From a virus (lineage: Duplodnaviria > Heunggongvirae > Uroviricota > Caudoviricetes): a DNA stretch of 21,538 nucleotides. Shown here piece after piece: positions 1 through 21,538 of this stretch. The stretch is from IMG/VR virus record IMGVR_UViG_2740892229_000015. One strand, given 5' to 3'. Positions within the stretch are counted from its first letter, which is position 1, and each line of letters begins with the position of its first letter. Both the position numbers and the translations under genes were made by a program. The notes beneath the pieces were generated by a model. The model saw nothing but the letters and a program-made list of their open reading frames with translations. It was not told the DNA's origin and searched no databases.

Positions 1-92
1 CGACATCGAATTTCTCCCGTGTACAGGAACAGAGTTAAAAAGCCGGAACCGGAATCAAATTACAGGATGGCCATCTGCCAGTGGCTGGTCGT

Positions 93-119
93 AAAAAAAA
101 GGCCGCGCCATGCGCAGCC
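93..119 (-). terminator. Candidate Rho-independent terminator on the minus strand: GC hairpin (revcomp of 101-119, ggctgcgc/gcgcggcc arms) followed by a run of 8 U (93-100)
   Basis: Hairpin plus T-run read directly; a near-identical copy of the flanking sequence recurs at 192-272 across an N run. Confidence 0.35.
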
Positions 120-272
120 GAAAATAAAGGGATAACGATGATAGTTTGAGAAAAACAGAAATAACACTTTTGTGGCAAAGCNNNNNNNNNNGGCCACGCC
201 ATGCGCAGCCGGAAATAAAGGGATAACGATGATAGTTTGAGAAAAACAGAAACAACACTTTTGTGGCAAAGC
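100..272. repeat. Two near-identical copies of an ~80-bp sequence (100-181 and 192-272) flanking an N run; most likely overlapping contig ends or repeat variants
   Basis: Direct comparison: ggcc(g/a)cgccatgcgcagcc(g)gaaataaagggataacgatgatagtttgagaaaaacagaaa(t/c)aacacttttgtggcaaagc. Confidence 0.6.
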
Positions 273-458
273 ATGGTGCCGGGTGCCTCCCGGTGAATTC
301 AGTATCAGCACCTGAATCCGCGATTATCCCATATACCTGGTTGCTGATCGCCCCTCCGCACAGGGGGATTCACCATGCAGAAGTGTTTTTAATAAACAGC
401 AAACAAAAAAATCAANNNNNNNNNNAGTAGTATTTTTAATAAACAGTAAACAAAAAAA

Positions 459-626
459 TCAAGCATTATGCAGGCTGTTTCTTTTTATCACCGGCCACAG
501 CAATACCACAATGCCGCAGACCAGCACCCCATCCGCCAGCACCGACATGATTCTGCTGGTGAAATCCACCATCACCACCAGAAACAGCAGGAGTGCAGCC
601 ACAGCCAGGCGCAGTTTTACCGTCAC
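459..626 (-). CDS. Small hydrophobic protein (55 aa, GTG start; VTVKLRLAVAALLLFLVVMVDFTSRIMSVLADGVLVCGIVVLLWPVIKRNSLHNA), predicted two-helix membrane peptide
   Basis: Hand translation of the minus strand; GGAG 8 nt upstream of GTG; GTG overlaps the TGA stop of the upstream TerB-like gene (GTGA coupling); below the 60-aa ORF-track cutoff. Confidence 0.35.
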   Translation of the reverse strand: MTVKLRLAVAALLLFLVVMVDFTSRIMSVLADGVLVCGIVVLLWPVIKRNSLHNA

Positions 627-1054
627 AGGTGATTCTCCAGACGAAGACCCAGAACACCGGCAATCTCTTCCAGCACCTTGCGCTCTTCCGGCTCAATTTC
701 GCCGTCTGCCTCCGCAATGGCCACCGCCACATCCAGCACATCTTCCGCTTCACGCGTATCGTGTTTCACATCCTCAATCTCGCGTAACGCGGCACGACGA
801 CCAATTTTAAAATTGGTATCCAGCTGACCGATAATAGTTGCGCTAATCGCATTAATTTCCGAGGTAAACGCAGACAACGCAGGCTGATTACGTAAGACCT
901 GTTCGATCTTCGCTTTCTCGGATGCCTCGCATTCACCATCTGCATAGGCCACCAGGTATGCAGCGTTAATCACCGCCTGTGCCAGATCGCGTTTCTCAAA
1001 CTTTTTAATTTCCGCTGCCGCTCTGCGGGTTTTCTTTTTGAAGATTCCAAACAT
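623..1054 (-). CDS. TerB-family (tellurite-resistance TerB-like) protein, 143 aa; start taken at MFGIFKKK rather than the longest ORF start at 1126
   Basis: ORF track 623..1126; AAGGAA RBS 7 nt upstream of the internal ATG at 1054; C-terminal VAIAEADGEIEPEERKVLEEIAGVLGL resembles the TerB signature (recalled from E. coli TerB). Confidence 0.6.
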   Translation of the reverse strand: MFGIFKKKTRRAAAEIKKFEKRDLAQAVINAAYLVAYADGECEASEKAKIEQVLRNQPALSAFTSEINAISATIIGQLDTNFKIGRRAALREIEDVKHDTREAEDVLDVAVAIAEADGEIEPEERKVLEEIAGVLGLRLENHL

Positions 1055-1186
1055 CGTGACGTTCCTTTGGGTGGGTGAGCCAACGCCCGGGAGCGATCTG
1101 CCCACAGAGAAAGTCACACTGACCACTCCGTAAGCTCACCCCCGAAAGGCTCTGTGGTTGATATGCGCCGGGCGTGGCGCAGATAC

Positions 1187-1210
1187 AAAAAAGGCCCGCC
1201 GAAGCGAGCC
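1187..1210 (-). terminator. Candidate Rho-independent terminator just 3' of tRNA-Arg(TCT): hairpin ggcucgc-uucg-gcgggcc followed by UUUUUU on the minus strand
   Basis: Read directly from the sequence. Confidence 0.4.
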
Positions 1211-1223
1211 TGGAAAATAAGTG

Positions 1224-1300
1224 TGGCGCGTTGTAGTGGAGTCGAACCACTGACCGATTGCTTAGAAGGCAATTGCTCTGTCCGGCTGAGCTAACAACGC
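1224..1300 (-). tRNA. tRNA-Arg, anticodon TCT (77 nt, CCA encoded), phage-type rare-codon tRNA
   Basis: Hand-folded cloverleaf: acceptor GCGTTGT/ACAACGC, anticodon loop CTTCTAA, T-loop TTCGACT, 3' GCCA. Confidence 0.8.
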
Positions 1301-1313
1301 AGAATTCCGATAA

Positions 1314-1332
1314 TGGACCGCCATCGGGGACC
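1314..1332 (-). other. About 19-nt remnant of the 3' end of tRNA-Arg(TCG) (tggaccgccatcggggac), diverging from the intact gene afterwards; a similar remnant lies at 1413-1430 in the next piece
   Basis: Identical to the 3' end of the intact tRNA at 1525-1543, then unrelated sequence. Confidence 0.55.
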
Positions 1333-1495
1333 CGCCCCATAAGCGCTAACTTAAGGGTTGTGGTATTACGCCTGATATGATTTAACGTGCCGATNNNNNN
1401 NNNNACCGATAATGGACCGCCATCGGGGACCCGCCCCCGCACCAACAACCCTGTTATGGTGTCGTCTGCTCTTCCTGATAAGCTANNNNNNNNNN

Positions 1496-1511
1496 ACTGA
1501 GCTAACAACGC
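1496..1511 (-). other. 5' fragment of a tRNA-Arg(TCT) copy truncated at the contig start
   Basis: actgagctaacaacgc matches 1285-1300 of the intact tRNA-Arg(TCT). Confidence 0.6.
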
Positions 1512-1524
1512 ATGATGCTGATAA

Positions 1525-1601
1525 TGGACCGCCATCGGGGACTTGAACCCCGCGCAGCCAGCTTCGAAGGCTGGCGCTCTGTCCCGATGAGCTAATGGCG
1601 G
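1525..1601 (-). tRNA. tRNA-Arg, anticodon TCG as folded by hand (77 nt, CCA encoded)
   Basis: Acceptor CCGCCAT/ATGGCGG, anticodon stem CCAGC/GCTGG, loop CTTCGAA, T-loop TTCAAGT; anticodon call depends on my manual fold. Confidence 0.65.
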
Positions 1602-1610
1602 TATGTGATA

Positions 1611-1686
1611 TGGTGGCCCTTGCTGGATTTGAACCAGCGACCTGGCGATTATGAGTCGCTCGCTCTCACCACTGAGCTAAAGGGCC
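1611..1686 (-). tRNA. tRNA with anticodon CAT (76 nt); sequence and context fit the phage ileZ-type tRNA-Ile2 (lysidine) rather than tRNA-Met
   Basis: Cloverleaf: acceptor GGCCCTT/AAGGGCC, anticodon loop CTCATAA, T-loop TTCAAAT, 3' ACCA; sits downstream of Q like the ileZ-argN-argO cluster of Stx-type phages. Confidence 0.75.
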
Positions 1687-1825
1687 GGGAGCAGAATAAT
1701 AACGGTCCGTAATTAATTCCGCAATAAAAAACCCGCTCAATGGCGGGTTCTGGTAAAGTTCATGCGTTTGGTTCGCCTCGCGATACAGCTTTGCGAAGCT
1801 TACCGGAATTGAAGCAGTTTTTACG

Positions 1826-2380
1826 TCAAAAAGCAATAACTTTTTTCTCTATACCAAAAGCCATAACCATTGGTTTGTACAAAATAAATTCTGCCACCTT
1901 TAGCCAATGCTCAATGCGTCTTTCACAGGTTCTTAAACTCCATTCCGGATGTGCATCATTCAGCAGTTCAGCCATTTTGCGCTTAGTCATCCCCCGCCCC
2001 ACATAACGCTGACTCAGAACATTGAGCAGCCCGGGATAACCTGCCAGTACTTCACCAATAACCCTGTCGATTATTAACGCCTCTGAATCGGTACAATGCA
2101 CCAGCCAGCTTTTTTGCTTGCCGTTGATCATATCCCGCAAAAAAGCCTCAAGTTTAGGTTTGTCCAGACCTGCTTTTTTCATCCTCCGGAGCGCCTCGTT
2201 AATTGCCGTTTTTGTCAGCTTTTTAGAGGTCAGCAACTGGTTGAACATATTTCCCGTCTTACCGCCGCCAATATACGACCAGCGCCCCCACATACGTAGT
2301 TTCCCCTGAATCCAGACACTTTCCAGCGTGGTGAGACGAAGGTGCTCTCCGCTTTTTCCTGTGTTCGTTGGGTAAATCAT
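1826..2380 (-). CDS. Lambdoid late-gene antiterminator Q-like protein (184 aa from MIYPTNTGK)
   Basis: ORF track 1826..2500; internal ATG at 2380 has a GGAGAAAGGA RBS and overlaps the upstream stop (ATGA); position between nin-region genes and the tRNA cluster. Confidence 0.55.
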   Translation of the reverse strand: MIYPTNTGKSGEHLRLTTLESVWIQGKLRMWGRWSYIGGGKTGNMFNQLLTSKKLTKTAINEALRRMKKAGLDKPKLEAFLRDMINGKQKSWLVHCTDSEALIIDRVIGEVLAGYPGLLNVLSQRYVGRGMTKRKMAELLNDAHPEWSLRTCERRIEHWLKVAEFILYKPMVMAFGIEKKVIAF

Positions 2381-2667
2381 AAATAACCGTCCTTTCTCCA
2401 GATCTCTTGTGTGCGAAAAACACCTTCTGCATGCATCAGGCGCAATTCTTCTTTGGTGTAATCGCTGGTTTTTACTCTCCCGTCGATTAAATCGTGGCAT
2501 GAGTTACAGGCAATCGCTGCCTGCATATCGTGTGGCTTTATCGCTGTTCCGCACGTTCCCGCCAGCCTGTAATGCGCCAGCACAGAGGTTTCGGGATTGT
2601 GATTGCAGTAGCCAGGGATTCTGATCTGGCATATCTGGCCTTTAGCCGCTTTACGTAAATTCACCAT
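2377..2667 (-). CDS. YbcO-like (DUF1364) Cys-rich lambdoid nin-region protein, putative nuclease, 96 aa
   Basis: ORF track; cysteine pattern CQIRIPGYC...ACNSCHD recalled as YbcO-like; start overlaps the upstream stop (TAATG). Confidence 0.65.
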   Translation of the reverse strand: MVNLRKAAKGQICQIRIPGYCNHNPETSVLAHYRLAGTCGTAIKPHDMQAAIACNSCHDLIDGRVKTSDYTKEELRLMHAEGVFRTQEIWRKDGYL

Positions 2668-3266
2668 TACGCAAACTCCAGTAGTTGTGCGGCCACATTT
2701 TCAACTTCCTCCTGAGAGGAGAATTTACGGAACAGAATCCAGTTCCACAGCACATTCAGTACAGATTTATAAACCTGCTGAAACTCGACTTCGTCCATAT
2801 TCGCAAAAGCGATGGATTTTGCCCGACGCCCACGGCTACCGTCCGGATAAATATGCTCGGTGTAAAATCCGGCCTGAATGGTTACCCACTCGCGGAAAGC
2901 CTCAAACGACTTTAGCAACGCCGTATCCCGGGTTCTACGAGTCGCAACGGTGTTAAGGTATTGCTCTGCGGCATCACTCAGGGCTGGCGTGTGTTCCCGA
3001 CCAACTGATTCGCACAGGTAATCAACGAAACCAGACAGCAGTTCTCGTTCGCGAGGCGTGATCGCCCCACCGACCGGAGTCCAGTAATCGAATCCCAGTT
3101 GCAGGAGTTTGAAAAAACGCTTGTGGAATGCGTAGTTACGCACACGCTTAAAATCTGCGTGTATCCACTCACCTATTTTGATTTGATGCAGAAAATCGCA
3201 ACTCTCCGGCGTCGCCGGGAGAAGTAAACCAGAAGAAGTTTGTTTGACCAGTTGTATATGCGCCAT
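2667..3266 (-). CDS. Conserved lambdoid nin-region protein of unknown function (199 aa; possibly DUF1367-like)
   Basis: ORF track; tightly coupled to the YbcO-like gene; family assignment is from memory only. Confidence 0.5.
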   Translation of the reverse strand: MAHIQLVKQTSSGLLLPATPESCDFLHQIKIGEWIHADFKRVRNYAFHKRFFKLLQLGFDYWTPVGGAITPRERELLSGFVDYLCESVGREHTPALSDAAEQYLNTVATRRTRDTALLKSFEAFREWVTIQAGFYTEHIYPDGSRGRRAKSIAFANMDEVEFQQVYKSVLNVLWNWILFRKFSSQEEVENVAAQLLEFA

Positions 3267-3685
3267 TTCTCAATCTCTCGATGGCGCAGTGCAGCAGATG
3301 CCAGTTGTTCAAGCTAGCACGCAAATTGTAAACCAGAATGCCAGGAAAAAACAAAACCCGCCGAAGCTGGTTGTGTGCGGTTGCGTTGAAGTCTCCTAGC
3401 CAAAGAGTAGCGGTGACCACTCCCCGCCGATAATCTTAGTTGTTTAATTTCGTAAGCTAACTAGGCTAAAAGCTCTCTGTTGTCTGCCTGTTGTACAATT
3501 AACAAAATGAACAACGAACTAGATATACCAACGCCAGAATGGTGCAACAAATCCCAAACAACACAGCAATGCAACAATAACATATGTTATTTTCCTCTCA
3601 CGGGATTCAGTCCTGAATTCTCATAAAGCTAATCTTTTTTTAAAAACATACTGTTAGATCACATGCACTTTCTTTCTTAACATCG

Positions 3686-3713
3686 TTGACTTCGCATGCG
3701 AAGCGTTTAAAAT
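3686..3713 (+). promoter_or_regulatory. Candidate sigma70 promoter TTGACT-N16-TAAAAT with a perfect 14-bp palindrome cttcgcatgcgaag (3690-3703) in the spacer; about 50 bp upstream of the GHKL ATPase gene
   Basis: Hexamers and palindrome read directly. Confidence 0.4.
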
Positions 3714-3765
3714 CAACAATTTGCACTTAAGGTATTTATTTTCCCAAACACATAGAGAGTAAATT

Positions 3766-5157
3766 ATGACTGAGAACACGACTCCAACAGCAGACTTTAG
3801 TCCTAGTAAAAGATTTTTTGTAAGTATGCTAACTCGAGATATCGACTTAAACGATGCCATACTTGATCTGCTTGATAACTGCGTCGATGGGGCTTTACGT
3901 ACAATAAAAGACACAAAAAAAACTTCAAAACCATATGAAGGATTTTATGCGAAACTTACGATTAATAAAGATGTCTTTATTATAGAAGACAATTGCGGAG
4001 GTATCCCTAAAAGCTTCCGAGAATATGCTTTTAAAATGGGACGACCCCATCAAAAAGAAGAAGAAAATGAAGGCACCGTTGGCGTCTATGGTATTGGTAT
4101 GAAAAGAGCCATTTTTAAAATGGGTAGAGATTGCTCAATACAATCGAATAATCCCGATGGCGCATTCACTGTAGATATAACACCTGATTGGATCGATGGT
4201 GATGGTTGGAAAATACCGATGCACGAGAGTGACTATGATAACAAAAATCCAACAGGCACAACTATAGAGATAAAAAAACTCCATTCTAATGTGGCACAAA
4301 AATTTAATGAGAGCACATATCTTACTGATCTCTTTTTACAGATAAAACACTCATTGTCATTTATTATTCAAAAAGGATTTAAAATAGAATTAAATGGAGT
4401 TGTTGTTGAACATAATCCGATTAACATCATAACTGATCATTCTAAAATAGAACCATACATATATAAAGCTAAAATAGACGATGTTGATATCGATTTAGTT
4501 GTTGGCTTCTATAAAAATTTAGAAGATGACAATGATGATGTTTTAGAAAAAAGGAGTTCTGATGATGCTGGATGGACTGTCATTTGCAATGACCGCGTTG
4601 TTCTATATTGTGATAAGACACATCTCACAGGTTGGGGCTTTGCTAATGTACCAAGGTTTCATACCCAATTTATAGCAATTTCTGGGGTTGTTCGCTTTAC
4701 CAGTAAAAACCCAGAAAAATTACCAATAACAACAACGAAACGAGGTGTCGATCTTAGTTCTACATTGTACAATGATGTACGAAATAAAATGATTGAAGGG
4801 ATGATGCATTTTATTCGATTCACCAATCAGTGGAAAGGTGAGCATCTTGAAGAAGGGAAAAAATTACTTAAGTCAGCTCAGTCACATGAAGCTCAATCTT
4901 TATTTGAAATTACCCCACAATCAACTCCAGAAGATAAAAAAAATAACTGGTCCAACCCTAATAGAAACAAAAATGAGTGGCGATATACACCTAAGCTGCC
5001 TACCCCAGTAAAAAAAAGCTCTACTGTACGAATAATCTTCACCAGAGAGAAAGAAGATGTTAAAATTTTATCTAAATATTTCTTTGGACATGAAGATGCT
5101 AGCGCTTCTGATGTGGGGATGCAATGCTTTGATACGGTGATTGAAGAGGTGAAGTGA
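3766..5157 (+). CDS. GHKL-superfamily ATPase, MutL/MORC-like (463 aa)
   Basis: ORF track; Bergerat-fold motifs in order: N-box DLLDNCVDGA, G1 IEDNCGGI, G2 GVYGIGMKRA; GAGAG RBS; AT-rich codon usage unlike the flanking prophage genes. Confidence 0.85.
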   Translation: MTENTTPTADFSPSKRFFVSMLTRDIDLNDAILDLLDNCVDGALRTIKDTKKTSKPYEGFYAKLTINKDVFIIEDNCGGIPKSFREYAFKMGRPHQKEEENEGTVGVYGIGMKRAIFKMGRDCSIQSNNPDGAFTVDITPDWIDGDGWKIPMHESDYDNKNPTGTTIEIKKLHSNVAQKFNESTYLTDLFLQIKHSLSFIIQKGFKIELNGVVVEHNPINIITDHSKIEPYIYKAKIDDVDIDLVVGFYKNLEDDNDDVLEKRSSDDAGWTVICNDRVVLYCDKTHLTGWGFANVPRFHTQFIAISGVVRFTSKNPEKLPITTTKRGVDLSSTLYNDVRNKMIEGMMHFIRFTNQWKGEHLEEGKKLLKSAQSHEAQSLFEITPQSTPEDKKNNWSNPNRNKNEWRYTPKLPTPVKKSSTVRIIFTREKEDVKILSKYFFGHEDASASDVGMQCFDTVIEEVK

Positions 5158-6146
5158 TGTCTGGACAATACATTCCCTATCACTTAAGGCATAATAAGTC
5201 TATTGATAGAGAGATTTTTCTCGAAAGCCTAAACCTCTTAAGCAAAAGACTAAATATTCAAGAATATACATATATAGGTTTTGGTGGTCCGATGCTTGAA
5301 GATTTTAGAATCATGCATAATCGTATCGCTCTTTCTGATATGATTTCTCTCGAAGAACAAGAGTCTACTCACATCAGACAAAAATATAATTTGCCTTATA
5401 ATTGTATTGATTGTAAGCTAATATCAGCTCATGACTTTATTCTTGATTATAGTTTTTCTAAACCATCAATAACATGGTTAGACTATGCCTCCCCGAAAAA
5501 AATACAAACGGATCTAGATGATATACACTTACTAAGTACTAAAGTAAGCTCTTTTGATATTTTGAAGGTCACCTTCCCCATAAATCCTAGTTCTTATTAC
5601 CAACGTAGAGTTGGAGAAAGTTTAGATATTTTTAAAGAAGCTTTTATTAATTCATTAAAATCATTGCTTGGGAAAAAGTATCTTGATTTTAATCTTCAGA
5701 TATCAAATGCAGATCTTTCAGATCGTAAGATTAAAGCTCTTTTAATACGAATTATTACAAACGCTTTTAGATCAGCAATAGAACGTGGTCTTTCAGGACG
5801 TAAGGATAAGATTCAGTATTACCCATTATCCTTAAATCAATATAATGATGGCAGTCATACCATGTTGACAATATCAGGTTTTTTCTCCTCAGAACAAGAA
5901 TATATAGAGTTATCTAAGGCATGCGACCTTTCTAACTGGCAATTTTATTCAACAAATTGGGAAGACGTGCAAGAAATAGCAATACCAACACTAACAATTA
6001 AAGAAAAGATAAATTTAGATAGTAAACTGCCTGATAAAGAAGCATATCAGGCAGCCGCTGAAGAGTTCTCTTTAAACGAAAATGAACGGGATAACTATTA
6101 TAAATACTATAGGTTATACCCTAACTTCCAAAGAATTATGGTTTAA
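5157..6146 (+). CDS. Protein of unknown function (329 aa), translationally coupled to the GHKL ATPase; possible effector of the cassette
   Basis: ORF track 5154..6146; ATG at 5157 overlaps the ATPase TGA (TGATG); GAGGTG RBS; no motif I can recognise. Confidence 0.75.
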   Translation: MSGQYIPYHLRHNKSIDREIFLESLNLLSKRLNIQEYTYIGFGGPMLEDFRIMHNRIALSDMISLEEQESTHIRQKYNLPYNCIDCKLISAHDFILDYSFSKPSITWLDYASPKKIQTDLDDIHLLSTKVSSFDILKVTFPINPSSYYQRRVGESLDIFKEAFINSLKSLLGKKYLDFNLQISNADLSDRKIKALLIRIITNAFRSAIERGLSGRKDKIQYYPLSLNQYNDGSHTMLTISGFFSSEQEYIELSKACDLSNWQFYSTNWEDVQEIAIPTLTIKEKINLDSKLPDKEAYQAAAEEFSLNENERDNYYKYYRLYPNFQRIMV

Positions 6147-7265
6147 ATATTCGGGCTGTACTCTTTTATTTAATAAATTGTACAGCCCCTTTAATATATA
6201 TTCAGCAACTATTGGTGACACGCTATTTCCTATTTGTCTGAAACTATGCCATTTAGTTACATGAAAGCGAAACCAATCAGGGAAGCCTTGTAATCTAGCA
6301 GCTTCTCTTGGTGTAATCACTCTTGGATGATAAGGGTGGATCGGCCTGACGGCTTGAAAGCTTCCTTTATCTCTAGCGGTTCCCGCCCTTAAAGTCGGGC
6401 AAAAACCATTTGGATCTAATCTTGTAGATCTTGAAATTTTATCAGTTTCCCCAAAAGATAAGGAAGCATAACGCTCTTGGACGATTTTGCTATGTAATGT
6501 TCCGGTACATCCAGATATGATATTATTTTTTAACTTAGCGATCGATTCTGTATCACCAACATTCCGAGGGATCTGCCCCCATAATTTTTCATAAAATCCC
6601 CCTTTTCGATCTTTTTTAATTGTTCGCCAACTCTCAGAGTCTGATTGCCAATTGGCATCGATAATATCTGGTAATCCATACAAAGCATCTTTTACAGTAA
6701 CCGGATCAATCATTTTAGGCATAAATACTTCATCTGAAATATCAAGCTTCAATGATTTTTTTACACCGATAAAAAAATATCTAGTTCGAATAGTTGGAGC
6801 ACCATAATCAGATGCTTTTACCTTGATGGGATCAAGAATATCATAATCACCGCTAACCAAATTAAATGCTTTATTTCTAATGCCAGAATATTTCTCTTGC
6901 ATAATACCTGGAACATTTTCTGCCAAAAAGAATAATGGCTGTAATTCTGATACTAAACGGTAGAAATGCATGTAAAGCTGATTCCTGCTATCATCAGGAT
7001 TCCCCTTGCCTATTGAACTAAATCCTTGGCACGGAGGACCGCCAATAATACCATCTATGGGCATATCGTTTTTAAAAAAACCCTTAATTATTTCTGCATT
7101 TAGTAAAGAAACATCTTCTTGGACGTGCAAACTTCTTGGAAAATTAATTGCGTGAGTATTAATAGCATGTTGATCAATTTCAACTGCCATTTTAACATCA
7201 AATCCAGCACGTGCAGCACCAAGACTTAGACCTCCAACGCCAGAAAACAAATCTATTACATTCAT
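6114..7265 (-). CDS. DNA (cytosine-5)-methyltransferase (383 aa)
   Basis: ORF track; canonical C5-MTase motifs: I FSGVGG, IV GPPCQGFS (catalytic Cys), VI ENV, X QIGNSVSP; 3' end overlaps the convergent 329-aa gene by 33 bp. Confidence 0.9.
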   Translation of the reverse strand: MNVIDLFSGVGGLSLGAARAGFDVKMAVEIDQHAINTHAINFPRSLHVQEDVSLLNAEIIKGFFKNDMPIDGIIGGPPCQGFSSIGKGNPDDSRNQLYMHFYRLVSELQPLFFLAENVPGIMQEKYSGIRNKAFNLVSGDYDILDPIKVKASDYGAPTIRTRYFFIGVKKSLKLDISDEVFMPKMIDPVTVKDALYGLPDIIDANWQSDSESWRTIKKDRKGGFYEKLWGQIPRNVGDTESIAKLKNNIISGCTGTLHSKIVQERYASLSFGETDKISRSTRLDPNGFCPTLRAGTARDKGSFQAVRPIHPYHPRVITPREAARLQGFPDWFRFHVTKWHSFRQIGNSVSPIVAEYILKGLYNLLNKRVQPEYLNHNSLEVRV

Positions 7266-7297
7266 ATAGTTGCAACGTCTCTTATTAGTTTCTATGT

Positions 7298-7306
7298 ATT
7301 ATAACA
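7298..7306 (-). promoter_or_regulatory. Candidate extended -10 promoter (TGTTATAAT on the minus strand) about 30 nt upstream of the methyltransferase ATG
   Basis: Read from the reverse complement of 7298-7306. Confidence 0.35.
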
Positions 7307-7517
7307 CAACTGTTCTTGATGTTTTAACCCCATAAGATAACCTCATAAAGGCTATCCCTTGAAAATACCGGATCGCATAAATTTAATCTTTCAAAACTAC
7401 TTGTCTATTAATCGAGCAATTTAAGGTTGTTTTAGTCATGTCGATACCGACATAGTTAACTAAACCCATTTCATCGTCCAACAAATGGGGGTAATACACT
7501 TTGATTTATAGTCGGGT

Positions 7518-7622
7518 GGGTTTTTCTCTATCTGCCTTTGGTGTTCATGCCCAAGGCAGATAGCCTCAAGCACCCGCAGCAATTCTACTTAACTATCCTT
7601 TTCCCGCAAATCGTTTTTATCC
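7518..7622. repeat. Copy 1 of a ~105-bp conserved element (imperfect palindrome atctgcctttgg...ccaaggcagat plus shared core agcctcaagcacccgcagcaattctacttaact); copy 2 at 8438-8543
   Basis: Direct comparison of the two loci. Confidence 0.6.
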
Positions 7623-7700
7623 CCAGCGGCAAATCGAATACACAACCAGCGCCACCGCCATCGCAATTCCTACCGTTGTGAATGCTTCAGGCCAGGTCAT
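7617..7700 (-). CDS. Small hydrophobic peptide, 27 aa (MTWPEAFTTVGIAMAVALVVYSICRWG)
   Basis: Hand translation; ATG overlaps the TGA of the upstream ORF (ATGA); paralogue of the peptide at 8713-8796. Confidence 0.4.
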   Translation of the reverse strand: MTWPEAFTTVGIAMAVALVVYSICRWG

Positions 7701-8120
7701 CGTGAAACATCCTCCACGCTTATAAGTCCGCTTCGCTCCAGGTAGTCCATCACTTTATCCGGCAATTTGCAGCCCGGTTTCGCTTTCTTCAGTTGACTAA
7801 CCAATTGTTTAACCAGCATTGTCAATTCGCGAACTTGTTTCCCGGGCTCCCCTTTGCCCTGAAGCAGGGCAGCGCGGCAAGCGTTCCATCCCTCAGCATA
7901 TGTTTCAGTTACACCATCGAGATGGCATGTAAGCAAATCCATTTCTTCCGGCACTACGGGCGCTGGAAAAACGGCATAGGGTGGCGTCCATTTTGGCGCT
8001 TTATCTCCAGCCGAACGCTGCTACCAGTCATCCGGTTTGTATTCATAAAAATCACCAACTGGCTCTGCTTCCAGCGATGCCAGCGCAATCCGTGCCAGTT
8101 CCATTTGTTCACCACGGGTA
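7697..8120 (-). pseudogene. Paralogue of the 289-aa prophage protein at 8793-9662, interrupted by an in-frame TAG (8021-8023) and truncated by the contig end; the downstream 85-aa segment is in the ORF track
   Basis: 7981-8120 is nearly identical to 9537-9620; hand translation gives ...EAEPVGDFYEYKPDDW-stop-QRSAGDK...VPEEMDLL. Confidence 0.35.
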
Positions 8121-8171
8121 NNNNNNNNNNTTCATCAGAGGTGGCGAGGGATTTCTCCCCCGCCGGGGCTC

Positions 8172-8327
8172 TTACTCCTCAGGTTCGTAAGCTGTGAAGA
8201 CAGCGACCTCCGTCTGGCCGGTTCGGACTCGTACCTCGCAGAGGTCTTTCCTCGTTACCAGTGCCGTCACTATGACGGTTAAACAGATGACGATCAGGGC
8301 GATTAACATCGCCTTTTGCTGCTTCAT
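8172..8327 (-). CDS. hok: Hok/Gef-family type I toxin (51 aa, MKQQKAMLIALIVICLTVIVTALVTRKDLCEVRVRTGQTEVAVFTAYEPEE), HokD/RelF-like
   Basis: ORF track 8172..8384; internal ATG with AGGAGAAG RBS; single TM helix plus conserved C-terminal Cys, matching the Hok family as I recall it. Confidence 0.8.
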   Translation of the reverse strand: MKQQKAMLIALIVICLTVIVTALVTRKDLCEVRVRTGQTEVAVFTAYEPEE

Positions 8328-8437
8328 AGCCTGCTTCTCCTTGCCTTTCGGCACGTAAGAGGCTAACCTACGTTTGTGAAGCATAGATTGGGCCTCAGAT
8401 TAATGTTAAGCGTCTTGCAGGACGCGTAATGTTAACT

Positions 8438-8543
8438 GGGGCTTTTCTCTGTCTGCCTTACGGTGGCATGCCCGAGGCAGACAGCCTCAAGCACCCGCAG
8501 CAATTCTACTTAACTCTCGCTTTACCGCAAACCGTTTTTACCC
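8438..8543. repeat. Copy 2 of the conserved ~105-bp element (palindrome ctgtctgcc...ggcagacag), here about 110 bp upstream of hok on the hok-coding strand
   Basis: Direct comparison with 7518-7622. Confidence 0.6.
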
Positions 8544-8572
8544 GATATGGGAATTCCCATATCGTAATGAAT

Positions 8573-8677
8573 TCAGTTCCCTAGTCGATCCATCAAAAAC
8601 ACAACCAGGCAGTAAACGCCCACAACAGCAACAACAGCCAGCGCACCTTCCATTGCCAGTGATATATCATCCGACAT
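8573..8677 (-). CDS. Small hydrophobic peptide, 34 aa (MSDDISLAMEGALAVVAVVGVYCLVVFLMDRLGN)
   Basis: Hand translation; strong AGGAGGG RBS. Confidence 0.4.
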   Translation of the reverse strand: MSDDISLAMEGALAVVAVVGVYCLVVFLMDRLGN

Positions 8678-8712
8678 ATTCCCTCCTTTGGTGTTAATCC
8701 CGGCGAACGTTT

Positions 8713-8796
8713 TTACCCCCACCGACAAATAACATATACTAAAAAAGCGATAGCCATAGCAACGCCTGTAATTGCAAATGCTTCAGGCCAGTTCAT
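8713..8796 (-). CDS. Small hydrophobic peptide, 27 aa (MNWPEAFAITGVAMAIAFLVYVICRWG)
   Basis: Hand translation; ATG overlaps the TGA of the upstream 289-aa gene (ATGA); paralogue of 7617-7700. Confidence 0.45.
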   Translation of the reverse strand: MNWPEAFAITGVAMAIAFLVYVICRWG

Positions 8797-9662
8797 TGGC
8801 GCACCTCCTGCGGCGGTTCTGGTAGCGGCATCCAGTGTGACGGTTTCCACGACGCACCAGGAATTATCCACCCATCATTAGCGTCAGGATGACCCGGGAT
8901 GTAAGTCGCCCATTTCATTCGCCAGTCACCTTTCCTGTCAAACTCCACGGCAACAAGAACGGCTGTTTTGGTATCCGGCATTCGCTCACTACAGCTTATC
9001 CAACTATCCGGAGTTACCGGATAGTTGCCCGATAGTGCATTCTGCTCCAGTGATGCTTTTACAAACCACGCTGCCTGAACTATAACGCCATGAATCCAGC
9101 GCAAATCAGCATCGCGATCTTTCTTTTTCATCTTTTCGCCACTTAAGGCCTTGCTTATGTGGCTGCGTACCAGGTCTTCATGTAATTCCTTCGCCTCCTC
9201 AATGGTGAAACCACCAGGCAGAAGAGCCGGAGTTACCGGAGAGCTGGTTGACGCTTCCGGGATTTTCCGAAAATTATTGGTTGACGAATCTTTATTTTCC
9301 CGAAAGTTTCCGGACTGAAGCATGGCTTCGCGGCAATCGTTCCAGCCTGTAGCGTATGCAGCCGCTTTGCTGCTGCCTTCAACTGGCGCATCCTGCCAAT
9401 ACATTTCTTCCGGCACTATCGGCGCTGGAGGGGCGGCAAATAGATATCCGCCAAAGTCAGGAAGCTCTCTAATGGCCTGTACGAATTTTTGTTTGCCTAC
9501 GTCAACCCCTAATGGGTAATGAGCTATAATCTTTGCCACCGGCTCTGCTTCCAGCGATGCCAGCGCAATCCGTGCCAGTTCCATTTGTTCACCACGGGTA
9601 AGCCCGTTTTCAACCGGATTTTTAATGAACAATTCAATACGTTCTTTGGTAATAGTGGTCAT
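8793..9662 (-). CDS. Prophage early-region protein with a C-terminal DUF551-like domain (289 aa)
   Basis: ORF track; AAGGAG RBS; C-terminal W..CSERMPD...W..SHWMPLPEPP motif typical of phage DUF551 proteins (from memory). Confidence 0.75.
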   Translation of the reverse strand: MTTITKERIELFIKNPVENGLTRGEQMELARIALASLEAEPVAKIIAHYPLGVDVGKQKFVQAIRELPDFGGYLFAAPPAPIVPEEMYWQDAPVEGSSKAAAYATGWNDCREAMLQSGNFRENKDSSTNNFRKIPEASTSSPVTPALLPGGFTIEEAKELHEDLVRSHISKALSGEKMKKKDRDADLRWIHGVIVQAAWFVKASLEQNALSGNYPVTPDSWISCSERMPDTKTAVLVAVEFDRKGDWRMKWATYIPGHPDANDGWIIPGASWKPSHWMPLPEPPQEVRQ

Positions 9663-9672
9663 GTGTTACTCC

Positions 9673-9936
9673 TTAACCCGCAGTGCTTTCAACTGATGAG
9701 GGGAACAAAATCTTTTCATCAAACCCTGCATTCATATCATGAACAGCAACACACCAATCCATCGACGAACGATTATCAAGAGCCTCCATGATTTCATCCA
9801 TGCGGCGTAGGTCATACAGGTAAATGCTTTTATCGCCAATGGTGTAAAAGCCAATTTTTTTCGGTGATGGACAGCGATCAAGAACTTCCTGTAATTCGTT
9901 CAACCATGCCCGTTCTTTTTTTGTCAAAGTTGCCAT
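9673..9936 (-). CDS. Hypothetical prophage protein (87 aa from MATLTKKERAWL)
   Basis: ORF track 9673..10026; internal ATG with AAGGAAAA RBS. Confidence 0.55.
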   Translation of the reverse strand: MATLTKKERAWLNELQEVLDRCPSPKKIGFYTIGDKSIYLYDLRRMDEIMEALDNRSSMDWCVAVHDMNAGFDEKILFPSSVESTAG

Positions 9937-9937
9937 A

Positions 9938-10156
9938 TCAGTTTTCCTTATACGGATTAATTTTATTGTGCAGTGTGTTGAACGACGCCCATACAACGTC
10001 GGTATACAATTCAGTAACTGGCTCAATTATTTTCCCGATTGCCCAGACAAAAATTAGAGGGGATATCGGTATCATCAATACGATAAACAGAATGAGAAAC
10101 AAAAATTCTGTCGCCCTACTTTTTTGCGGATATTCTTTTCTGAATAATGTAGTCAT
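9938..10156 (-). CDS. Small predicted membrane protein (72 aa)
   Basis: ORF track; hydrophobic core FLFLILFIVLMIPISPLIFVWAIG; tightly packed with neighbours. Confidence 0.5.
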   Translation of the reverse strand: MTTLFRKEYPQKSRATEFLFLILFIVLMIPISPLIFVWAIGKIIEPVTELYTDVVWASFNTLHNKINPYKEN

Positions 10157-10188
10157 TTCTTACCGCCCTTTCGGGCGGCCTCCCGACA

Positions 10189-10401
10189 TTAATCGTTGTG
10201 GTAACTCATGGCTTCATTTGCAGCATCAACCGGATCAACCTCCCACCAGCAATAATTTGGTGCGTTTCCTTCAGGTGTCCACGGTTCTAATTCATTTTTT
10301 GCCACATTCCCATCGCCAGTAATTTTAAAAATCTGCTCAGAGAATTTTCTTGCCCACTCGTTATATTTTTCCGCATTAATGGCTTTCTGTGTATTTAACA
10401 T
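10189..10401 (-). CDS. Hypothetical prophage protein (70 aa)
   Basis: ORF track; GGAGG RBS upstream of the ATG. Confidence 0.55.
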   Translation of the reverse strand: MLNTQKAINAEKYNEWARKFSEQIFKITGDGNVAKNELEPWTPEGNAPNYCWWEVDPVDAANEAMSYHND

Positions 10402-10506
10402 AAATATACCTCCAGTTAAGGATTAAATTTTATTTACAGTGCTGAACTTAATTATTCAGATTTGGATTATGCTTTCTCTTCACGAAGTTCCGATTGTTAA
10501 TTTGGC

Positions 10507-10783
10507 TCACAACAGCACCTTCTGAAAATTACCCTGATAGAAAGCCAGTACACGCTGCATAGCTTCGCTCTTCCGGCACTCGCTACAGATTATGTTCAGA
10601 CGCCTGTCGTAGCGGCGTATTTCTCCGTCTGGTAATGACCAGATAAGATCCGGATCAACCACAGATGGTTTCTTCACCTTTGCCCTAGATAGTTTTTTGC
10701 GGGCATTTTGCCAGTCCTTACGAGCCTGTTCAGACGGGAATAACCCGTAACCAGAGTTGTATACATCGCCACTGGCAACCAGC
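10507..10783 (-). CDS. C-terminal fragment of a prophage gene truncated by the N run (...DGEIRRYDRRLNIICSECRKSEAMQRVLAFYQGNFQKVLL-stop)
   Basis: Hand translation of the minus strand, open to the contig end; a paralogous copy lies at 12677-12953. Confidence 0.5.
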
Positions 10784-10793
10784 NNNNNNNNNN

Positions 10794-11278
10794 GTTCATT
10801 TCCTACAGATCTCAGTGATATTTCTGTTGGTCTATATTCTCAACCTCGAATCGAGTGGATTTTATGGCAGAGTTTAATGAATAGAAAAGAACTTGCCAGA
10901 AATGTGATTTATAGTGATTATGGAGTACAGCACCCCGACTTTAATAGGCTTTCGACGCGATTCCCTAGCGTATCTGCCAGCGTCAGATACTCTGGAGATA
11001 ATGACTTTTGGGTATTTCGAGGAAGAGTAGCTAATCGCTTTGGTTATGAACAATATGGTAAACATAGTGAGGATATTCTTGCTCATCGAGAATATTCAGG
11101 GCCTACATTCTGTGCGGGAGATAGAGACATAGAATATTATGCAAACGAGTATCAAGCCTACAAAGCCAATCCCTCTGGTAACTATAAATTTGGTAGCCCA
11201 GAGGTATGGCGTAGGATTGGGCAAAACCATCACATAACTAAGGTTGTTGAGCAACTCGCCACTCTTTACGGGCTTTAA
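10794..11278 (+). CDS. Partial or complete CDS of unknown function: frame is open from the contig start, with a possible internal ATG at 10877 (133 aa); convergent with the nuclease-like gene
   Basis: ORF track 10757..11278 (its N-terminus spans the N run and is artefactual); AT-rich. Confidence 0.35.
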
Positions 11279-11816
11279 GTTTAACTCGAACAGCTTCACG
11301 AAGCTCGCCAACATCCATACTATTGGCGAGTTTTGACCATAAGACGCGTTTAGGTTTATTTTTCAAATTCTGTAGCTCCCCTACATCACTTAATAGGGAA
11401 AGCAATTCATCTTTCCAAAGAAGCATTGTTAAGGAAAGTTTGTCCACTTGTGGATTCAACTTGCTAGTTCGAATTGTTTTTAAATGGATACCTTGCCGTG
11501 CACCTTGCGTAACTTGCTTTATCCCCCACCATGATGGAACTATGCTTAAAGCATCATAAAGATGGCAATCAGAGACAACCAAAGTTACTTTATCCATCAC
11601 TGATGAGTAATGTTGCACCTGCGCTGGTAATCTGAGCAAGTTATCACTCTTGCTCTTCAACTCATAACCATGTATAAGCCCATTGATCACTGCTATATCA
11701 GCTCTGCTAGCCCCTAGATTCATCGTAAACTCATCAATGATTAGGGTGTCAGGATCTTTATGATGATCTCTCAGAATCTTGGCATGCACAGCCTTTCTTA
11801 CATCAATGTCTCTCAT
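11238..11816 (-). CDS. PD-(D/E)xK nuclease-like protein (192 aa); resembles what I recall as the sce7726 family
   Basis: ORF track; candidate D...ExK motif in SRADIAVINGLIHGYELKSKSD; AT-rich; family name is from memory, not a search. Confidence 0.6.
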   Translation of the reverse strand: MRDIDVRKAVHAKILRDHHKDPDTLIIDEFTMNLGASRADIAVINGLIHGYELKSKSDNLLRLPAQVQHYSSVMDKVTLVVSDCHLYDALSIVPSWWGIKQVTQGARQGIHLKTIRTSKLNPQVDKLSLTMLLWKDELLSLLSDVGELQNLKNKPKRVLWSKLANSMDVGELREAVRVKLKARKEWRVAQQP

Positions 11817-12121
11817 ACCATAGTTGCGCTTTCATCGACTCTCTCAAGCCATGATTCTATATCATGGTTCGCATGAATGCCATTTGATATGACCAGTGGT
11901 TAAACATTGCACAGAAAAGTGGATGTGTATTTTAACAAAAGCAATGACGGCTAACCATGTTGGTATGTCGATAAAATGTTTCAACGTAAGCATTATCTGT
12001 TCCGCCCTTTCAGACGGCCTCCTGATGTTCTGAGGGTGCAGAATCCCTCCGGTTAAGGATTTAATAAAAATCGTTTCTGATTTAAATCTTCAGTATTTAG
12101 TTGTTAGTCGGTTTATAGCCT

Positions 12122-12433
12122 TTATGCTTCGGCCTTATTTCTCAGCCATACACAAACCGGGCCATCTTCGGTGTCATGTATTGAACCAATAAACCATCCA
12201 TTGCCCTCTGGTCGTTCCGGTTCCCATGCAGAAATATCAGCATCACACGCATCAAGGTCAGCACATCCTTCATCTCTGAAGCAGAGGACGTATTGAAGAT
12301 TATTTTCCTCCATCCAGGCGTTAAACTCTTCCGTTGAAATATATTCCCGACCGTCACAGAATTTTTCATATTCAGGATGCGTCCAGCAGCCATATTCATC
12401 ACGTACTACTGGTATTTCTTTAATTTCATTCAT
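12122..12433 (-). CDS. Hypothetical prophage protein (103 aa)
   Basis: ORF track; GGGAGAA RBS. Confidence 0.55.
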   Translation of the reverse strand: MNEIKEIPVVRDEYGCWTHPEYEKFCDGREYISTEEFNAWMEENNLQYVLCFRDEGCADLDACDADISAWEPERPEGNGWFIGSIHDTEDGPVCVWLRNKAEA

Positions 12434-12680
12434 TTCTGTTCTCCCACGTTTTCAGACTTTCACCACAGAACGGACAAAATGAAACCCGAACTGGTAATTT
12501 AGAAAATTCACCGGAACGCAACATCACAAAATCAGGACCGCGAGTTAAACTCTCATTCCAGATTTTGTATATCAGCAGACCTTTTCGCATCGTGTATTCA
12601 GCATCATGCTCAAGGGACTTTGCCAGTGCTGCACATGGTTCTATCTTGTTGCCATTAACCTGGCATTTTGATTCACTCAC
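12426..12680 (-). CDS. Hypothetical small Cys-containing prophage protein (84 aa, GTG start; C..C....FCPFC zinc-ribbon-like)
   Basis: ORF track; GGAGGTGG RBS; start overlaps the stop of the upstream gene (GTGA). Confidence 0.5.
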   Translation of the reverse strand: MSESKCQVNGNKIEPCAALAKSLEHDAEYTMRKGLLIYKIWNESLTRGPDFVMLRSGEFSKLPVRVSFCPFCGESLKTWENRNE

Positions 12681-12953
12681 CGCACCACCTCCTCAAAATT
12701 CCCCTGATAAAACGCCAGTACGCGCTGCATAACTTCGCTCTTCCGGCACTCGAGACAGATTATGTTCAGACGCCTGTCGTAGCGACGTATTTCTCCGTCA
12801 GGTAATGACCAGATAAGGTCCGGATCAACCGCAGATGGTTTCTTCAGCTTTGCCCTTGAGAGCTTTTTACGGGTATTTTGCCAGTCCTTACGCGCCTGTT
12901 CAGACGGGAATAACCCGTAACCAGAGTTGTATACATCGCCACTGGCAACCAGC
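12677..12953 (-). CDS. C-terminal fragment of the paralogue of the 10507-10783 gene, truncated by the N run
   Basis: Near-identical DNA to 10507-10783 with scattered substitutions. Confidence 0.5.
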
Positions 12954-12963
12954 NNNNNNNNNN

Positions 12964-13670
12964 GAACCGCCCCGGAAATCCTGGAGACTAAACTCCCTGA
13001 GAAAGAGGTAAACAGGATGACTAAAAATACTCGTTTTTCCCCCGAAGTCCGTCAGCGGGCGATTCGTATGGTTCTGGAAAGTCAGGATGAATATGACTCA
13101 CAGTGGGCGGCAATTTGTTCCATTGCCCCAAAGATTGGCTGTACGCCGGAGACTCTGCGTGTCTGGGTTCGCCAGCATGAGCGGGATACCGGGAGTGGTG
13201 ATGGTGGACTCACCACCGCTGAACGTCAGCGTCTGAAAGAGCTGGAACGTGAAAATCGTGAACTGCGCCGCAGTAACGATATCCTTCGCCAGGCTTCCGC
13301 TTATTTTGCGAAGGCGGAGTTCGACCGCCTCTGGAAAAAATAATGCCTCTGCTGGATAAGCTGCGTGAGCAGTACGGGGTCGGACCGGTATGCAGTGAAC
13401 TGCATATTGCCCCGTCAACGTATTACCACTGTCAGCAACAGCGACATCATCCTGATAAACGCAGTGCCCGTGCGCAGCGCGATGACTGGCTGAAGAGAGA
13501 GATACAGCGCGTATACGATGAAAATCATCAGGTATACGGTGTGCGTAAAGTCTGGCGCCAGTTGTTACGCGAAGGTATCAGGGTGGCCAGATGTACAGTG
13601 GCGCGCCTCATGGCGGTTATGGGACTTGCCGGTGCTCTCCGGGGTAAAAAGGTCCGTACTACCGTCAGCC
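12964..13670 (+). mobile_element. IS3-family insertion sequence, left part only (IRL, orfA, first ~110 codons of orfB); homology to the other copy ends at ~13670
   Basis: Terminal repeat gaaccgccccgg at the contig start; orfA/orfB in -1 frame arrangement; transposase resembles IS629/IS3411-type as I recall. Confidence 0.8.
13017..13343 (+). CDS. IS3-family transposase OrfA (HTH, 108 aa)
   Basis: ORF track (its N-terminal residues spanning the N run are artefactual); GAGG RBS; leucine-zipper-like C-terminus. Confidence 0.9.
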
Positions 13671-13690
13671 GATTTACGGGCCGTAAGTAA
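13343..13690 (+). pseudogene. IS3-family transposase OrfB, truncated: diverges from the intact copy after ...KKVRTTVSR and stops 5 codons later
   Basis: Comparison with 13972-14854. Confidence 0.7.
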
Positions 13691-13971
13691 CGAAGTTGGA
13701 TGCAAATGTCAGATCGTGTGCGCCTGTTATGGCTCGGCTGGTAAGAGAGCCTTATAGGCGCATTTGAAAAAACTCCAGCTATACCGGAAGATATTTATTA
13801 TTAACAGGAGAGGTTTGCTTTTCTGTGTAGGTTTAGATTTTGTGTTTGCAGGGTAAACAAAACTGATTAACTCGTCATTTCGGTAACTGAAATAGTTTGC
13901 TGTTGGATTTGCCCCTATATTTCCAGACATCTGTTATCACTTAACCCATTACAAGCCCGCTNNNNNNNNNN

Positions 13972-14854
13972 ACTGCTGGATAAGCTGCGTGAGCAGTACG
14001 GGGTCGGACCGGTATGCAGCGAACTGCATATTGCCCCGTCAACGTATTACCATTGTCAGCAACAGCGACATCATCCGGATAAACGCAGTGCCCGTGCGCA
14101 GCACGATGACTGGCTGAAGAAAGAGATACAGCGCGTATACGATGAAAATCACCAGGTATACGGTGTGCGTAAAGTCTGGCGTCAGTTGTTACGGGAAGGT
14201 ATCAGAGTGGCCAGATGCACTGTGGCACGTCTCATGGCAGTTATGGGACTTGCCGGTGTTCTCCGGGGTAAAAAGGTCCGCACTACCGTCAGCCGGAAAG
14301 CCGTTGCCGCATGCGACCGCGTAAACCGTCAGTTCGTGGCAGAACGTCCAGACCAGTTGTGGGTGGCTGATTTTACCTGGGTAAGCACATGGCAGGGCTT
14401 CGTTTATGTGGCGTTCATCATTGATGTGTTCGCCGGATACATCGTGGGATGGCAGGTCTCATCATCCATGGAAACAACATTCGTGCTGGATGCACTGGAG
14501 CAGGCGTTGTGGGCCCGTCGGCCGTCCGGCACAATCCATCACAGTGATAAAGGTTCTCAGTATGTATCGCTGGCCTACACGCAGCGGCTTAAGGAAGCCG
14601 GATTACTGGCATCAACAGGGAGTACTGGCGACTCGTATGACAACGCGATGGCTGAGAGCATCAATGGTCTTTACAAAGCGGAGGTAATACACCGTAAGAG
14701 CTGGAAAAACCGGACAGAAGTGGAACTGGCCACACTAACGTGGGTGGACTGGTATAACAATCGACGATTGCTGGAAAGGCTGGGCCATATTCCTCCGGCA
14801 GAAGCAGAAAAAGCTTATTATGCTTCCATCGGAAATAATGATCTGGCAGCCTGA
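13972..14854 (+). CDS. IS3-family transposase OrfB (DDE integrase core), 5' end lost in the N run
   Basis: ORF track 14165..14854 plus open frame back to the contig start. Confidence 0.85.
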
Positions 14855-14896
14855 GTTCACAGATAAAACACTCTCCAGGAAACCCGGGGCGGTTCA
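13972..14896 (+). mobile_element. IS3-family insertion sequence, right part (orfB from codon ~2 to the right inverted repeat ending ...ccggggcggttca at 14896); a second, diverged copy
   Basis: IRR is the reverse complement of the IRL at 12964; several nucleotide differences from the copy at 13343-13670. Confidence 0.85.
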
Positions 14897-15053
14897 CAGT
14901 TTTATCAACGACGCCATTTCTTTTGAGTTCCCACAGCTCGTTGACAGCCTCTTCACGACTGATTCCAAGGCTGGCCGCCACTACCTGTGAAGAGGCTCTT
15001 TTCAGTGCTTTCAGTGCGTCAAATACGGTTTCCATTAATATTTCCTCCGACAA
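14897..15053 (-). CDS. 5' part (52 codons) of a small prophage gene ([51 protein letters not shown]...) whose reading frame runs into the IS end; probably IS-disrupted
   Basis: ORF 14661..15053 crosses the IS right end at 14896. Confidence 0.35.
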
Positions 15054-15068
15054 AATCGTTTCTCAGAT

Positions 15069-15611
15069 TCAAATAAAACCAGCTGCCTTCCGGCGTTCGT
15101 ATTCCTGTTTCAGCCGCTCAATTGGCGTTGGCCCTTGCGGGTGTTTCGCCCCTTCCAGTTGTCGTCGCACTGGCGGAACACTCATCCCGTTACCAACATG
15201 CTTTGCCCATTTCGTCAGTTGCCGTTCCGCAAGTCGTTTTAACTCACCCTGCGTCATCTGGCGCTCAATCCCTCTGGTACGCATTTCGAGGCAGATGTGG
15301 TACAGCACAGGCTGTGGCCACGGGTATTTATCACTCCCGTCGTATCGCCAGGATTCATTGCGCCAGCGCCGGTACTCTTCCATCACTGCATCCACCGTAA
15401 GACCAAATGGATTTGCCCCACTCTCCGAAATCAGTGCAACAAACTCAGCCAGGTCCGGGGGCCACGTTTCACCCGCCCGGCAGCGGTCCATGCACTGACG
15501 GCAGACCAGCCGGATTTGCTGTTCAGTCATCGCGCCAATCTGGGCAATCCAGAGCTTCGAAGGTGCGGCCCCGTTCTTCTGTGTCCAGCGGTTCGAATAC
15601 ACCTCCCCCAT
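15069..15611 (-). CDS. Lambda P-like replication protein (helicase loader); start uncertain, longest ORF begins at 15731
   Basis: ORF track; collinear similarity to lambda P as I recall it (FLPSPGQFVAW vs TWPPDLAEFVAL, YPWKSNAHYW vs YPWPQPVLYH). Confidence 0.65.
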   Translation of the reverse strand: MGEVYSNRWTQKNGAAPSKLWIAQIGAMTEQQIRLVCRQCMDRCRAGETWPPDLAEFVALISESGANPFGLTVDAVMEEYRRWRNESWRYDGSDKYPWPQPVLYHICLEMRTRGIERQMTQGELKRLAERQLTKWAKHVGNGMSVPPVRRQLEGAKHPQGPTPIERLKQEYERRKAAGFI

Positions 15612-16172
15612 AAGCTCCCACAGCTTCCAGGCCGTTTCCGTTGCTGATAAATCCGTTGTCACGTTCCCACTGTTCGCGTGCTGCCCGGATTTCCTGAACT
15701 GCCCGTGATGCCGTGCCACCTGATGCTGCATGGCTTACCCCCTTGCTGACTGGTTTTACCTGTGCCCTGACGTGCTGCACGTGGCGGGCAAATTTCTGCT
15801 CCCACTGAACCTGCGTGAAAACCTTCCCCTCCGCCATCCAGTAATCCCGGAATGCGGCAAGCTCTGCAGGTGTAAATTCCGGCTCAGGCAGAGCCATACC
15901 CCACACTGCTGCCCGTTGTCGAAAATCCGACGACGGCTGCCAGACAGTAGTCATCGAAAATTTCCCGATCGGTTCGCTCAGGCCGTCCAGGTATTCAGGT
16001 TCGGCTGTCTGCAACGGCGCACCATGCGACTCACCGGTTGGAGCACTCTCGCGCATGCGCGCGTTATGTGTGGGGTTTAATTCTGTATCTGTATCTTTAT
16101 CTGTCGTGACTTGTCGTGACATGTGCGTGACATTTCGTGACGCGCCGTGACAATCGCCATTTTGTTCCCGCT
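15523..16172 (-). CDS. C-terminal part of an O-like replication initiator, truncated by the N run inside its iteron region
   Basis: ORF track 15523..16236 (the part beyond 16172 belongs to another piece); shares the iteron-encoded segment REQNGDCHGASRNVTHMSR with the O-like gene at 16277-17353. Confidence 0.6.
16081..16152. repeat. Origin-type iterons: tandem ~10-11-bp repeats containing CGTGAC, next to tatctgtatcttta repeats
   Basis: Read directly; same array as at 16885-16960. Confidence 0.6.
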
Positions 16173-16182
16173 NNNNNNNNNN

Positions 16183-16236
16183 AAGAACCTGCCCTTTAAT
16201 TTTTTCCCGCTCTTCTTGTGTAAAAACTTTTGCCAC
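16183..16236 (-). CDS. First 18 codons of a gene (GTG start; VAKVFTQEEREKIKGQVL...) immediately downstream of the O-like gene, cut by the N run
   Basis: GGAGGG RBS upstream of GTG. Confidence 0.3.
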
Positions 16237-16276
16237 AAGCCCTCCTGAAAATTACCTCATGACCAGAAATACACAC

Positions 16277-17353
16277 TTACCCCCTGAAGCCCGGTGGAAT
16301 TTCGGTATCCGGTTCAGAAATATGATTCACACAACGCTGGTTGTTCGTACCGCTTACCGGGAGCAACCAGGGGTTTTCAAAATTCCGGTCCGGTCCAAAA
16401 AACGTCGTCGCTCGCTGAACAAATTCCGTTCCCGTTTTCCCGGTAGCCGCCAGGTATCTTGCGTAACGCCTCACACCATCCAGCATGGCCTCTGGTGGCA
16501 CCCCCTCGCGTAATCTGGCCTTCCAGGCACTGAAAGCGGATTTCTTCGGGTTTGCCCCAGCACGCAACGGGTATTCCCGCCAGACCTGTTCGAACACATC
16601 CGGATAATCTACTCGCCCCACAGGCTGCCCGGTGTTTTCCGGGACTACCCGATCGGCTTCCCGCTGAATGGCGGAATCGGCTTCAGGCTGCTGCAGTTGG
16701 TGTGATTGCTCCGGCCTTGCGGTCATCACCTGCTGCACAGCGCCCGAATCGGCTTTCAGCGCATACGCTGAATCGGCTTCCGGTGTCGTGCCTGCTGGCT
16801 GACCAGGATTGACGGTCTGAACATCCCCTGCCTGGTTCGTGGCGTTTTTTACGCCATGGACCATAGTGTTTTGATCTTCTTGATCTGTATCTTTATCTGT
16901 ATCTTTATCTGTCGTGACTCGTCGTGACATGTGCGTGACATTTCGTGACGCGCCGTGACAATCGCCATTTTGTTCCCGCTTTCTTTCCCTCTCTCGCTGC
17001 GCCCTCTTGCGCTCTGCAGGAGATTTTGCGGTTTGCGAAATATTGCCGTTGTCCTCTTTAAGCACCTGGCGTTTTTCCCATCCAGTGATTAAATCACCAT
17101 CAAGTACCCGCCCCTGCATCGTCTGCAAAATTGAATCAATTACCTCTTCTGTCACGTCGAGCGCACTTGCCAAATCTTCTGTCGTGACATCAATGTGACC
17201 TCGCGTGACATTTCGTGACGCGCTCACCAGGAGGTGGATATACACTGCCATCACTGTTGCAATTGGCTGCCCTGACACCCTGGCAATTGTTCGCCACTTA
17301 GGGTCATTTGGCATGTCATGCCATAATCTGAGCCAAGCGTTAGCCATACTCAC
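16277..17353 (-). CDS. O-like phage replication initiator (358 aa) containing the origin iterons
   Basis: ORF track; two iteron clusters inside the coding sequence; position downstream of the cro/cII-like genes. Confidence 0.7.
   Translation of the reverse strand: MSMANAWLRLWHDMPNDPKWRTIARVSGQPIATVMAVYIHLLVSASRNVTRGHIDVTTEDLASALDVTEEVIDSILQTMQGRVLDGDLITGWEKRQVLKEDNGNISQTAKSPAERKRAQRERERKREQNGDCHGASRNVTHMSRRVTTDKDTDKDTDQEDQNTMVHGVKNATNQAGDVQTVNPGQPAGTTPEADSAYALKADSGAVQQVMTARPEQSHQLQQPEADSAIQREADRVVPENTGQPVGRVDYPDVFEQVWREYPLRAGANPKKSAFSAWKARLREGVPPEAMLDGVRRYARYLAATGKTGTEFVQRATTFFGPDRNFENPWLLPVSGTNNQRCVNHISEPDTEIPPGFRG
16885..16960. repeat. Iteron cluster (CGTGAC-containing direct repeats) inside the O-like gene; likely replication origin
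   Basis: Read directly. Confidence 0.6.
17178..17222. repeat. Second, shorter iteron-like cluster near the 5' end of the O-like gene
   Basis: ctgtcgtgacatcaatgtgacctcgcgtgacatttcgtgacg. Confidence 0.45.
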
Positions 17354-17418
17354 CTCTTCTGATACCGAATCTTTTTACTCACGAGTTGCCGGAAGCGATT
17401 CGATATGGCTATTGTCAG

Positions 17419-17844
17419 TCAATGTACTGCCACAGCATTTCCTGCCGGGCCACCACGGTTCATCTGATTGAAACCGGCGATTGCCACTGCGACAAAATCA
17501 TCAGCGTCTCTCACCAGTCGCTCCCGCGTCTCCACCAGCTCCCGAAAATAAGCTGAACTGTGGCTGCGCATTCTGGCCACCAGCAAAGGTGGCATTGCCT
17601 TTTCGATCGCTGGTAACAACGCCTGAATTTTTTCAACTGCATCAGGGGTATCTTTCTCTATCCAGCGGAAAATTTTCTGGGTATTGCGAGCCAGGGCTTC
17701 CGGATGGCTGTCGTCGTACAGTTCAGGAAACGTCATACCCAACTCAAAATAAGCCTGGGTTATTCCAGCTGCCGGAACTTTTTCGCCATCAGGACGCGCC
17801 CAGGCATTCATCGCCATGCGGATGTGTTCATGCTTGATTTTCAT
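17419..17844 (-). CDS. YdaT-family protein (141 aa from MKIKHEHIRMAMNAWA), the cII-position gene of Rac-like prophages
   Basis: ORF track 17419..17916; internal ATG with AAGGGGGG RBS; N-terminus matches YdaT as I recall it. Confidence 0.7.
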   Translation of the reverse strand: MKIKHEHIRMAMNAWARPDGEKVPAAGITQAYFELGMTFPELYDDSHPEALARNTQKIFRWIEKDTPDAVEKIQALLPAIEKAMPPLLVARMRSHSSAYFRELVETRERLVRDADDFVAVAIAGFNQMNRGGPAGNAVAVH

Positions 17845-18070
17845 GAATCCCCCCTTGGTTAGAAGGCGGATTATGATCAGAACCGGGAATGACAACCGTC
17901 GGTATGTGTAACTCATATTTGAGCGCCCCGGCAGTGACTGCCTGAATTAGCAACGCCCATTTCCACGGAACCTCTTCCCCCCACATGCTGACTGTGGTTT
18001 TTGACGTTCCTAGAGCTGCGGCTGTTTTAACAACTCCGCCAAAATAGCCTAATACTTCTGATTTTTTCAT
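17828..18070 (-). CDS. YdaS-like Cro-type HTH regulator (80 aa from MKKSEVLGYFGG)
   Basis: ORF track 17828..18112; GGAGCG RBS; divergent from the CI-like repressor. Confidence 0.65.
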   Translation of the reverse strand: MKKSEVLGYFGGVVKTAAALGTSKTTVSMWGEEVPWKWALLIQAVTAGALKYELHIPTVVIPGSDHNPPSNQGGIHENQA

Positions 18071-18161
18071 GAGTCGCTCCATAAAACTGAACGCCAAAAG
18101 TTTAATAATCAAAACAAAAGAAAGTCAAGAAACAAAACCATCTGTGTTTTAAAATCAAAAC
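18071..18161. promoter_or_regulatory. Divergent promoter/operator region between the cro-like gene and the CI-like repressor gene
   Basis: AT-rich 91-bp intergenic region between divergent regulator genes; operators not resolved. Confidence 0.4.
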
Positions 18162-18800
18162 ATGAGCAAGCAAACAATATCTGAACGCATAACCCAACGT
18201 ATGCATGCGCTAAACCTGAAAGGCAAAGACCTTGTCAATGCCACTGGCGCATCAAAAGGCTCCGTAAGTCAATGGATGAACGGTGGAGGAGCGCCGTCCT
18301 CGCGTTACATAAGTTCACTGGCAAAAATATTGAAAGTAAACGAAAATTGGCTTCTTAATGGAGGAGAGTTAAATACAGGTGATTCGCTTGATCTATCTTT
18401 ACCGCCGATAAAAACGGTTCCGCTACTATCACTTCAGCAGGCAGCAAGCTGGAGTGATTATATGAAAAATTCCTCAATAACCTCTTGTGTGCAGCTTGTC
18501 GGAGAAATCCCGGCCAATACCTTTGCAGTTGTTCTAGAGAGTGACAGTATGTCAACATCTGGTGGGGGAGTTTCCATCCCAAATGGTTCAACAGTTTTTG
18601 TTGATCCCAATCGAACCGTACAACCAGGAAATATTGTCCTTGCCTTACCCAAAGGGACCACAACACCTGTCATTCGTAAACTGGAGATAGAAGGGCCGGA
18701 TATTCTTTTAGTCCCCACGAATCCTCGCTACCCTTCAATTATGCTGGATGATCTATCTTGCATATTGGGCGTATGCTTTAAAATTCAACAAGATATTTAA
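18162..18800 (+). CDS. CI-like prophage repressor: N-terminal HTH plus C-terminal S24 (LexA-like) autopeptidase domain (212 aa)
   Basis: ORF track; HTH GASKGSVSQWMNG; C-terminal ESDSMS...VDPN...PGNIV...RKL collinear with the lambda CI C-terminal domain. Confidence 0.8.
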   Translation: MSKQTISERITQRMHALNLKGKDLVNATGASKGSVSQWMNGGGAPSSRYISSLAKILKVNENWLLNGGELNTGDSLDLSLPPIKTVPLLSLQQAASWSDYMKNSSITSCVQLVGEIPANTFAVVLESDSMSTSGGGVSIPNGSTVFVDPNRTVQPGNIVLALPKGTTTPVIRKLEIEGPDILLVPTNPRYPSIMLDDLSCILGVCFKIQQDI

Positions 18801-18937
18801 CCGACCTCATCTATTTGATTAACTGTATGCCATCGTGGTGATGGCTTAACAGCTGCCTGCTTAAAATGTTTTGATAAAAAAACATTGACCTGAAAAGTTC
18901 ATTTTTCTAAACTTCATTCATTCCCTCTCCCCCCCCC

Positions 18938-18994
18938 CACAGAATGCAGGGCAATACTTCGAGTTACCAGGCAGTGGTCAGGGGTTAAGTAGCC
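18938..18994 (+). repeat. Conserved ~57-bp element (cacagaatgcagggcaatacttcgagttaccaggcagtggtcaggggttaagtagcc) preceded by a C-run; second copy at 20679-20735
   Basis: Direct comparison (3-4 substitutions); a TTGACC-N17-TAAACT promoter-like sequence lies just upstream in this copy. Confidence 0.55.
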
Positions 18995-19004
18995 NNNNNN
19001 NNNN

Positions 19005-19199
19005 GTCTTTCTCTACCCAGCGGAAAATTTTCTGGGTATTACGGGCCAGGGCTTCCGGATGGCTGTCGTCGTACAGTTCCGGGAACGTCATCCCCAGTTC
19101 GAAATAAGTCCGGGCTATTTCAGCTGCTGGAACTTTCTCACCGTCTGGATACGCCCAGGCATTCATTGCCATGCGGATGTGTTCATGCTTGATTTTCAT
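19005..19199 (-). CDS. N-terminal 65 codons of a second YdaT-family gene, truncated by the N run
   Basis: ORF track 18978..19199; paralogue of 17419-17844. Confidence 0.65.
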
Positions 19200-19458
19200 G
19201 AATCACCCCCGCCTCTGGTTGTGTGTTAGCCTGATACTCGACAGGTAAGCCGTCGGTTGGGTTGGGATAAGTACTGCCATCAATCTCGTGCGGAGTTACT
19301 ATCCAGCCTGTTGCTTCGCACCAGCGTAAAATTTTTTTCCCCGTAAGTTTCGCCCGTCCGGTAATGACATGGCTTACCATCCCTTGGGTTACCCCAACAA
19401 TTTCAGCAAAATGCTTCTGAGTTATACCGGAATGATGCAAATATTCTCCAAGATTCAT
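19183..19458 (-). CDS. Cro-type HTH regulator (91 aa, YdaS-like)
   Basis: ORF track; GAGGTG RBS; HTH QKHFAEIVGVTQGMVSH. Confidence 0.65.
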   Translation of the reverse strand: MNLGEYLHHSGITQKHFAEIVGVTQGMVSHVITGRAKLTGKKILRWCEATGWIVTPHEIDGSTYPNPTDGLPVEYQANTQPEAGVIHENQA

Positions 19459-19489
19459 TGTTCACCTCATGTGATGTCATTACGATCAT

Positions 19490-19531
19490 TAATAGCATTG
19501 TTATTTTTAAAAGTAAATAGCATTACTATTT
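19490..19531. promoter_or_regulatory. Two operator-like repeats (taatagcattgttatt, aaatagcattactatt) between the cro-like and repressor genes
   Basis: Read directly; same half-site AATAGCA as the palindromes at 20614-20653. Confidence 0.45.
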
Positions 19532-19565
19532 CAAAGAGATTAATAATCTTATTAGAATTGAAGGT

Positions 19566-20066
19566 ATGAAAAGAAAATCCCTGTCAGAGATCGACCTGCA
19601 AGCCGCCCAGAGACTGAAAGAAATCTGGACGGCGAAAAAAAATCAACTAGGGTTAACCCAAGAGCGTGCGGCAGAAATTCTGGGATTTTCGACACAGGGA
19701 GCTGTAAGCCATTATCTAAATGGTCAGACACCTTTAAATCTTGAGGCTGTTATCAAGTTCGCAGGGTTGCTGCAAGTTCCTCCCGAGTCAATCAGACCAG
19801 ATATGGCCGAGTTGTTACAAATTGTAAGGATGTATCCCCAAGAATCTGGGGAGGACAATGTTGTCACTATATCTGCAGATATGGAACAATCGGAAAACGA
19901 ACTTCCGTTTAATATAGACCCCATGGAGCGGGATTTGCTCCAGACGTTCAGGGCTTTCCCCAAAGAAGATAAAGAGAAAATGCTTAAGGAAATGAAGGAG
20001 AAAAAAGAATCAATTGAAGAAATCGTTGCGCGATGGCTAGCTGCGCAAAAGGGTCGTCGCGCCTAA
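19566..20066 (+). CDS. HTH_XRE-type repressor (166 aa), PaaR-like: first gene of a three-gene regulator/antitoxin/toxin operon
   Basis: ORF track; HTH LGLTQERAAEILGFSTQGAVSHYLNG; gene order as in paaR2-paaA2-parE2. Confidence 0.65.
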   Translation: MKRKSLSEIDLQAAQRLKEIWTAKKNQLGLTQERAAEILGFSTQGAVSHYLNGQTPLNLEAVIKFAGLLQVPPESIRPDMAELLQIVRMYPQESGEDNVVTISADMEQSENELPFNIDPMERDLLQTFRAFPKEDKEKMLKEMKEKKESIEEIVARWLAAQKGRRA

Positions 20067-20083
20067 TCTGAGGAGGTAAAAAC

Positions 20084-20275
20084 ATGAGTACAGCCCTTTC
20101 CCCGATAATTTCTGAATTTGAAACAGTCGAACAAGAAAACAGCTATAACGAATGGTTGCGAACCAAAGTGGCAGCAAGCCTCTCAGATCCCCGTCCTGCA
20201 ATTCCACATGACGAAGTAATGGCTGAAATGGAAAACCTTATTGCTCAATTAGCTGCAACGAACAGGAGTGAGTAA
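20084..20275 (+). CDS. PaaA2-like small antitoxin (63 aa)
   Basis: ORF track; GAGGAGG RBS; stop overlaps the toxin start (TAATG). Confidence 0.65.
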   Translation: MSTALSPIISEFETVEQENSYNEWLRTKVAASLSDPRPAIPHDEVMAEMENLIAQLAATNRSE

Positions 20276-20565
20276 TGCTGCCCATTTTATGGCTACCTTC
20301 TGCACGTGATGATTTACGTCAGATCGTAGCCTATATTGCTAAGGAAAACCCTCCCGCTGCACGTAGACTAAAAATACGCATTGAAACATCAGTTTTGTCA
20401 CTTACTGAACACCCTTATCTGTACCCACCGAGCGAAAGAGTTCCAAGTCTTCGTGAGATAGTGACTCATCCTAACTACATAATACTTTACCGAGTAACAG
20501 CATCTAACATCGAGATCGTAAATGTAGTTCACTCACGAAGACAGTATCCAAACAAAACCTGTTAA
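20275..20565 (+). CDS. parE: ParE/RelE-superfamily toxin (96 aa), ParE2-like
   Basis: ORF track; ParE-like sequence pattern; coupled to the upstream antitoxin. Confidence 0.75.
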   Translation: MLPILWLPSARDDLRQIVAYIAKENPPAARRLKIRIETSVLSLTEHPYLYPPSERVPSLREIVTHPNYIILYRVTASNIEIVNVVHSRRQYPNKTC

Positions 20566-20578
20566 TCCTTCCTGTCAA

Positions 20579-20603
20579 CAACCACCTTCGGGTGGTTTTT
20601 TTC
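20579..20603 (+). terminator. Rho-independent terminator after the toxin gene: aaccacc-ttcg-ggtggtt followed by TTTTT
   Basis: Perfect 7-bp stem, GNRA-like loop, T-run. Confidence 0.65.
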
Positions 20604-20613
20604 TTGCCACGAT

Positions 20614-20653
20614 AATAGCACTGCTATTTACATAATTAAATAGTAGTGGTATT
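20614..20653. promoter_or_regulatory. Operator-like palindromes aatagca-c-tgctatt (perfect) and aaatagtagtggtatt, overlapping a promoter-like sequence; OL/pL-like
   Basis: Read directly. Confidence 0.45.
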
Positions 20654-20678
20654 GTTCATTCATCAACCCACCCCGCCC

Positions 20679-20735
20679 CACAGAACGCCAGGCAATACTT
20701 CGAGTTACCCGGCAGTGGTCAGGGGTTAAGTAGCC
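20679..20735 (+). repeat. Second copy of the conserved ~57-bp element, at the 5' end of the rightward early operon
   Basis: Direct comparison with 18938-18994. Confidence 0.55.
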
Positions 20736-20834
20736 AGCCCGAGGCGTATGAACATGACGGCGGGAACACTTTATATAACAGCGCAGCAGTTTTTTAGTTC
20801 CGCTACCCCGGCGTTAAGGGGAAATGAGGTCAGC

Positions 20835-20990
20835 ATGGATACTATCGATCTTGGCAACAATGAATCTCTGGTGTACGGCGTGTTTCCCAACCAGGACGGC
20901 ACATTCACCGCGATGACGTATACCAGAAGCAAAACGTTTAAAACCGAAAATGGTGCCCGTCGCTGGCTGGAAAGAAACTCAGGTGAGTGA
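20835..20990 (+). CDS. Small prophage protein (51 aa from MDTIDLGNNESLVYG), YdaF-like
   Basis: ORF track 20748..20990; internal ATG with GAGGT RBS. Confidence 0.55.
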   Translation: MDTIDLGNNESLVYGVFPNQDGTFTAMTYTRSKTFKTENGARRWLERNSGE

Positions 20991-21119
20991 TATGGATTTC
21001 GACACAATCATGGAAAAGGCTTACGAAGAATACTTCGAAGGCCTTGCCGAAGGCGAAGAAGCTCTCAGCTTCAGTGAGTTTAAACAGGCGCTTTCCAGCT
21101 CGGCAAAATCTAACGGCTG
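20991..21119 (+). CDS. Small acidic protein (42 aa, MDFDTIMEKAYEEYFEGLAEGEEALSFSEFKQALSSSAKSNG)
   Basis: Hand translation; GGTGAG RBS; below the ORF-track cutoff. Confidence 0.35.
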
Positions 21120-21149
21120 ATAAGCGAAGCAGCACCGCGAGGAATCAGT

Positions 21150-21368
21150 ATGCAGAAACGAGAACCCGTCATCATCTCGCCAGACTATACCGATGATGAA
21201 CTTTATGAGTGGATGCGCCAGAAAATTAATGCAGCGCAGGATCTGAAATGGGCCAATGAAGCCAGGGCTAAGCAGGCTGAAAATCTGTCCGCTCTGGAGC
21301 AGGATATCACCAGGCTGGAAAAAGCAGCGGCATTAAGCATTGCCAGAATGATTACATACCCGCGTTAA
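21150..21368 (+). CDS. Hypothetical prophage protein (72 aa)
   Basis: ORF track; GAGGAA RBS. Confidence 0.55.
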   Translation: MQKREPVIISPDYTDDELYEWMRQKINAAQDLKWANEARAKQAENLSALEQDITRLEKAAALSIARMITYPR

Positions 21369-21390
21369 TAGCTAACCAACGAGGCTAATA

Positions 21391-21538
21391 ATGGAATTTA
21401 AAGATTTACCAATGCAATTCCAGGAAATGGCAGCGAATATAGTTCGTTCCCAACTGGCGACTCTTGACCTGAGTACCGTAGAAAAAGAAACCATCGATAC
21501 TATATCCGGTAACGTGCGTCGTGCCTTTATCGGTCTGT
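21391..21538 (+). CDS. 5' part of a gene running off the window end (MEFKDLPMQFQEMAANIVRSQLATLDLSTVEKETIDTISGNVRRAFIGL...)
   Basis: Hand translation; GAGG RBS. Confidence 0.4.
   Translation, partial: MEFKDLPMQFQEMAANIVRSQLATLDLSTVEKETIDTISGNVRRAFIGL

Follow-up and report, generated by a model that had tools for sequence, protein, structure and literature searches.

The window analysed here is the whole 21,538-nt stretch of the Caudoviricetes record IMGVR_UViG_2740892229_000015. On its minus strand it carries tciA, a TerB-domain ORF (623..1054, 143 aa, ATG at 1054), followed by tciB, a DUF3927 ORF (459..626, 55 aa, GTG start at 626..624). The junction between them (623..638, minus strand) is compact: a GGAG (638..635) stands 8 nt ahead of the tciB GTG, which shares bases with the tciA TGA stop (625..623) in a GTGA overlap (626..623) that can be read directly. 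The original prediction of a TerB-family protein followed by a small, two-helix hydrophobic ORF with an overlapping start and its own GGAG was therefore accurate: the TerB ORF is present on the minus strand and the features of the small ORF all read at 459..626. A longer, 167-aa TerB reading starting at GTG 1126 was discarded, since in relatives the frame ahead of the ATG is disrupted by indels. The GTG, the GGAG and the overlap are conserved in nearly all of 29 distinct alleles, and tciB follows a TerB gene in 79 of the 80 IMG/VR loci. The tciB gene is itself under purifying selection (dN/dS mostly 0.1-0.5, allele versus allele), and its product keeps 59% protein identity with that of phage Pollock despite saturated synonymous sites. 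Translational coupling of a TerB-family protein to a two-helix membrane peptide is thus supported.

TciA scores 60.2 bits with Pfam TerB (PF05099; gathering cut-off 24.4 bits, E=2.9e-16), its residues 26-138 aligning with profile positions 2-109 of 118. It also belongs to phrog_632 ("tellurite resistance", E=1.7e-69) and is related in sequence to KP-TerB (PDB 2JXU) over residues 14-137 (E=4.4e-8). Two ADGxxxxxE motifs (D39/E46 and D117/E124) are invariant across seven phage lineages. Hydropathy analysis of TciA detects no hydrophobic segment, as for a cytoplasmic TerB-domain protein; the N-terminus forms a basic/hydrophobic tip (MFGIFKKK), and TerB proteins are called amphitropic in a recent preprint (bioRxiv 10.1101/2025.09.30.679545).

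TciB is a member of DUF3927 (PF13064, E=4.3e-17; 62.3 bits, gathering cut-off 25 bits) and of phrog_1470 (PHROG "TciB-like", E=4e-30). By hydropathy it is hydrophobic almost throughout, with two predicted helices, and it has the features of the family: a length of about 50-60 aa, two hydrophobic helices and VDFTS...DG...WP, within the fuller motif +L..(hydrophobic)..VDFTS+hhS..ADG..(hydrophobic)..WPhhK. The DUF3927/TciB family comprises about 62 clusters of short peptides, and no TerB-DUF3927 fusion occurs among the 62 family representatives. The single long family match, P0130, consists of an N-terminus that by eye is histidine-phosphatase-like and unrelated, then low-complexity sequence, and probably results from faulty gene calling. 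TciB also exists without TerB, in phages 434 and 2B8, where the gene in front of it encodes an unrelated 4-TM protein. In phage 434 the partner of TciB has 247 aa; considered as a hidden TerB, it gave no Pfam match and no BLASTP similarity. It is their adjacency and coupling, and these only, that suggest that TciA and TciB might interact physically.

Judged by its sequence, the cassette is almost certainly the tciA-tciB accessory pair of a lambdoid prophage. The coupling is not newly seen: the pair was already named in phage P1, and its members have Pfam and PHROG families of their own. Of 5426 complete E. coli genomes in RefSeq, 1157 have the pair annotated, with a median copy number of 4, and it is multi-copy in STEC. 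It is also carried by virulent N4-like phages (Pollock, FSL SP-058/076), by jumbo Erwinia and Salmonella phages and by P1-type phage-plasmids. TerB alone turns up in 131 records of phages, among them Vibrio and Pseudomonas phages that lack TciB; these standalone genes come from phages of many hosts and often lie amid early or replication genes. TerB is among the commonest "resistance" annotations of phage genomes, and TerB plus a conserved 55-aa peptide makes a concrete candidate for a two-component system. The gene pair itself is ordinary and already catalogued; what our analysis adds is the correct label, the exact place in the late operon and evidence for a phage-wide module versus a prophage-specific defence. 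The leader described below matters more.

tciA is preceded by three tRNA genes and a Q-like DUF1133 gene, all on the minus strand: a tRNA-Arg with anticodon tct (1224..1300, ARAGORN; Rfam tRNA, 67 bits), a tRNA-Arg (tcg) (1525-1601, ARAGORN), a CAT-anticodon tRNA (1611-1686) that ARAGORN calls Met and whose RefSeq homologue is tRNA-Ile, and the antiterminator ORF (1826..2500; DUF1133 E=1.7e-105, Phage_antitermQ E=7.3e-8), which places the cassette in a late operon. The N-free piece 426-1394 holds tciB, tciA and tRNA-Arg(tct) together. The N runs said to interrupt continuity with the Q piece are real (runs of 10) and here cut tRNA-Arg(tcg) and the CAT tRNA off from tRNA-Arg(tct). In complete genomes these tRNAs are adjacent and the equivalent order is gap-free, in some with 100% identity over 781 nt, so that both the linkage across the N runs and the proposed lambdoid cargo slot downstream of Q and the tRNAs are borne out. 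Of the complete genomes, none covers as much as 80% of the window; it is a scaffold of short contigs out of multi-copy prophage regions. The complete-genome order is Q, tRNAs, terminator, leader, tciA-tciB, two terminators, nanS-p, holin and lysozyme. The slot between the tRNAs and nanS-p/holin is also the position of stx in Stx phages.

In the window, an intrinsic-terminator-like hairpin with a T run (AGGCTCGCTTCGGCGGGCCT TTTTT; 1186..1211, minus strand) separates tRNA-Arg(tct) from the leader; the terminator upstream of the leader is also present in the complete genome, and two terminator-like hairpins lie 3' of tciB in L004 (5866..5849 and 5749..5728). A moron in the sense of Hendrix and Juhala has its own promoter, gene and terminator. 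The downstream terminator is there for the tciA-tciB cargo (L004), and a crude consensus scan, which weak or non-sigma-70 sites may escape, detected no sigma-70-like promoter on the coding strand of the cassette. Transcription would therefore most likely occur by Q-antiterminated read-through during lytic growth, as for stx in this slot, and this late-operon logic of expression is probable.

Between the terminator and tciA we find a structured 5' leader of about 125 nt (1049..1180, minus strand), supported by a covariance model, conservation and covariation. All its parts lie on the minus strand. It begins with the P0 hairpin (GCGCC-ACGCCC-GGCGC, 1180..1165), followed by the 5' strand of P1 (CCACAGAG, 1157..1150) and an anti-SD CCTTT (1149..1145) that pairs with AAAGG (1068..1064) of the SD AAAGGA (1068..1063), ahead of the tciA ATG at 1054. 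Further in, GGGTGAGC (1141..1134) pairs with GCTCACCC (1080..1073), and an inner hairpin, S1, is formed by GGAGTGGTC (1129..1121) and GATCGCTCC (1098..1090); a segment of the S1 loop, CTCTGTGG (1109..1102), is complementary to P1. The covariance model matches 1049-1171(-) with 130 bits (E=8e-30), its sole match in the window, where the leader pattern occurs once against 0 expected. The two allele families of tciA, at about 42% identity to each other, both have the leader in front, and between E. coli prophages and jumbo phages the leader is more conserved than the coding sequence.

Several observations support the structure. Helix cells are paired at 89-91%, versus at most 54% when the partners are slid; CCUUU:AAAGG and the adjacent helix are paired in 92% of cells in the tciA class and in 99.6% in the short class, and RNAalifold independently finds the SD-sequestering stem. 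The covariation score is reached by 0 of 500 shuffles, a support that is moderate and comes from few independent lineages, and within tciA-class leaders the number of pairs and pair types is not above shuffles. Compensatory changes occur in diverged copies (CCACAGAG/CTCTGTGG versus CCGTAGAG/CTCTACGG) and also exchange GGTGA/TCACC for GATGA/TCATC and GAGCC/GGCTC for GAACC/GGTTC; at S1 column 53:92, GC, CG and UG all occur. The P0 stems vary between copies and the P0 loop is conserved. When self and non-self pairings of the pseudoknot were compared by fixed 8-mers with G-U allowed, the two did not separate (5.8 versus 5.25); measured more strictly, by the longest Watson-Crick run, the match of the 5' flank to its own apical loop exceeds that to the loops of other copies (5.19 versus 3.74, 0 of 2000 permutations). 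A covariation scan of all column pairs was set aside, relatedness being too confounding. Fold II, an MFE-type fold that pairs GAGCC with GGCTC and leaves the SD accessible, was rejected as the main fold: its inner helix is only 77% paired, and it is therefore only a possible alternative state. Predicted ensembles alternate between SD-free and SD-paired folds. The leader could thus gate translation of tciA by pairing CCUUU in the long hairpin with the SD AAAGG, and tciB would then be produced through translational coupling. Processing by RNase III, or else a factor from the phage or the host, might open this gate.

Relatives of the leader lie upstream of rha, kilA-N, ant and glycosyltransferase genes in phi80, HK620 and mEp phages, and a terminator-like element was found before every copy examined. 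No Rfam 15 family covers 1055-1180 of the window at E<=10, the phi80 and HK620 copies are unmatched in Rfam 15 at E<=1, and a literature search for a TerB riboswitch or for rha/IHF regulation returned nothing relevant. In our judgement the case is evenly poised that the leader is one member of a so far undescribed family of structured RNA leaders in phages, acting as a common post-transcriptional gate for many unrelated accessory genes. In such a family a terminator would come first, then a small hairpin whose loop, CGC(C/A)C, is conserved, and then a long SD-sequestering hairpin, with a conserved 3' bulge G(U/G)GCG and a pseudoknot between the apical loop and the 5' flank. Its cargo would include tciA, rha, kilA-N, ant, P22_AR_N and a GT2 glycosyltransferase, and its hosts the late regions of lambdoid phages (phi80, HK620, mEp phages, STEC prophages) as well as jumbo phages. 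Alternatively, the element could be a conserved junction for lambdoid cargo-swapping recombination that carries a terminator and an RBS and no functional RNA. This would account for its occurrence before both allele families of tciA and before numerous unrelated cargo genes, for the invariance of much of the element and for hybrid leaders, in which the 5' half of one type meets the 3' half of another and A-C mismatches result. A mere linker would however not be expected to maintain its helices by compensatory change in diverged copies, to match each 5' flank to its own apical loop or to keep the P0 loop while the stems differ; in addition, all model matches with E<0.1 lie on the coding strand with a fixed SD-to-start distance. 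We therefore consider the linker explanation doubtful, bearing in mind that it and a functional RNA are not mutually exclusive. If the gate is real, a single RNA device would coordinate the expression of TerB/TciB and Rha-type genes, and lambdoid prophages of pathogenic E. coli would share RNA control of accessory genes expressed upon induction, including the rha and kilA-type genes, known for long but poorly understood. The leader is small enough to be dissected by simple reporter assays.

Since virulent phages carry tciA-tciB too, the pair most likely benefits the phage during infection, as opposed to killing the host; in P1, both genes are nonessential by CRISPRi (PMC10695390). We hypothesize that TciA is held at the inner membrane by its basic/hydrophobic N-terminus, by TciB or by both, that the two proteins form a small TerB-membrane complex, comparable to the TerB/TerC partnership proposed for ter operons, and that this complex conditions or protects the inner membrane of the infected cell. 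The phage might gain stability of the membrane and proton-motive force, or the exclusion of superinfecting phages or pore-forming colicins. We put forward this membrane-conditioning function tentatively, as a conjecture that could well be wrong.

The original prediction had suggested that the pair could be a stress or abortive-infection-like module. On such a reading TciA would sense membrane or infection stress and TciB would act as a depolarising effector to protect the lysogen population from other phages. TerB domains are indeed present in validated defence systems: in Dionysus a pore-forming membrane protein accompanies a TerB-like one, and SngA of Shango and BnzA of Bunzi carry TerB as well (bioRxiv 10.1101/2025.09.30.679545). 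The literature ties ter operons to phage inhibition, and the pair, multi-copy in STEC, fills a cargo slot of prophages. PADLOC-DB 2.0 however contains no meaningful match (TciA, best PDC-S48, E=0.0035 over 35 residues; TciB, none), and a host-suicide module makes little sense in the strictly virulent N4-like and jumbo phages that carry the pair. Moreover, the cassette is probably silent in the lysogen because terminators flank it and no promoter-like site is seen, and TciB has conserved polar residues, unlike the pattern of holins or toxins, in a family confined to roughly 62 clusters of short peptides. A defence role is thus improbable.

The TerB domains reported as components of several host defence systems could also point the other way, to a decoy: a TciB-tethered TerB that mimics or titrates host TerB sensors (those of the ter Phi phenotype, Shango, Bunzi and Dionysus). 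The wide spread of standalone TerB (131 records), among temperate as well as virulent phages and across many hosts, would suit such counter-defence, but the PADLOC defence-system TerB models show no detectable similarity, and the lambdoid pair sits in a late operon, which is late for anti-defence; we rate this as rather remote. Finally, the pair could confer tellurite and/or pore-forming-colicin resistance on the lysogen, as the homology of TciA to TerB of ter operons and the names given in PHROGs, RefSeq and the P1 annotation (among them 'TciB-like inhibition of cell division or resistance to colicin') would have it. Yet the P1 note traces these names to homology alone, terZ, terA, terC, terD and terE are all absent nearby, and the authors of phage genomes have judged a lone terB unlikely to confer tellurite resistance (PMC8421299; PMC3728262), making lysogenic conversion very improbable. 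The overall explanation that we prefer, which joins tciA-tciB identity, late expression, gating by the leader and a function at the membrane, seems to us somewhat better than an even bet.

The closest known system is the tciA-tciB-tciC operon of phage P1 (NC_005856 70233-70929; Lobocka et al., 2004). TciA is 42% identical to its P1 counterpart and TciB about 53-58% over the aligned part; in both systems tciA is directly followed by tciB on one strand, the genes abutting in P1 and overlapping by 4 nt here, and tRNA genes adjoin the operon. There are a number of differences: (i), P1 has tciC, encoding a 35-aa single-TM peptide, while in the one complete genome inspected no small hydrophobic ORF lies between tciB and nanS-p; (ii), in P1 the operon is part of the ban region, under C1 control, and not of a Q-dependent late operon; (iii), P1 lacks the structured leader. 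With the TerB of terZABCDE operons (Klebsiella KP-TerB, 2JXU), TciA shares the whole-length domain (E=4.4e-8) and the paired acidic ADG...E motifs. The phage-borne protein stands alone with a 55-aa peptide, in contrast to the ter operon, and no terZ, terA, terC, terD or terE is annotated within 9 kb in complete genomes.

Dionysus (DinA/DinB/DinC), Shango (SngA) and Bunzi (BnzA) similarly link a TerB-like protein genetically to membrane protein(s), and the idea that TerB surveys the membrane has been published (bioRxiv 10.1101/2025.09.30.679545). The partner of TciA is however a 55-aa hairpin peptide, not a 4-TM pore-forming toxin, a helicase or an ATPase; there is no PADLOC match, and tciA-tciB is borne by the phages themselves, virulent ones included. 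Like stx and other morons, the pair fills the late-operon slot after Q and the ileZ/argN/argO-type tRNAs and before the SASA esterase and holin, and its expression presumably depends on Q read-through, as for stx. It differs from stx in its TerB/peptide cargo, which includes no toxin, in its flanking terminators and in the structured leader in front.

Phage leaders that are processed by RNase III or sequester the SD include the T7 R1.1-type processing signals and the lambda N leader. As these are generally understood, the tciA leader resembles them in its long imperfect hairpin with an asymmetric internal loop, in its intergenic position within a polycistronic phage transcript and in an RBS occluded by the lower stem. 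It has no sequence relationship to them and no Rfam match, and to their architecture it adds the pairing of the loop with the 5' flank and an upstream hairpin with a conserved loop.

The TerB-like ORF (1054 to 623, minus strand; 143 aa, ATG start) and the small ORF behind it (626 to 459, minus; 55 aa, GTG start) constitute a phage module that is already named and catalogued, tciA-tciB. The features described in the original prediction are all at the claimed positions on the minus strand: the GTG of the small ORF (626..624) overlaps the TGA of the TerB ORF (625..623) in a GTGA, and a GGAG at 638..635 precedes the GTG by 8 nt. The TerB assignment also holds in profile searches, with matches to Pfam TerB (60.2 bits, cut-off 24.4), the solved Klebsiella TerB 2JXU (E=4.4e-8) and phrog_632 "tellurite resistance" (E=1.7e-69); the small ORF matches Pfam DUF3927 (62.3 bits, cut-off 25) and phrog_1470 "TciB-like" (E=4e-30), both PHROGs being in the moron category. 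Sequence comparisons indicate that the small ORF is a gene. GTG, GGAG and reading frame are kept in nearly all of 29 distinct alleles from related loci, dN/dS between allele pairs is mostly 0.1-0.5, and the peptide is 59% identical to that of phage Pollock despite saturated synonymous sites. An exhaustive profile search yielded 62 DUF3927/TciB family representatives, almost all of 50-65 aa, with the motif +L...VDFTS+hhS..ADG...WPhhK. By hydropathy, TciB is hydrophobic along almost its whole length and no hydrophobic segment was found in TciA. In the same IMG/VR loci (L008-L087), TciB is 52 to 100% identical while TciA is 97-100% identical, the C-terminal third of TciB being its most variable part; this suggests a recombination boundary within tciB or just past it.

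RefSeq annotates the pair in 1157 of 5426 complete E. coli genomes (median 4 places per genome), and the annotation of phage JLK-2012 labels them tciA and tciB. Homologues of TerB were detected in 131 records of phages named for Vibrio, Escherichia, Erwinia, Pseudomonas, Klebsiella and Salmonella, and TciB in 34, of which 33 are named for Escherichia/Enterobacteria, Salmonella or Klebsiella and one is a Shigella phage. Adjacent pairs were found in four kinds of phage: lambdoid prophages, phage-plasmids (P1, P7, SJ46), virulent N4-like phages (Pollock gp27/gp28; FSL SP-058/076, with TerB and TciB matches ~60 nt apart) and jumbo Erwinia and Salmonella phages, where TerB is paired with a more diverged two-helix peptide retaining the WPVIK end. 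TerB stands alone, without TciB, in Pseudomonas and Vibrio phages, and the role of lone terB in phage genomes has been called unknown (PMC8421299; PMC3728262; PMC7371120). TciB without TerB is seen in phage 434 (4034-4192 of locus L003), where it comes after an unrelated 4-TM protein, and in phage 2B8; the 247-aa four-TM protein upstream has no Pfam family, and another small membrane ORF follows TciB. Since TciB also occurs behind a non-TerB four-TM protein, it may be a generic small partner of varied membrane-associated proteins.

The window consists of short contigs scaffolded through 10-N runs, and neighbouring pieces are near-duplicates (92-181 and 192-272, with three differing positions). 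Such near-duplicates across 10-N runs lie within 1-458 and 1301-1524; 386-415 also nearly repeats 432-461, and a tRNA 3' fragment is present three times. No complete genome spans 80% of the window at one place. Collapsed multi-copy prophage regions give such a pattern; from the near-duplicate pieces between 10-N runs it follows that the window strings together alternative alleles of multi-copy prophages and is not a single contiguous locus. The N-free piece 426-1394 nevertheless holds tciB, tciA, the leader, a terminator and tRNA-Arg(tct) together, and in three complete E. coli genomes a 781-nt stretch of the window recurs at 100% identity. Upstream of the TerB ORF lie tRNA-Arg(tct), tRNA-Arg(tcg), a CAT-anticodon tRNA and a Q-like DUF1133 gene. 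The linkage across the N runs, left for confirmation in the original prediction, is borne out by complete E. coli chromosomes, which carry the locus gap-free in the order Q(DUF1133), tRNAs, TerB, DUF3927, SASA esterase (nanS-p-type, DUF6645), holin and lysozyme; its description of the pair as cargo was right. The region around tciA is repeatedly targeted by insertions: IS421 interrupts the tRNA cluster in the complete-genome locus L004 (6968-8079), IS600 interrupts the nanS-p-like gene in L001 (5834-6990), the leader lies ~2.5-3.9 kb upstream of tciA rather than abutting it in L034-L036, and six loci have unrelated sequence (L144-type) directly upstream of tciA.

In three phage types unrelated to one another, the pair adjoins a tRNA gene cluster or sits within one: 170 nt from tRNA-Arg in lambdoid phages (window 1224-1686; tRNA-Gly instead in JLK-2012), between trnT and trnI in P1 (L005 1616-3276) and 137 nt past tRNA-Cys in jumbo phages. 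The comparison also takes in L007 612-3638 (Asesino), L088 1256-4801 and L002 5747-5980; no tRNA cluster adjoins tciA/tciB in N4-like Pollock, or TerB in Pseudomonas phages. Either a common hot spot for accessory genes or a cassette that travels could explain the adjacency.

The uncatalogued item at this locus is a structured leader ahead of tciA (1049-1180, minus), common to rha, kilA and ant-type genes, with a hairpin P0, a long hairpin that can sequester the Shine-Dalgarno sequence (SD) and a loop-to-flank pairing. Between E. coli prophages and the jumbo phages pSal-SNUABM-04 and Asesino, the ~110 nt ahead of the tciA ATG are more conserved than the coding sequence, with invariant blocks AGAGCCTTTCGGGGGTG and TGGCTCACCCACC and, one variable base beyond the second, an invariant AAAGGAA, the ribosome-binding site. 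Indels exclude a coding sequence here. Among 246 loci that contain a tciA homologue, 211 have the leader, in 54 versions; it precedes both allele families of tciA, whose proteins are only ~42% identical, but P1, Pollock and the phages of Pseudomonas and Vibrio lack it. When genomes were scanned at species level, 11 matches appeared, 10 of them real and these all directly upstream of a tciA ORF (Franconibacter, Pantoea, Pseudescherichia, Citrobacter). Rfam has nothing at the leader at E<=10, and no family for the phi80 and HK620 copies at E<=1.

Among copies inspected the order of elements is almost constant: terminator, P0 (loop conserved, stem variable), A-rich linker, 5' strand of helix P1, [C/U]CUUUCAG, GUGAGCC, inner hairpin S1, bulge G(U/G)GCG, GGCUCAC, CUAAAAGGAA and start codon. 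Run on 18 copies of the short class, RNAalifold arrives independently at P0 and at a stem in which CUUU pairs with AAAG and which continues into S1, where column 53:92 is GC, CG and UG. In the short class, loop-to-flank pairing included, 90.8% of cells are paired versus 28-50% with slid partners, and both sides change in seven pairs (23 cells); the tciA class reaches 89.4% versus at most 54%, with 16 double-change cells. Neither the short-class covariation score nor the tciA-class double changes were reached by any of 500 shuffles, controls that overstate significance because few independent lineages contribute; pair and pair-type counts in the tciA class were not above shuffles. The longest Watson-Crick run of the 5' flank is 5.19 with its own apical loop versus 3.74 with loops of other copies (0 of 2000 permutations as high), although a cruder own-versus-other test failed to discriminate. 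Diverged paralogous copies retain the helices through paired changes (GGTGA/TCACC to GATGA/TCATC; GAGCC/GGCTC to GAACC/GGTTC), thermodynamic ensembles of different leader types switch between SD-free and SD-paired folds, and hybrid leaders show that recombination shuffles the element. The G run CGGGGGTG (about window 1139-1143) varies from 4 to 11 G among otherwise identical loci (L133, L104, L159 and other IMG/VR loci), and T1138 is G in several alleles, where the SD-sequestering helix would then contain a G-A mismatch. Errors in sequencing the homopolymer or true differences in length could account for this.

Rather than being specific to TerB, the leader forms a family. A covariance model of tciA leaders has a single match in the window (1049-1171, minus; 130 bits) and picks out lower-scoring second copies in the prophages that carry these leaders, ahead of other genes; related copies lie at L001 3799-3929 (minus), in phi80 (L380 915-1040 and 2509-2617) and in HK620 (L379 1509-1634). 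A looser pattern finds at least 120 viral loci, with downstream genes encoding TciA (47 loci), a 328-aa protein without Pfam match (30), a GT2 glycosyltransferase (10), P22_AR_N, ANT/KilAC and Rha-type proteins (several clusters of 2-8 loci) and 111-aa (4) and 77-aa (3) ORFs, both without family; the rest are singletons. The HK620 leader lies between Rz and the KilA-N gene hkbK, the first phi80 copy between an annotated terminator and rha, and the second ahead of ORF x171.28; mEp043, mEp213, mEp237, mEp390, HK639 and HK106 also carry it. The annotated phi80 rha start (position 999 of L380; gene 999-1553) falls inside the leader match 915-1040; the SD-to-ATG spacing of the leader points to a start near 1035, so the protein may be annotated with an overlong N-terminus.

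The suggestion of an abortive-infection module finds no support and is a less likely reading: neither TciA nor TciB matches a PADLOC defence model, and strictly virulent phages carry the pair, which argues for a probable service to the phage during infection and against a host-protective suicide module. We found no experimental test of its function in the literature. The reading we favour, tentatively and as one more doubtful than probable, is a putative membrane-associated complex of TerB and TciB that is produced late in infection and benefits the phage.

Between tRNA-Arg and tciA stands a terminator-like hairpin followed by a T run (1211..1192, minus), two further terminators lie between tciB and nanS-p in one complete genome, and a crude consensus-based promoter scan of the window and the complete genome found no sigma-70-like site on the coding strand. 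On the simplest reading, Q-modified polymerase would transcribe tciA-tciB during lytic growth, and tciB translation would then be coupled to tciA; stx, in the same slot, is expressed by Q-modified polymerase in lytic growth. Resemblance to the logic of the T7 and lambda N leaders is the one hint at a putative RNase III processing that would open the leader hairpin. The names tciA and tciB originate in phage P1, where tciA, tciB and tciC abut; all three are nonessential there by CRISPRi (PMC10695390), and the operon is lost from about half of one P1-like subgroup (PMC9603915). Compared with the P1 proteins, the TerB ORF of the window is 42% identical to TciA and the small ORF ~53-58% identical to TciB.

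Follow-up and report, generated by a model that had tools for sequence, protein, structure and literature searches.

Repeated tRNA-Arg 3' ends in a scaffold of lambdoid prophage contigs belong to copies of a decayed argN, a probable pseudogene, one of them split by IS186

The Stx2 phage 933W reportedly carries a cluster of three tRNA genes, ileZ, argN and argO, described by Plunkett et al. in 1999. The gene names used here follow the GenBank annotation of this phage (AF125520.1) and that paper; a search of the accessible literature on ileZ, argN and argO returned nothing relevant, only author names and unrelated papers on tRNA fragments. Integration into the 3' ends of tRNA genes, with 15 to 25 nt duplicated, is a common mechanism, and ptwF and pawZ of K-12 are remnants of tRNA 3' ends at prophage att sites. 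IS186, one of the most active IS elements of E. coli (PMC5009759), inserts almost exclusively at GGGG(N6/N7)CCCC; it does so in both orientations and hits the same sites repeatedly (Lee et al. 2016, PMC5009759).

The window, by which we mean the whole 21,538-nt stretch of viral DNA that was analysed (IMGVR_UViG_2740892229_000015), matches 933W (AF125520.1) at 1496-1700 with 97.1% identity over 204 nt, and the 933W features beneath this match are argN, ileZ and argO. At least 80% of the cluster query is covered in 283 phage records, mostly of Stx2 phages, and the best match in a complete genome is an O55:H7 prophage (99.5% identity) with a tRNA-Ile and two tRNA-Arg genes. Judged by these identities, the cluster is the already known ileZ-argN-argO set of lambdoid and Stx phages, as a first, sequence-only reading of the window had proposed from the resemblance.

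A scan for N runs found 10 runs of exactly 10 N, which divide the window into 11 pieces. The feature under study extends over three of them: piece 3 (426-1394), piece 4 (1405-1485, only 81 nt) and piece 5 (1496-8120). Pfam matches on the minus strand describe the early-to-late region of a lambdoid prophage, with a cI-like repressor, P/DnaT-like replication genes, DUF1367, YbcO and a Q-like DUF1133 antiterminator gene (1826-2500, minus strand; DUF1133 E 1.7e-105, Phage_antitermQ E 7e-8). For identical Q-like genes in two prophages of complete genomes, L133 and L006, PGAP uses a start that gives a shorter gene of 555 nt. After the Q-like gene come the tRNAs and next, on piece 3 downstream of argO, a TerB-family (tciA-like) gene and a DUF3927 gene (459-1126, minus strand; Pfam TerB E 6.8e-16, DUF3927 E 4.3e-17); tciA and tciB are the names given to TerB-family and DUF3927 genes in phage annotations. 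Downstream of the cluster in complete genomes (prophages L002 and L133, both of 2013C-4991, and L006 of O157:H7 NE 1169-1) lie genes for TerB, DUF3927, an esterase, a holin and a lysozyme. The cluster is thus placed right after the Q gene and ahead of the late (lysis/moron) genes, with a terminator-like hairpin between Q and ileZ.

On the three tRNA genes, all on the minus strand, ARAGORN and the Rfam tRNA model (RF00005, gathering score 29 bits) agree. They are an ileZ-type gene with anticodon CAT, the tRNA-Ile2 type, at 1611-1686 (piece 5, 72.5 bits), an intact argN-type tRNA-Arg(TCG) gene at 1525-1601 (piece 5, 58.2 bits) and an argO-type tRNA-Arg(TCT) gene at 1224-1300 (piece 3, 67.3 bits), the last annotated by PGAP as tRNA-Arg in L002, L006 and L133. 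The anticodons CAT, TCG and TCT follow one another in that order on one strand downstream of the Q-like gene, and the three tRNAs folded by hand in the sequence-only reading were borne out by the ARAGORN run it had suggested, which called all three and labelled the CAT gene "Met"(cat) by default. ARAGORN is unable to separate Ile2(CAT) from Met; PGAP calls the identical gene tRNA-Ile in complete genomes, and it is ileZ in the 933W record. Going by these labels, the gene would be of the Ile2 type, a predicted reader of AUA via lysidine, and not a tRNA-Met.

Piece 5 carries ileZ and argN in one contiguous stretch with the start of an argO-type tRNA-Arg(TCT) gene, of which the first 15 nt (1497-1511, minus strand) are present before the contig end cuts it; the full argO body is on piece 3. 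The exact 16-mer CTGAGCTAACAACGCA is found at both 1286-1301 and 1497-1512, with 0 expected, and the 5' tRNA-Arg(TCT) fragment said earlier to open the next piece is this start of piece 5. Base 1496, the first of the piece, mismatches every reference, and complete-genome matches all begin at query base 2.

Between the Q-like gene and ileZ lies a hairpin (AACCCGC...GCGGGTT) followed by UUUUUUAUU (1722-1751, minus strand), and folding of 1687-1800 on the minus strand gives a 9-bp hairpin and then a U-run. By analogy with the organisation of lambdoid late operons, this hairpin may be a tR'-like terminator. Directly downstream of argO, a terminator scan found a terminator-like GC hairpin with a T-run (1192-1211, minus strand). 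What is known of lambdoid phages suggests that the tRNA module would form part of the Q-dependent late transcript and that its tRNAs would serve the rare codons ATA, CGA/CGG and AGA/AGG.

The 3' end of argN, including its CCA, recurs. This 18-nt stretch, TGGACCGCCATCGGGGAC, is present exactly at 1314-1331, 1413-1430 and 1525-1542, with 0.00 copies expected by chance (100 shuffles); all three copies have 23 nt in common, including 5 nt of 3' flank, and pieces 3 and 4 have 32 nt in common. In the sequence-only reading, the copies at 1314 and 1413 were 19-nt fragments at contig ends, followed by different sequence. The exact repeats exist and the N10 runs do bound the pieces that carry them, but the length is 18 nt, not 19; different sequence follows in piece 3, where an IS186/IS421 end begins, but piece 4 continues as the remainder of a decayed argN. 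Both "remnants" come from the 3' end of an argN paralogue that is decayed but full-length (80 nt); they are the stretch (18 nt) still identical to the intact gene. What the sequence-only reading missed is this decayed argN, a pseudogene that IS186 has split in one case and left uninterrupted in the other.

The uninterrupted, empty-site allele of the pseudogene occupies 1413-1485 (minus strand) of piece 4, which holds 73 of its 80 nt, the contig ending 7 nt short of the 5' end; a GGGG(ACCCGC)CCCC motif lies at 1425-1438. In piece 3, an IS-truncated copy retains the 3' 24 nt (1314-1337, minus strand), and its junction is identical to that of L002. Over its entire length, the first base counted, piece 4 matches L133 2521-2601 and L006 3501-3581 at 100% identity. 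Its counterpart in L006 lies within an unannotated 100-bp gap from tRNA-Ile to tRNA-Arg, and the same gap matches piece 4 in L133, the second prophage of 2013C-4991. When the empty site was rebuilt from L002 by removing the IS and one repeat copy, it contained piece 4 exactly, bar the first base. Among 5,426 complete E. coli genomes, 1,643 (∼30%) contain the uninterrupted element, and none of the 30 matches listed has an annotated feature over it.

An alignment of five clusters shows the 80-nt element in the syntenic slot and matches it to argN from one end to the other. The element has its 5' acceptor strand, D-arm and last 18 nt in common with argN and with a "tRNA-Lys(TTT)" allele. The anticodon arm of the element is unrecognisable, and its T-arm reads GGGGGCGGGTCCCC in place of GGGGTTCAAGTCCCC; the anticodon region could have been replaced either by point decay or by recombination with another allele. 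ARAGORN called no gene in the element, taken from the reconstructed empty site, at default or lowered (-ps) thresholds, and the Rfam tRNA model (RF00005) gave no match at E≤10. A hand search for an anticodon arm (5-bp stem, 7-nt loop) reached at best 4/5 pairs with a non-canonical loop. Rejection by these models, together with one uncompensated pair-breaking variant described below, suggests that the pseudogene is probably non-functional.

Middle-slot elements collected from IMG/VR, genomes and species representatives numbered 128, in 25 unique forms: 68 were pseudo (five variants), 55 Arg(TCG), 2 Lys-like and 3 otherwise degenerate. With ARAGORN run on the 25 unique forms, none of the five pseudo variants was called. 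Copies still called Arg(TCG) form a T-loop series of TTCAAGT, TTCGAGT, TTCGGGT, GTCGGGT and GGCGGGT. In the IMG/VR form e18, the TCG anticodon arm is intact but the T-loop, GGCGGGT, is of the pseudo type, which makes this form an intermediate in a graded decay of the T-loop. In a scan of species representatives the element was essentially restricted to Escherichia, with two Escherichia matches and one degenerate Citrobacter copy. To us the pattern speaks for the neutral decay of a prophage tRNA that was redundant, and against a new, conserved RNA.

Piece 3 ends in the terminal 57 nt of IS186/IS421 (1338-1394, plus strand), including the 23-nt inverted repeat CATAAGCGCTAACTTAAGGGTTG; this stretch matches nt 4-60 of the IS186A feature in K-12 at 100% identity. 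The contig stops there because it has run 57 nt into a multicopy IS, and neither the other IS186 end nor a right-hand junction was found in the window. Beyond the piece-3 fragment, PGAP annotates an IS4-like IS421 family transposase in complete genomes. The order in L002 is tRNA-Arg(TCT), a 13-nt spacer, 24 nt of tRNA-like 3' end, the IS, ∼56 nt of tRNA-like sequence, a spacer and tRNA-Ile. The IS itself measures 1,338 bp, is 99.9% identical to K-12 IS186A and has perfect 23-nt terminal inverted repeats. In L002 and in another locus, L003, it is flanked by the 10-bp target-site duplication GGACCCGCCC, one copy of which lies at 1328-1337 of the window, within the pseudogene 3' piece on piece 3.

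The empty site, GGGG-ACCCGC-CCCC (N6), fits the IS186 target, with the core duplicated. Only two GGGG(N6/N7)CCCC motifs exist in the window, and both belong to this T-arm: the N6 motif of the decayed copy and an N7 motif in intact argN, whose T-arm GGGGACTTGAACCCC (1537-1551) reads GGGG-ACTTGAA-CCCC. A T-stem of four G-C pairs with a 7-nt loop is intrinsically GGGG(N7)CCCC. In L003 the IS sits at the identical position with the same repeat, but it is reversed and its flank carries a different SNP; the pseudogene::IS junction occurs in 18 complete genomes of unrelated sources, in both orientations. IS186 was also found inside the T-arm of intact argN, in two IMG/VR contigs (L130, L132) and one complete genome. 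It is fairly likely that argN, whether intact or decayed, has in its GGGG/CCCC T-arm an intrinsic and recurrent IS186 target, through which this prophage tRNA slot is repeatedly inactivated. Such targeting is an expected consequence of the known specificity of IS186; we found no statement in the searchable literature that the T-arm of a prophage tRNA gene or pseudogene is an IS186 target.

Pieces 1-5 are collinear with and overlap on one prophage type (L133/L006), on whose map each of pieces 1, 2 and 3 overlaps the one that follows it, and piece 5 spans the whole of piece 4. Between 426 and 1338, only four bases of piece 3 depart from L133: 428, 432 and 447, at the extreme left end, and 1306, where piece 3 has T and L133 has A; the first base of piece 4 is the A allele at exactly that SNP. 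Piece 5 matches L133 at 100% identity from ileZ on and departs from it across 1513-1609 only, where it has a CB9615-type intact argN. This middle slot may reflect a genuine exchange of alleles or a switch made by the assembler at the ileZ repeat. Complete E. coli genomes have a median of 3 copies of the argO region and up to 25.

Pieces 1-5 are alternative assembly-graph branches of several near-identical prophages, set side by side, so their order is no proof of linkage; it probably came from reference-guided ordering. The adjacency of Arg(TCT) on piece 3 to the Ile and Arg(TCG) genes on piece 5 is no physical demonstration that they share a prophage, although argO does follow argN in the piece-5 copy, as the argO fragment of that piece shows. 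Contig breaks would fall at graph forks, that is, at the multicopy IS, at the T/A SNP at 1306 and at the repeated argO body. Compared with a simple k-mer (de Bruijn) fork model, piece 4 fits at its left end, where it starts at the SNP, and does not fit at its right end. How many prophages the source strain has, and how pieces 3, 4 and 5 are truly linked, we infer from related complete genomes.

We put the probability at roughly 88% that the window is a scaffold of contigs from a multi-prophage E. coli, in which the middle slot of the cluster holds intact argN, decayed argN or decayed argN split by IS186. The source would be a strain with several near-identical lambdoid prophages assembled from short reads, and each prophage would carry, after the Q gene and the tR'-like terminator, a three-slot module of ileZ (CAT, Ile2 type), a middle slot and argO (Arg-TCT). 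One copy, seen in piece 5, would have intact argN in the middle slot and the others the 80-nt decayed paralogue, which would have kept the acceptor stem and D-arm and lost the anticodon arm and T-loop (GGGGTTCAAGTCCCC to GGGGGCGGGTCCCC). IS186/IS421 would then have inserted into the decayed T-arm of one prophage, duplicating GGACCCGCCC and giving piece 3, with the empty site kept in another prophage and giving piece 4. The two alleles do coexist in the complete genome of 2013C-4991, with the IS-split form in L002 and the uninterrupted form in L133, and the suggestion of several variant copies of the cluster in one genome is thereby upheld.

The common stretch of 18 to 23 nt, CCA end included, is also what would be seen if a tRNA-Arg(TCG) gene had received a phage or island at its 3' end, with attL and attR copies of that end left behind, an alternative that the sequence-only reading had raised. 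Against it, the fragment is interior to the prophage in L002, L006 and L133, with the Q-like gene and tRNA-Ile on one side and tRNA-Arg and the TerB/lysis genes on the other. Beyond the 18-mer, the homology continues into the tRNA D-arm and 5' acceptor strand of a full-length gene in the syntenic slot, and the divergent sequence of piece 3 is IS186 with its own target-site duplication. The integrase search that had been recommended, a Pfam scan of 20 ORFs, found no tyrosine or serine phage integrase in the fragmentary window, the sole rve ("integrase core") match being an IS3-type HTH_Tnp_1/rve transposase. We rejected att-site duplication on all of these points, the position of the junction, the integrase and homology that runs past the core, and give it practically no chance. 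Nor is it credible, beyond a very slim probability, that the fragments are chimeric or erroneous contig ends with no real counterpart, a possibility the earlier reading had named as its own refutation. The makeup of the window does invite the suspicion: it consists of 11 N10-joined contigs, adjacent pieces overlap in the manner of diverged copies, piece 5 opens with a base found in no reference, and piece 3 joins an L133-type left part to an L002-type junction allele and could be a collapsed-repeat chimera. The exact piece-3 junction (71 and 199 nt), however, is present at 100% identity in five finished genomes and piece 4 in many. With such counterparts both sequences are real, and only the contig order and linkage are artefactual.

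Two further alternatives accept the sequences and interpret them differently. Pieces 3 and 4 are otherwise identical over 32 nt and IS186 is highly active, repeatedly at motif sites (PMC5009759), so that piece 4 might be the same prophage without the IS in part of the culture, as an insertion polymorphism. We consider this unlikely, since 1306 is A in piece 4 and T in piece 3, alleles that in 2013C-4991 belong to the separate prophages L133 and L002, although the difference is a single base at a contig end. It is very unlikely that the 80-nt element is retained for a function as a tRNA-like RNA within the Q-dependent late transcript, where it might, for example, direct RNase P/E processing or insulate ileZ from argO. 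Its uninterrupted presence in 30% of complete E. coli genomes and an acceptor stem and D-arm that are invariant across all variants seen would fit such a role, and its predicted fold is four-armed and cloverleaf-like (−31.3 kcal/mol, z = −1.9). This z-score is unremarkable, however, and the fold has a 5-6 nt G-rich "T-loop" (GCGGGU, without the canonical TTC) and no 7-nt anticodon loop. No tRNA model accepts the element. The commonest pseudo variant, e00, has a C-to-G change relative to the form in the window that breaks a predicted pair of the central hairpin with no compensation, and the five pseudo variants offer no covariation in support of a conserved structure. IS insertions into the element persist in 18 genomes, a graded decay series links it to intact argN, and its conserved ends are explicable by recent descent and recombination among prophage copies. 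Decay of a redundant argN, interrupted by IS186 in one prophage and not in another, is the reading that we retain.

The finding is ordinary and carries little biological weight. The cluster is the textbook tRNA cluster of Stx and lambdoid phages, and all sequences involved are already known at 100% identity in finished RefSeq genomes. What the window illustrates is that N10-joined drafts of multi-prophage E. coli can set paralogous branches together and thereby mimic "duplicated remnants" and false gene clusters. One by-product is a decayed argN pseudogene that ∼30% of E. coli genomes contain and that standard pipelines leave unannotated. Another is that tRNA T-arms with GGGG/CCCC stems are natural IS186 targets, which would account in a simple way for repeated losses of this prophage tRNA.

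The cluster agrees with that of 933W in its three anticodons, in their order and strand, and in its site directly downstream of the Q gene and a terminator. Downstream, 933W has stx, whereas the genes here are TerB/tciA-like and DUF3927; unlike in 933W, the argO body is on a separate contig, and sister copies in the same genome carry a decayed middle gene. In phage Evi and E. coli RM14723, a tRNA-"Lys"(TTT) occupies the same slot between ileZ and argO, with the same acceptor stem, D-arm and 3' end as the middle-slot element of the window. These alleles are still called by ARAGORN and PGAP, whereas the 80-nt form of the window is called by no tool. What the window shares with ptwF and pawZ is a short stretch of tRNA 3' end repeated exactly outside the intact gene; those fragments mark an element boundary next to an integrase, with the att core alone duplicated, whereas the ones here are interior and run into a full-length homologue or an IS. 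The closest parallels to the insertion are the IS186 hot spots in fimA and menC of K-12 (PMC5009759), which involve the same IS, the same fit to the motif, duplication of the core with flanking G/C, both orientations and independent recurrence. In contrast to fimA and menC, what is hit here is the T-arm of a tRNA gene or pseudogene carried by a prophage.

Many prophage argN copies that ARAGORN calls tRNA-Arg(TCG) have a T-loop that lacks the conserved A58 or T54. Examples are the IMG/VR loci L012, L017, L019, L034, and L094, which carry the element variants e09, e12, e16, e18, and e23. The altered loops read TTCGGGT, CTCGGGT, GTCGGGT, or GGCGGGT, and every substitution in them drifts towards G. 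Such copies are probably already nonfunctional, despite their annotation as tRNAs.

The middle slot of the tRNA module, between ileZ and argO, also holds other forms. The "tRNA-Lys(TTT)" allele (L004, 3113-3189; L001, 3895-3971) is called a tRNA by ARAGORN and PGAP. Folded alone, the allele gave no cloverleaf (MFE of −19.8 kcal/mol; z = −0.8), and reading by eye revealed a mismatch in its T-stem; this allele, too, may be an unusual tRNA or one in decay. A degenerate 74-nt form from Citrobacter amalonaticus P55 (L129, 2-75) retains an intact T-loop and has no proper anticodon arm, and its central region is similar to that of the pseudo form of Escherichia coli, the 80-nt decayed argN. A deletion derivative of 66 nt, likewise degenerate, is present in another locus (L009, 2576-2641).

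IS186 enters the slot as well. In two IMG/VR loci (L130, 9864-9908; L132, 3840-3884) and in NZ_CP148275.1 (around 1690163-1690237), an argN that is otherwise intact has its T-arm split by IS186, with GGGGACTTGAACCC on one side of the junction and CATAAGCG on the other. A GGGG/CCCC T-stem closing a 7-nt loop constitutes a GGGG(N7)CCCC target for IS186 by construction, whichever tRNA carries it.

Several features of the window relate to its assembly from contigs. Piece 5 opens with an A (1496) that no complete-genome hit matches; all the hits begin at query base 2. Of the four positions at which piece 3 differs from the L133 prophage of 2013C-4991, three (428, 432, and 447) fall within 22 nt of the left end of the piece. 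These bases seem to be errors or branch-point bases at contig ends. An IS3-family element with HTH_Tnp_1 and rve open reading frames (12927-14854; pieces 8 and 9) is interrupted by N10 gaps. The open reading frame at 10757-11278, with a C-terminal match to Beta_protein (PF14350), spans the N gap at 10784-10793, and thus its reading frame is partly a scaffold artifact.

Piece 2 contains a strong match to the Rfam small RNA family STnc100 on the minus strand (235-407; score of 104.7 bits, with the gathering score at 47; E value of 4e-23), placed downstream of the DUF3927 gene. Its 3′ flank occurs as two diverged copies, one each on pieces 1 and 2, and a partial, diverged copy of the STnc100 region lies in piece 1, at window positions 101-181.

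Piece 5 carries a three-gene cassette (3766-7265) whose GC content is 40% versus ∼50% in neighboring pieces and which is flanked by DUF1367 on one side and by upstream early genes on the other. It encodes an HATPase_c_3 protein (463 amino acids), a Methyltransf_35 "putative O-methyltransferase" (330 amino acids), and, in convergent orientation, a C-5 cytosine DNA methylase (383 amino acids). In the comparison with PADLOC, the methylase had a match to the type II MTase models (E value of 2e-98), and the other two proteins had none. The cassette may be an unclassified restriction or defense-like moron. Its start is 100% identical in prophages of O157:H7 NE 1169-1 and 2013C-4991 across 3401-5100, the reach of the fetched loci, which includes most of the HATPase gene.

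Follow-up and report, generated by a model that had tools for sequence, protein, structure and literature searches.

A PF20553 protein with a predicted class-I methyltransferase fold is paired with a MORC-family ATPase in mobile, usually Dcm-linked cassettes

What does a small protein contribute when its gene is wedged between those of a GHKL ATPase and a DNA cytosine methyltransferase on a phage? This question arises for the product of positions 5157–6146 in the window studied here, a stretch of viral DNA of 21,538 nt. A first-pass annotation, made from the sequence by eye, had taken this protein for an unrecognised and possibly new fold, and for the likely effector of a restriction-modification (RM)-like cassette in which it would cleave DNA or recognise the target.

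The partner gene and its MORC-family ATPase

The gene runs on the plus strand from an ATG at 5157–5159 to a TAA at 6144–6146 (990 nt) and encodes a protein of 329 aa, referred to here as the partner. Upstream, the GHKL ORF (3766–5157, plus strand) stops with TGA at 5155–5157, and a single base is common to this stop and the partner start (TGATG). A Shine–Dalgarno element read from the sequence, AAGAGG at 5144–5149 on the plus strand, lies 7 nt upstream of the ATG, still inside the 3' end of the ATPase gene. The ORF listing also offers GTG at 5154 as a start one codon further upstream; RefSeq entry WP_000016656.1 uses the ATG. At the other end, ORF coordinates show a convergent overlap of 33 nt (6114–6146) between the 3' ends of the partner gene and dcm. 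Comparable convergent overlaps occur elsewhere, for example in loci L011, L025, L030 and L051–L062. Position, start overlap, ribosome-binding site and 3' overlap are thus all as first annotated. The ORF is a genuine gene rather than a chance reading frame, because the frame stays open for 329 codons in DNA of 31% G+C, homologues (25–90% identity) are found in many phyla, and particular positions are conserved. In an alignment of 223 sequences with a median identity of 32% to the window protein, ∼18 positions reach 94% conservation or more. A profile search retrieved 2124 clusters (50% identity) at E ≤ 0.001.

The upstream ORF encodes a prokaryotic MORC-family GHKL+S5 ATPase of 463 aa. Taking the features that define MORC proteins from Iyer, Abhiman & Aravind 2008 (PMC2292703), we found GHKL motifs I–IV, a C-terminal S5-fold domain with a basic finger, and the GhXhhpXXRhl signature. 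No PADLOC family matched this ATPase at E ≤ 1, and the only NCBIfam trace was a sub-threshold match to MzaB (E 0.037, 12 bits where the cut-off is 850).

To describe the pairing, we surveyed 80 species loci from many phyla. MORC lies immediately upstream of the partner in 78 of them; of the two exceptions, one lies at a contig end and the other has a split gene. The two genes share a 4-nt overlap of the ATGA type in 58/79 loci and a 1-nt overlap in three. Identity matrices of the two proteins are correlated (r = 0.79, Mantel p = 0.001). Hence MORC and the partner co-evolve, and the partner is almost always MORC-paired and translationally coupled, which bears out the proposed partnership with the ATPase.

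Family, predicted fold and motifs of the partner

The partner proved to belong to a catalogued family. It matches PF20553 (Methyltransf_35) over its full length, residues 1–328 aligning with positions 1–308 of the 309-position profile at 300.4 bits (E 2e-89; gathering score 27 bits). PF20553 is present in all 57 of the 57 homologue clusters, each homologue being a single domain of ∼320–350 aa. RefSeq names WP_000016656.1 an O-methyltransferase, and the Pfam label is 'putative O-methyltransferase'. The window protein also matches phrog_19983 (E 1.7e-154), which PHROGs places in the category of unknown function. There was no match in NCBIfam, nor in PADLOC at E ≤ 1, and a literature search found no paper mentioning PF20553, Methyltransf_35 or the accession.

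A high-confidence structure model of the partner predicts the Rossmann fold of class-I SAM methyltransferases, with an alternating β/α core of seven strands of which the last two form a hairpin. The nearest solved structures are the RNA/DNA-base methyltransferases RsmD, Trm1, RlmI, RlmO and RlmJ. Alignment and model together place the cofactor motifs of the class: motif I, G41-F-G43-G44-P45, follows β1 (G43 94% and G44 88% conserved); motif II is E66 at the end of β2 (96%); and motif IV is D109 at the end of β4 (100%), followed by Y110 (86%). The partner is predicted to bind SAM. In addition, R11, K14, R18, R74 and Q75 form a near-invariant ring of basic and polar residues, which is compatible with binding of phosphate or nucleic acid. 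In short, the partner is a conserved PF20553 protein, and its modelled fold is the class-I SAM-methyltransferase fold rather than a new one.

The link to methyltransferases is drawn from fold and motifs only: hhalign of the family profile against the E. coli sequences of RsmD and of RlmJ, each taken singly as opposed to as a family profile, gave probabilities below 1%. A PDB profile search with the family alignment returned noise only (best E 0.038, HMG-CoA synthase). Neither Pfam nor PADLOC gave a match at E ≤ 1 to the models of canonical DNA methyltransferases (N6_N4_Mtase, MethyltransfD12, DNA_methylase and PADLOC MTase). The motif after β4 reads D-Y-A-x-P, which is neither the canonical (D/N/S)PP(Y/F/W) of amino-methyltransferases nor the PCQ...ENV pattern of C5 enzymes.

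Several kinds of active site were considered and rejected. Those of O-methyltransferases were assessed by reading motifs in the alignment against the secondary structure of the model, rather than by structural superposition. For a metal triad of the COMT/CCoAOMT type, no D/N pair is kept after β5 (PINP, NANP, NAHS, PLIP and others). For an RrmJ-type K-D-K-E tetrad of 2'-O enzymes, K14 and D109 could fill the first two positions, but K137 lies within β5 and not after it, and no Glu is invariant at the start of β6. C83, the only conserved cysteine, precedes β3, at the wrong strand end for an active-site cysteine of the m5C/m5U type. Since motif IV fits neither an amino-methyltransferase, the COMT triad nor the K-D-K-E tetrad, the acceptor is not readable from sequence.

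We also looked for signs of cleavage. The partner has no match to nuclease families (PD-(D/E)xK, HNH, GIY-YIG, PLD, Vsr-like) in Pfam, NCBIfam or PADLOC, and the model has no nuclease fold. By-eye reading had seen no nuclease, HNH, PD-(D/E)xK or NTPase motif, and the same three databases agree. Nothing points to cleavage by the partner, so the DNA-cutting function suggested for it finds no footing.

A mobile cassette with Dcm

The convergent gene (6114–7265, minus strand) encodes a Dcm-type C5 DNA cytosine methyltransferase of 383 aa (Pfam DNA_methylase, E 2.6e-61; PADLOC MTase_II, E 2e-98), near-identical to PDB 3g7u (E 3e-254). The suggested tie between cassette and cytosine methyltransferase extends well beyond the window: Dcm lies within 6 kb of the partner in 67/80 loci and is adjacent in 57. 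Gene orders resemble those of RM systems: the genes either converge and overlap at their ends or form a co-directional operon. One lineage takes in 40 of 69 Dcms, and within it the variable (target-recognition) region averages 47% identity. Co-evolution of Dcm with MORC and the partner is weak (r 0.31–0.38). Dcm is absent from the 6 kb around the partner in 13 of the 80 loci, six of them cyanobacterial (L012, L014–L018); in the two cyanobacterial Dcm-less loci whose flanks were scanned, the MORC/partner pair sits among ndh genes. Vsr is found in 27 of the 80 loci, always alongside Dcm. MORC and the partner form a mobile two-gene module, usually accompanied by Dcm and in about one-third of loci also by Vsr.

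Mobility is evident from the settings in which the cassette occurs. The window is a lambdoid prophage of the lambda-P/CI type with the cassette in its nin region; its identification with the Rac-like prophage of strain RM9322 (L001) fails outside the cassette. A Yersinia lambdoid prophage likewise carries the cassette in the nin region. In a P2-like prophage it lies between portal Q and gpA, the slot that holds old/tin in P2, and in the Pf inovirus PfAC20 it occupies the accessory end. Genomic islands that carry the cassette are flanked by integrases and by type I/III Res, McrA-like and GajB-like genes. The G+C content of the cassette is 31–37%, versus ∼50% in the flanks. Among 5426 complete E. 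coli genomes, 173 have the cassette, Shiga-toxin-producing lineages among them.

The core proteins of the window cassette contain no recognisable nuclease, and the 80 loci have no nuclease in common. A nuclease concealed in the C-terminal region of MORC was considered and gave no fold match. Vsr does not qualify as the cassette nuclease, given its presence in barely a third of loci and its absence from the window. HNH-type neighbours occur in a minority of loci. A constant fourth gene was sought among flanking-ORF clusters, most of which are antisense shadows of core genes; the largest clusters that do not look like shadows (an HNH-like and an integrase-like ORF) reach six loci. The 107 nearest neighbours span 155 Pfam families, of which integrase is the commonest with five. 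A type II RM system comprises a methyltransferase and its cognate endonuclease; here the methyltransferase is present and no endonuclease was found. Nor does the cassette match any defence-system model of PADLOC-DB 2.0.0, where Dcm alone matches generic MTase models. A 2025 study that applied PADLOC to Pf phage PfAC20 scored the cassette as 'cytosine methyltransferase only, incomplete RM'. Literature searches (GHKL + O-methyltransferase, GHKL + Vsr + Dcm, MORC + cytosine methyltransferase + phage) found no paper on the cassette.

Possible roles of the pair

Our preferred reading, to which we give an even chance, is that the partner uses SAM, acts on nucleic acid and belongs as a subunit to an RM-like MORC system. 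Dcm would mark host and element DNA, and the MORC dimer would act as an ATP-driven DNA clamp. The partner would bind SAM and engage nucleic acid as the substrate-recognising, methyl-transferring subunit of a 'non-self' arm, standing in for the nuclease or helicase of other MORC/paraMORC systems. On this reading MORC and the partner would form a complex, the cassette would have a defence phenotype, and Dcm methylation would protect against the pair. RM-like gene orders, the mobile, defence-type context and the linkage to Dcm and Vsr argue for an RM-like system. Against it, the cassette conserves neither a nuclease nor any other component that would obviously do harm, which leaves a classical restriction mechanism unsupported. 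The Dcm-less loci, the weak co-evolution of Dcm and the lack of a PADLOC defence model also count against it. It would be odd for a toxic restriction module to stand among ndh genes with no Dcm nearby, unless a methyltransferase encoded elsewhere gives protection. As no core cassette protein has a recognisable nuclease, the partner may act as effector or sensor, in a role of methyltransferase rather than nuclease type. Homology to a non-defence family had been named as a result that would speak against such a role; it was not found, because PF20553 is essentially the MORC partner family.

Could such a system confer immunity without a nuclease? We think this unlikely, yet it can be put concretely. 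Dcm would mark self, the MORC clamp would load the PF20553 methyltransferase onto unmarked DNA, and methylation, or MORC compaction licensed by it, would block replication or expression of the invader. If true, prokaryotes would possess an equivalent of eukaryotic silencing by MORC plus DNA methylation, with a methyltransferase replacing the nuclease as immune effector.

It is doubtful, if arguable, that the cassette only modifies. The partner would then be a second nucleic-acid methyltransferase, of DNA bases or RNA, loaded or made processive by MORC and serving the mobile element in, for example, restriction evasion or epigenetic regulation, with no restriction arm. The nuclease-free core would suit this role, as would SAM-site residues kept as in active enzymes, the closeness of the model to rRNA/tRNA base methyltransferases, and the existence of apparently viable pairs without linked Dcm. 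Orphan methyltransferases are, moreover, frequent in phage nin regions. They are also cited there in PMC11878078. However, pure modification leaves unexplained the near-obligate ATPase, the RM-like convergent overlap with dcm and the placement in slots usual for defence genes, and the partner matches no DNA-methyltransferase model of Pfam or PADLOC. It is quite unlikely that the partner is an O-methyltransferase in the literal sense, acting on a protein or small molecule in a regulatory way, for example CheR-like on MORC or Dcm carboxylates, or on a nucleotide or metabolite. The name is a label only: no D/D/N metal site of the COMT type is conserved and the positions after β5 vary, the top structural matches are nucleic-acid enzymes, and both the invariant basic residues and the DNA-centred surroundings of the gene speak for nucleic acid.

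Two further readings turn on Vsr and on the missing nuclease. MORC might play a MutL-like role for Vsr and, with the partner, aid strand discrimination or very-short-patch repair, and so counter the mutations to which the cassette's own 5-methylcytosine gives rise. The restriction of Vsr to loci with Dcm (27/80) is in keeping with this, and MutL, a GHKL+S5 ATPase, stimulates Vsr (PMC2292703); we nonetheless judge a repair role improbable. Finally, a cassette of three core proteins without a recognisable nuclease needs some means to act on DNA, and the first-pass annotation looked for it in a DNA-cleaving or target-recognising partner of novel fold. This is now very improbable: the high-confidence model has the standard class-I methyltransferase fold, no nuclease family or fold matches, and the conserved acidic residues E66 and D109 are at SAM-site positions.

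As the protein is already catalogued, the claim of a new fold falls, and the remaining interest lies in a mobile, phylum-spanning cassette of MORC, methyltransferase-fold partner and Dcm. The cassette occupies prophage slots in which defence genes are usually found, has no recognisable nuclease and is missed by defence-finding tools. Its presence in E. coli genomes makes it directly testable in that organism. If the pair acts on unmethylated DNA, this would reveal a function for bacterial MORC and could provide a mechanistic link to MORC/DNA-methylation silencing in eukaryotes. If the partner is only a second modification enzyme, a substrate would be defined for a methyltransferase family that comprises ∼2100 clusters (50% identity) and has yet to be characterised.

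Related systems and candidate control elements

Sequence identity of the partner to RsmD/Rv2966c (m2G966), Trm1 (m2,2G26), RlmI/RlmO (m5C) and RlmJ (m6A) is just 8–14%, and no sequence-level relationship to RNA-base methyltransferases was detected by Pfam, the PDB profile search or hhalign. Their motif IV is DPP(F/Y) or DPFG, in contrast to D-Y-A-x-P. The partner has, in addition, an N-terminal Y-H-L-R...K...R helix, a helical insertion of ∼70 aa between β5 and β6, and a C-terminal domain of ∼85 aa. RNA-base methyltransferases are housekeeping enzymes without MORC pairing, whereas the PF20553 partner is MORC-paired.

MORC and paraMORC GHKL+S5 ATPases were described in laterally mobile RM operons that also encode cytosine methylases and Vsr (PMC2292703). 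In that work, an SFII helicase is present in ∼70% of the MORC operons described, nucleases (RE-fold, HNH, HKD) recur as a further component in several operon types, and a minority of MORC neighbourhoods have methylases without the helicase. The cassettes studied here have in common with those operons a GHKL+S5 ATPase with MORC signature, cytosine methylases, Vsr and mobile loci. They differ in that the constant partner is a protein of predicted methyltransferase fold and neither helicase nor nuclease is conserved. We found no description of a PF20553-type partner in the text of PMC2292703.

Similarly, the HATPase_c_3/HEF_HK + Response_reg_2 duplets of Bellieny-Rabelo et al. 2021 (PMC8011034) combine a C5 methylase, a GHKL-type protein and a dedicated partner. 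In the C5-methylase-linked duplets that partner is small, and Vsr and sometimes HNH_2 are nearby; a few PF20553 loci examined here likewise have an HNH_2 neighbour. Yet the GHKL protein of the duplets has extra HEF_HK and second HATPase_c domains, an architecture unlike that of MORC here, and its partner has a receiver-like fold as against the predicted methyltransferase fold. BREX (PglX), DISARM (DrmMI/MII), MADS and Mza resemble the cassette in general logic, in that DNA methylation is joined to an ATPase and a simple type II endonuclease is lacking, but differ from it in their components and component number.

Three candidate control elements were noted around the cassette genes. A consensus scan gave a possible sigma-70 promoter upstream of the MORC/partner operon (TTGACT-16-TAAAAT, 3686–3713, plus strand, 10/12 matches). 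This candidate is weak, as the scan of the region gave 19 sites against a shuffle expectation of 16.2, which is not above chance. An inverted repeat at 6153–6188 (14-nt arms, 86% complementary, 8-nt loop) lies 3' of the partner stop, inside the last dcm codons. The terminator scan did not list it; from its sequence, it is possibly a bidirectional terminator or a regulatory hairpin. Upstream of dcm, a consensus match suggests an extended –10 promoter on the minus strand (TTAAAA-18-TGnTATAAT, 7298–7327).

The partner gene and its product

The partner gene, placed at 5157–6146 by the first-pass annotation, was confirmed there: a plus-strand frame of 990 nt (329 aa), read from the sequence, opens with ATG at 5157 and closes with TAA at 6144–6146. 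Upstream on the same strand lies the ORF of a GHKL ATPase (3766–5157, 463 aa), whose TGA (5155–5157) shares one base with the partner start (TGATG), and AAGAGG is found 7 nt 5′ of the ATG. The minus-strand ORF of Dcm, a C5 DNA cytosine methyltransferase (6114–7265, 383 aa), overlaps the partner 3′ end by 33 nt. Hence the proposed coupling to the ATPase, with the partner's own ribosome-binding site, and the overlap with the methyltransferase gene both held. Directly 3′ of the partner stop, in the final dcm codons, is an inverted repeat (6153–6188; 14-nt arms, 8-nt loop), which might act on the overlapping convergent transcripts as a terminator in both directions or as a regulatory hairpin.

This ORF is a real gene. 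Its frame is long and open, the DNA is 31% G+C, and homologues occur in many phyla, with identity down to ∼25%. A profile search against 1.84 billion representatives gave 2124 clusters at E ≤ 0.001, of which the top 150 were all single-domain proteins of ∼320–350 aa or shorter fragments. Where other E. coli strains share this DNA at 100% identity, RefSeq names the trio 'ATP-binding protein', 'O-methyltransferase' (WP_000016656.1) and 'DNA cytosine methyltransferase'.

The product had been described as unrecognised, perhaps a new fold with nuclease or target-recognition function. Yet it matched Pfam PF20553 (Methyltransf_35, 'putative O-methyltransferase') along its whole length (E 2e-89); NCBIfam and PADLOC gave no match, and PHROGs lists the family as of unknown function. 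An AlphaFold2 model built with a 33-sequence alignment was confident (pLDDT 89.8, pTM 0.88) and predicts the strand/helix alternation of a class-I SAM-dependent methyltransferase, with a β6–β7 hairpin at the end. The new fold thus fell away, and the nuclease idea found no support in the predicted fold or among the nuclease families of Pfam, NCBIfam and PADLOC. By conservation across 223 sequences (median identity 32%), the SAM site is apparently intact: the G41-F-G43-G44-P45 loop after β1 is kept, as are E66 at the end of β2 (96%) and D109 at the end of β4 (100%; next residue Y110, 86%). Also near-invariant are Y8, R11, K14 and R18 in the N-terminal helix, and D49, R74, Q75, W107, T139, Y229, D231, P277 and E283. 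The D-Y-A-x-P after β4 differs from the canonical amino-methyltransferase DPP(Y/F). Conserved positions fit neither a COMT-type metal site nor an RrmJ-type K-D-K-E tetrad, so the 'O-' of the family name is putative. Judged from sequence, the partner is a PF20553 member outside the canonical DNA methyltransferase, nuclease and PADLOC families; we regard these identity statements, taken jointly, as nearly certain. What the annotation took for a possible new-fold effector is rather a pointer to an uncharacterised MORC–methyltransferase–Dcm cassette.

Conservation and genomic settings of the cassette

The upstream ATPase has the GHKL motifs DLLDN38, D75NCGG and G106xYGIGMKR and a strongly conserved second half (AGWTxxCNDR, TGWG, H299xQ, TTTK325RG). 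Its identity across phyla is ∼45%, and its conservation exceeds that of the partner. The S5-domain signature GhXhhpXXRhl is the defining mark of MORC proteins (Iyer et al., PMC2292703); here it reads G269-W-T-V-I-C-N-D-R277-V-V. By its motifs, the ATPase is a MORC.

The comparison covered 80 loci, each from a different species, of Cyanobacteria, Alpha-, Beta-, Gamma- and Deltaproteobacteria, Firmicutes, Acidobacteria, Verrucomicrobia, Chloroflexi, Latescibacteria, Poribacteria and further groups; their ORFs were searched with iterated HMMs seeded with the window proteins and Ralstonia Vsr. MORC lay directly upstream of the partner in 78/80 loci, the two exceptions being a contig end and a split gene. 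Among 79 loci, a partner start codon makes a 4-nt ATGA overlap with the MORC stop in 58, three have the 1-nt overlap of the window, and the rest, one excepted, have a gap of ≤12 nt. Pairwise identity matrices of MORC and partner were correlated (r = 0.79, Mantel p = 0.001), and those of Dcm with either protein less so (r 0.31–0.38, p = 0.001 each). MORC is therefore an obligate, co-evolving, translationally coupled mate of the PF20553 protein.

Dcm-type methyltransferases were present within 6 kb of the partner in 67/80 loci and adjacent in 57 (upstream on the same strand in 29, downstream and convergent in 22, downstream on the same strand in six). A single lineage (≥50% identity) holds 40 of 69 Dcms. 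Its variable, presumably target-recognising, region is nearly as conserved as the N-terminal catalytic core (mean identity 47% versus 51%), which suggests a common target specificity. At 10/80 loci (L023:7061–8824(−), L024:7602–9347(−) and eight more), a second MORC-like GHKL protein of ∼585 aa is encoded in an operon with Dcm, adjoining the MORC/partner pair; it also has the G..CNDR signature, and its C-terminal ∼180 aa gave no Pfam match.

Flanking ORFs of the 80 loci revealed no constant additional gene, their clusters being mostly antisense shadows of core genes, and no conserved nuclease was found across loci. The 107 nearest neighbours fell into 155 Pfam families, most commonly phage integrase (5), HNH_2 (4) and ResIII (3). 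Beside the cassette in six loci is an ORF family of ∼250–360 aa (L061:7720–8808(−); homologues in L020, L024, L036, L074 and L089) that lacks a Pfam match and, with paired CxxC and a DH dipeptide, looks HNH-like by eye. It may be an optional nuclease add-on. The four HNH_2 neighbours are additional to these six loci.

Divergent triads occupied the window's own slot in Yersinia lambdoid prophages and, in a Cronobacter P2-like prophage, the interval between portal Q and gpA, the old/tin slot of P2. Others were found in Pseudomonas islands with a flanking integrase, in Ralstonia (adjoining gyrB, near a McrA-like gene), on two plasmids, and at the accessory end of the Pseudomonas inovirus PfAC20. 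In this filamentous Pf prophage (PP058144.1, 280–3711) the triad is ORF1–3; ORF9 is a second, short DNA cytosine methyltransferase. The PfAC20 paper, using PADLOC, reported only a cytosine methyltransferase, as an incomplete RM system (PMC11878078). Dcm was absent within 6 kb in six cyanobacterial loci (L012, L014–L018: two Nostoc, Scytonema, Kastovskya, a Microcystaceae MAG and an unclassified MAG). The pair sits amid ndh genes (NADH dehydrogenase antiporter-like subunit) in L012 and L017, the two Pfam-scanned, and homologous antiporter-like proteins join L012, L014, L017 and L018; here the pair seems to be inherited stably in a form unlinked to Dcm. Overall, MORC/partner is strongly linked to 5-methylcytosine enzymes and carried by mobile elements.

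Possible mechanism and alternatives

Prokaryotic MORCs and paraMORCs have been predicted to be RM components beside cytosine methylases and Vsr, with a helicase-less minority of neighbourhoods (Iyer, Abhiman and Aravind 2008, PMC2292703). The text of that paper does not describe the methyltransferase-fold partner, which here takes the place of the nuclease or helicase of known MORC/paraMORC systems. In the parallel duplets of Bellieny-Rabelo et al. (2021, PMC8011034), the GHKL-type protein and a different, small receiver-like partner come after a C5 methylase. By analogy with eukaryotic MORCs and other GHKL+S5 engines, MORC would be an ATP-driven clamp, forming a complex on DNA with the partner; the latter would engage and methylate a nucleic-acid target using SAM, and Dcm methylation would tell self from non-self. 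We propose this RM-like mechanism tentatively, at somewhat below even chances; protein identities plus RM-like mechanism, our best explanation overall, we put at about even.

The main rival reading dispenses with a restriction arm and sees a module for modification only. The absence of a nuclease and the apparent viability of Dcm-less pairs accord with it; against it speak a gene layout like that of RM systems, insertion at defence-type sites and an ATPase that is obligate, and we consider it unlikely. More doubtful still is an immune or silencing system built on MORC and gated by methylation, with no nuclease and with the methyltransferase as effector, which would be highly interesting if true. 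Lesser alternatives are a repair-accessory role with Vsr, which occurred in 27/80 loci, every time with Dcm, and a literal O-methyltransferase acting on a protein or small-molecule substrate. The nuclease or new-fold effector has very little support. As an uncharacterised, widespread and testable system, the cassette is of moderate value.

The window prophage

The window is a lambdoid prophage, with a Q-type antiterminator (1826–2500, −), DUF1367 (2667–3266, −), a lambda-P-like replication gene (15069–15731, −) and a CI-like S24 repressor (18162–18800, +). The cassette (3600–7400) forms a sharp low-G+C island in the nin region (31–37% versus ∼50% in the flanks). Its MORC/partner operon opposes the neighbouring phage early/late genes, with which dcm is co-directional. 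The 4 kb of the cassette were found in 173 of 5426 complete E. coli genomes, all chromosomal and at ≥99% identity. Dcm is essentially identical to PDB 3g7u ('cytosine-specific methyltransferase'; E 3e-254, residues 1–366), so a crystal structure exists; no stated recognition sequence was found. An IS-type transposase fragment (14165–14854, +; rve integrase core, HTH_21) lies between the immunity and replication regions. Near the antiterminator gene and on its strand are three phage-borne tRNA genes: Arg-TCT (1224–1300, −), Arg-TCG (1525–1601, −) and one with a CAT anticodon (1611–1686, −), whose equivalent in a related strain carries the annotation tRNA-Ile. The related strain RM9322 has only two tRNAs at the corresponding place.

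What the first reader, a model, noticed from the sequence alone, without database searches (positions are those of the whole stretch)
7266..8543. Same conserved locus carries alternative cargo: hok toxin in one prophage copy, the methyltransferase cassette in the other
A ~105-bp element with an internal palindrome and an identical 33-bp core occurs at 7518-7622 and 8438-8543, each just downstream of a paralogous 27-34-aa hydrophobic peptide gene. In one copy the element is followed by a Hok-family toxin gene (8172-8327); in the other, the corresponding position is occupied by unrelated sequence leading into the MTase cassette. This suggests a cargo-exchange hotspot, and that the element is either part of a hok leader/antisense region or an independent structured RNA or recombination site.
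Basis: partly seen in the sequence, partly recalled or inferred. Interest (0 to 1): 0.5.

Follow-up and report, generated by a model that had tools for sequence, protein, structure and literature searches.

The report
Live and dead hok toxin loci
The repeated 105-bp element is the promoter and first hairpin of the well-known hok/sok toxin-antitoxin messenger RNA; one copy heads an intact toxin locus, and the other heads a dead hok locus broken by an insertion-sequence remnant and a 3.7-kb DNA-methylase cassette, so this is ordinary prophage decay, not a cargo-swapping site.

Summary
The repeat is real: 7518-7622 and 8439-8543 share 89 of 105 bases, a 33-bp identical core and an internal palindrome. 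Read on the minus strand, it is the hok promoter plus the first 58 nt of hok mRNA (the tac stem-loop, Rfam RF01794).

Copy B heads a complete hokW/hokD-type type I toxin-antitoxin locus. Copy A heads a dead hok locus:
- The leader runs 19 nt past the repeat.
- It is then cut by the terminal ~34-50 nt of an IS150-like element, at the same leader position where IS150 interrupts chromosomal hokA.
- AT-rich DNA follows, carrying a three-gene cassette (C5 methylase, PF20553 protein, GHKL ATPase).
- Beyond the cassette lie an unannotated hok pseudogene (3565-3402), a degenerate fbi box and the hok terminator.

The two copies sit on different contigs joined by N10, so they are probably in different prophages. 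Copy A's arrangement is 100% identical in 172 complete E. coli genomes (Sakai Sp10, EDL933). Among 104 informative viral contigs, 95 have intact hok and only this one cassette occurs. In Klebsiella and Enterobacter prophages the cassette has no hok remnants. A cargo-exchange hotspot is therefore not supported. Low interest.

The parts
8497..8543 (-). Copy B: hok promoter region (-35 TTGCGG 8530-8525, -10 TAGAAT 8508-8503; inferred transcription start at 8496)
   Evidence: Motif coordinates. The Rfam hok-leader model begins at 8496. This region is 92% identical to phage 933W, where mokW/hokW/sokW are annotated. The promoter and transcription start are inferred, not measured.
8439..8496 (-). Copy B: first 58 nt of hok mRNA (tac element, apical hairpin, ucb/anti-SD), the tac stem-loop
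   Evidence: RF01794 model positions 1-58 within a 117.5-bit full-length hit. Fold -29.2 kcal/mol, z -3.9.
8322..8496 (-). Copy B: complete hok mRNA leader up to the hok start codon
   Evidence: Rfam RF01794, 117.5 bits (gathering score 59), E 1.4e-26, model 1-157.
8172..8384 (-). Copy B: mok reading frame (70 aa) overlapping hok (8172-8327, 51 aa)
   Evidence: ORFs. Pfam PF01848 HOK_GEF, E 5.8e-23. RefSeq calls the same gene hokD in a 99.96% identical locus.
8376..8446 (+). Copy B: Sok antisense RNA gene, placed by homology
   Evidence: The sokW misc_RNA of phage 933W (L002 3244-3314) maps here through a 92% alignment. hokW-sokW was shown experimentally to be a type I TA system in PMC8621323. 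Expression in this genome was not tested.
7576..7622 (-). Copy A: hok promoter region (-35 TTGCGG 7609-7604, -10 TAGAAT 7587-7582)
   Evidence: The whole 105-bp element differs at only 4 positions from that of intact hokW-type loci.
7518..7575 (-). Copy A: tac stem-loop (hok mRNA nt 1-58)
   Evidence: RF01794 hit 7575..7451, 50.2 bits, below the gathering score; only model positions 1-58 align well. Fold -24.5 kcal/mol, z -4.9.
7499..7517 (-). Copy A: continuation of the hok leader (nt 59-77, ACCCGACTATAAATCAAAG), a leader subtype different from copy B
   Evidence: Aligns with the intact hok locus of E. coli O157 WS4202 (L138) and with chromosomal hokA (L137).
7449..7498 (-). Copy A: remnant of the left end of an IS150-like insertion sequence, at the same leader position where IS150 interrupts chromosomal hokA
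   Evidence: 7498-7466 is 88% identical to IS150 nt 1-34 (E 1.4e-5). A gapped alignment continues to about 7449. In L137 the 1443-bp IS150 with target duplication AAG follows the same ...ATAAATCAAAG.
7338..7448 (.). AT-rich spacer of unknown origin between the IS remnant and the cassette core
   Evidence: No homology to hok loci or to the Klebsiella or Enterobacter cassette loci.
3641..7337 (.). Three-gene cassette core: C5 DNA methylase 6114-7265 (-) with its own promoter at 7327-7298, PF20553 protein 5154-6146 (+), GHKL ATPase 3766-5157 (+)
   Evidence: Pfam hits; PADLOC matches the methylase only; promoter TTAAAA-18-TATAAT with TG. The core is 70-82% identical in prophages of Klebsiella aerogenes, Enterobacter and others. 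GC is 0.32-0.38 against about 0.5 in the flanks.
3402..3583 (-). hok pseudogene and 3' UTR (HokA-like allele), with two in-frame stops and three indels; unannotated in RefSeq
   Evidence: 3565-3402 is 69% identical (118/171) to an intact hok allele in viral contig L094. Alignment score is 125 against shuffles of 22 +/- 3 (maximum 37). The L094 protein is HOK_GEF, E 9.6e-20. A read-through translation of the pseudogene gives HOK_GEF as the only Pfam hit, E 0.057.
3345..3391 (-). Degenerate fbi box (3391-3379, CTTCAACGCAACC) and the hok terminator (stem-loop 3370-3357 with one mismatch, T-run 3356-3345)
   Evidence: Aligns with the 3' end of intact hok loci at about 90%. The tac-fbi duplex is -9.9 kcal/mol here, against -19.3 in 94 of 107 loci.
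7617..7700 (-). 27-aa hydrophobic peptide ORF upstream of copy A; its stop codon lies inside the element
   Evidence: The ORF is conserved in 65 of 120 viral loci and sits directly before the element in 30 of them. It is a paralogue of 8713-8796.
8573..8796 (-). Copy B upstream neighbours: 27-aa ORF (8713-8796) and 34-aa ORF (8573-8677)
   Evidence: The 34-aa ORF is annotated as a hypothetical protein in RefSeq.
8121..8130 (.). N10 run: a contig join between the two loci
   Evidence: One of ten N10 runs. Contig ends coincide with repeat boundaries.

Best explanation
The 105-bp element is the 5' control region of a hok/sok type I toxin-antitoxin locus, of the kind carried as a small self-contained module in the early-right (nin) region of lambdoid prophages. 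On the minus strand it holds a sigma-70 promoter (TTGCGG, 16-nt spacer, TAGAAT) and the first 58 nt of hok mRNA.

From established hok biology, the 5' end of that mRNA (tac) pairs with the 3' end (fbi) to keep the full-length mRNA silent. After 3' trimming, tac pairs with ucb instead, which opens the mRNA to translation and to Sok antisense RNA.

Copy B (8131-8543) is a complete, presumably functional hokW/hokD-type locus. It is truncated by a contig end just before its fbi box.

Copy A is the head of a dead hok locus of a different leader and allele subtype. The inferred history is:
1. An IS150-like element inserted after leader nt 77, the same position as IS150 in chromosomal hokA. This separated the promoter and tac from mok/hok.
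2. Most of the IS was later lost, and AT-rich DNA carrying a mobile three-gene methylase cassette came to occupy the gap.
3. The promoterless hok ORF, the fbi box and the terminator stem then decayed.

Shown: the homologies, the breakpoints, the pseudogene, and the single shared arrangement in 172 genomes. Inferred: the order of events, promoter activity, and the idea that the cassette's link to hok is an accident of insertion.
For: Identity of the element:
- Rfam RF01794 scores 117.5 bits on copy B. On copy A it scores 50.2 bits, with only the first hairpin aligning well.
- Copy B is 92% identical to 933W, where mokW/hokW/sokW are annotated.
- hokW-sokW was shown experimentally to be a type I TA system (PMC8621323). 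The tac/fbi/ucb mechanism is described in PMC9841398.
- The Hok ORF matches HOK_GEF at E 5.8e-23.

Copy A lies inside a hok locus:
- The 5' flank 7518-7623 and the 3' flank 3291-3389 both match an intact hokD locus (L001).
- A hok pseudogene at 3565-3402 scores 125 against shuffles of 22 +/- 3.
- The fbi duplex is -9.9 kcal/mol, against -19.3 in intact loci.
- The leader continues to 7499, and an IS150-like end occupies 7498-7466 at the hokA::IS150 position.

Single event:
- Window 2700-8120 is 100% identical in 172 of 5426 complete E. coli genomes, always with the same flanks, including Sakai Sp10.

Survey of viral contigs:
- Of 104 informative contigs carrying the 33-mer, 95 have intact hok loci (94 with a Hok ORF), 3 have this cassette, 3 have a 1.1-kb IS, and 2 have a divergent hok allele.

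The cassette is independent of hok:
- The same gene trio occurs in six other prophage contexts without any hok or Rfam sok signal.
- The methylase has its own promoter inside the conserved cassette core.
Against: - The order of events is not observed, and no intermediate allele (a complete IS in this backbone) was found.
- The IS remnant is short (34-50 nt, 88% identical).
- 7338-7448 and 3566-3640 have no identified origin.
- Copy A's promoter and tac stem are much better preserved (4 differences in 105) than its hok ORF (69% to the nearest intact allele). This could mean selection or recent gene conversion rather than neutral decay.
- No expression data were examined.
Confidence: 0.85

Rival explanations
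1. Cargo-exchange hotspot. The conserved element and the hok 3' flank act as recombination substrates, either site-specific or as portable homology arms for phage recombinases. Different cargoes (hok, the methylase cassette, others) would then be swapped repeatedly at this position.
For: - Both flanks of the cassette are homologous to hok-locus ends.
- The hok module has sharp mosaic boundaries: upstream at about -28, and just after the terminator, where 50 of 90 loci carry different DNA.
- In the same phage backbone, other genomes carry KilA-N plus hok plus DUF1971, or hok alone.
Against: - Only one non-hok cargo is seen between the tac stem and fbi, always with identical flanks (172 genomes; viral survey).
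- A hok pseudogene and an IS remnant lie inside the locus, so hok was interrupted and not replaced.
- The cassette in other genera lacks hok remnants.
- No recombinase gene and no consistent flanking repeats were found.
Confidence: 0.06
2. The retained hok promoter and tac stem of copy A have been co-opted. They might serve as an upstream promoter or leader for the methylase, which has the same orientation and starts 250 nt downstream. Alternatively they might produce a short stable RNA with its own function.
For: - The promoter hexamers, the transcription-start context and the hairpin are intact. The element differs at only 4 of 105 positions from intact loci, while the ORF, fbi box and terminator are degraded.
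- The methylase is co-oriented with the element.
- The hairpin folds stably.
Against: - The methylase has a near-consensus extended -10 promoter inside the cassette core. That core is conserved in loci that lack the element.
- The region of the hok leader bound by Sok is absent from copy A, so a role as a Sok decoy is unlikely.
- The good preservation can be explained by recent recombination with other hok-bearing prophages in the same cell.
- No transcription data were examined.
Confidence: 0.08
3. The cassette replaced the middle of the hok locus in one illegitimate recombination with no IS involvement. On this view the similarity of 7498-7466 to the IS150 end is coincidental or is part of an unsampled hok leader variant.
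For: - The IS-like stretch is only 34-50 nt long and 88% identical.
- No other IS150 sequence is present in the contig.
Against: - The match begins exactly at IS150 nucleotide 1.
- It begins exactly after the same leader sequence (...ATAAATCAAAG) where the complete 1443-bp IS150 sits in hokA. Intact loci continue with TGAGGC... at that point.
Confidence: 0.08

Closest known systems
hokW-sokW of Stx2 phages 933W / Sakai Sp5, and the prophage loci RefSeq annotates as hokD (type I TA; Rfam RF01794, Pfam PF01848)
   Same: Copy B is 92% identical in DNA to the 933W locus and 99.96% identical to an E. coli prophage locus annotated hokD. It has the same promoter, tac stem, leader hairpins, mok/hok overlap and Sok position.
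   Different: No substantive difference. In this assembly the locus is cut by a contig end 41 nt after the hok stop codon, so its fbi box and terminator are not in the window.
Chromosomal hokA::IS150 of E. coli. Hok loci inactivated by insertion sequences were described for K-12 by Pedersen and Gerdes 1999; that citation is from my own knowledge and I did not read the paper here.
   Same: Copy A has an IS150-like left end inserted after the same leader sequence (...ATAAATCAAAG) as IS150 in hokA. This separates the promoter and tac from hok, and its pseudogene is a HokA-like allele.
   Different: Only about 34-50 nt of the IS remain. The rest is replaced by AT-rich DNA with a three-gene methylase cassette. 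The hok ORF is itself degraded. The locus is in a lambdoid prophage (Sp10 type), not at the glyS-cspE chromosomal site.
Lambdoid phage 'morons' and mosaic modules of the nin region
   Same: Both the hok module and the methylase cassette behave as discrete insertable units. They have their own promoters and terminators, and they are present or absent among related prophages between the replication genes and ninB/DUF1367, rusA and Q.
   Different: Here one module landed inside another, rather than between phage genes.

Membership tests
hok/sok type I toxin-antitoxin locus: copy B (8131-8543) | Hok/Gef family toxin ORF of about 50 aa | tested here: met
   PF01848, E 5.8e-23, 80.7 bits against a cutoff of 22.
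hok/sok type I toxin-antitoxin locus: copy B (8131-8543) | Conserved, structured hok mRNA leader (Rfam RF01794 at or above 59 bits) | tested here: met
   117.5 bits, full model 1-157, minus strand. The plus strand scores only 18 bits.
hok/sok type I toxin-antitoxin locus: copy B (8131-8543) | Overlapping mok reading frame that starts upstream of hok | tested here: met
   A 70-aa ORF at 8172-8384 is in frame with hok and contains it.
hok/sok type I toxin-antitoxin locus: copy B (8131-8543) | Antisense Sok RNA gene with its own promoter | tested here: inconclusive
   Present by 92% homology to the annotated sokW of 933W (maps to 8376-8446, plus strand). The simple promoter scan found no plus-strand promoter. 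No expression data were examined.
hok/sok type I toxin-antitoxin locus: copy B (8131-8543) | 5' tac element complementary to a 3' fbi element | not testable with these tools
   The contig ends 41 nt after the hok stop codon, before the fbi box. In the 99.96% identical locus L001 the duplex is perfect (-19.3 kcal/mol).
hok/sok type I toxin-antitoxin locus: copy A (3345-7622) | Intact Hok ORF | tested here: not met
   Only a pseudogene remains, with two in-frame stops and three indels. HOK_GEF scores 13.5 bits against a cutoff of 22, even on a read-through translation.
hok/sok type I toxin-antitoxin locus: copy A (3345-7622) | Complete hok leader (RF01794 at or above 59 bits) and a Sok gene | tested here: not met
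   The hit scores 50.2 bits and aligns well only over model positions 1-58. The leader is cut at nt 77 by the IS remnant, so the Sok promoter region is absent.
hok/sok type I toxin-antitoxin locus: copy A (3345-7622) | tac-fbi complementarity | tested here: not met
   The fbi box CTTCAACGCAACC gives -9.9 kcal/mol with one broken pair, against -19.3 in 94 of 107 loci.
Recombination hotspot or cassette-exchange site (integron-like or homology-arm exchange) | Several different cargoes at the same junctions in related elements | tested here: not met
   There is one cassette type and one flank context in 172 genomes. Of 104 informative viral loci, 95 carry intact hok.
Recombination hotspot or cassette-exchange site (integron-like or homology-arm exchange) | Conserved site or repeats at the cassette boundaries, and an associated recombinase | tested here: not met
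   No recombinase gene was found. The only candidate is one imperfect 19-nt direct repeat (3619-3637 / 7373-7391) in this locus, with nothing comparable in five other cassette loci.
IS150 (IS3 family) insertion | Terminal inverted repeat beginning TGTACTG... at a defined target, a transposase gene, and a 3-bp target duplication | tested here: inconclusive
   The left end is present (88% over nt 1-34) at the hokA::IS150 position. The transposase, the right end and the target duplication are absent, so this is a remnant only.

The most novel reading that the evidence does not exclude
The orphan hok promoter and tac stem of the Sp10-type locus may be kept by selection. It could serve as an upstream expression or regulatory leader for the methylase cassette, or as a source of a roughly 80-130-nt RNA. 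Alternatively, its homology to the many hok loci in co-resident prophages could let phage recombinases move the cassette into other hok loci, replacing a toxin with a methylase system.
Probability: 0.08. Interest if true: 0.4.

Novelty: already known. Interest (0 to 1): 0.15.

Why it matters
It matters little beyond annotation. Three practical points follow:
- Sakai Sp10 and EDL933-type prophages carry an unannotated dead hok locus: a promoter and tac stem, an IS150-like scar, a hok pseudogene and a degenerate fbi box, all surrounding ECs1953-1955.
- A short shared repeat between prophage contigs can simply be the conserved head of a family whose members diverge further downstream.
- Scaffold N-runs must be checked before adjacency is interpreted.

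The locus also illustrates a general constraint. Insertions in a hok/sok locus are tolerated only when they uncouple hok from its promoter. This is seen here, in hokA::IS150, and in the 1.1-kb IS at the hok ribosome-binding site in three viral contigs.

Tried and rejected
- **Breakpoint at 7517/7518.** I first took this as the cassette junction. I rejected it after a sensitive search showed that the homology continues into 7466-7517 in hokA and in an O157 prophage hok locus.
- **Clean replacement of hok by the cassette.** Rejected after finding the hok pseudogene. Its alignment to the hokD-type reference alone was not significant (28 against 21.5 +/- 3). Its alignment to the L094 allele was significant (125 against 22 +/- 3).
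- **Decayed hok leader in the AT-rich stretches 7517-7266 and 3800-3560.** Alignments to the L094 leader were not above shuffles (29 against 20.8 +/- 3.8; 22 against 19.9 +/- 3.3).
- **Rfam on 3250-3800.** Nothing relevant was found.
- **Cassette relatives.** A genome-contig scan with peptide patterns found none. tblastn against the phage and plasmid collections gave only distant hits of 26-29%. Close relatives came from the protein database instead.
- **Terminal repeats of the cassette.** Only one imperfect 19-mer pair was found, possibly by chance.
- **34-aa and 27-aa peptides as paralogues.** Not supported.
- **PADLOC.** It recognises only the methylase of the cassette.
Full report
**Observation.** The repeat is real. 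The repeat finder reports 7518-7622 and 8439-8543 as a 105-nt direct repeat. An ungapped comparison gives 89/105 identical bases and a 33-bp identical run, AGTTAAGTAGAATTGCTGCGGGTGCTTGAGGCT on the minus strand. Each copy holds an internal palindrome, and as RNA each folds better than all 200 shuffles. The Hok gene at 8172-8327 is confirmed (HOK_GEF, E 5.8e-23). All genes in this region are on the minus strand.

**Assembly caveat.** The window contains ten runs of exactly 10 N. Copy A is on contig 1496-8120 and copy B on contig 8131-10783. Contig ends coincide with repeat boundaries. The side-by-side placement is therefore scaffolding. In the complete genome NZ_CP027546.1 the two locus types lie about 690 kb apart.

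**What the element is.** Rfam RF01794 is named 'sok' but models the hok mRNA leader. It matches 8496..8322 on the minus strand at 117.5 bits (gathering score 59) over the full model. Its first hairpin (model positions 1-58) is the transcribed half of the element, 8496-8439. The other 47 nt (8543-8497) contain TTGCGG, a 16-nt spacer and TAGAAT, with the model start 7 nt after the -10.

Copy B is 92% identical to phage 933W, where mokW, hokW and the SokW antisense RNA are annotated. It is 99.96% identical to an E. coli prophage locus annotated hokD. hokW-sokW has been shown experimentally to be a type I TA system (PMC8621323). The tac/fbi/ucb folding mechanism is summarised in PMC9841398.

The element is thus the hok promoter plus the tac stem-loop. 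The Sok gene, mapped by homology to 8376-8446 on the plus strand, overlaps only the last ~8 nt of the element. The two copies differ by at least one compensatory pair in the stem (A-U against G-C). Across 25 distinct hairpin variants the two haplotypes largely co-vary.

**Copy A is inside a hok locus.** Low-GC DNA (0.32-0.38) spans about 3400-7500. The sequence on both sides of it matches an intact hokD locus (L001). Window 7518-7623 matches the 5' end, and window 3291-3389 matches the region from the fbi box through the terminator.

I first read this as a replacement of the hok core. Two later findings changed that reading.

- **A hok pseudogene survives.** A viral contig (L094) carries an intact, divergent, HokA-like allele (HOK_GEF, E 9.6e-20). 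Window 3565-3402 aligns to it at 69% identity (118/171), with a score of 125 against shuffles of 22 +/- 3. In the L094 reading frame the window sequence has two in-frame stops and three indels, so it is a hok pseudogene. RefSeq does not annotate it. The fbi box is degenerate: the tac-fbi duplex is -9.9 kcal/mol, against -19.3 in 94 of 107 loci. The terminator stem has a mismatch.

- **7518 is not the cassette junction.** A sensitive search with 7340-7560 showed homology running past 7518. 7517-7499 (ACCCGACTATAAATCAAAG) is hok leader nt 59-77 of a subtype that is intact in an O157 prophage (L138) and in chromosomal hokA (L137). 7498-7466 matches nt 1-34 of IS150 at 88%, and with gaps the match continues to about 7449. 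It starts exactly where the complete 1443-bp IS150 (target duplication AAG) sits in hokA. The two window copies therefore stop resembling each other at 7518/8438 because hok leader subtypes diverge after the tac stem, not because cargo begins there.

**The cassette.** It encodes three proteins:
- a C5 DNA methylase (6114-7265, minus strand; PF00145, E 2.6e-61);
- a PF20553 'putative O-methyltransferase' protein (5154-6146, plus strand);
- a GHKL ATPase (3766-5157, plus strand; PF13589).

PADLOC recognises only the methylase. The methylase has a near-consensus promoter, TTAAAA-18-TATAAT with an upstream TG, at 7327-7298.

Homologues of the PF20553 protein at 67-90% identity led to the same three-gene unit in six other contexts. 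These are lambdoid prophages of Klebsiella aerogenes and unnamed samples, and a prophage end next to icd in Enterobacter asburiae. DNA homology to the window spans at most 3641-7337. None of these loci has a hok remnant or an Rfam sok hit. The cassette is therefore an independent mobile module, and its association with hok is specific to this E. coli locus.

**Is it a hotspot?** Window 2700-8120 is 100% identical in 172 of 5426 complete E. coli genomes, and the number does not change when the query is narrowed. These include Sakai prophage Sp10 (ECs1953-1955) and EDL933. Those ORFs were already noted as lineage-specific in PMC1890555. This points to one event in one backbone.

Of these, 104 have enough downstream sequence to classify:

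| Class | Contigs |
|---|---|
| Intact-length hok locus (94 with a Hok ORF) | 95 |
| This methylase cassette | 3 |
| 1.1-kb DDE-transposase IS at the hok ribosome-binding site | 3 |
| Divergent hok allele | 2 |
| Other (a single short contig) | 1 |

Real variability lies outside the hok module. It occurs at its upstream edge, about 28 nt before the 33-mer, and just after its terminator. There, 50 of 90 loci carry different DNA, and the measured inserts are 285-2217 bp. In the same backbone, other genomes carry hok alone, or KilA-N plus hok plus DUF1971.

**Peptide genes.** The two 27-aa ORFs (7617-7700 and 8713-8796) are paralogues (18/27 identical). The 34-aa ORF next to copy B is not demonstrably related to them. 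Both families are conserved as open frames in many loci: 65 and 33 of 120 respectively. No Pfam family reaches its cutoff for any of the three peptides; the only hit is a sub-threshold chance match.

**Mechanism and history (inferred).** A HokA-like hok/sok locus in an Sp10-type prophage was hit by an IS150-like element after leader nt 77. This uncoupled the promoter and tac from mok/hok, which is the only kind of disruption a cell should survive, because losing Sok alone would release the toxin. Most of the IS was later lost, and AT-rich DNA with the methylase cassette filled the gap. The hok ORF, fbi box and terminator then decayed.

The promoter and tac stem remain nearly intact, with 4 differences in 105 from intact loci. 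I attribute this to recombination with other hok-bearing prophages, but selection for a new role is not excluded.

**Verdict.** The element is a known part of a known system, and the 'alternative cargo' is a single insertion into a dead hok locus. Novelty: already known. Interest: low.

Noticed in passing
window 182-191, 416-425, 1395-1404, 1486-1495, 8121-8130, 10784-10793, 12954-12963, 13962-13971, 16173-16182, 18995-19004: There are ten runs of exactly 10 N. The window is a scaffold of short contigs from repeated prophage DNA. Two contigs (ending at 10783 and at 12953) stop at the same homologous point of the reference prophage, so gene order across the N runs cannot be trusted.
   Followed up: partly
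window 3641-7337; loci L126-L131, L134-L136: A conserved three-gene unit (C5 DNA methylase, PF20553 'putative O-methyltransferase', GHKL/HATPase_c_3 ATPase) recurs in the nin region of lambdoid prophages of Klebsiella, Enterobacter and unnamed samples, at 70-82% DNA identity. PADLOC recognises only the methylase, so this may be an uncharacterised restriction-like or defence module.
   Followed up: partly
window 8543-8564: A perfect 22-bp palindrome, CGATATGGGAATTCCCATATCG, centred on an EcoRI site, lies between the 34-aa ORF and the hok promoter of copy B. It is absent from copy A and its function is unknown.
   Followed up: no
window 7612-7619, 8533-8540, 8708-8715 (minus strand TAAAAACG): The same short motif, GG(A/G)TAAAAACG(N)TT, follows the 27-aa ORF in both copies and recurs after the 34-aa ORF module in copy B. 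This looks like a module-boundary sequence at which the 34-aa gene was inserted or duplicated.
   Followed up: no
L055, L066, L090 (about 180 nt after the 33-mer): A 1.1-kb insertion sequence encoding a ~360-aa DDE transposase (rve, rve_3 and HTH domains) sits at the hok Shine-Dalgarno sequence, with AGGAGA duplicated on both sides. This is a second independent way in which these prophage hok loci are interrupted.
   Followed up: partly
window 3619-3637 and 7373-7391: An imperfect 19-nt direct repeat (16/19 identical) lies just outside both ends of the cassette core. It could be chance in AT-rich DNA or a trace of the insertion event. No comparable repeats flank the cassette in five other loci.
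   Followed up: partly
window 13298-13414 and 13974-14038: There are two Rfam ALIL pseudoknot hits (the IS3-family programmed frameshift signal; 120.9 and 52.7 bits). They indicate IS3-family elements or fragments on small contigs.
   Followed up: no
window 235-407 and 1227-1686: The STnc100 sRNA (104.7 bits) and three tRNA genes lie downstream of the Q-like antiterminator region. This matches the layout of EHEC lambdoid prophages.
   Followed up: no
window 7697-8104 versus 8793-9662: Contig A carries only fragments (an 85-aa ORF and a 27-aa ORF starting MELARIALASLEAEP) of the DUF551 protein gene that is intact (289 aa) on contig B.
   Followed up: no
L094, L119 (IMG/VR contigs): These are mosaic hok loci. 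The leader is hokD/W-type through nt ~124, but the toxin is HokA-like (MRRSYVFCLVVVCITILIFVWMVRGSLCELHIRQGNTELSAYLAYEVEKR). So hok alleles recombine within the leader.
   Followed up: partly

Follow-up and report, generated by a model that had tools for sequence, protein, structure and literature searches.

Short hydrophobic open reading frames (ORFs) at the ends of prophage genes raise the question of whether they are genes at all, whether they belong together, and what their products would do. The stretch of DNA analysed here (the window; 21,538 nucleotides, IMG/VR record IMGVR_UViG_2740892229_000015) carries three such ORFs, for which the original prediction had proposed one family of translationally coupled hydrophobic peptides, possibly small membrane toxins. 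Their host is a lambdoid, Shiga-toxin-type E. coli prophage, and they lie in its nin region (P to Q), where all features described below are on the minus strand. The coordinates first given were borne out: pepA1 occupies 7617–7700 (27 aa, MTWPEAFTTVGIAMAVALVVYSICRWG), pepA2 occupies 8713–8796 (27 aa, MNWPEAFAITGVAMAIAFLVYVICRWG), both of them WPEAF-family microprotein genes, and the hydrophobic peptide gene pepB occupies 8573–8677 (34 aa, MSDDISLAMEGALAVVAVVGVYCLVVFLMDRLGN). Each peptide has, as described at the outset, one helix-length hydrophobic stretch, with a mean Kyte-Doolittle (KD) hydropathy of 2.1–2.9 over 17–19 residues. Herein we conclude that all three mini-genes are very probably real, and that pepA1 and pepA2, judged by their sequences, belong to a widespread and so far unnamed phage microprotein family, collectively termed pepA below. 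No other ORF in the window contains WP[EDT]AF, and the only further strongly hydrophobic mini-ORFs there whose start overlaps an upstream stop are two spurious ones.

The two pepA copies sit in similar settings. pepA1 follows the C-terminal part of a phrog_660-type accessory gene (7697–7954), whose TGA (7697–7699) overlaps the pepA1 ATG and whose 3′ end (…SVEDVSR*) contains the pepA1 Shine-Dalgarno (SD) sequence, GGAGGA (7710–7715), 9 nt 5′ of the ATG. This upstream gene is broken by an in-frame amber TAG (8021–8023) and a run of ten Ns (8121–8130); in strain E2863 its two halves are annotated as separate CDSs, and the ATGA junction is the same. The pepA1 stop is followed directly by a truncated copy of a hok/sok leader (7518–7622), of which ~105 nt are left and which aligns at ~88% with 8438–8543 and includes a −10-like hexamer, TAGAAT (7582–7587). 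After the truncated leader, an AT-rich methyltransferase cassette replaces the remainder of the hok locus, and the same pepA-to-dcm arrangement is found in E2863. pepA2 follows the gene for a 289-aa DUF551 protein (8793–9662; Pfam PF04448, E 9.8e-21; phrog_60), whose TGA (8793–8795) overlaps the pepA2 ATG and whose last codons (…PQEVRQ*) contain the SD sequence AGGAGGTG (8802–8809), 5 nt 5′ of the ATG.

The third gene, pepB, for which a strong ribosome-binding site had been predicted, indeed has the SD sequence AAGGAGGG (8681–8688) 3 nt ahead of its ATG. It lies in a cassette (8544–8707) bracketed by an 11-nt direct repeat, GGGTAAAAACG (8533–8543 and 8708–8718). Since this repeat is the usual junction between a pepA stop and a hok leader, pepB was apparently inserted into such a junction. 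Neighbouring the peptide genes are a sok antisense RNA/hok mRNA leader (8322–8496; Rfam RF01794, 117.5 bits, E 1.4e-26) and the mok/hok reading frames (8172–8384), which include the CDS of the type I toxin Hok (8172–8327, 51 aa; Pfam HOK_GEF, 1.5e-22; phrog_251). The pepA2-pepB-hok module is also present in 2013C-4991 and in Sakai Sp6. We dropped the idea that the N-run at 8121–8130 marks a scaffold join, since such runs, each exactly 10 nt long, occur at ten places in the window, two of which are just 81 bp apart, and look like masking. The junction across this run was matched in no complete genome, and the adjacency of the pepA1 and pepA2 modules is thus putative.

The proposal of a single family of three stood in part. 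pepA1 and pepA2 are paralogous, with 18 of 27 residues identical, both ends included, and a BLOSUM62 local score of 111 against 19.9 ± 4.4 for shuffled sequences (0 of 5000 shuffles reached it). The inclusion of pepB was not established, its similarity to pepA being marginal (shuffle p 0.03–0.04): the protein sequences align locally with a score of 27, where shuffled sequences give 19 ± 3.8 (p 0.04), and codon shuffling yields p 0.027 for a 17-nt DNA match, CTGGTTGTGT.TT.GAT. The predicted start on an upstream stop is present as an ATGA overlap in pepA1 (7697–7700) and pepA2 (8793–8796), whereas pepB is not coupled by overlap and starts 35 nt past the pepA2 stop.

This junction is a constant feature of pepA. 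Across 195 copies the ATG overlaps the upstream stop in 193 (ATGA in 170, T(A/G)ATG in 22), while the genes upstream fall into at least 14 unrelated clusters that match different PHROGs. The pepA2-type junction is the commonest among these copies, and the pepA1-type recurs in dozens of loci. Both start regions are unstructured (z +1.39 for pepA1, +1.32 for pepA2). We picture the pepA ORF as a portable unit that would be carried on the 3′ ends of many accessory genes, unrelated to one another, in early, nin or ea regions, and the overlap of ATG and stop, together with an SD embedded in the last codons of the upstream gene, suggests that its production is tied to translation of the operon. The peptide would be made whenever its operon is translated, by re-initiation or by direct initiation at the unstructured start; at pepA2, the start is accessible (z +1.3) and the SD strong, which suggests that independent initiation may also occur. 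The DUF551 C-terminal codons over the SD come in just two distinct codon quintets, too few for a synonymous-site fixation test.

The same geometry could also be read as a frameshift site. Relative to the upstream gene, pepA lies in the −1 frame, and ahead of pepA2 this frame runs open for another 25 codons to make a 52-aa ORF (8713–8871), so that −1 ribosomal frameshifting might add pepA as a C-terminal membrane anchor to a fraction of the upstream protein; a partial database protein named ‘DUF551’ (P0012) does read through the pepA frame. We regard this as extremely improbable, as the 40 nt upstream of the overlap contain, by inspection, no X-XXY-YYZ slippery heptamer, and pepA has a conserved ATG and SD of its own. 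The upstream partners, being unrelated to one another, could moreover not share a conserved frameshift site. In a collection of 5.8 billion proteins, a search with the 52-aa extended ORF matched only six that contain the pepA sequence, all longer than pepA.

The argument that the conserved ends reflect real coding sequence holds for pepA, in which frame, start and stop position are kept in hundreds of copies and in diverged DNA, substitutions lean towards synonymous ones in the proposed frame, and the start overlaps unrelated upstream genes. Nine of ten phage pepA loci derived by tblastn were intact, and the exact 27-codon frame is kept in 47 of 49 distinct alleles, collected with a DNA pattern that anchored codons 1–7 only; this sample took the place of a first codon-difference test, which was biased because its loci had been ranked by protein similarity. 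Over the unanchored codons 8–27, pN/pS was 0.43, against 0.74–2.07 in four other frames, and the constraint on pepA is thus only moderate. The antisense frame that shares its wobble positions gave 0.44 and is open in 163 of 177 copies; it is rejected solely because, within the window, it contains no ORF that starts with ATG, GTG or TTG and reaches 20 aa. A single identical peptide, that of pepA1, is encoded by 24 distinct DNA alleles and occurs exactly on 79 contigs; the exact pepA2 peptide forms a singleton cluster in the protein collection. The invariance of WPEAF was in part imposed by the search patterns, and decayed copies exist, such as that in POCJ13 with a TGG-to-TAG change.

Diverged members were sought with a pattern that left out E. 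coli codon choices, with the reversed motif as control. Short hydrophobic ORFs accounted for 14 of the 63 matches and ORFs overlapping an upstream stop for 13, against 0 of 46 control matches on both counts, and the viral contigs carrying the diverged members range from 40 to 66% GC. These data bear on whether the pepA ORF might remain untranslated and owe its conservation to a DNA or RNA element, either a recombination boundary between phage modules or the upstream part of the hok promoter or leader. pepA does sit right at mosaic junctions, where both the genes upstream of it and the DNA downstream vary, the hok leader begins ~20 nt past its stop in 57 loci, the first 21 nt of enteric copies are strongly conserved as DNA, and the wobble-sharing antisense frame has the same pN/pS. 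Since pepA lies right on a hok promoter region in about half of the E. coli copies, part of the 3′-end conservation in the hok-adjacent subset could be non-coding. However, motif and helix are retained with different codons in contigs that have lost nucleotide similarity, hok is absent from the vicinity of 90 copies, and ATG, SD and stop position are all maintained; there is no Rfam RNA family at pepA, and, as described above, its start regions are unstructured. We therefore consider a purely non-coding origin of the conservation very unlikely, and pepA, as far as sequence comparison can tell, is highly likely to be a real coding gene.

The pepA family is broadly distributed. pepA-like DNA was found in 1632 of 5426 complete E. 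coli genomes (~30%), with up to seven copies each, and 501 relatives were retrieved from IMG/VR. In addition, 99 phage records carry pepA, including 933W, VT2-Sakai, BP-4795, Vequintavirinae, the P1-like SJ46 and Klebsiella phages. Family members are 22–36 aa long (27 aa in the E. coli clade) and share a layout of M-x-W-P-E/D-A-F, one hydrophobic helix and then usually a basic tail. Neither pepA nor pepB relatives were detected in the K-12 prophages DLP12, e14, Rac and Qin by tblastn and motif scans.

Neither peptide had an above-threshold match in Pfam, NCBIfam or PHROG v4, and PADLOC returned nothing. The best sub-threshold matches were PTR2 (17.9 bits, cut-off 27), KdpF (14.7 bits, cut-off 26.85) and phrog_38566 (E 0.0065), and each weak PHROG was matched by just one of the 22 members scanned. 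A link of pepA1 to 121-aa Shigella ‘DUF551’ proteins was rejected as a clustering artefact, those proteins being without the peptide. The expectation that such ORFs are easily missed was right for pepA, which PGAP did not annotate in any of the three RefSeq records inspected and which likewise had no annotation in the ten phage records looked at, but not for pepB, which is a PGAP CDS. The string ‘WPEAF’ turned up in no relevant paper among the full texts searched, nor in the covered parts of four small-protein catalogues, and the family may already be listed somewhere as an unnamed cluster.

pepB is a separate, evolutionarily young, Escherichia-restricted gene for a single-helix peptide. RefSeq lists this gene as WP_001278454.1; its DNA identity to Sakai ECs_5710 is 98.1%, and it occurs in 674 of 5426 E. 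coli genomes. An exhaustive HMMER search of 1.84 billion representatives returned close relatives only, and tblastn and blastn found no copy in 50,697 deposited phage records. Its SD is kept in six of six alleles seen, its variable sites number 4, 0 and 7 at codon positions 1, 2 and 3, and its residues 13–29 have a mean KD of 2.9. Ribosome profiling of E. coli O157:H7 Sakai in LB covers the locus strongly: XECs145, the ORF that encloses pepB, had a translatome RPKM of 346, a ribosome coverage value (RCV) of 4.35 and a coverage of 0.99, which placed it among the better-translated novel ORFs of growing cells, and it was reported as a translated novel small gene for a predicted inner-membrane protein with one transmembrane helix (Huecker et al. 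2017, PMC5597208). XECs145/ECs_5710 (YP_009502606.1, WP_001278454.1) of Sakai Sp6 is pepB itself and lies, as in the window, between a DUF551-type gene with pepA and mok/hok. The published ORF is 54 aa long because the farthest upstream start was taken, whereas the SD-preceded ATG of pepB gives 34 aa, as PGAP now annotates. The survey was confined to intergenic ORFs with 30 aa or more (PMC5597208).

The amino acid sequence of pepA points to the inner membrane. Residues 6–24 have a mean KD of 2.1–2.5, a hydrophobic segment long enough to span the bilayer, and the helix carries a stripe of small residues (G11, A13, A15, A17). Position 15 is A, C or S in all of 30 family members and position 17 is A in 22; position 5 is acidic in 29 of the 30, which was in part imposed by the search pattern. 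Lysine or arginine occurs after residue 18 in 26 of 30 members and within residues 1–12 in only two, a charge bias that follows the positive-inside rule. Because of the acidic N-tail and basic C-tail, we predict a single-span inner-membrane peptide with its N-terminus out and C-terminus in, a location and topology that we consider likely. Pf3 coat protein and other YidC-inserted N-out proteins have a short acidic N-tail, one hydrophobic helix and basic residues immediately behind it, with no signal peptide, and this charge pattern drives translocation of their N-tail. pepA has a Pf3-like charge pattern, known here from sequence, but has no sequence relationship to Pf3, is about half its size and is not known to be part of the virion.

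Small size, hydrophobicity and a single helix are also what would be expected of membrane-depolarising, type I-like toxins such as Hok, TisB and DinQ, which kill or arrest the host when expressed, and the location fits as well. Where enough downstream sequence was available, a hok/sok leader lies within 300 nt downstream of 99 of 190 pepA copies, including 933W (hokW) and both copies in the window, and every pepB copy adjoins a hok/sok cassette on its upstream side. Furthermore, stripes of small residues could support oligomeric pores. The suggestion of small membrane toxins nevertheless found no support. No toxin family was matched in Pfam, NCBIfam, PHROGs or PADLOC; the Hok/Gef profiles (PF01848, NF007279) gave no match to any of the peptides at E values of 1 or below, while the neighbouring hok ORF scored 79.4 bits. 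Rfam, at gathering threshold, detected no antisense RNA on pepA or pepB and only sok, on the hok leader (8322–8496), which leaves room for a novel RNA of a type that Rfam does not contain. A promoter scan gave plus-strand consensus matches at 8653–8680 and 8712–8740, with a density near that of shuffles (6 vs. 2.9 ± 1.8). Neither pepA, with its stop overlap and unstructured start, nor pepB forms an autonomous transcription unit with a long structured leader; the peptides lack a promoter of their own, and their ORFs are tacked on to ordinary accessory genes. Their predicted insertion energy of +0.2 to −2.7 kcal/mol is far weaker than that of Hok (−4.7 kcal/mol, on a simple scale), genomes bear up to seven pepA copies, and the RCV of XECs145 in growing Sakai is hard to square with a potent toxin. 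Since the region containing pepB is heavily covered by ribosomes in growing lysogens, strong toxicity of pepB is unlikely and a toxin role for it is disfavoured. A toxin role for these peptides in general we consider unlikely; they may be regulators, which was the other initial suggestion. On balance we favour the whole package, namely real coding genes whose products are membrane microproteins and not toxins.

The comparison with Hok itself is instructive, since Hok/Gef proteins (PF01848; in the window the hokD-like 8172–8327 with its sok, RF01794) are likewise small, single-helix inner-membrane peptides of prophages, this location being a predicted one for pepA and pepB, and adjoin pepA in about half of the E. 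coli loci. There is, however, no homology. Hok is 50–51 aa long and has a periplasmic Cys-containing domain, its own promoter, a mok leader ORF and a sok antisense RNA, none of which pepA or pepB has, and the charges are opposite, with +2 on the N-flank and −2 on the C-flank in Hok against −1 and +1 in pepA. The proximity could also mean that pepA is functionally tied to hok/sok, either by modulating the insertion or activity of Hok or because its translation controls read-through into the hok promoter. The 99 of 190 copies with a nearby leader would fit such a tie, which we nonetheless hold to be highly improbable, since 90 copies and all distant members lack hok. Downstream of pepA the hok leader begins ~20 nt past the stop in 57 loci, but in others a separator lies between the two, pepB in 17 and a terminator-like hairpin in 16. 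In the window, pepA1 is intact although its hok gene has been deleted, and the association is explicable by inheritance of one successful mosaic joint.

For the function of non-toxic pepA microproteins we propose a model based on KdpF, MgtS, AcrZ, CydX and MgtU of E. coli, which share the size class and single helix of pepA and each bind a larger membrane protein. pepA would act through helix–helix association with a host or phage membrane protein, for example in host takeover or superinfection exclusion, and such a specific modulator or exclusion function is put forward tentatively, on analogy; a pore-forming toxin is rated less likely. The likeness has its bounds, as KdpF-type microproteins are encoded beside their partners whereas pepA is without a constant neighbour, and as the KdpF match stayed below its cut-off and MgtS, AcrZ, CydX and MgtU gave no matches on pepA or pepB. 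A more speculative extension, which we think possible but doubtful, is that the WPEAF peptides form a new and broad class of phage microproteins whose periplasm-facing W-P-E/D-A-F docks on a conserved inner-membrane or periplasmic component of the host. If so, they could keep the DNA of superinfecting phages out or, during infection, adjust a transporter or sensor, and pepA would be an 84-nt ‘plug-in’, a movable piece for recombination to attach behind any early gene. Such a class would extend well beyond enterobacterial phages and include both temperate and virulent-type ones.

Mini-ORFs of this kind have precedents in the same genomic position. YlcG (46 aa) and YlcH (33 aa) in the nin region of the K-12 prophage DLP12 are also P-to-Q mini-ORFs with 4-nt overlaps, the ylcG start overlapping the rusA stop and the ylcH end overlapping the ybcN start, although neither shares sequence similarity with pepA or pepB. 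Small hydrophobic phage ORFs without an assigned function are common, and our result overturns nothing. pepB, a peptide of E. coli only, was already annotated and ribosome-profiled, while the pepA family, as delimited here by sequence, appears to be new. What the family adds is an 84-nt gene that ~30% of complete E. coli genomes carry, often in several copies and notably in Shiga-toxin prophages, and that essentially all annotation has missed. Common gene callers such as Prodigal have a minimum gene length of 90 nt, and pepA falls below it, as it also does below the 30-aa floor of the relevant Ribo-seq survey; small-protein screens centred on K-12 missed it because the four lambdoid cryptic prophages of that strain are without it. 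Annotators can recognise it by its signature, M-x-W-P-E/D-A-F followed by a helix, with a start that overlaps the upstream stop. For experimentalists, pepA is a tractable candidate for a phage-encoded membrane microprotein, and for phage biology it illustrates the modular appending of micro-ORFs to unrelated genes.

We identified all three short ORFs as genuine coding candidates on the minus strand, namely the two 27-aa members of the WPEAF family (pepA), pepA1 (7617-7700, MTWPEAFTTVGIAMAVALVVYSICRWG) and pepA2 (8713-8796, MNWPEAFAITGVAMAIAFLVYVICRWG), and the 34-aa ORF pepB (8573-8677, MSDDISLAMEGALAVVAVVGVYCLVVFLMDRLGN), which starts 35 nt past the pepA2 stop. Each peptide contains one helix-length hydrophobic segment, as the original prediction had described. 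The paralogy of pepA1 and pepA2 is upheld by 18 of 27 identical residues and a local score of 111, compared with 19.9 ± 4.4 in 5000 composition-preserving shuffles, and no additional WP[EDT]AF ORF was found in the window. The reported stop/start overlap was likewise observed, with the TGA of the upstream ORF lying within the ATGA of both paralogues. Their Shine-Dalgarno (SD) sites fall within the respective upstream genes (minus strand), at 7710-7715 for pepA1 (GGAGGA, 9 nt before the ATG) and 8802-8809 for pepA2 (AGGAGGTG, 5 nt before the ATG), while the SD of pepB (AAGGAGGG, 8681-8688, minus strand) precedes its start. pepA would be made whenever its host operon is translated, and as shuffled controls are more structured than its start regions (z +1.3), ribosomes could start there directly or re-initiate after termination. 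The minus-strand RNA at 8648-8737, which runs from the pepA2 stop across the spacer to the pepB start, folds at −26.6 kcal/mol (z −2.9; 0 of 200 shuffles equally stable) into one hairpin over the pepA2 stop codon and a second, AU-rich hairpin holding the pepB AUG. This fold could tie the start of pepB translation to the end of that of pepA2, or could serve as a processing/stability element.

The claim that the conserved ends of pepA reflect real coding sequence is well supported by frame conservation. In order to avoid selecting loci by protein similarity, alleles were sampled from IMG/VR with a DNA pattern fixing codons 1-7 only, and 47 of 49 distinct nucleotide-similar alleles kept exactly 27 codons plus stop, the exceptions being one in-frame 6-nt deletion and one stop two codons early. 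Over the unanchored codons 8-27, substitution is biased towards synonymous changes, pN/pS being 0.43 in the pepA frame while four other frames give 0.74, 1.81, 0.90 and 2.07, and the identical pepA1 peptide is encoded by 24 DNA alleles. The wobble-sharing antisense frame has a value like that of the sense frame (0.44) and is mostly open; within the window it holds no ATG-, GTG- or TTG-initiated ORF of ≥20 aa. Nine of ten phage loci derived from tblastn are intact, and in the tenth (L397, Shigella phage POCJ13, NC_025434.1 ~58101-58181) a TGG-to-TAG change at codon 3 inactivates pepA. The POCJ13 record carries two opposite-strand hypothetical CDS over the inactivated copy, which are probably spurious.

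That such ORFs are easily missed holds for pepA, which gene callers almost never call, and not for pepB, which PGAP annotates as WP_001278454.1 (ECs_5710 in Sakai). For pepA, there was no PGAP annotation in three RefSeq records and no CDS in ten phage records inspected, no curated family match in Pfam, NCBIfam, PHROGs (22 members scanned) or PADLOC, and just six proteins matching the extended ORF among 5.8 billion. The ORF is abundant all the same, as tblastn recovered pepA in 99 phage records (52-88% identity), including 933W (between L0139 and sokW/hokW), VT2-Sakai, BP-4795, Vequintavirinae phages, the P1-like SJ46 and Klebsiella phages, and IMG/VR holds 501 confirmed relatives. Among 5426 complete E. 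coli genomes, 1632 carry pepA1-like DNA, at 3106 places (≤7 per genome), 163 of them on plasmids. An E. coli-type pepA that encodes the pepA1 peptide and has a hok/sok cassette after it is also present in vB_Apl-pPE4 (PP818812.1 12206-14086), deposited as infecting Actinobacillus pleuropneumoniae, which points to a very recent transfer or to misattribution of the host or sample.

The family extends beyond these alleles. A second pattern using CCS/GCS codons, which leaves out E. coli-type alleles, returned 63 distinct sites, with 21 ORFs of 20-36 aa, 14 of them short and hydrophobic and 13 overlapping the upstream stop (e.g., MNWPEAFVLAVHFVAVAAMVIFASRRNP, MSWPDAFCAVGVTACFAWMVVRGMREVRKP and MGWPEAFCIVGCVWAVCWLFK), compared with 2, 0 and 0 among 46 sites for a reversed-motif control of the same composition (M-x-F-A-E/D-P-W). 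Contigs holding family members range from 40 to 66% GC. At positions free of search constraint in 30 members, V10 (20/30), G11 (19/30), A13 (17/30), A/C/S15 (30/30) and A17 (22/30) recur, and the stripe of small residues among them suggests helix-helix packing. K/R occurs after residue 18 in 26 of the 30 and within residues 1-12 in two; with an acidic N-tail and a basic C-tail, the predicted insertion is N-out/C-in, the orientation that such a charge pattern gives small YidC substrates. The start sits on the upstream ORF's stop in 193 of 195 family-like ORFs (170 ATGA, 22 T(A/G)ATG). These upstream ORFs sort into at least 14 clusters unrelated to one another, with different PHROGs, including the DUF551/phrog_660 mosaic, the 933W L0139 type, phrog_2814, phrog_2960, phrog_492 and an SSB-like protein. 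The pepA ORF thus acts as a portable unit on the 3' ends of many genes. Directly downstream, a hok/sok leader follows ~20 nt past the stop in 57 copies, and pepB (17 copies), a terminator-like hairpin (16) or other spacers (8) precede hok; 90 copies lack any hok within 400 nt.

The window is a lambdoid prophage that resembles Stx phages and reads from right to left. Beyond a cI-like repressor (18162-18800, plus strand), the minus strand carries a YdaT-like gene, lambda-P (15069-15731), an IS3-type element, nin-region genes, the DUF551 gene (8793-9662), pepA2, pepB, sok/mok/hok (8172-8496), a phrog_660-type gene, pepA1, a C5-methyltransferase cassette, DUF1367, antiterminator Q (1826-2500) and three tRNAs, an order that puts the peptides between P and Q, in the nin region, which is non-essential. 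Downstream of Q lie an STnc100 sRNA homologue and the tRNA genes (235-407, 1227-1686), in the place held in Stx phages by the tRNA genes that precede stx. Two ALIL pseudoknot matches in the IS3-family frameshift element (13298-14038) show that the nin region has taken up an IS. The hok locus directly downstream of pepA1 retains ~105 nt of leader, the rest being replaced by an AT-rich cassette (3766-7265) that resembles an inserted nin-region island of restriction/defence type, in which a type II C5-cytosine methyltransferase gene (6114-7265, minus; PADLOC MTase_II, 2e-98) converges with plus-strand genes for a GHKL-type ATPase (3766-5157, HATPase_c_3) and a Methyltransf_35 protein (5154-6146). 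An in-frame amber (8021-8023, minus) cuts the phrog_660-type gene upstream of pepA1 into 27-aa N-terminal and 85-aa C-terminal pieces; pepA1 is intact despite the split, and strain E2863 has two separate CDS annotated at the equivalent position. The pepA1-to-dcm arrangement also occurs in E2863, and the pepA2-pepB-hok module in strain 2013C-4991 and Sakai prophage Sp6; the apparent junction of the two modules (hok 3' flank to the next gene, across the N-run at 8121-8130) is contiguous in 0 of 5426 complete E. coli genomes. The ten N-runs (starting at 182, 416, 1395, 1486, 8121, 10784, 12954, 13962, 16173 and 18995) are each exactly 10 nt, two just 81 bp apart, and have the appearance of masking, not of scaffold gaps.

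pepB is a gene already on record, XECs145/ECs_5710, lying inside the ribosome-profiled O157:H7 Sakai ORF XECs145. In LB, this ORF had a transcriptome RPKM of 79, a translatome RPKM of 346, a ribosome coverage value (RCV) of 4.35 and coverage of 0.99; in BHI, the translatome RPKM was 150, RCV 1.14 and coverage 0.84; under cold/osmotic stress it was nearly silent, and its product was predicted to sit in the inner membrane with a single TM helix (Huecker et al. 2017, PMC5597208). That study considered intergenic ORFs of ≥30 aa only (PMC5597208), so the 27-aa pepA lay outside its search space. pepB is present in 674 of 5426 complete E. coli genomes; none was found in deposited phage genomes, and an exhaustive HMMER search of 1.84 billion representatives returned close relatives and no distant ones. 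Six alleles vary at 4, 0 and 7 sites in codon positions 1, 2 and 3. The pepB cassette (8544-8707, 164 nt) is flanked by an 11-nt direct repeat, GGGTAAAAACG (8533-8543 and 8708-8718), which recurs at the pepA1-stop/hok-leader junction (7612-7622, GGATAAAAACG). Since this is the normal pepA-stop/hok-leader sequence, pepB appears to have inserted into, or recombined at, that junction. Similarity between pepB and pepA (LVVFLMDRLG vs LVVYSICRWG, plus a 17-nt DNA match) is marginal (p 0.03-0.04), so the two may or may not share an ancestor. Rare 74-aa pepA-pepB read-through fusions in databases (e.g., proteins P0035 and P0037), probably due to indels in G5/A5 homopolymers at the pepA stop (TGGGGGTAAAAAC), may be two-helix hairpin peptides or sequencing errors. 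In Sakai Sp6 (NC_002695.2 1548462-1553566), the locus tags run ECs_1518, ECs_5710 (pepB), ECs_1520; ECs_1519 is missing from the current RefSeq record, and the pepA/pepB interval may have been called differently in an earlier annotation.

The observation itself is upheld, and the interpretation in part, with the coding reading of pepA well supported. The suggestion that the peptides are small membrane toxins is disfavoured: no toxin family match, antisense RNA or autonomous transcription unit was detected, the predicted insertion energy is weaker than that of Hok, growing cells translate the pepB-containing ORF strongly, and genomes tolerate up to seven pepA copies. No named relatives of pepA were found, and neither pepA nor pepB occurs in the four lambdoid cryptic prophages of K-12. 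The nearest analogues in kind are YlcG and YlcH of K-12 DLP12, overlap-coupled nin-region mini-ORFs, although pepA shows no similarity to them in sequence. It belongs, as a new and widely distributed member, to the known class of phage-encoded single-helix microproteins. That temperate prophages, phage-plasmids and Vequintavirinae all carry it suggests a part in infection as a whole, not in lysogeny alone, and our leading candidate function, held with low confidence, is modulation of a membrane protein of the host or the phage during host takeover or superinfection exclusion.

Follow-up and report, generated by a model that had tools for sequence, protein, structure and literature searches.

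Two anti-phage systems are the closest described relatives of the gene pair considered here. The gop-beta-cII genes, when cloned from satellite phage P4, protect E. coli against phages lambda and P1 (Rousset 2022, PMC9122126). That article, citing Ghisotti 1990, describes gop as toxic without beta and recounts that gop and beta were initially read as a toxin–antitoxin pair (Rousset 2022, PMC9122126). The toxicity of gop-beta-cII is triggered by a phage accessory gene, orf184 (bioRxiv 10.1101/2023.04.06.535777). The second system, PD-lambda-2, consists of a HigB-like gene A, an Xre-M78 peptidase gene B and a beta-like gene C; the Xre-peptidase is toxic and is neutralised by the HigB-like A product, and the beta-like C product is needed for defence and dispensable for neutralisation (Vassallo 2022).

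The window analysed in this study is a stretch of 21,538 nucleotides from a Caudoviricetes virus (IMG/VR virus record IMGVR_UViG_2740892229_000015). The original prediction, made from the sequence alone, had singled out a PD-(D/E)xK nuclease-like gene in it, together with a convergent, overlapping partner ORF, as a compact accessory module possibly concerned with defence or toxicity. That prediction overlooked both the link of the two genes to P4 beta and cII and the nature of the partner, which is a truncated gene for the TIM-barrel protein beta. From the comparisons set out below, we lean towards placing the pair in the P4 gop-beta-cII family of anti-phage systems, as its core without gop.

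Source of the window and completeness of the gene pair

The listing of N runs shows that the window is made up of 11 contigs joined by N10 spacers, i.e. of several molecules. The pair is carried by the contig 10794-12953, all 2160 bp of which are 100% identical to E. coli 2013C-4991 (NZ_CP027355.1), and the remaining contigs of the window also match this strain. The features of the locus are listed in Table 1. GC content of the module region is 40.7% vs 45.7% for the whole window, so that the AT-richness claimed for it is real but only moderate.

Table 1. Positions of the features of the beta–sce7726 locus (window coordinates unless an accession is given)
Feature	Position	Strand	Remarks
Scaffold spacer, 10 N	10784..10793	.	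Interrupts beta gene after ~codon 205
beta 3' fragment, last 160 codons + stop	10794..11278	+	PF14350; TIM-barrel fold (predicted)
Dual-coding convergent overlap, 41 nt	11238..11278	.	beta tail (+) / sce7726 tail (-)
sce7726 / Phage_P4_cII family protein gene, 192 aa	11238..11816	-	Nuclease domain + C-terminal helical domain (predicted)
5' region of sce7726 gene, 249 bp	11817..12065	-	Travels with module; presumed own promoter
Minimal shared block, 2378 bp	NZ_CP027355.1:1569171-1571548		Both 5' regions included

The frame of the plus-strand partner ORF is already open at 10794, immediately behind the N run, as had been noted, and its stop codon is TAA at 11276-11278; it is not, however, a whole gene but the C-terminal 160 of the 365 codons of a gene annotated as 'beta family protein' in complete genomes. 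A 173-aa ORF with a TTG start (10757-11278) was discarded as an artefact, since its frame crosses the N run. The missing 5' portion of beta lies within positions 11012-11999 of locus L001, a segment that none of the window's contigs covers. With so much of the gene missing, and with disrupted copies elsewhere (one locus, L125, is rearranged, and an IS1 element adjoins the pair in phage Rac-SA53), it might be argued that beta is truly truncated in the source genome, that the contig break is no mere assembly artefact and that the locus is a defective remnant. Against this, the 2160-bp contig is identical throughout to a complete genome with an intact beta gene, the other contigs match the same strain, and the contig simply ends at this point; we regard a remnant as very improbable. 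Because the complete genomes that are 100% identical have an intact beta gene, we assume the same of the source genome, and on balance the locus would represent the 3' two-thirds of an accessory module of ~2.4 kb in a Rac-like lambdoid prophage.

The sce7726/cII nuclease

The 192-aa ORF is genuine and no chance ORF. The likeness of its product to the sce7726 family, which the original prediction had suggested, was established by a profile search with NCBIfam NF033832 (sce7726_fam), which gave 191.1 bits (1.7e-56) against a curated cut-off of 70 bits, residues 1-184 aligning with positions 1-183 of the 184 in the profile. The protein also matches the PADLOC model 'cll' (2.4e-28, 97.7 bits), which represents P4 cII, and an identical protein carries a precomputed match to Pfam PF26915 (Phage_P4_cII), the newest Pfam name of the family. 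P4 cII itself belongs to the sce7726 family, scoring 151 bits on NF033832 in agreement with its RefSeq annotation. The window protein is 28% identical to P4 cII (E 6e-17, tblastn) but is without the C-terminal extension of ~75 residues found in the latter.

A RecB-like PD-(D/E)xK nuclease domain occupies approximately residues 1-120 and is followed by the C-terminal helical domain. The candidate D...ExK signature is made up of D40 and E52-L-K54, and is invariant in an alignment of 44 homologues (46-80% identity), as are E29, S55, D58, R62, Q66, Y70, K181 and R183. An AlphaFold2 model of the protein is confident (pLDDT 94.5) and shows the alpha-beta-beta-beta-alpha-beta core fold, with D40 on strand 37-44, E52-L-K54 on strand 48-54 and Q66-xxx-Y70 in the next helix. 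Such an arrangement of D...ExK and QxxxY is the RecB-type motif set of the PD-(D/E)xK superfamily. P4 cII keeps the D, ExK and Q of this active site, with Y replaced by F. As judged from alignment and model, then, the sce7726 protein is a RecB-like PD-(D/E)xK nuclease whose predicted active site is intact and invariant.

The closest solved structure to the model is 3dnx (SPO1766), which we take to represent an MmcB-like DNA-repair nuclease family; a search of the PDB for relatives at the sequence level found none. One source names a homologue 'DNA repair protein MmcB-like'. When set beside other RecB- or MmcB-like nucleases (3dnx SPO1766, NucS, the nuclease domains of Can2/Card1 and type II restriction enzymes), the sce7726 protein differs in being a stand-alone protein of 192 aa, in having its own C-terminal helical domain and in its obligate TIM-barrel partner.

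The partner gene beta

The beta fragment matches Pfam PF14350 (Beta_protein) at 4.2e-25 and 89.4 bits, the gathering cut-off being 27 bits, over profile positions 201-341 of 342, and relatives of the window beta match the same profile over their full length. Identity with P4 beta is 23% (E 1.7e-8, PF14350). Full-length beta of the window type shares with PD-lambda-2 a match to the PADLOC model PD-Lambda-2_C (140.4 bits over the full length), and reaches only 18.2 bits on the narrow PADLOC 'beta' model of P4. The expectation that the sce7726 gene would have a partner was borne out, though not in the shape of NCBIfam sce7725 (NF033831). This family was rejected as the identity of the partner, given that beta reached 12.3 bits on it against a cut-off of 60, over the N-terminal 35 residues only; among seven other sce7726-linked partners, NF033831 had zero matches.

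Structure prediction models beta as a TIM barrel. There are 25 invariant residues in the alignment, among them K12, E15, D76, R134, D165, R223, D246, R269 and H351, and D76, R134, D165, R223, D246 and R269 are situated at or adjoining the C-terminal ends of predicted strands. Because these invariant polar residues lie at the C-terminal ends of the predicted barrel strands, we infer that beta is an enzyme, and an enzyme-like beta fits poorly with the role of a simple stoichiometric antitoxin. One way in which enzymic activity might be put to use is restriction–modification-like: beta would modify DNA or the nucleotide pool, and so mark self, and the sce7726 protein would cut unmodified or foreign DNA. 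This proposal, which we consider unlikely in that specific form, is a sub-type of defence in which beta would be 'antitoxin-like' by chemical protection and not by binding.

Distribution of the pair and its relation to PD-lambda-2

With clustering at 50% identity, the sce7726 profile matches 5435 clusters at a threshold of E <= 1e-3 and 1274 when this is tightened to E <= 1e-30. The expectation that sce7726 genes usually occur with a partner holds in both directions. In 77 of 80 sce7726-seeded loci, drawn from contigs of one genome per species across many phyla, a PF14350 gene is situated immediately downstream on the opposite strand, the three exceptions being two contig ends and a locus without partner (L012); conversely, 50 of 53 beta-seeded viral contigs have a convergent sce7726 gene, the exceptions here being two contig ends and the rearranged locus mentioned above. 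The family extends through Proteobacteria, Firmicutes, Actinomycetota, Acidobacteriota, Chloroflexota and CPR (candidate phyla radiation) bacteria and their phages, and in many phyla the pair is also found in chromosomal contexts without an obvious mobile element. Gordonia phage Powerball carries a convergent pair with an 89-nt overlap adjoining HicAB and integrase genes; Gordonia phage annotators labelled the sce7726 homologue 'exonuclease'. A solo sce7726 homologue is present in Myxococcus phage Mx4, directly upstream of RusA. The Enterobacterales loci nearest to that of the window are without a third gene.

At 14 of the 77 paired loci an HTH-Peptidase_M78 gene precedes beta on the same strand at a distance of no more than 25 bp, and a HigB-like gene usually lies further upstream. 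These genes match the PADLOC models PD-Lambda-2_B (271-500 bits) and PD-Lambda-2_A (136 bits), one locus (L021) giving 136 bits for A and 500 bits for B, and the 14 loci thus correspond to PD-lambda-2 plus a convergent sce7726 gene. The sce7726 gene lies outside the published three-gene system, and conversely the ORF listing of the window-type locus contains neither A nor B. Among B-seeded loci many have B without beta, three carry B, beta and sce7726, and two (L150 and L153) have A-B-beta followed by free downstream DNA without sce7726. It follows from these contents that A/B, beta and sce7726 are separable modules, and, given the last two loci, sce7726 is not a fourth gene that PD-lambda-2 always has. 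The clone published for PD-lambda-2 (ECOR42, QOYB01000002:228989-232396) reaches only 396 bp beyond gene C, and a convergent sce7726 gene at the ECOR42 locus, if any, would have been truncated in it.

The convergent overlap

The overlap of the two genes, put at about 40 bp in the original prediction, is exactly 41 nt long. On the plus strand it encodes the beta tail, ending ...TKVVEQLATLYGL before the stop codon, and on the minus strand the sce7726 tail, LKARKEWRVAQQP, likewise followed by a stop. The layout, with beta(+) facing cII(-), is that of P4, where the genes are however separated by a 27-nt gap holding an annotated cII terminator (GenBank). Overlap was found in 101 of 104 non-redundant pairs, with lengths from 11 to 158 nt and 28 different values, and yet the antisense phase is identical in all 101, every overlap length being 2 mod 3. 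P4 is one of the three pairs without overlap; in addition to these pairs, locus L202 overlaps by 42 nt, in a different phase. The same register is seen when spacing is measured between two anchor codons, those of beta H351 (in 'NHHITK'; 11231-11233 in the window) and sce7726 W186 (in 'LKxRxxWR'; 11259-11261), which is exactly 30 nt in 91 of the 104 pairs; other spacings are 33, 54 or 69 (all multiples of 3), 70 in one non-overlapping locus and 341 in P4, and two pairs could not be measured. In both proteins the last conserved motif is encoded by DNA whose other strand specifies the far end of the partner, where conservation is poor. The pairs are related and hence non-independent, and no p-value is given for the register. 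Its constancy at 40% protein identity and across phyla, as read from these sequence comparisons, means that the overlap is ancestral and that frame-changing indels would not be tolerated.

Scans of the intact locus for sigma-70 promoters (9 vs 8.6 expected) and intrinsic terminators (2 vs 1.9 expected) gave background levels, and an Rfam scan found zero structured RNA inside the pair, with sok next door the only match; these scans favour no particular regulatory scheme. Since transcription of either gene as far as its stop codon also produces an antisense copy of the other's 3' end, convergent transcription probably couples the expression of the two genes reciprocally, by transcriptional or RNA-level interference. 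A mutation of the P4 cII terminator reportedly impaired beta function, which was ascribed to reduced beta expression, and on that precedent read-through from cII could interfere with beta. Excludon-type antisense pairs invite comparison on a 'works like' basis only: the predicted mRNAs of the window pair are necessarily complementary over their 3' ends, but the overlap of the pair is protein-coding on both strands and keeps its register across phyla, which is no described feature of excludons.

Genomic context in E. coli

At the intact locus the gene order is DUF977, two small genes, sce7726(-), beta(+), hok/sok, DUF968, RusA and the Q-region, the pair being located between DUF977/rac21-22 and hok in a lambdoid (Rac-like) prophage. 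In a search for a third gene, the 558 bp between hokD and beta were found to hold just ORFs of 40-43 aa, and tblastn and phmmer searches with P4 gop failed to find this gene in ~144 loci apart from P4, the only one of the loci examined in which gop was seen. In phage Rac-SA53 the two genes have already been noted as 'beta' and 'CII phage-like protein'.

Of 5426 complete E. coli genomes, 93 (~1.7%) contain the whole pair; 2267 share any part of the query, parts of the flanks included, and the 93 belong to these. The carriers are mosaic Rac-like prophages that differ in their repressor/immunity and replication genes; at the place where other loci have hok, one carrier (L092) has a cytosine methylase/NgoMIV restriction pair adjoining the module. 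The minimal block common to these prophages reaches from 249 bp 5' of sce7726 to 493 bp 5' of beta, so that each gene travels with its own 5' region, and its left boundary (position 5752 of L087, window 12065) recurs in L091, L092, L100, L104, L109 and L131. A second E. coli variant, encoding proteins of 206 aa and 355 aa with a 59-nt overlap, is located at a second hotspot between Rz and Nu1. The Rz–Nu1 interval is a classic moron site.

The contig 8131-10783 of the window had been noted as a paralogous prophage copy with different small genes at the corresponding position, and this is the case. Its flanks match those of the intact locus (hok/sok at window 8132-8508, 94.7%; DUF977 at window 10506-10783, 91.7%), and the ~2 kb between them contain other cargo, namely a DUF551 protein, a DUF4014 protein and small hypotheticals. 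E. coli 2013C-4991 has both alleles, each 100% identical to the window, one at 1.57 Mb and the other at 1.85 Mb; its second prophage thus holds alternative cargo at the hok/DUF977 hotspot. Patchy distribution and this alternative cargo contradict a conserved recombination nuclease occupying the position in most relatives; the module is accessory, as originally proposed, and mobile, and these prophages do not have it as a core gene for recombination. The P4 genes, too, belong to the cargo of a temperate mobile element and occupy a variable hotspot in it, though the element hosting the window pair is a lambdoid prophage and not a P4 satellite, and the pair lies outside the psu/int-side hotspot of P4 satellites.

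In lambdoid contexts the sce7726 gene has the orientation of the phage operon that flanks it, and only beta is antisense. Co-directionality with the early (nin-region) or late operon would suit a nuclease and a TIM-barrel enzyme that serve the phage itself, in recombination, repair or host-DNA processing during lytic growth, and so would the structural resemblance to 3dnx, the MmcB-like name given to one homologue, the solo gene next to RusA in Mx4 and the 'exonuclease' label in Gordonia phages. However, few E. coli genomes have the pair and the paralogous prophage in the same strain lacks it, beta runs antisense to the operon, the pair occupies the P4 defence hotspot, and lambdoid genomes hold it at two unrelated positions. 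A moron fits these observations better than a core function, and we doubt that DNA metabolism for the benefit of the phage accounts for the pair.

RelBE-type and hok/sok addiction modules lie beside the pair in these prophages. With such neighbours, with a nuclease as a plausible toxin and with gop and beta having once been taken for a toxin–antitoxin pair, the two genes could be an addiction or stabilisation module that keeps the prophage or satellite in place without significant anti-phage activity. We think this improbable. The genes are convergent, have their own 5' regions and appear to be separately promoted, unlike the co-transcribed bicistronic operons of type II toxin–antitoxin systems; the validated relatives do confer phage resistance; and the chromosomal occurrences in many phyla are not associated with any obvious mobile element.

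Discussion

Our preferred reading, by analogy with the described systems, is that the pair would be a self-contained, prophage-borne defence or abortive-infection module, and we hold this to be rather more probable than otherwise. The defence or toxin function first suggested for the locus gains backing from its homology to the experimentally validated gop-beta-cII and PD-lambda-2 systems. In a lysogen, the pair may protect host and prophage from superinfecting phages, most probably via abortive infection or direct attack on DNA. The nuclease would by default be the effector, and beta its controller, i.e. a sensor or antitoxin-like enzyme that silences the effector until a phage product intervenes. 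This division of labour is modelled on P4, in which beta restrains gop and the phage gene orf184 triggers the toxicity of gop-beta-cII. That beta could be a sensor or controller is also suggested by its pairing with three unrelated toxic partners (nuclease, membrane protein and HigB/Xre-peptidase) and by its being required for defence and not for neutralisation in PD-lambda-2. Since sce7726 is transcribed in the same direction as the flanking phage operon and beta alone is antisense, we speculate that induction or read-through may tilt the balance toward the nuclease. The gop gene of P4 and the HigB and Xre-M78 peptidase genes of PD-lambda-2-type loci would be lineage-specific extra modules added to beta.

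Two points bear on how far the comparison can be carried. The window pair is without gop, the only P4 component shown to be toxic, and without the Xre-peptidase, and two PD-lambda-2-type loci are without sce7726; consequently, neither validated system shows that beta and cII suffice alone or that cII contributes. The solo sce7726 homologues (in Mx4 and L012) count against the explanation as a defence pair.

A bolder reading, which we offer tentatively and hold to be doubtful as it stands, is that beta-cII may be an ancient autonomous two-gene immune module present in thousands of lineages of bacteria and their phages, with the convergent, dual-coding 3' overlap as its hallmark and as part of its switch, and that gop-beta-cII and PD-lambda-2 would be derived elaborations of it. 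Taken jointly with this, and no more probable, transcription of the nuclease and TIM-barrel genes would be mutually antagonistic; cII/sce7726 would be an overlooked effector in P4-type and sce7726-bearing PD-lambda-2-type loci; and beta would be a new TIM-barrel enzyme sensor, wired to a nuclease, a membrane toxin or HigB/Xre-peptidase.

The pair is not a new kind of system. The gene names are already in RefSeq and Pfam, and P4 ancestry has been noted in one phage record. Our literature search did not find the beta/cII pair discussed as a unit, nor its overlap or its folds; it found no mention of PF14350, and 'beta family protein'/'sce7725' gave TGF-beta matches only. What is new is the placing of the window pair as a minimal variant without gop, the identification from sequence relationships of beta and cII as the conserved core common to P4 gop-beta-cII and sce7726-bearing PD-lambda-2-type loci, the predicted fold assignments for both proteins, and the conserved, fixed-register convergent overlap.

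PADLOC lists gop_beta_cll, and DefenseFinder presumably lists this system as well. To our knowledge, the detection tools in use at present make a call only where gop, or genes A and B of PD-lambda-2, are found, so a gop-less pair probably escapes them. If the gop-less pair defends alone, at least 5,400 protein clusters (50% identity) would move from 'hypothetical / regulatory protein' to immune module. The two published systems would also have to be reread, with beta, usually accompanied by cII, as the conserved part and gop and HigB/Xre-peptidase as interchangeable add-ons. The fixed register of the overlap makes control of a toxic nuclease by convergent transcription directly testable in E. 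coli and, whatever its function, the pair is a clean natural case of a long-lived antiparallel gene overlap.

Partners of beta and of the sce7726 nuclease

The published three-gene definition of PD-lambda-2 (HigB-like A, Xre-M78 peptidase B and beta-like C) does not include sce7726, yet 14 of the loci compared (L021, L038, L042, L044, L046, L048, L058, L059, L074, L076, L077, L080, L082 and L083) contain bona fide PD-lambda-2 B genes, in most cases accompanied by a HigB-like A gene, and also a convergent sce7726 gene that overlaps the end of gene C. The PD-lambda-2 genes were confirmed by PADLOC at L021. In the published ECOR42 clone, a sce7726 gene in such a position would be cut off by the end of the clone.

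Two A-B-beta loci of PD-lambda-2 type from IMG/VR, L150 and L153, have no sce7726 gene after beta, though the downstream sequence is free, and at L153 beta is followed instead by a convergent ORF of 155 aa encoding a DicA-like HTH protein. Beta is therefore no strict dependant of the nuclease. Solo sce7726 homologues were found at L012 and in Myxococcus phage Mx4 (L229), with no beta gene at either locus; the Mx4 homologue lies immediately upstream of a RusA resolvase gene in a co-directional operon, a position that hints at use of the nuclease for DNA metabolism in some phages.

At L079, from an Acidiferrales MAG, beta is preceded at a distance of 22 bp by a co-directional gene for PDC-S15, whose product is possibly one more add-on partner for beta. 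Among the overlapping pairs found, only the IMG/VR pair L202, which shares 42 nt (0 mod 3), is in a different antisense phase, and both of its proteins are distant relatives (E 1e-30 to 1e-38).

The prophage hotspot and other cargo of the window

The window consists of 11 contigs chained via 10-N spacers (at 182, 416, 1395, 1486, 8121, 10784, 12954, 13962, 16173 and 18995). Since adjoining contigs are partly paralogous fragments from different lambdoid prophages, neighbours across an N run are not necessarily physically linked. Rfam matches outside the beta/sce7726 pair are tabulated, together with a RelB/RelE-type toxin-antitoxin pair from the immunity region of the prophage that carries beta/sce7726.

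The hok/DUF977-flanked hotspot that the beta/sce7726 pair occupies holds alternative cargo in a second prophage of the same strain, which includes a DUF4014 protein and several small hypothetical proteins besides the DUF551 protein; PADLOC returned no matches to this cargo.

The island at 3400-7500 has the highest AT content in the window (31-38% GC). Of 5426 complete E. coli genomes, 176 carry it, and it is chromosomal and single-copy in every case. The methylase was its sole PADLOC match, with nothing for the other genes. The island looks like further defence or restriction-modification-like cargo of a prophage hotspot.

In one E. coli prophage (L092), a DNA cytosine methylase and NgoMIV-type restriction enzyme pair adjoins the beta/sce7726 module and occupies the position held by hok at other loci, an arrangement that favours the hotspot as a site for defence cargo.

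Coordinates of features in the window and at compared loci
Feature	Position	Strand	Remark
STnc100 sRNA	235-407	-	Rfam
Three prophage tRNA genes	1227-1300, 1528-1601, 1614-1686	-	Rfam
GHKL-type ATPase (HATPase_c_3)	3766-5157	+	AT-rich island
PF20553 'putative O-methyltransferase'	5154-6146	+	AT-rich island
C-5 cytosine DNA methyltransferase	6114-7265	-	AT-rich island; convergent
sok antitoxin RNA	8322-8496	-	Rfam; adjoins hotspot
Alternative cargo	8509-10505
DUF551 protein, 289 aa	8793-9662	-	Alternative cargo
IS3-type ALIL frameshift pseudoknot, first	13298-13414	+	Rfam
IS3-type ALIL frameshift pseudoknot, second	13974-14038	+	Rfam
RelB/RelE-type pair, 63 aa + 96 aa	20084-20565		Annotation of matching complete genome (L001 19290-19771)
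sce7726 homologue	L012 5968-6567		Solo
PDC-S15	L079 7643-8470	As beta	PADLOC candidate-system protein, 273 bits
Methylase/NgoMIV-type pair	L092 8141-10151
A-B-beta	L150 2638-3783
A-B-beta	L153 6197-7360
Beta/sce7726 pair	L202 2334-4037
sce7726 homologue, Mx4	L229 2992-4211		Solo

Follow-up and report, generated by a model that had tools for sequence, protein, structure and literature searches.

Two distinct prophage immunity regions in the window analyzed here, a 21,538-nucleotide stretch of DNA from a tailed phage record, carry nearly the same sequence just behind their promoters. What is this sequence, and does it act as an antitermination site, as another kind of RNA signal, or not at all? 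Early-left operons of the N-less Rac/Qin/CP-933P type encode the division inhibitors KilR and DicB, the sRNA DicF, RecET-type recombinases and excision functions. An unannotated RNA with strong covariation that opens such a transcript is an obvious candidate regulator.

Two leader copies brought together by a draft assembly

The sequence GGCAATACTTCGAGTTACCNGGCAGTGGTCAGGGGTTAAGTAGCC is present at 18950-18994 and again at 20691-20735 with 0 mismatches (45/45 identical), and dinucleotide shuffles gave 0.00 chance matches to it. The wider repeat covers 65 nt (18930-18994 versus 20671-20735) at 60/65 identity, so the near-identity at both places given in the preliminary description is real. Its promoter-like hexamers were also found ahead of each copy. 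The promoter scan gave a sigma70-like pL-type promoter, TTGACC-17-TAAACT, at 18885-18913 on the + strand in the first (LexA/CI-like) immunity region, and the second region has TTTACA-17-TATTGT at 20627-20655 (+), with a TG 5' of the -10 and a probable start site at about 20661-20663. Homology between the two loci begins directly 3' of the -10 of the first promoter, aligned with the -10 of the second. Ahead of the second promoter lies the intrinsic terminator of a paaR2-paaA2-parE2-like operon (AACCACCTTCGGGTGGTT plus a T-run, 20580-20604, +), and operator-like repeats of the AATAGCAnTGCTATT type (20614-20653, repeat families D3 and I1) overlap the promoter itself. Repeats of this type are also seen at 19491-19538.

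The window is scaffolded from draft contigs at ten joints of 10 N each, and at one of them (18995-19004) the left and right sequences come from two different prophages. Because copy 1 ends exactly at this joint, the right edge of the proposed 57-bp element is a contig-end artefact, and the real element measures about 100 nt. In the complete genome, the homology of both leaders extends over a leader of about 170 nt and a ydfA-like gene. Escherichia coli 2013C-4991 (NZ_CP027355.1) contains the two contigs at 1,255,442-1,258,252 and 1,576,488-1,578,871, each at 100% identity; the two immunity regions thus lie about 320 kb apart in different prophages, and the contigs are adjacent in 0 of 5,426 complete genomes. 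The tandem layout is an assembly artefact. Distinct immunity modules do share the element, as had been described, but they do not form one locus.

Copy 1 (18927-18994, +) lacks its 3' domain at the contig end and gave a CM match of 45 bits over the N gap; its full-length version in the complete genome (L002, 8744-8848) scored 108 bits. Its helices are P0 (18930-18933/18981-18984), P1 (18937-18940/18974-18977) and P2 (18945-18951/18967-18973), with the apical loop at 18952-18966 and the junction at 18985-18994. Copy 2 (20665-20764, +) is complete and supported by covariation, with a CM match at 20668-20772 (111.8 bits, E = 3e-30). Downstream of it, a second, separate conserved leader module, GCGCAGCAG...GUUCCGCUACCCCGGCGUUAAGGGG (20780-20835, +), adjoins the Shine-Dalgarno sequence and also occurs in K-12 Qin, although Qin lacks the main element. 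The first early-left genes follow at 20836-21368 (+), namely a ydfA-like DUF1391 gene (20836-20990), ydfB (20992-21120) and ydfC (21150-21368), and in complete genomes dicF, dicB, an exonuclease gene, xis and int lie 3' of them.

The leader folds as a conserved three-way junction

We conclude with high confidence that early-left (pL-type) transcripts of Rac/CP-933P-like lambdoid prophages open with the element, which makes up their first ~100 nt and folds as a conserved three-way junction. In an ungapped profile, identity was at background 5' of position -24, reached at least 0.95 at nearly every position over about 100 nt, and was lower thereafter. The closing helix pairs the 5' end of the transcript with bases just 3' of the conserved tail; in copy 2 this helix, Pc, is weak (CCC 20667-20669 with GGG 20762-20764). 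Inside it, a long interrupted P0-P1-P2 hairpin of about 60 nt (P0 20671-20674/20722-20725, P1 20678-20681/20715-20718, P2 20686-20692/20708-20714) is capped by the invariant 15-nt loop CAAUACUUCGAGUUA (20693-20707, +; family consensus CAAKACYNCGAGUUA), which varies only at positions 4, 7 and 8 among 57 distinct loop-plus-tail sequences from 123 distinct copies. An invariant junction, AAGUAGCC, then leads to the short P3 hairpin with its invariant loop GAGGC....GAACAUGA. In copy 2, the junction and 3' domain, delimited by conservation, read UUAAGUAGCC and then AGCC-CGAGGCguauGAACAUGAC-GGC (20726-20761, +), and P3 pairs GCC 20737-20739 with GGC 20759-20761. Across the family, the P3 stem measures 3-7 bp and its loop 12-22 nt, and the invariant tail has the consensus AAGUAGCCAGCCYGAGGCnnnnGAACAUGAMGGC.

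The suggested covariance check across prophage homologues bore out a structured RNA, since the stems covary between genera. In the MAFFT alignment (A2), 14/14 pairs were changed on both sides and 76% of cells were paired, whereas shuffles reached 55.6% (0/500) and slid controls 28-49%; in the CM alignment (A4), 86% were paired versus 58.8% in shuffles, and 13/13 pairs covary. A position-constrained test of the closing helix separated cognate from non-cognate partners at p = 7e-6, with at least 9 sequence versions of the helix; the same search with no position constraint was noisy. The P3 pairing persists in lineages L176 and L276, where its sequence is entirely different, and takes the form ACC/GGU in L271. 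A small invariant hairpin proposed by RNAalifold, GCC-AGCCYGA-GGC, found no support in L176, and P3 was used instead. The predicted folding energy was no better than that of shuffled sequence (z = +0.2 to +0.7), and mutual information gave no convincing pair for a loop-to-tail pseudoknot. From Escherichia to Arsenophonus, the stems vary freely and the loops and junction are invariant, with strong covariation in diverged copies from Serratia, Pectobacterium, Symbiopectobacterium, Arsenophonus, Winslowiella and Superficieibacter.

These patterns bear on whether the sequence has a function at all. It sits exactly at a mosaic boundary, as would be expected of a conserved linker that merely marks where immunity and early-left modules recombine; compensatory changes in four helices across genera, together with the invariant loops, make a functionless linker scarcely credible and cannot stem from hitch-hiking or recent exchange.

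They also bear on which strand folds. The folded molecule could instead be single-stranded DNA or minus-strand RNA, antisense to the pL leader. A.C pairs, which are G.U on the minus strand, outnumber G.U pairs 30 to 18 overall, and the predicted energy of that strand is slightly lower. However, the A.C cases are concentrated at two positions, three independent single closing-helix changes in the Pectobacterium clade are all G.U on the + strand, and we saw no conserved promoter or terminator on the minus strand, whose flank there is the variable linker. Because the wobble counts tie in the core pairs (13 G.U versus 13 A.C), we assign the + strand from context and regard a minus-strand molecule as very unlikely.

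The element marks the start of early-left operons

In all lineages, the element lies 10-55 nt 3' of the -10 hexamer of a sigma70 promoter, and in E. coli, Serratia, Pectobacterium, Symbiopectobacterium, Superficieibacter, Winslowiella and Arsenophonus this promoter comes after a repressor gene and its terminator. The element would begin a few bases 3' of the transcription start of a repressor-controlled pL-type promoter. It behaves as a module: about 20 promoter/operator types (21 upstream clusters) precede it, and the gene that comes first after it is one of at least 4 kinds. Far from being limited to the two copies of the window, it occurs at 5,746 places in 3,434 of the 5,426 complete E. 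coli genomes (~63%), as well as in several other enterobacterial genera. K-12 Rac carries it between racR and ydaG (112.5 bits by CM), on the minus strand at about 1,419,505-1,419,615 of NC_000913.3, which makes it directly testable in K-12. With filters off, CM searches turned up a single copy in each prophage and no copy on the pR side.

In 48 of 126 distinct loci, the strand of the element also carries DicF about 1 kb downstream, followed by dicB, exo, xis and int; DicF itself ends in an intrinsic terminator. The element is missing from the dicB leader of K-12 Qin, and this ydfA-dicB operon occurs without it in Qin and in some phages, so the element is dispensable for the operon. No phage protein was consistently linked to it.

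The element is noncoding and matches no Rfam family

No coding sequence covers the element in the PGAP annotation among the matches listed, and its stems carry insertions and deletions of 1-4 nt, including non-multiples of three; the conserved sequence is therefore not coding. Against Rfam 15, the window gave no match at gathering thresholds, and at E <= 10 the region 20600-20900 gave three chance-level matches only, none of them on the + strand over the element. We found no literature on the element, and its sequence string matched nothing in the papers searched; a term search of the paaR2 paper on the region 3' of parE2, terminators and antitermination gave no match. Two named candidates were set aside by location: the AgvB/Pas sRNAs lie in the late region downstream of Q/PR', and the Rho terminator t_rac lies inside racR, outside the leader. 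At minimum, the element constitutes a new RNA family and deserves an entry in annotation resources.

A leader peptide was considered and rejected, since the open reading frame from AUGACGGC runs for 4-78 codons with no conserved peptide and L276 has no AUG. The same region raises the question of a riboswitch-like sensor or translational leader, in which the junction would bind a small molecule or ion, or the fold would show or hide GAGG...AUG, and so tie early-left expression to host physiology. The build is aptamer-like: the stems covary, the junction and the loops are invariant, and the weak closing helix leads straight into variable sequence; an SD-like GAGG stands 9 nt 5' of an AUG in nearly all copies, with a variable 4-nt spacer. 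But the element lacks a conserved expression platform and has no terminator immediately 3' of it, the short open reading frame (4-78 codons) encodes no conserved peptide, and AUG is missing in L276 and GAGG in L176. We therefore hold such a sensor to be improbable; if ligand or host-factor sensing were nevertheless true, prophage gene expression would be tied to host physiology.

The element is not a nut site

The preliminary description had suggested a nut-like antitermination site. The element does sit in the pL leader, and a canonical boxA occurs within 1.5 kb downstream in 11 of 227 loci only. Yet neither the element nor the leader in the window contains boxA ([CT]GCTCTT[TA]A), and the element has no boxB with a GNRA-like pentaloop, its hairpins being P0-P2 with the 15-nt loop and P3. 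An N gene is missing from the window and from most E. coli hosts of the element, and each phage has a single copy, with no nutR counterpart. By PHROGs, N-like proteins were confined to the L225 clade. In L154, L188, L248 and L225, the element is followed downstream by a boxA-boxB nutL, whose true boxB (CGCU-GAAAA-AGCG) is separate from it, and by an N gene (phrog_271, E = 4e-19); the element therefore coexists with nut sites and does not replace them. This part of the earlier proposal is largely refuted already, and a lambda-type nut site of boxA plus boxB serving an N-like antiterminator is highly improbable. What stands is the broader idea of a functional site in the early-operon leader: a structured, covarying element common to unrelated immunity modules.

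A possible role in early-left transcript elongation

Freely varying stems, invariant loops and junction, and the lack of a linked phage protein suggest that the invariant bases probably bind a conserved host component, for which RNA polymerase, elongation or termination factors and the ribosome are candidates. Judging from these sequence patterns, we tentatively favor a cis-acting leader RNA that would control elongation or survival of the early-left transcript via such a host partner, although we give it somewhat less than an even chance. Once transcribed, the element would act in cis and set whether an RNA polymerase that has passed a derepressed pL goes on productively; in practice, premature Rho-dependent or intrinsic termination would be averted. 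The early-left operon is long, includes kil/dicB, recombination and excision genes, and has internal terminators such as that of DicF. In N-encoding relatives, an antiterminator role would be partly redundant, because a canonical nutL and an N gene coexist with the element there. The absence of a copy in the pR operon, unlike putL/putR, counts against elongation control, as do the dispensability of the element in Qin-type operons and a folding energy no better than that of shuffled sequence. A crude count of downstream terminators scored higher on the antisense strand and so lends no support to a special need for antitermination.

Stated more specifically, the element may represent a new class of protein-independent, processive elongation-control RNA, or a riboswitch-like sensor, whose invariant loop and junction would directly bind a conserved host component and thereby gate the kil/dicB, recombination and excision genes of most Rac/CP-933P-type prophages in E. 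coli and of their relatives in other Enterobacterales. In this form, the proposal is possible but rather doubtful.

The long hairpin allows a different view, in which the 5' structure blocks 5'-end-dependent decay or serves as a target of RNase III like the one in the lambda N leader, and sets half-life rather than elongation. The interrupted hairpin of about 60 nt starts within about 10 nt of the 5' end, and in K-12 the level of the ydfA transcript is affected by RNase III (PMC10448788), although the Qin leader there lacks the element. A stabilizing hairpin, however, requires no invariant 15-nt loop, junction, 3' domain or three-way junction, which leaves a role in stability or processing unlikely. 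Alternatively, the leader might be cut in the A/U-rich linker to give a stable RNA of about 100 nt that works in trans after induction, as a base-pairing sRNA or a protein decoy. DicF is already a processed sRNA made from the same operon, and the invariant single-stranded loop could be a seed or a protein site; against this, the element lacks both a terminator and a defined 3' end, we came across no account of this kind of RNA in the literature, and a site at the transcript start suits a cis role at least equally. We consider a trans-acting product quite improbable.

Comparison with known systems

DicF, KilS, STnc100 and the Pas/AgvB-type sRNAs are likewise small structured RNAs of lambdoid prophages, DicF even in the same operon, but they differ from the element in sequence and structure (Rfam negative), and the element has no terminator of its own. 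The RNase III hairpin of the lambda N leader and 5' stabilizers resemble it as long imperfect hairpins in an untranslated early-left leader; those are set by helix geometry and not by invariant loops or junctions, and the lambda hairpin comes after nutL, whereas the element comes before it. Like nutL of lambda and P22, which acts with N, the element would be a cis-acting RNA site in the pL leader, but it has neither boxA (CGCUCUUUA) nor the 15-nt boxB hairpin with a GNRA-like pentaloop, and in N-bearing relatives the true nutL (CGCTCTTTAACA-6 nt-CGCTGAAAAAGCG) is found 20-480 nt downstream of it.

Antitermination of the HK022 put type is factor-independent, and mutations in the zinc-binding domain of rpoC block it. 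A precedent for a leader RNA of the proposed kind is HK022 putL, which folds over about 70 nt from +3 of the pL transcript onward and needs no phage protein to act on RNA polymerase (PMC9378689). Comparison by eye and by CM revealed no family-level match to putL or putR in sequence or structure, and a CM search of the HK022 immunity region, which contains both sites, gave no match; resemblance to putR is confined to stems that covary in other genera. The two RNAs differ in architecture, put being two adjacent stem-loops and the element a three-way junction with a conserved 15-nt loop, and in distribution, since put is present in both early operons (putL/putR) and the element on the left only, also upstream of genuine nutL sites. 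They are alike in being multi-helix folded RNAs of about 70-100 nt directly after the pL start, with no dedicated phage protein nearby and in host phages without N. Should RNA polymerase or termination factors prove to be its target, the element would be the second RNA, after put, to reprogram elongation by itself.

The repeat belongs to longer leaders of two prophages

The 45-mer GGCAATACTTCGAGTTACCNGGCAGTGGTCAGGGGTTAAGTAGCC occurs twice in the window (18950 to 18994 and 20691 to 20735), with no match in dinucleotide-preserving shuffles, and the wider repeat around it is identical at 60 of 65 positions. Each copy lies behind a sigma70-like promoter, TTGACC-17-TAAACT (18885 to 18913) for copy 1 and TTTACA-17-TATTGT (20627 to 20655) for copy 2, which bears out the near-identical repeat behind promoter-like hexamers of the preliminary description. 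Its size of 57 bp was set by a contig end: the window, a draft scaffold, contains ten 10-N joints (182 to 191, 416 to 425, 1395 to 1404, 1486 to 1495, 8121 to 8130, 10784 to 10793, 12954 to 12963, 13962 to 13971, 16173 to 16182, and 18995 to 19004), and copy 1 stops exactly at the last of these. An alignment of the two full leaders shows homology from right after the -10 hexamer across about 170 nt of leader and the entire ydfA-like gene, so the repeat has a genuine left edge and an artefactual right one; the element measures about 100 to 110 nt. In the complete genome NZ_CP027355.1, the contigs left and right of the joint at 18995 to 19004 lie at 1.255 Mb and 1.576 Mb, both with 100% identity, and tandem immunity regions as in the window occur in none of 5,426 complete E. 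coli genomes. The two immunity regions, first described as one locus, are two different prophages.

Window pieces flanking the joints come from different prophages of one genome, among them two ydaT 5' parts (17651 to 17854 and 19006 to 19209, 89% identical) and a replication gene in two alleles (15523 to 16236 and 16277 to 17353). Synteny that seems to cross any N joint is unreliable. Rfam matches elsewhere in the window (minus strand, 235 to 407, 1227 to 1686, and 8322 to 8496; plus strand, 13298 to 13414 and 13974 to 14038) comprise STnc100 sRNA, three tRNAs, the sok antitoxin RNA of a hok/sok locus, and the IS3 ALIL frameshift pseudoknot, a half copy of which stands directly after an N joint. 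Operator-like repeats AATAGCAnTGCTATT lie on either side of the paaR2-paaA2-parE2-like module in OR-like and OL-like positions (19491 to 19538 and 20614 to 20653), an arrangement consistent with a putative role of PaaR2 as a CI-type repressor of both divergent early promoters.

The element is a separable and widespread module

An ungapped conservation profile built on 120 IMG/VR contigs with the 19-mer core shows background identity upstream of -24, values of 0.95 or more at almost every position between -24 and +74, and reduced identity farther on. Upstream sequences fall into 21 clusters, all with -35 and -10 hexamers ending about 8 to 12 nt before the block, and the first gene behind it is of at least four unrelated kinds. 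Because K-12 Qin keeps the same ydfA-dicF-dicB operon without the block, its promoter lying nearer ydfA, the block is a separable module.

Gene order is the same in every genus: cro-like gene (minus), repressor-like HTH gene (plus), terminator, promoter with operator repeats, element, and variable early-left genes. The element is present in 3,434 of the 5,426 complete E. coli genomes (5,746 places, up to 6 copies per genome), and no annotated feature underlies it there among the matches listed. K-12 MG1655 carries it in Rac between racR and ydaG (112.5 bits; NC_000913.3, about 1,419,508 to 1,419,612, minus strand), behind TTGACA-17-TATAGT and RacR operator repeats; the Rac Rho terminator t_rac lies inside racR, upstream of this pL-type promoter (PMC4150792). 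Among 50,697 phage records, no more than about a dozen recently sequenced temperate coliphages have it, plus one Actinobacillus-labelled record. The latter (PP818812.1, "Actinobacillus phage vB_Apl-pPE4," deposited host Actinobacillus pleuropneumoniae) has a 76% identical copy in an enterobacterial, Rac-like immunity and early region encoding DicA, YdaT, Kil, and exonuclease VIII, and its host assignment may deserve a check.

The element folds into a covarying three-way junction

A degenerate 3'-half pattern retrieved copies from Serratia, Winslowiella, Symbiopectobacterium, Superficieibacter, Pectobacterium, Arsenophonus, E. ruysiae, and Shigella, and loop-based patterns retrieved more than 120 further viral contigs. 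Among genera the stems of the long hairpin differ wholly in sequence and keep their complementarity, as in P2 (GCCGGG/CCAGGC in E. coli, CACGAAG/CUUCGUG in Serratia, CGCUGAG/CUCAGCG in Pectobacterium, and GCCGGGA/UCCCGGU in Winslowiella) and likewise in P1 and P0. A plain MAFFT alignment gave both-sided changes in 14 of 14 pairs, with 76.1% of cells paired versus 55.6 ± 2.0% in shuffles (0/500) and 28 to 49% in slid controls; the covariance model-derived alignment of 39 distinct sequences, which is fitted to the model, gave 86.0% versus 58.8% in shuffles and covariation in 13 of 13 pairs. This covariation contradicts a functionless linker, a reading that we regard as scarcely credible.

The 57 distinct loop-plus-tail sequences (from 123 distinct copies) show hardly any variation in the 15-nt apical loop (CAAKACYNCGAGUUA), in the junction (AAGUAGCC), or in the 3' domain (AGCCYGAGGCnnnnGAACAUGAMGGC). 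Within the 3' domain, helix P3 pairs the strand after GUAGCC with that after GAACAUGA, and it is retained with unrelated sequence in two loci (L176, UCAACCG/UGGUUGA; L276, CCUGUU/AGCAGG) and in the form ACC/GGU in a third (L271). The closing helix Pc pairs the extreme 5' end of the transcript with bases 0 to 2 nt past the conserved GGC, in versions such as CAGCAAC/GUUGCUG, CCAACC/GGUUGG, CACCCC/GGGGUG, CGUUGAG/CUCAACG, GUCAAC/GUUGAC, AACAAC/GUUGUU, and AACCC/GGGUU. In a comparison at fixed positions that used a single representative of each lineage, cognate strands scored a mean of 5.0 versus 3.9 for non-cognate ones, and a length of 5 bp or more was reached by 59% versus 25% (Mann-Whitney p = 7e-6). 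Copy 2 of the window has a Pc of just 3 bp. The covarying P0 to P2, P3, and Pc together define a three-way junction of about 100 to 110 nt (window 20665 to 20764), whose predicted folding energy by itself is unremarkable. No Rfam 15 family matches the element, nor does its sequence string appear in the literature searched. It is an undescribed structured RNA family at the early-left transcript start of Rac/CP-933P-type prophages, and the original guess of a functional leader RNA has held up.

Wobble counts (18 G.U versus 30 A.C over all pairs, 13 versus 13 in well-supported core pairs) do not make G.U pairs a proof of the plus strand, and in silico folding slightly favours the minus strand. 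That the folded form is a minus-strand RNA or DNA hairpin is quite improbable. The A.C cases concentrate at two positions, one of them likely unpaired in E. coli; a conserved promoter or terminator on the minus strand was not seen; and three independent single Pc changes in the Pectobacterium clade are all G.U on the plus strand. We infer, mainly from context, that the plus strand folds. Several independent lineages (window copy 2, Serratia L128, Symbiopectobacterium L129 and L147, Superficieibacter L130, and L163) share an A.C mismatch at one P2 position (alignment columns 26/46, window 20690/20710), which may reflect a conserved A+.C pair or offer a clue to the strand that folds.

A second leader module and the ydfA reading frame

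Just 5' of the Shine-Dalgarno sequence of the first early-left gene lies a second conserved module, GCGCAGCAG...GUUCCGCYACCC(C)GGCGUUAAGGGG (window 20780 to 20835; loci L150, about 2960 to 3008, and L133, about 6430 to 6470), shared by K-12 Qin, phage mEp237, and Citrobacter phage Chris1, all three without the main element. The module's small hairpin occurs as CGCC/GGCG and as CACC/GGUG, which looks like covariation.

The element as coding sequence was rejected on ORF and annotation evidence from homologues. In two E. coli leader variants, an ORF from an AUG inside the element (MTAG...) continues in frame into ydfA even with compensating frameshifts present (window 20748 to 20990; complete-genome locus L002, 8829 to 9063), and the 51-aa YdfA falls 19 N-terminal residues short of the PHROGs family profile for ydfA (70 positions). 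This frame is probably due to chance, an N-terminally extended YdfA being conceivable.

Possible function and relation to known leader RNAs

About 45 unpaired nucleotides are invariant across genera while the stems vary freely, and the flanking phage genes differ from lineage to lineage. This pattern suggests that the element acts in cis on the nascent transcript and has a conserved partner in the host. Terminators occur within the early-left operons, which are long; in 48 of 126 distinct loci, the element is followed after about 1 kb by DicF, which ends in an intrinsic terminator (PMC10448788), and farther on by dicB, exo, xis, and int. We tentatively prefer an elongation-control or anti-termination leader, in which the unpaired nucleotides would engage a conserved host component in cis, although the element coexists with N and nutL, has no pR copy, and is dispensable in Qin-type operons. 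The covarying hairpin might instead serve as a stability or RNase III element, which is possible but unlikely, and a riboswitch-like or translational leader is a reading that we consider somewhat more doubtful. A processed trans-acting RNA appears improbable.

The nut-like label given at first did not survive. The element lacks boxA and boxB, occurs once per phage, and mostly resides in hosts without an N gene, so a classical nut site is very improbable. In the clade of loci L154, L188, and L248, pL and the element are followed, after about 20 nt, by boxA CGCTCTTTAACA, boxB CGCU-GAAAA-AGCG, and an N-like gene, with nutL about 49 nt after AAGTAGCC. Locus L225 has an antisense moron (13003 to 13344, minus) between the element and the same nutL (boxA CGCTCTTTAACA; 13355 to 13390), followed by an N-like gene (13546 to 13890) whose product matches the PHROGs N-like family (E = 4e-19); the N-like genes downstream of the element carry a P22-N-like arginine-rich motif. 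The element therefore precedes and coexists with genuine nut sites.

A recognisable put RNA was also rejected: the covariance model finds nothing in HK022, the fold differs, and the right operon has no copy. The E. coli 3' strands of P2, P1, and P0 (CCCGGCAGUGGUCAGGGG, window 20708 to 20725) resemble HK022 putR (CCCGGCGUGGUCAAGG, about 4490 to 4470 in our HK022 locus, on the plus strand downstream of cro), but this similarity is probably fortuitous, since the same positions are covarying stems in other genera.

The function of the element is amenable to direct testing in E. coli K-12. In position it is like HK022 putL, which likewise lies at a transcript 5' end (PMC9378689). The Pas and anti-sRNA genes belong to the late region.

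Follow-up and report, generated by a model that had tools for sequence, protein, structure and literature searches.

The window (the whole 21,538-nucleotide, or 21.5-kb, stretch of viral DNA that was analysed) carries a repressor gene (19566–20066), an antitoxin gene (20084–20275) and a toxin gene (20275–20565) in a row on the plus strand, with one promoter-like site upstream and a terminator after them. These features bear out the repressor, antitoxin and toxin operon described in an earlier note on this DNA, and the flanking gene that the note had called cro-like is a divergent helix-turn-helix (HTH) gene on the minus strand (19183–19458).

Genes of the operon and its flanks

The repressor has 166 aa, matches HTH_3 in Pfam, and comprises a lambda-CI-type N-terminal domain, a disordered linker, and a PaaR/DicA-type two-helix C-terminal domain. 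The N-terminal domain is about 35–39% identical to lambda CI (phmmer E = 9e-10 to 1.5e-9), and the AlphaFold model aligns with the lambda cI N-terminal domain in Foldseek with a target-normalised TM-score of 0.83–0.93 and an rmsd of 1.1–1.7 Å. The S24 autopeptidase (PF00717) has no Pfam match in the repressor, and the AlphaFold model shows the two-helix C-terminal domain instead. The C-terminal ~48 aa are common to PaaR2 (MQKKE..., phage Evi locus L004) and to the regulator of L002, the second paaR-paaA-parE locus of EDL933, which is presumably the PaaR1 system, placed on CP-933M in the literature. Residues 91–166 are 47% identical to the L002 regulator (E = 8e-23), and blastp gives no alignment between the two before residue 91. 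The motif LLQxFxAFPxED...KKES.E..(I/V)ARW(L/I)AAQKxRRA of the C-terminal domain aligns with PaaR2. The DicA model NCBIfam NF007257 matches aa 107–162 only (E = 1.5e-7, 31.2 bits against a cutoff of 101), and blastp against K-12 DicA gives E = 2e-5. With NF007257 below its cutoff, the repressor is not a full-length member of the DicA family; it is DicA-type by its C-terminal domain together with the ydfABC-dicB operon downstream.

Judged by its sequence, the repressor is an example of domain swapping, as it belongs to the PaaR family by the C-terminal domain only and its N-terminal domain is of the lambda-CI type. No sequence similarity between PaaR2 and CI was found in the PaaR2 paper, which argued the link by analogy only (PMC8630535), whereas the N-terminal domain described here (E = 1e-9) links the PaaR/DicA family to lambda CI at the sequence level. 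Because the S24 domain is missing, no cleavage on RecA activation is expected, and the protein is predicted to work like CI yet not to be an SOS-cleavable CI. A sequence search of the PDB with the repressor found no PaaR2 structure. A scan of the genome contigs with the repressor found no relative, and relatives were obtained via the protein database, followed by the contigs encoding them.

The paaA-type antitoxin (63 aa) matches PF21217 (E = 1e-21) and PaaA2 in PDB 3ZBE (E = 2e-22), and the ParE-type toxin (96 aa) matches PF05016 (ParE_toxin, E = 6.6e-18) and, over residues 1–92, ParE2 in PDB 5CW7 (E = 5e-36). They are 84% and 88% identical to the L002 antitoxin and toxin of EDL933, respectively. 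Gene order in one operon, a PaaA2-domain antitoxin, a ParE2-like toxin, and the regulator C-terminal domain place the locus in the PaaR-PaaA-ParE family. Overlapping stop and start codons had been reported for the operon; they are present between paaA and parE, which share base 20275 (TAATG), but not between paaR and paaA, which are separated by a 17-nt spacer holding a GAGGAGG ribosome-binding site. PF21217 is the sole Pfam match of the antitoxin, which has no DNA-binding domain, and expression of the toxin-antitoxin (TA) pair would thus depend on the phage switch. With a labile antitoxin, the TA pair would be expected to make the immunity region addictive. ParE toxicity, neutralisation by PaaA, a protease-labile antitoxin, and addiction are known for the PaaR2 system only (PMC8630535). 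PADLOC gives no match for the repressor, antitoxin or toxin, so that library lends no support to a catalogued defence system.

On the left, the cro-like or ydaS-like gene encodes 91 aa with Pfam HTH_3. Its product shares 42% identity with the YdaS-like protein encoded at the PaaR1-type locus of EDL933, 28% with that of the PaaR2 locus, and 50–63% with the cro-like proteins of the operator-sharing loci discussed below. The 5' part of ydaT, the CII analogue, follows on the minus strand (19005–19199) and is cut by a scaffold gap at 18995–19004. The fragment lies in a region 99.7% identical to L001 from position 9251, where the full gene (141 aa) is annotated as YdaT family; the immA paralogue matches Pfam YdaT_toxin. 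At the end of ydaS and the start of ydaT, the analogue of the PRE region, lies the inverted repeat TTGATTTTCATGAATCAC (19189–19206), with one mismatch to TTGATTN6AATCAA. The YdaT-footprinted OM site of CP-933P occupies the same position (PMC9986795), and it is this position that suggests a YdaT OM-like site, the repeat alone being statistically not significant.

On the right, ydfA (20835–20990), ydfB (20992–21120) and ydfC (21150–21368) on the plus strand, assigned from the L001 annotation and with a Pfam match to DUF1391, are the first genes of a PL/dicB-type operon and are 97.3% identical to ydfABC of K-12 Qin. The label of rightward early operon given earlier to these genes has to be reversed, since in lambda terms they open the leftward PL operon (ydfA-ydfB-ydfC, then dicB, exo, xis and int).

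Operators, promoters and the proposed switch

The 15-bp pattern AATAGCANTGCTATT, with at most two mismatches, occurs exactly four times in the window, at 19491, 19516, 20614 (perfect) and 20639. The chance expectation for this count is 0.10, and none of 100 shuffles reaches four. The operator consensus is the palindrome AATAGCAnTGCTATT; within each pair the sites start 25 bp apart, and one cluster is an inverted copy of the other. Two AATAGCA-based sites on either side of the operon had been proposed, and this holds for the full palindrome. The bare heptamer AATAGCA was dropped as an enriched element (six found against 3.65 expected), as the enrichment belongs to the palindrome only.

Upstream of the repressor, the OR1-like candidate operator AATAGCATTGTTATT (19491–19505) overlaps the -10 of a putative PR-like promoter and lies at -75 from the repressor ATG in the relatives L005, L010 and L012. 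The OR2-like candidate AATAGCATTACTATT (19516–19530) is located between the PR and PRM -35 elements and lies at -50 in the relatives. A possible weak OR3-like site, ATTAATAATCTTATT (19539–19553), would begin 23 bp from OR2 and extend into the PRM -10 with five mismatches to the consensus; in L005 and L010 the same position holds ATTAGTAAAACTATT. The putative PR-like promoter on the minus strand (19489–19517) consists of -35 TTTACT (19512–19517), 17 nt, and -10 TATTAA (19489–19494). It has 8 of 12 consensus positions, which is below the scan threshold, was not called by the scan, and is read from the sequence as mirroring the PL-like promoter. The aligned relatives have TTGACA, TTGACT or TTTACA at the PR -35. 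The PRM-like promoter TTCAAA-17-TAGAAT on the plus strand (19530–19558) was found by the promoter scan. Because its -10 ends 7 nt upstream of the paaR ATG, the paaR mRNA is probably leaderless or nearly so, and in three of three relatives TAAAAT is found 6 nt before the ATG.

Downstream of the toxin gene, an intrinsic terminator-like hairpin on the plus strand (20580–20604, hairpin at 20580–20597) with a 7-bp stem, a UUCG loop and a T-run would end the repressor-TA transcript ahead of OL. The hairpin was found by scan, and its fold of -10.4 kcal/mol is unremarkable against shuffles (z = -1.5). The OL2-like candidate operator AATAGCACTGCTATT (20614–20628) is a perfect 7-1-7 palindrome overlapping the -35 of a PL/dicBp-like promoter, and the OL1-like candidate AATAGTAGTGGTATT (20639–20653) overlaps its spacer and -10. 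This promoter (TTTACA-17-TATTGT with an upstream TG, 20627–20655, plus strand) was also found by the scan and reads into ydfA-ydfB-ydfC. The layout of operator, TTGAC, and operator with TATTGT or TATTAT is seen again in L005, L010 and L012, and an operator, TTGAC, operator layout is also present at Qin dicBp. The resemblance to OR and OL, pointed out earlier, rests on operator pairs on both sides, lying over PR/PRM-like and PL-like promoters and kept in these three loci. The exchangeable immunity module ends on its right side, and the PL leader begins, at a conserved plus-strand block (20655–20735) that is about 90% identical to 18913–18994 and to the corresponding stretches of L002, L004 and L008. 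The leader after OL folds no better than shuffles (z = +0.69), and the idea that it forms a structured RNA of the nut or put type was dropped for this reason. Rfam gives no match in 19000–21538, even at E ≤ 1.

In the proposed mechanism, repressor dimers would bind the palindromes via the lambda-CI-type HTH. The OR pair (19491, 19516) would act over the PR-like promoter of ydaS (the Cro analogue), ydaT and the replication genes, with OR2 abutting the PRM-like -35 and the PRM transcript beginning right at the repressor ATG or adjacent to it. The OL pair (20614, 20639) would act over the PL/dicBp-like promoter of ydfABC, followed by dicB, exo, xis and int. The 25-bp pair spacing together with the helical C-terminal domain would permit cooperative binding as well as OR-OL looping. 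Competition by the YdaS-like protein for the same sites would create a bistable switch, and derepression would occur via an antirepressor or by stochastic switching.

Complete genomes and a second repressor

The window also contains, about 660 bp left of the PaaR cassette, another cro/cI pair that is complete and has repeats of its own, consisting of a P22-Cro-like gene (17828–18112) and an S24/LexA-type CI (18162–18800). This pair could be the real repressor system, with the PaaR-like gene forming a tandem double immunity or being an accessory, and a separate CI-like repressor had been named earlier as the finding that would speak against the PaaR-like protein. But the S24 gene lies on another contig. 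The window is a scaffold with ten gaps of the 10-N type, one of which (18995–19004) separates the S24 repressor from the PaaR cassette, and its contigs map with differing identities to overlapping reference coordinates, which is the pattern of interleaved paralogous prophage contigs. Adjacency within the window is thus untrustworthy, and this serves as a practical warning for gene order anywhere in the 21.5 kb. In the closest complete genome, NZ_CP027355.1, the S24 cassette is 100% identical and belongs to a separate prophage with the same synteny, ~320 kb from the PaaR cassette, and the tandem of S24 and PaaR cassettes occurs in none of 5426 complete E. coli genomes. It is extremely improbable that the S24 protein is the repressor of this prophage.

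The PaaR cassette itself is 100% identical in NZ_CP027355.1 and occupies the cI position there. The gene order is int-xis-exo-dicB-ydfCBA, then parE-paaA-paaR, facing ydaS-ydaT-O-like-P, and no other repressor-like gene is annotated between potB and potC in this prophage. The prophage is defective, with frameshifts in J and in the portal gene as well as IS insertions, so its 'prophage repressor' may now mean the silencing of early genes such as dicB only. The locus could then be a decayed remnant whose repeats and promoters are fossils and whose genes are kept by TA addiction alone with no working repression, in line with the cryptic state of its studied relative CP-933P. This is very unlikely, because no ORF is disrupted, 41 complete genomes carry the cassette at 99% identity or more, and relatives with proteins only 46–62% identical have retained the operator half-sites and promoter hexamers. 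Moreover, the switches of cryptic CP-933P and Qin remain functional and bistable (PMC8630535; PMC10448788).

Operator-sharing relatives and known systems

The operators were compared among L005, L010 and L012, whose repressors share the recognition helix TQGAVSHYLN, with the PaaR1-type L002, PaaR2 L004 and immA L008 as controls. The helix-sharing loci have two sites in front of the ATG, at ~75 and ~50 bp, and two over a TTGAC-17-TATTGT/TATTAT promoter 3' of the cargo. Operator matches number 5 against 0.47 expected in L005, 4 against 0.17 in L010, and 4 against 0.03 in L012. The three controls have no such site pair near the repressor gene and use other repeats. The cargo between the sites is HipA_2 (HipA-like) with DUF3037, HigB/HigA, or none, and the backbone is retained. 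These observations support the view that the operator motif travels with the repressor DNA-binding domain, whatever cargo a locus carries and even where it carries none. In their OR regions the four loci share homologous DNA (76% mean column identity) and thus do not count as independent occurrences. The cro-like proteins also co-vary with the operators, so the comparison alone cannot tell which protein binds; both the repressor and the cro-like protein are expected to do so. Relatives of 244 aa, at first read as having a different C-terminal domain, retain the PaaR C-terminal domain in the alignment plus an extra PaaR1-like HTH, and consequently cannot tell effects of the N-terminal domain from those of the C-terminal one. 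A better separation comes from L010 and L012, whose DicA-like C-terminal domains are diverged, and from the three controls. The operator sites of the S24-type relative P0031 (L009) are all weak and degenerate, which makes it uninformative. In the phage collection, one partial DNA match was found, to phage Evi, which carries the PaaR2 system and was used as its reference (L004).

PaaR entered the literature as the regulator of a TA system with three components (Hallez 2010, cited in PMC3141249 and PMC8630535). The regulator described here could likewise be a dedicated third TA component that autoregulates its own operon and is no immunity repressor, with the downstream repeats being incidental or serving another protein. 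An antitoxin with no DNA-binding domain indeed implies that the TA pair needs an outside regulator. Nevertheless, the same operator pairs surround a homologous repressor that lacks a TA pair altogether in L012 and repressors with unrelated cargo in L005 and L010, the downstream pair overlaps the promoter into ydfABC-dicB, the complete prophage has no other repressor candidate annotated, and PaaR2 represses the PR and PL analogues (PMC8630535). A role confined to the TA operon is accordingly judged very improbable.

We consider it highly probable that 19183–20660 is the immunity (lysogeny-switch) region of a Qin/CP-933-type lambdoid prophage, in which the 166-aa protein is the CI-equivalent repressor and paaA-parE is co-transcribed cargo in the rexAB slot. 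Homology, context and comparison support the CI-like role. The gene identities, operator statistics, promoter and terminator matches, complete-genome synteny, and the joint occurrence of operator motif and DNA-binding domain in several loci are established directly; binding, regulation and toxicity at 19183–20660 are all predicted. The suggestion that the PaaR-like protein is the prophage repressor with the TA pair as a rex-like passenger gains from the cI position, the lack of another annotated repressor in the complete prophage, and the variable cargo; the TA pair is read as a passenger because same-helix relatives keep 2+2 operators around different cargo. One backbone with ParE/PaaA, HigBA, HipA-like plus DUF3037, or no cargo makes the slot between repressor and OL a general site for TA or defence cargo.

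The locus is a heteroimmune relative of the PaaR2 immunity region, and its arrangement has essentially been published for E. coli O157:H7; a phage or TA specialist would not be surprised by the findings. With its clean 15-bp operator, it represents a third, heteroimmune specificity among the E. coli prophage immunity regions of the PaaR-PaaA-ParE kind.

CP-933P / Sp12 paaR2-paaA2-parE2: PaaR2 of this cryptic prophage acts like CI, YdaS takes the part of Cro and YdaT that of CII, and OR, OL and PL have equivalents, on the evidence of EMSA, footprints, reporter fusions and bistability assays in which the PR and PL analogues are repressed; the paaR2 and cI mRNAs are leaderless (PMC8630535). Both systems have the regulator-antitoxin-toxin order, divergent ydaS-ydaT, the cI position, operator sets on both sides, PRM-, PR- and PL-like promoters, a probably leaderless repressor mRNA, a repressor with no S24 domain, the conserved C-terminal ~48 aa, the PaaA2 domain and the ParE fold. 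In contrast, the N-terminal domain of the repressor is here of the lambda-CI type and unrelated in sequence to that of PaaR2, and AATAGCAnTGCTATT occurs in 2+2 sites 25 bp apart, whereas CP-933P has GTTTAGTAA-type repeats and four inverted repeats. The toxin/antitoxin block has ~70% DNA identity to CP-933P, and the YdaS proteins share the 28% given above.

L002: The closest TA pair is found here, with the same flanks (ydaT, ydfA, ydfB and dicB). DNA identity is about 81% from repressor codon ~124, in the C-terminal domain, through parE to ydfB. The N-terminal HTH, the cro-like HTH, OR and OL are replaced, and the L002 operators are of the AAAAACTGT...ACAGTTTTT type. The two systems are therefore heteroimmune. 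This mosaic would also fit a ~600-bp block (PaaR/DicA-type C-terminal domain, paaA and parE) that moves as a recombination unit between heteroimmune repressors, which we regard as an unlikely though conceivable reading. If true, the TA pair is joined to the oligomerisation domain of the repressor, recombinants lacking the block die, exchange of immunity regions is policed, and the C-terminal domain possibly couples TA status to repressor activity.

Qin DicA/DicC/dicBp of K-12: Experiments on DicA/DicC describe a non-cleavable DicA in a bistable switch relieved by an antirepressor (PMC10448788). As here, a cro-like gene faces the repressor, ydfA-ydfB-ydfC follow with dicB farther on, and the repressor C-terminal domains are homologous. 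In Qin, unlike at this locus, dicA and dicBp are not separated by a TA pair, and the DicA N-terminal domain and operators are different.

Lambda cI-rexA-rexB: The N-terminal domain is homologous, cro is divergent, operators lie ~24–25 bp apart on both sides, the cargo is co-transcribed with the repressor and terminated before OL, and the repressor mRNA is probably leaderless. On the contrary, the present locus has no S24 domain, two strong sites per side where lambda has three, a ParE-type TA pair in place of RexAB, and YdaT as the CII analogue.

Genes and putative operators of the cassette

The cassette contains three co-oriented genes on the plus strand: a 166-aa regulator with an HTH_3 domain (19566-20066; Pfam), a 63-aa antitoxin (20084-20275) whose sole Pfam match is PaaA2 (PF21217, E=1e-21), and a 96-aa ParE_toxin protein (20275-20565; PF05016, E=6.6e-18). 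Downstream of them, the plus strand has a hairpin with UUCG loop and T-run (20580-20604; sequence scan, fold of -10.4 kcal/mol). The repressor, antitoxin and toxin operon with terminator proposed in the earlier note is thus confirmed. The overlapping stop and start codons also proposed are found at the antitoxin/toxin junction, where the codons have one base of TAATG in common, but not at the regulator/antitoxin junction, where 17 nt including GAGGAGG separate the genes. A 91-aa HTH_3 gene, the cro-like ydaS, lies divergently (19183-19458, minus strand; Pfam). The antitoxin matches PaaA2 (PDB 3ZBE, E=2e-22) and the toxin ParE2 (PDB 5CW7, E=5e-36), but both are closer to the second system of EDL933 (O157:H7), with 84% and 88% identity, respectively.

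The palindrome AATAGCAnTGCTATT, with up to two mismatches, is present at 19491, 19516, 20614 (perfect) and 20639 and nowhere else in the 21.5 kb, four sites against 0.10 expected by chance. Two sites are upstream of the repressor and two downstream of the terminator, as had been claimed; the sites of each pair begin 25 bp apart, and one cluster is an inverted copy of the other. A PRM-like promoter, TTCAAA-17-TAGAAT (19530-19558, plus strand; promoter scan), has its -35 adjoining putative OR2 (19516-19530), which matches the OR2/PRM geometry of lambda. Its -10 ends 7 nt upstream of the repressor ATG, which lacks a Shine-Dalgarno sequence at normal distance; both features fit a leaderless or near-leaderless repressor mRNA, like those of cI and paaR2. 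The scan also found a PL-like promoter, TTTACA-17-TATTGT (20627-20655, plus strand), whose -35 and -10 are overlapped by the OL pair. Its mirror image, a PR-like promoter, may be TTTACT-17-TATTAA, which can be read across OR1 and OR2 on the minus strand and is below the scan threshold. A weak third operator site is suggested at 19539-19553, 23 bp beyond OR2. Likewise, TTGATTTTCATGAATCAC at the ydaS/ydaT junction (19189-19206) is suggestive of a YdaT OM-like repeat, and its position matches that of the footprinted site in CP-933P.

A C-rich block of ~80 nt right after OL (20655-20735) recurs at 18913-18994, in the second EDL933 locus, in the PaaR2 locus of phage Evi and in an S24/immA cassette, and is ~90% conserved across four immunity types. 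At this block the exchangeable immunity module ends on the right and the PL leader begins. The block has no Rfam match, and its folding is not better than that of shuffles.

A second repressor gene and the closed genome

The window has another complete immunity cassette about 660 bp further left, with a P22_Cro gene (17828-18112, minus strand) and a CI-type S24-domain repressor (18162-18800, plus strand). Including a ydaT variant, it spans 17419-18994 and carries its own TGTTTT...AAAACA repeats on both sides (18097-18163 and 18866-18886). A separate CI-like repressor of the same prophage would speak against the PaaR-like protein as prophage repressor, but the S24 gene lies across an assembly gap. 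Ten stretches of N, each exactly 10 long, interrupt the window (182-191, 416-425, 1395-1404, 1486-1495, 8121-8130, 10784-10793, 12954-12963, 13962-13971, 16173-16182 and 18995-19004), and the last separates the two cassettes. Contigs 10794-12953 and 13972-16172 match one prophage of the complete E. coli genome NZ_CP027355.1 at 100%, and 19005-21407 matches it at 99.7%. The in-between contigs show only 90-97% identity, to overlapping coordinates of that genome, the pattern expected of interleaved contigs of paralogous prophages. The window is thus a scaffold in which small contigs of two or more paralogous lambdoid prophages are interleaved, and since these overlap the same reference coordinates, gene adjacency across the gaps is unreliable.

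Of 5426 complete E. coli genomes, none covers 80% or more of 17400-21300 at a single site. NZ_CP027355.1 has both the left cassette (1,257,114-1,258,189) and the PaaR-like cassette (1,576,942-1,578,143), each 100% identical to the window, in two prophages of the same synteny ~320 kb apart. Therefore, the S24 repressor is part of another prophage, and what looked like a refutation arises from the assembly, an artefact worth recording. PGAP annotates just the C-terminal 112 aa of this repressor in NZ_CP027355.1, even though the 212-aa ORF is intact. An IS3-family ALIL frameshifting pseudoknot is complete at 13298-13414 and partial at 13974-14038 (both plus strand), where the next contig begins; the partial copy is a further sign of overlapping contigs.

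The prophage holding the PaaR-like cassette in NZ_CP027355.1 is located between potB and potC and measures roughly 60 kb. RusA, replication protein P, an O-like (DnaT-like) gene, ydaT and ydaS lie on the strand opposite to the regulator's, followed by the regulator, antitoxin, toxin, ydfA, ydfB, ydfC, dicB, exonuclease, xis and int. This gene order places the regulator at the cI position, and no other repressor-like genes are annotated in the element. The prophage is probably defective, because its J and portal genes are frameshifted and it carries several IS copies. The downstream operon, whose ydfABC genes are 97.3% identical to those of K-12 Qin, has the lambda PL and Qin dicBp operons as counterparts. 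The cassette occurs in 70 of the 5426 genomes, at 99% identity or more in 41, and is annotated only generically there.

The same prophage carries the T3SS effector genes espW, an nleG family gene and DUF1076 genes adjoining tail fibre genes (1527000-1533000). In the window, the sok antisense RNA of a hok/sok type I TA locus is found at 8322-8496 (minus strand; Rfam RF01794, 117 bits), with hokD annotated at the matching place in NZ_CP027355.1. An STnc100 sRNA match (235-407) and three tRNA genes (1227-1686), all on the minus strand, are typical of a lambdoid late-regulatory region.

The regulator and its relatives

The regulator is a chimera of a lambda-CI-type N-terminal domain and a PaaR/DicA-type C-terminal domain. 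Homology to the N-terminal domain of lambda CI covers residues 2-90 (E about 1e-9), and the AlphaFold model (mean pLDDT 75) has five helices that match structures of that domain with target-normalised TM-scores of 0.83-0.93 and rmsd of 1.1-1.7 A. A disordered linker (residues 90-112) precedes a two-helix C-terminal domain (residues 119-165), which can be aligned with PaaR2, the EDL933 regulator and longer relatives, and no S24 peptidase domain is present in the protein. DicA is a more distant relative of the C-terminal domain (NCBIfam E=1.5e-7; blastp against K-12 DicA E=2e-5). This direct sequence connection between PaaR/DicA-type repressors and lambda CI is worth recording. The PaaR2 reference was taken from phage Evi, whose regulator starts MQKKE, in agreement with published N-terminal sequencing, and whose antitoxin and toxin agree with the PDB chains across the stretches aligned. 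Three relatives of 244-255 aa (P0014, P0019 and P0020; L005 4001-4735) have a lambda-CI-type N-terminal domain, a PaaR1-like HTH and then a PaaR C-terminal domain; with these tandem HTH domains they look like two immunity specificities fused.

Contigs were found that encode relatives with the recognition helix TQGAVSHYLN. The metagenomic locus L005 has a 244-aa repressor, HipA_2 and DUF3037 as cargo, and five sites against 0.47 expected; L010, from Salmonella diarizonae, has a 154-aa repressor, HigB and HigA, and four against 0.17; L012, from a sequencing-run assembly, has a 153-aa repressor, no cargo, and four against 0.03. From repressor gene to OL, the cargo stretches are 4787-6360 (also holding two reverse-strand genes), 4112-4839 and 3962-4150, respectively. 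In all three, two AATA-N7-TATT-type sites lie ~75 and ~50 bp upstream of the ATG, and two further sites lie downstream of the cargo, over a TTGAC-17-TATTGT or TATTAT promoter. The motif is absent from the EDL933 and Evi loci, which have the PaaR-type C-terminal domain with other N-terminal domains, and from the S24 cassette; other repeats are used in each. The operator therefore tracks the DNA-binding domain and its co-varying cro-like protein, not the C-terminal domain or the TA pair; the comparison cannot tell binding by the repressor from binding by Cro. Nor did the four OR regions arise independently, since their DNA is homologous (76% column identity). The variable cargo slot between repressor gene and OL, equivalent to that of lambda rexAB and held here by the TA pair, is worth recording.

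Comparison with known immunity systems

In CP-933P, PaaR2 and YdaS bind the intergenic region of paaR2-paaA2-parE2 and repress the PR, PRM and PL analogues, YdaT activates the PRE analogue, paaR2 is leaderless, and the region is bistable and addictive (Jurenas et al. 2021, PMC8630535). Similar behaviour is known for DicA/DicC of Qin, where an antirepressor relieves DicA (PMC10448788). The earlier proposal, a PaaR-like prophage repressor with the TA pair as a rex-like passenger, is therefore a model already published for a paralogue. The feature itself is real, and support for that proposal comes here from homology, synteny and the comparison of operators; we infer binding, regulation, leaderless translation, toxicity and addiction at the 19183-20660 locus. 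The EDL933 locus shows ~81% DNA identity from 19936 onward, a conserved block comprising the C-terminal domain, paaA and parE and continuing to ydfB. What sets this locus apart is a different immunity specificity, with a new N-terminal domain, cro HTH, OR and OL, which would make it a heteroimmune variant.
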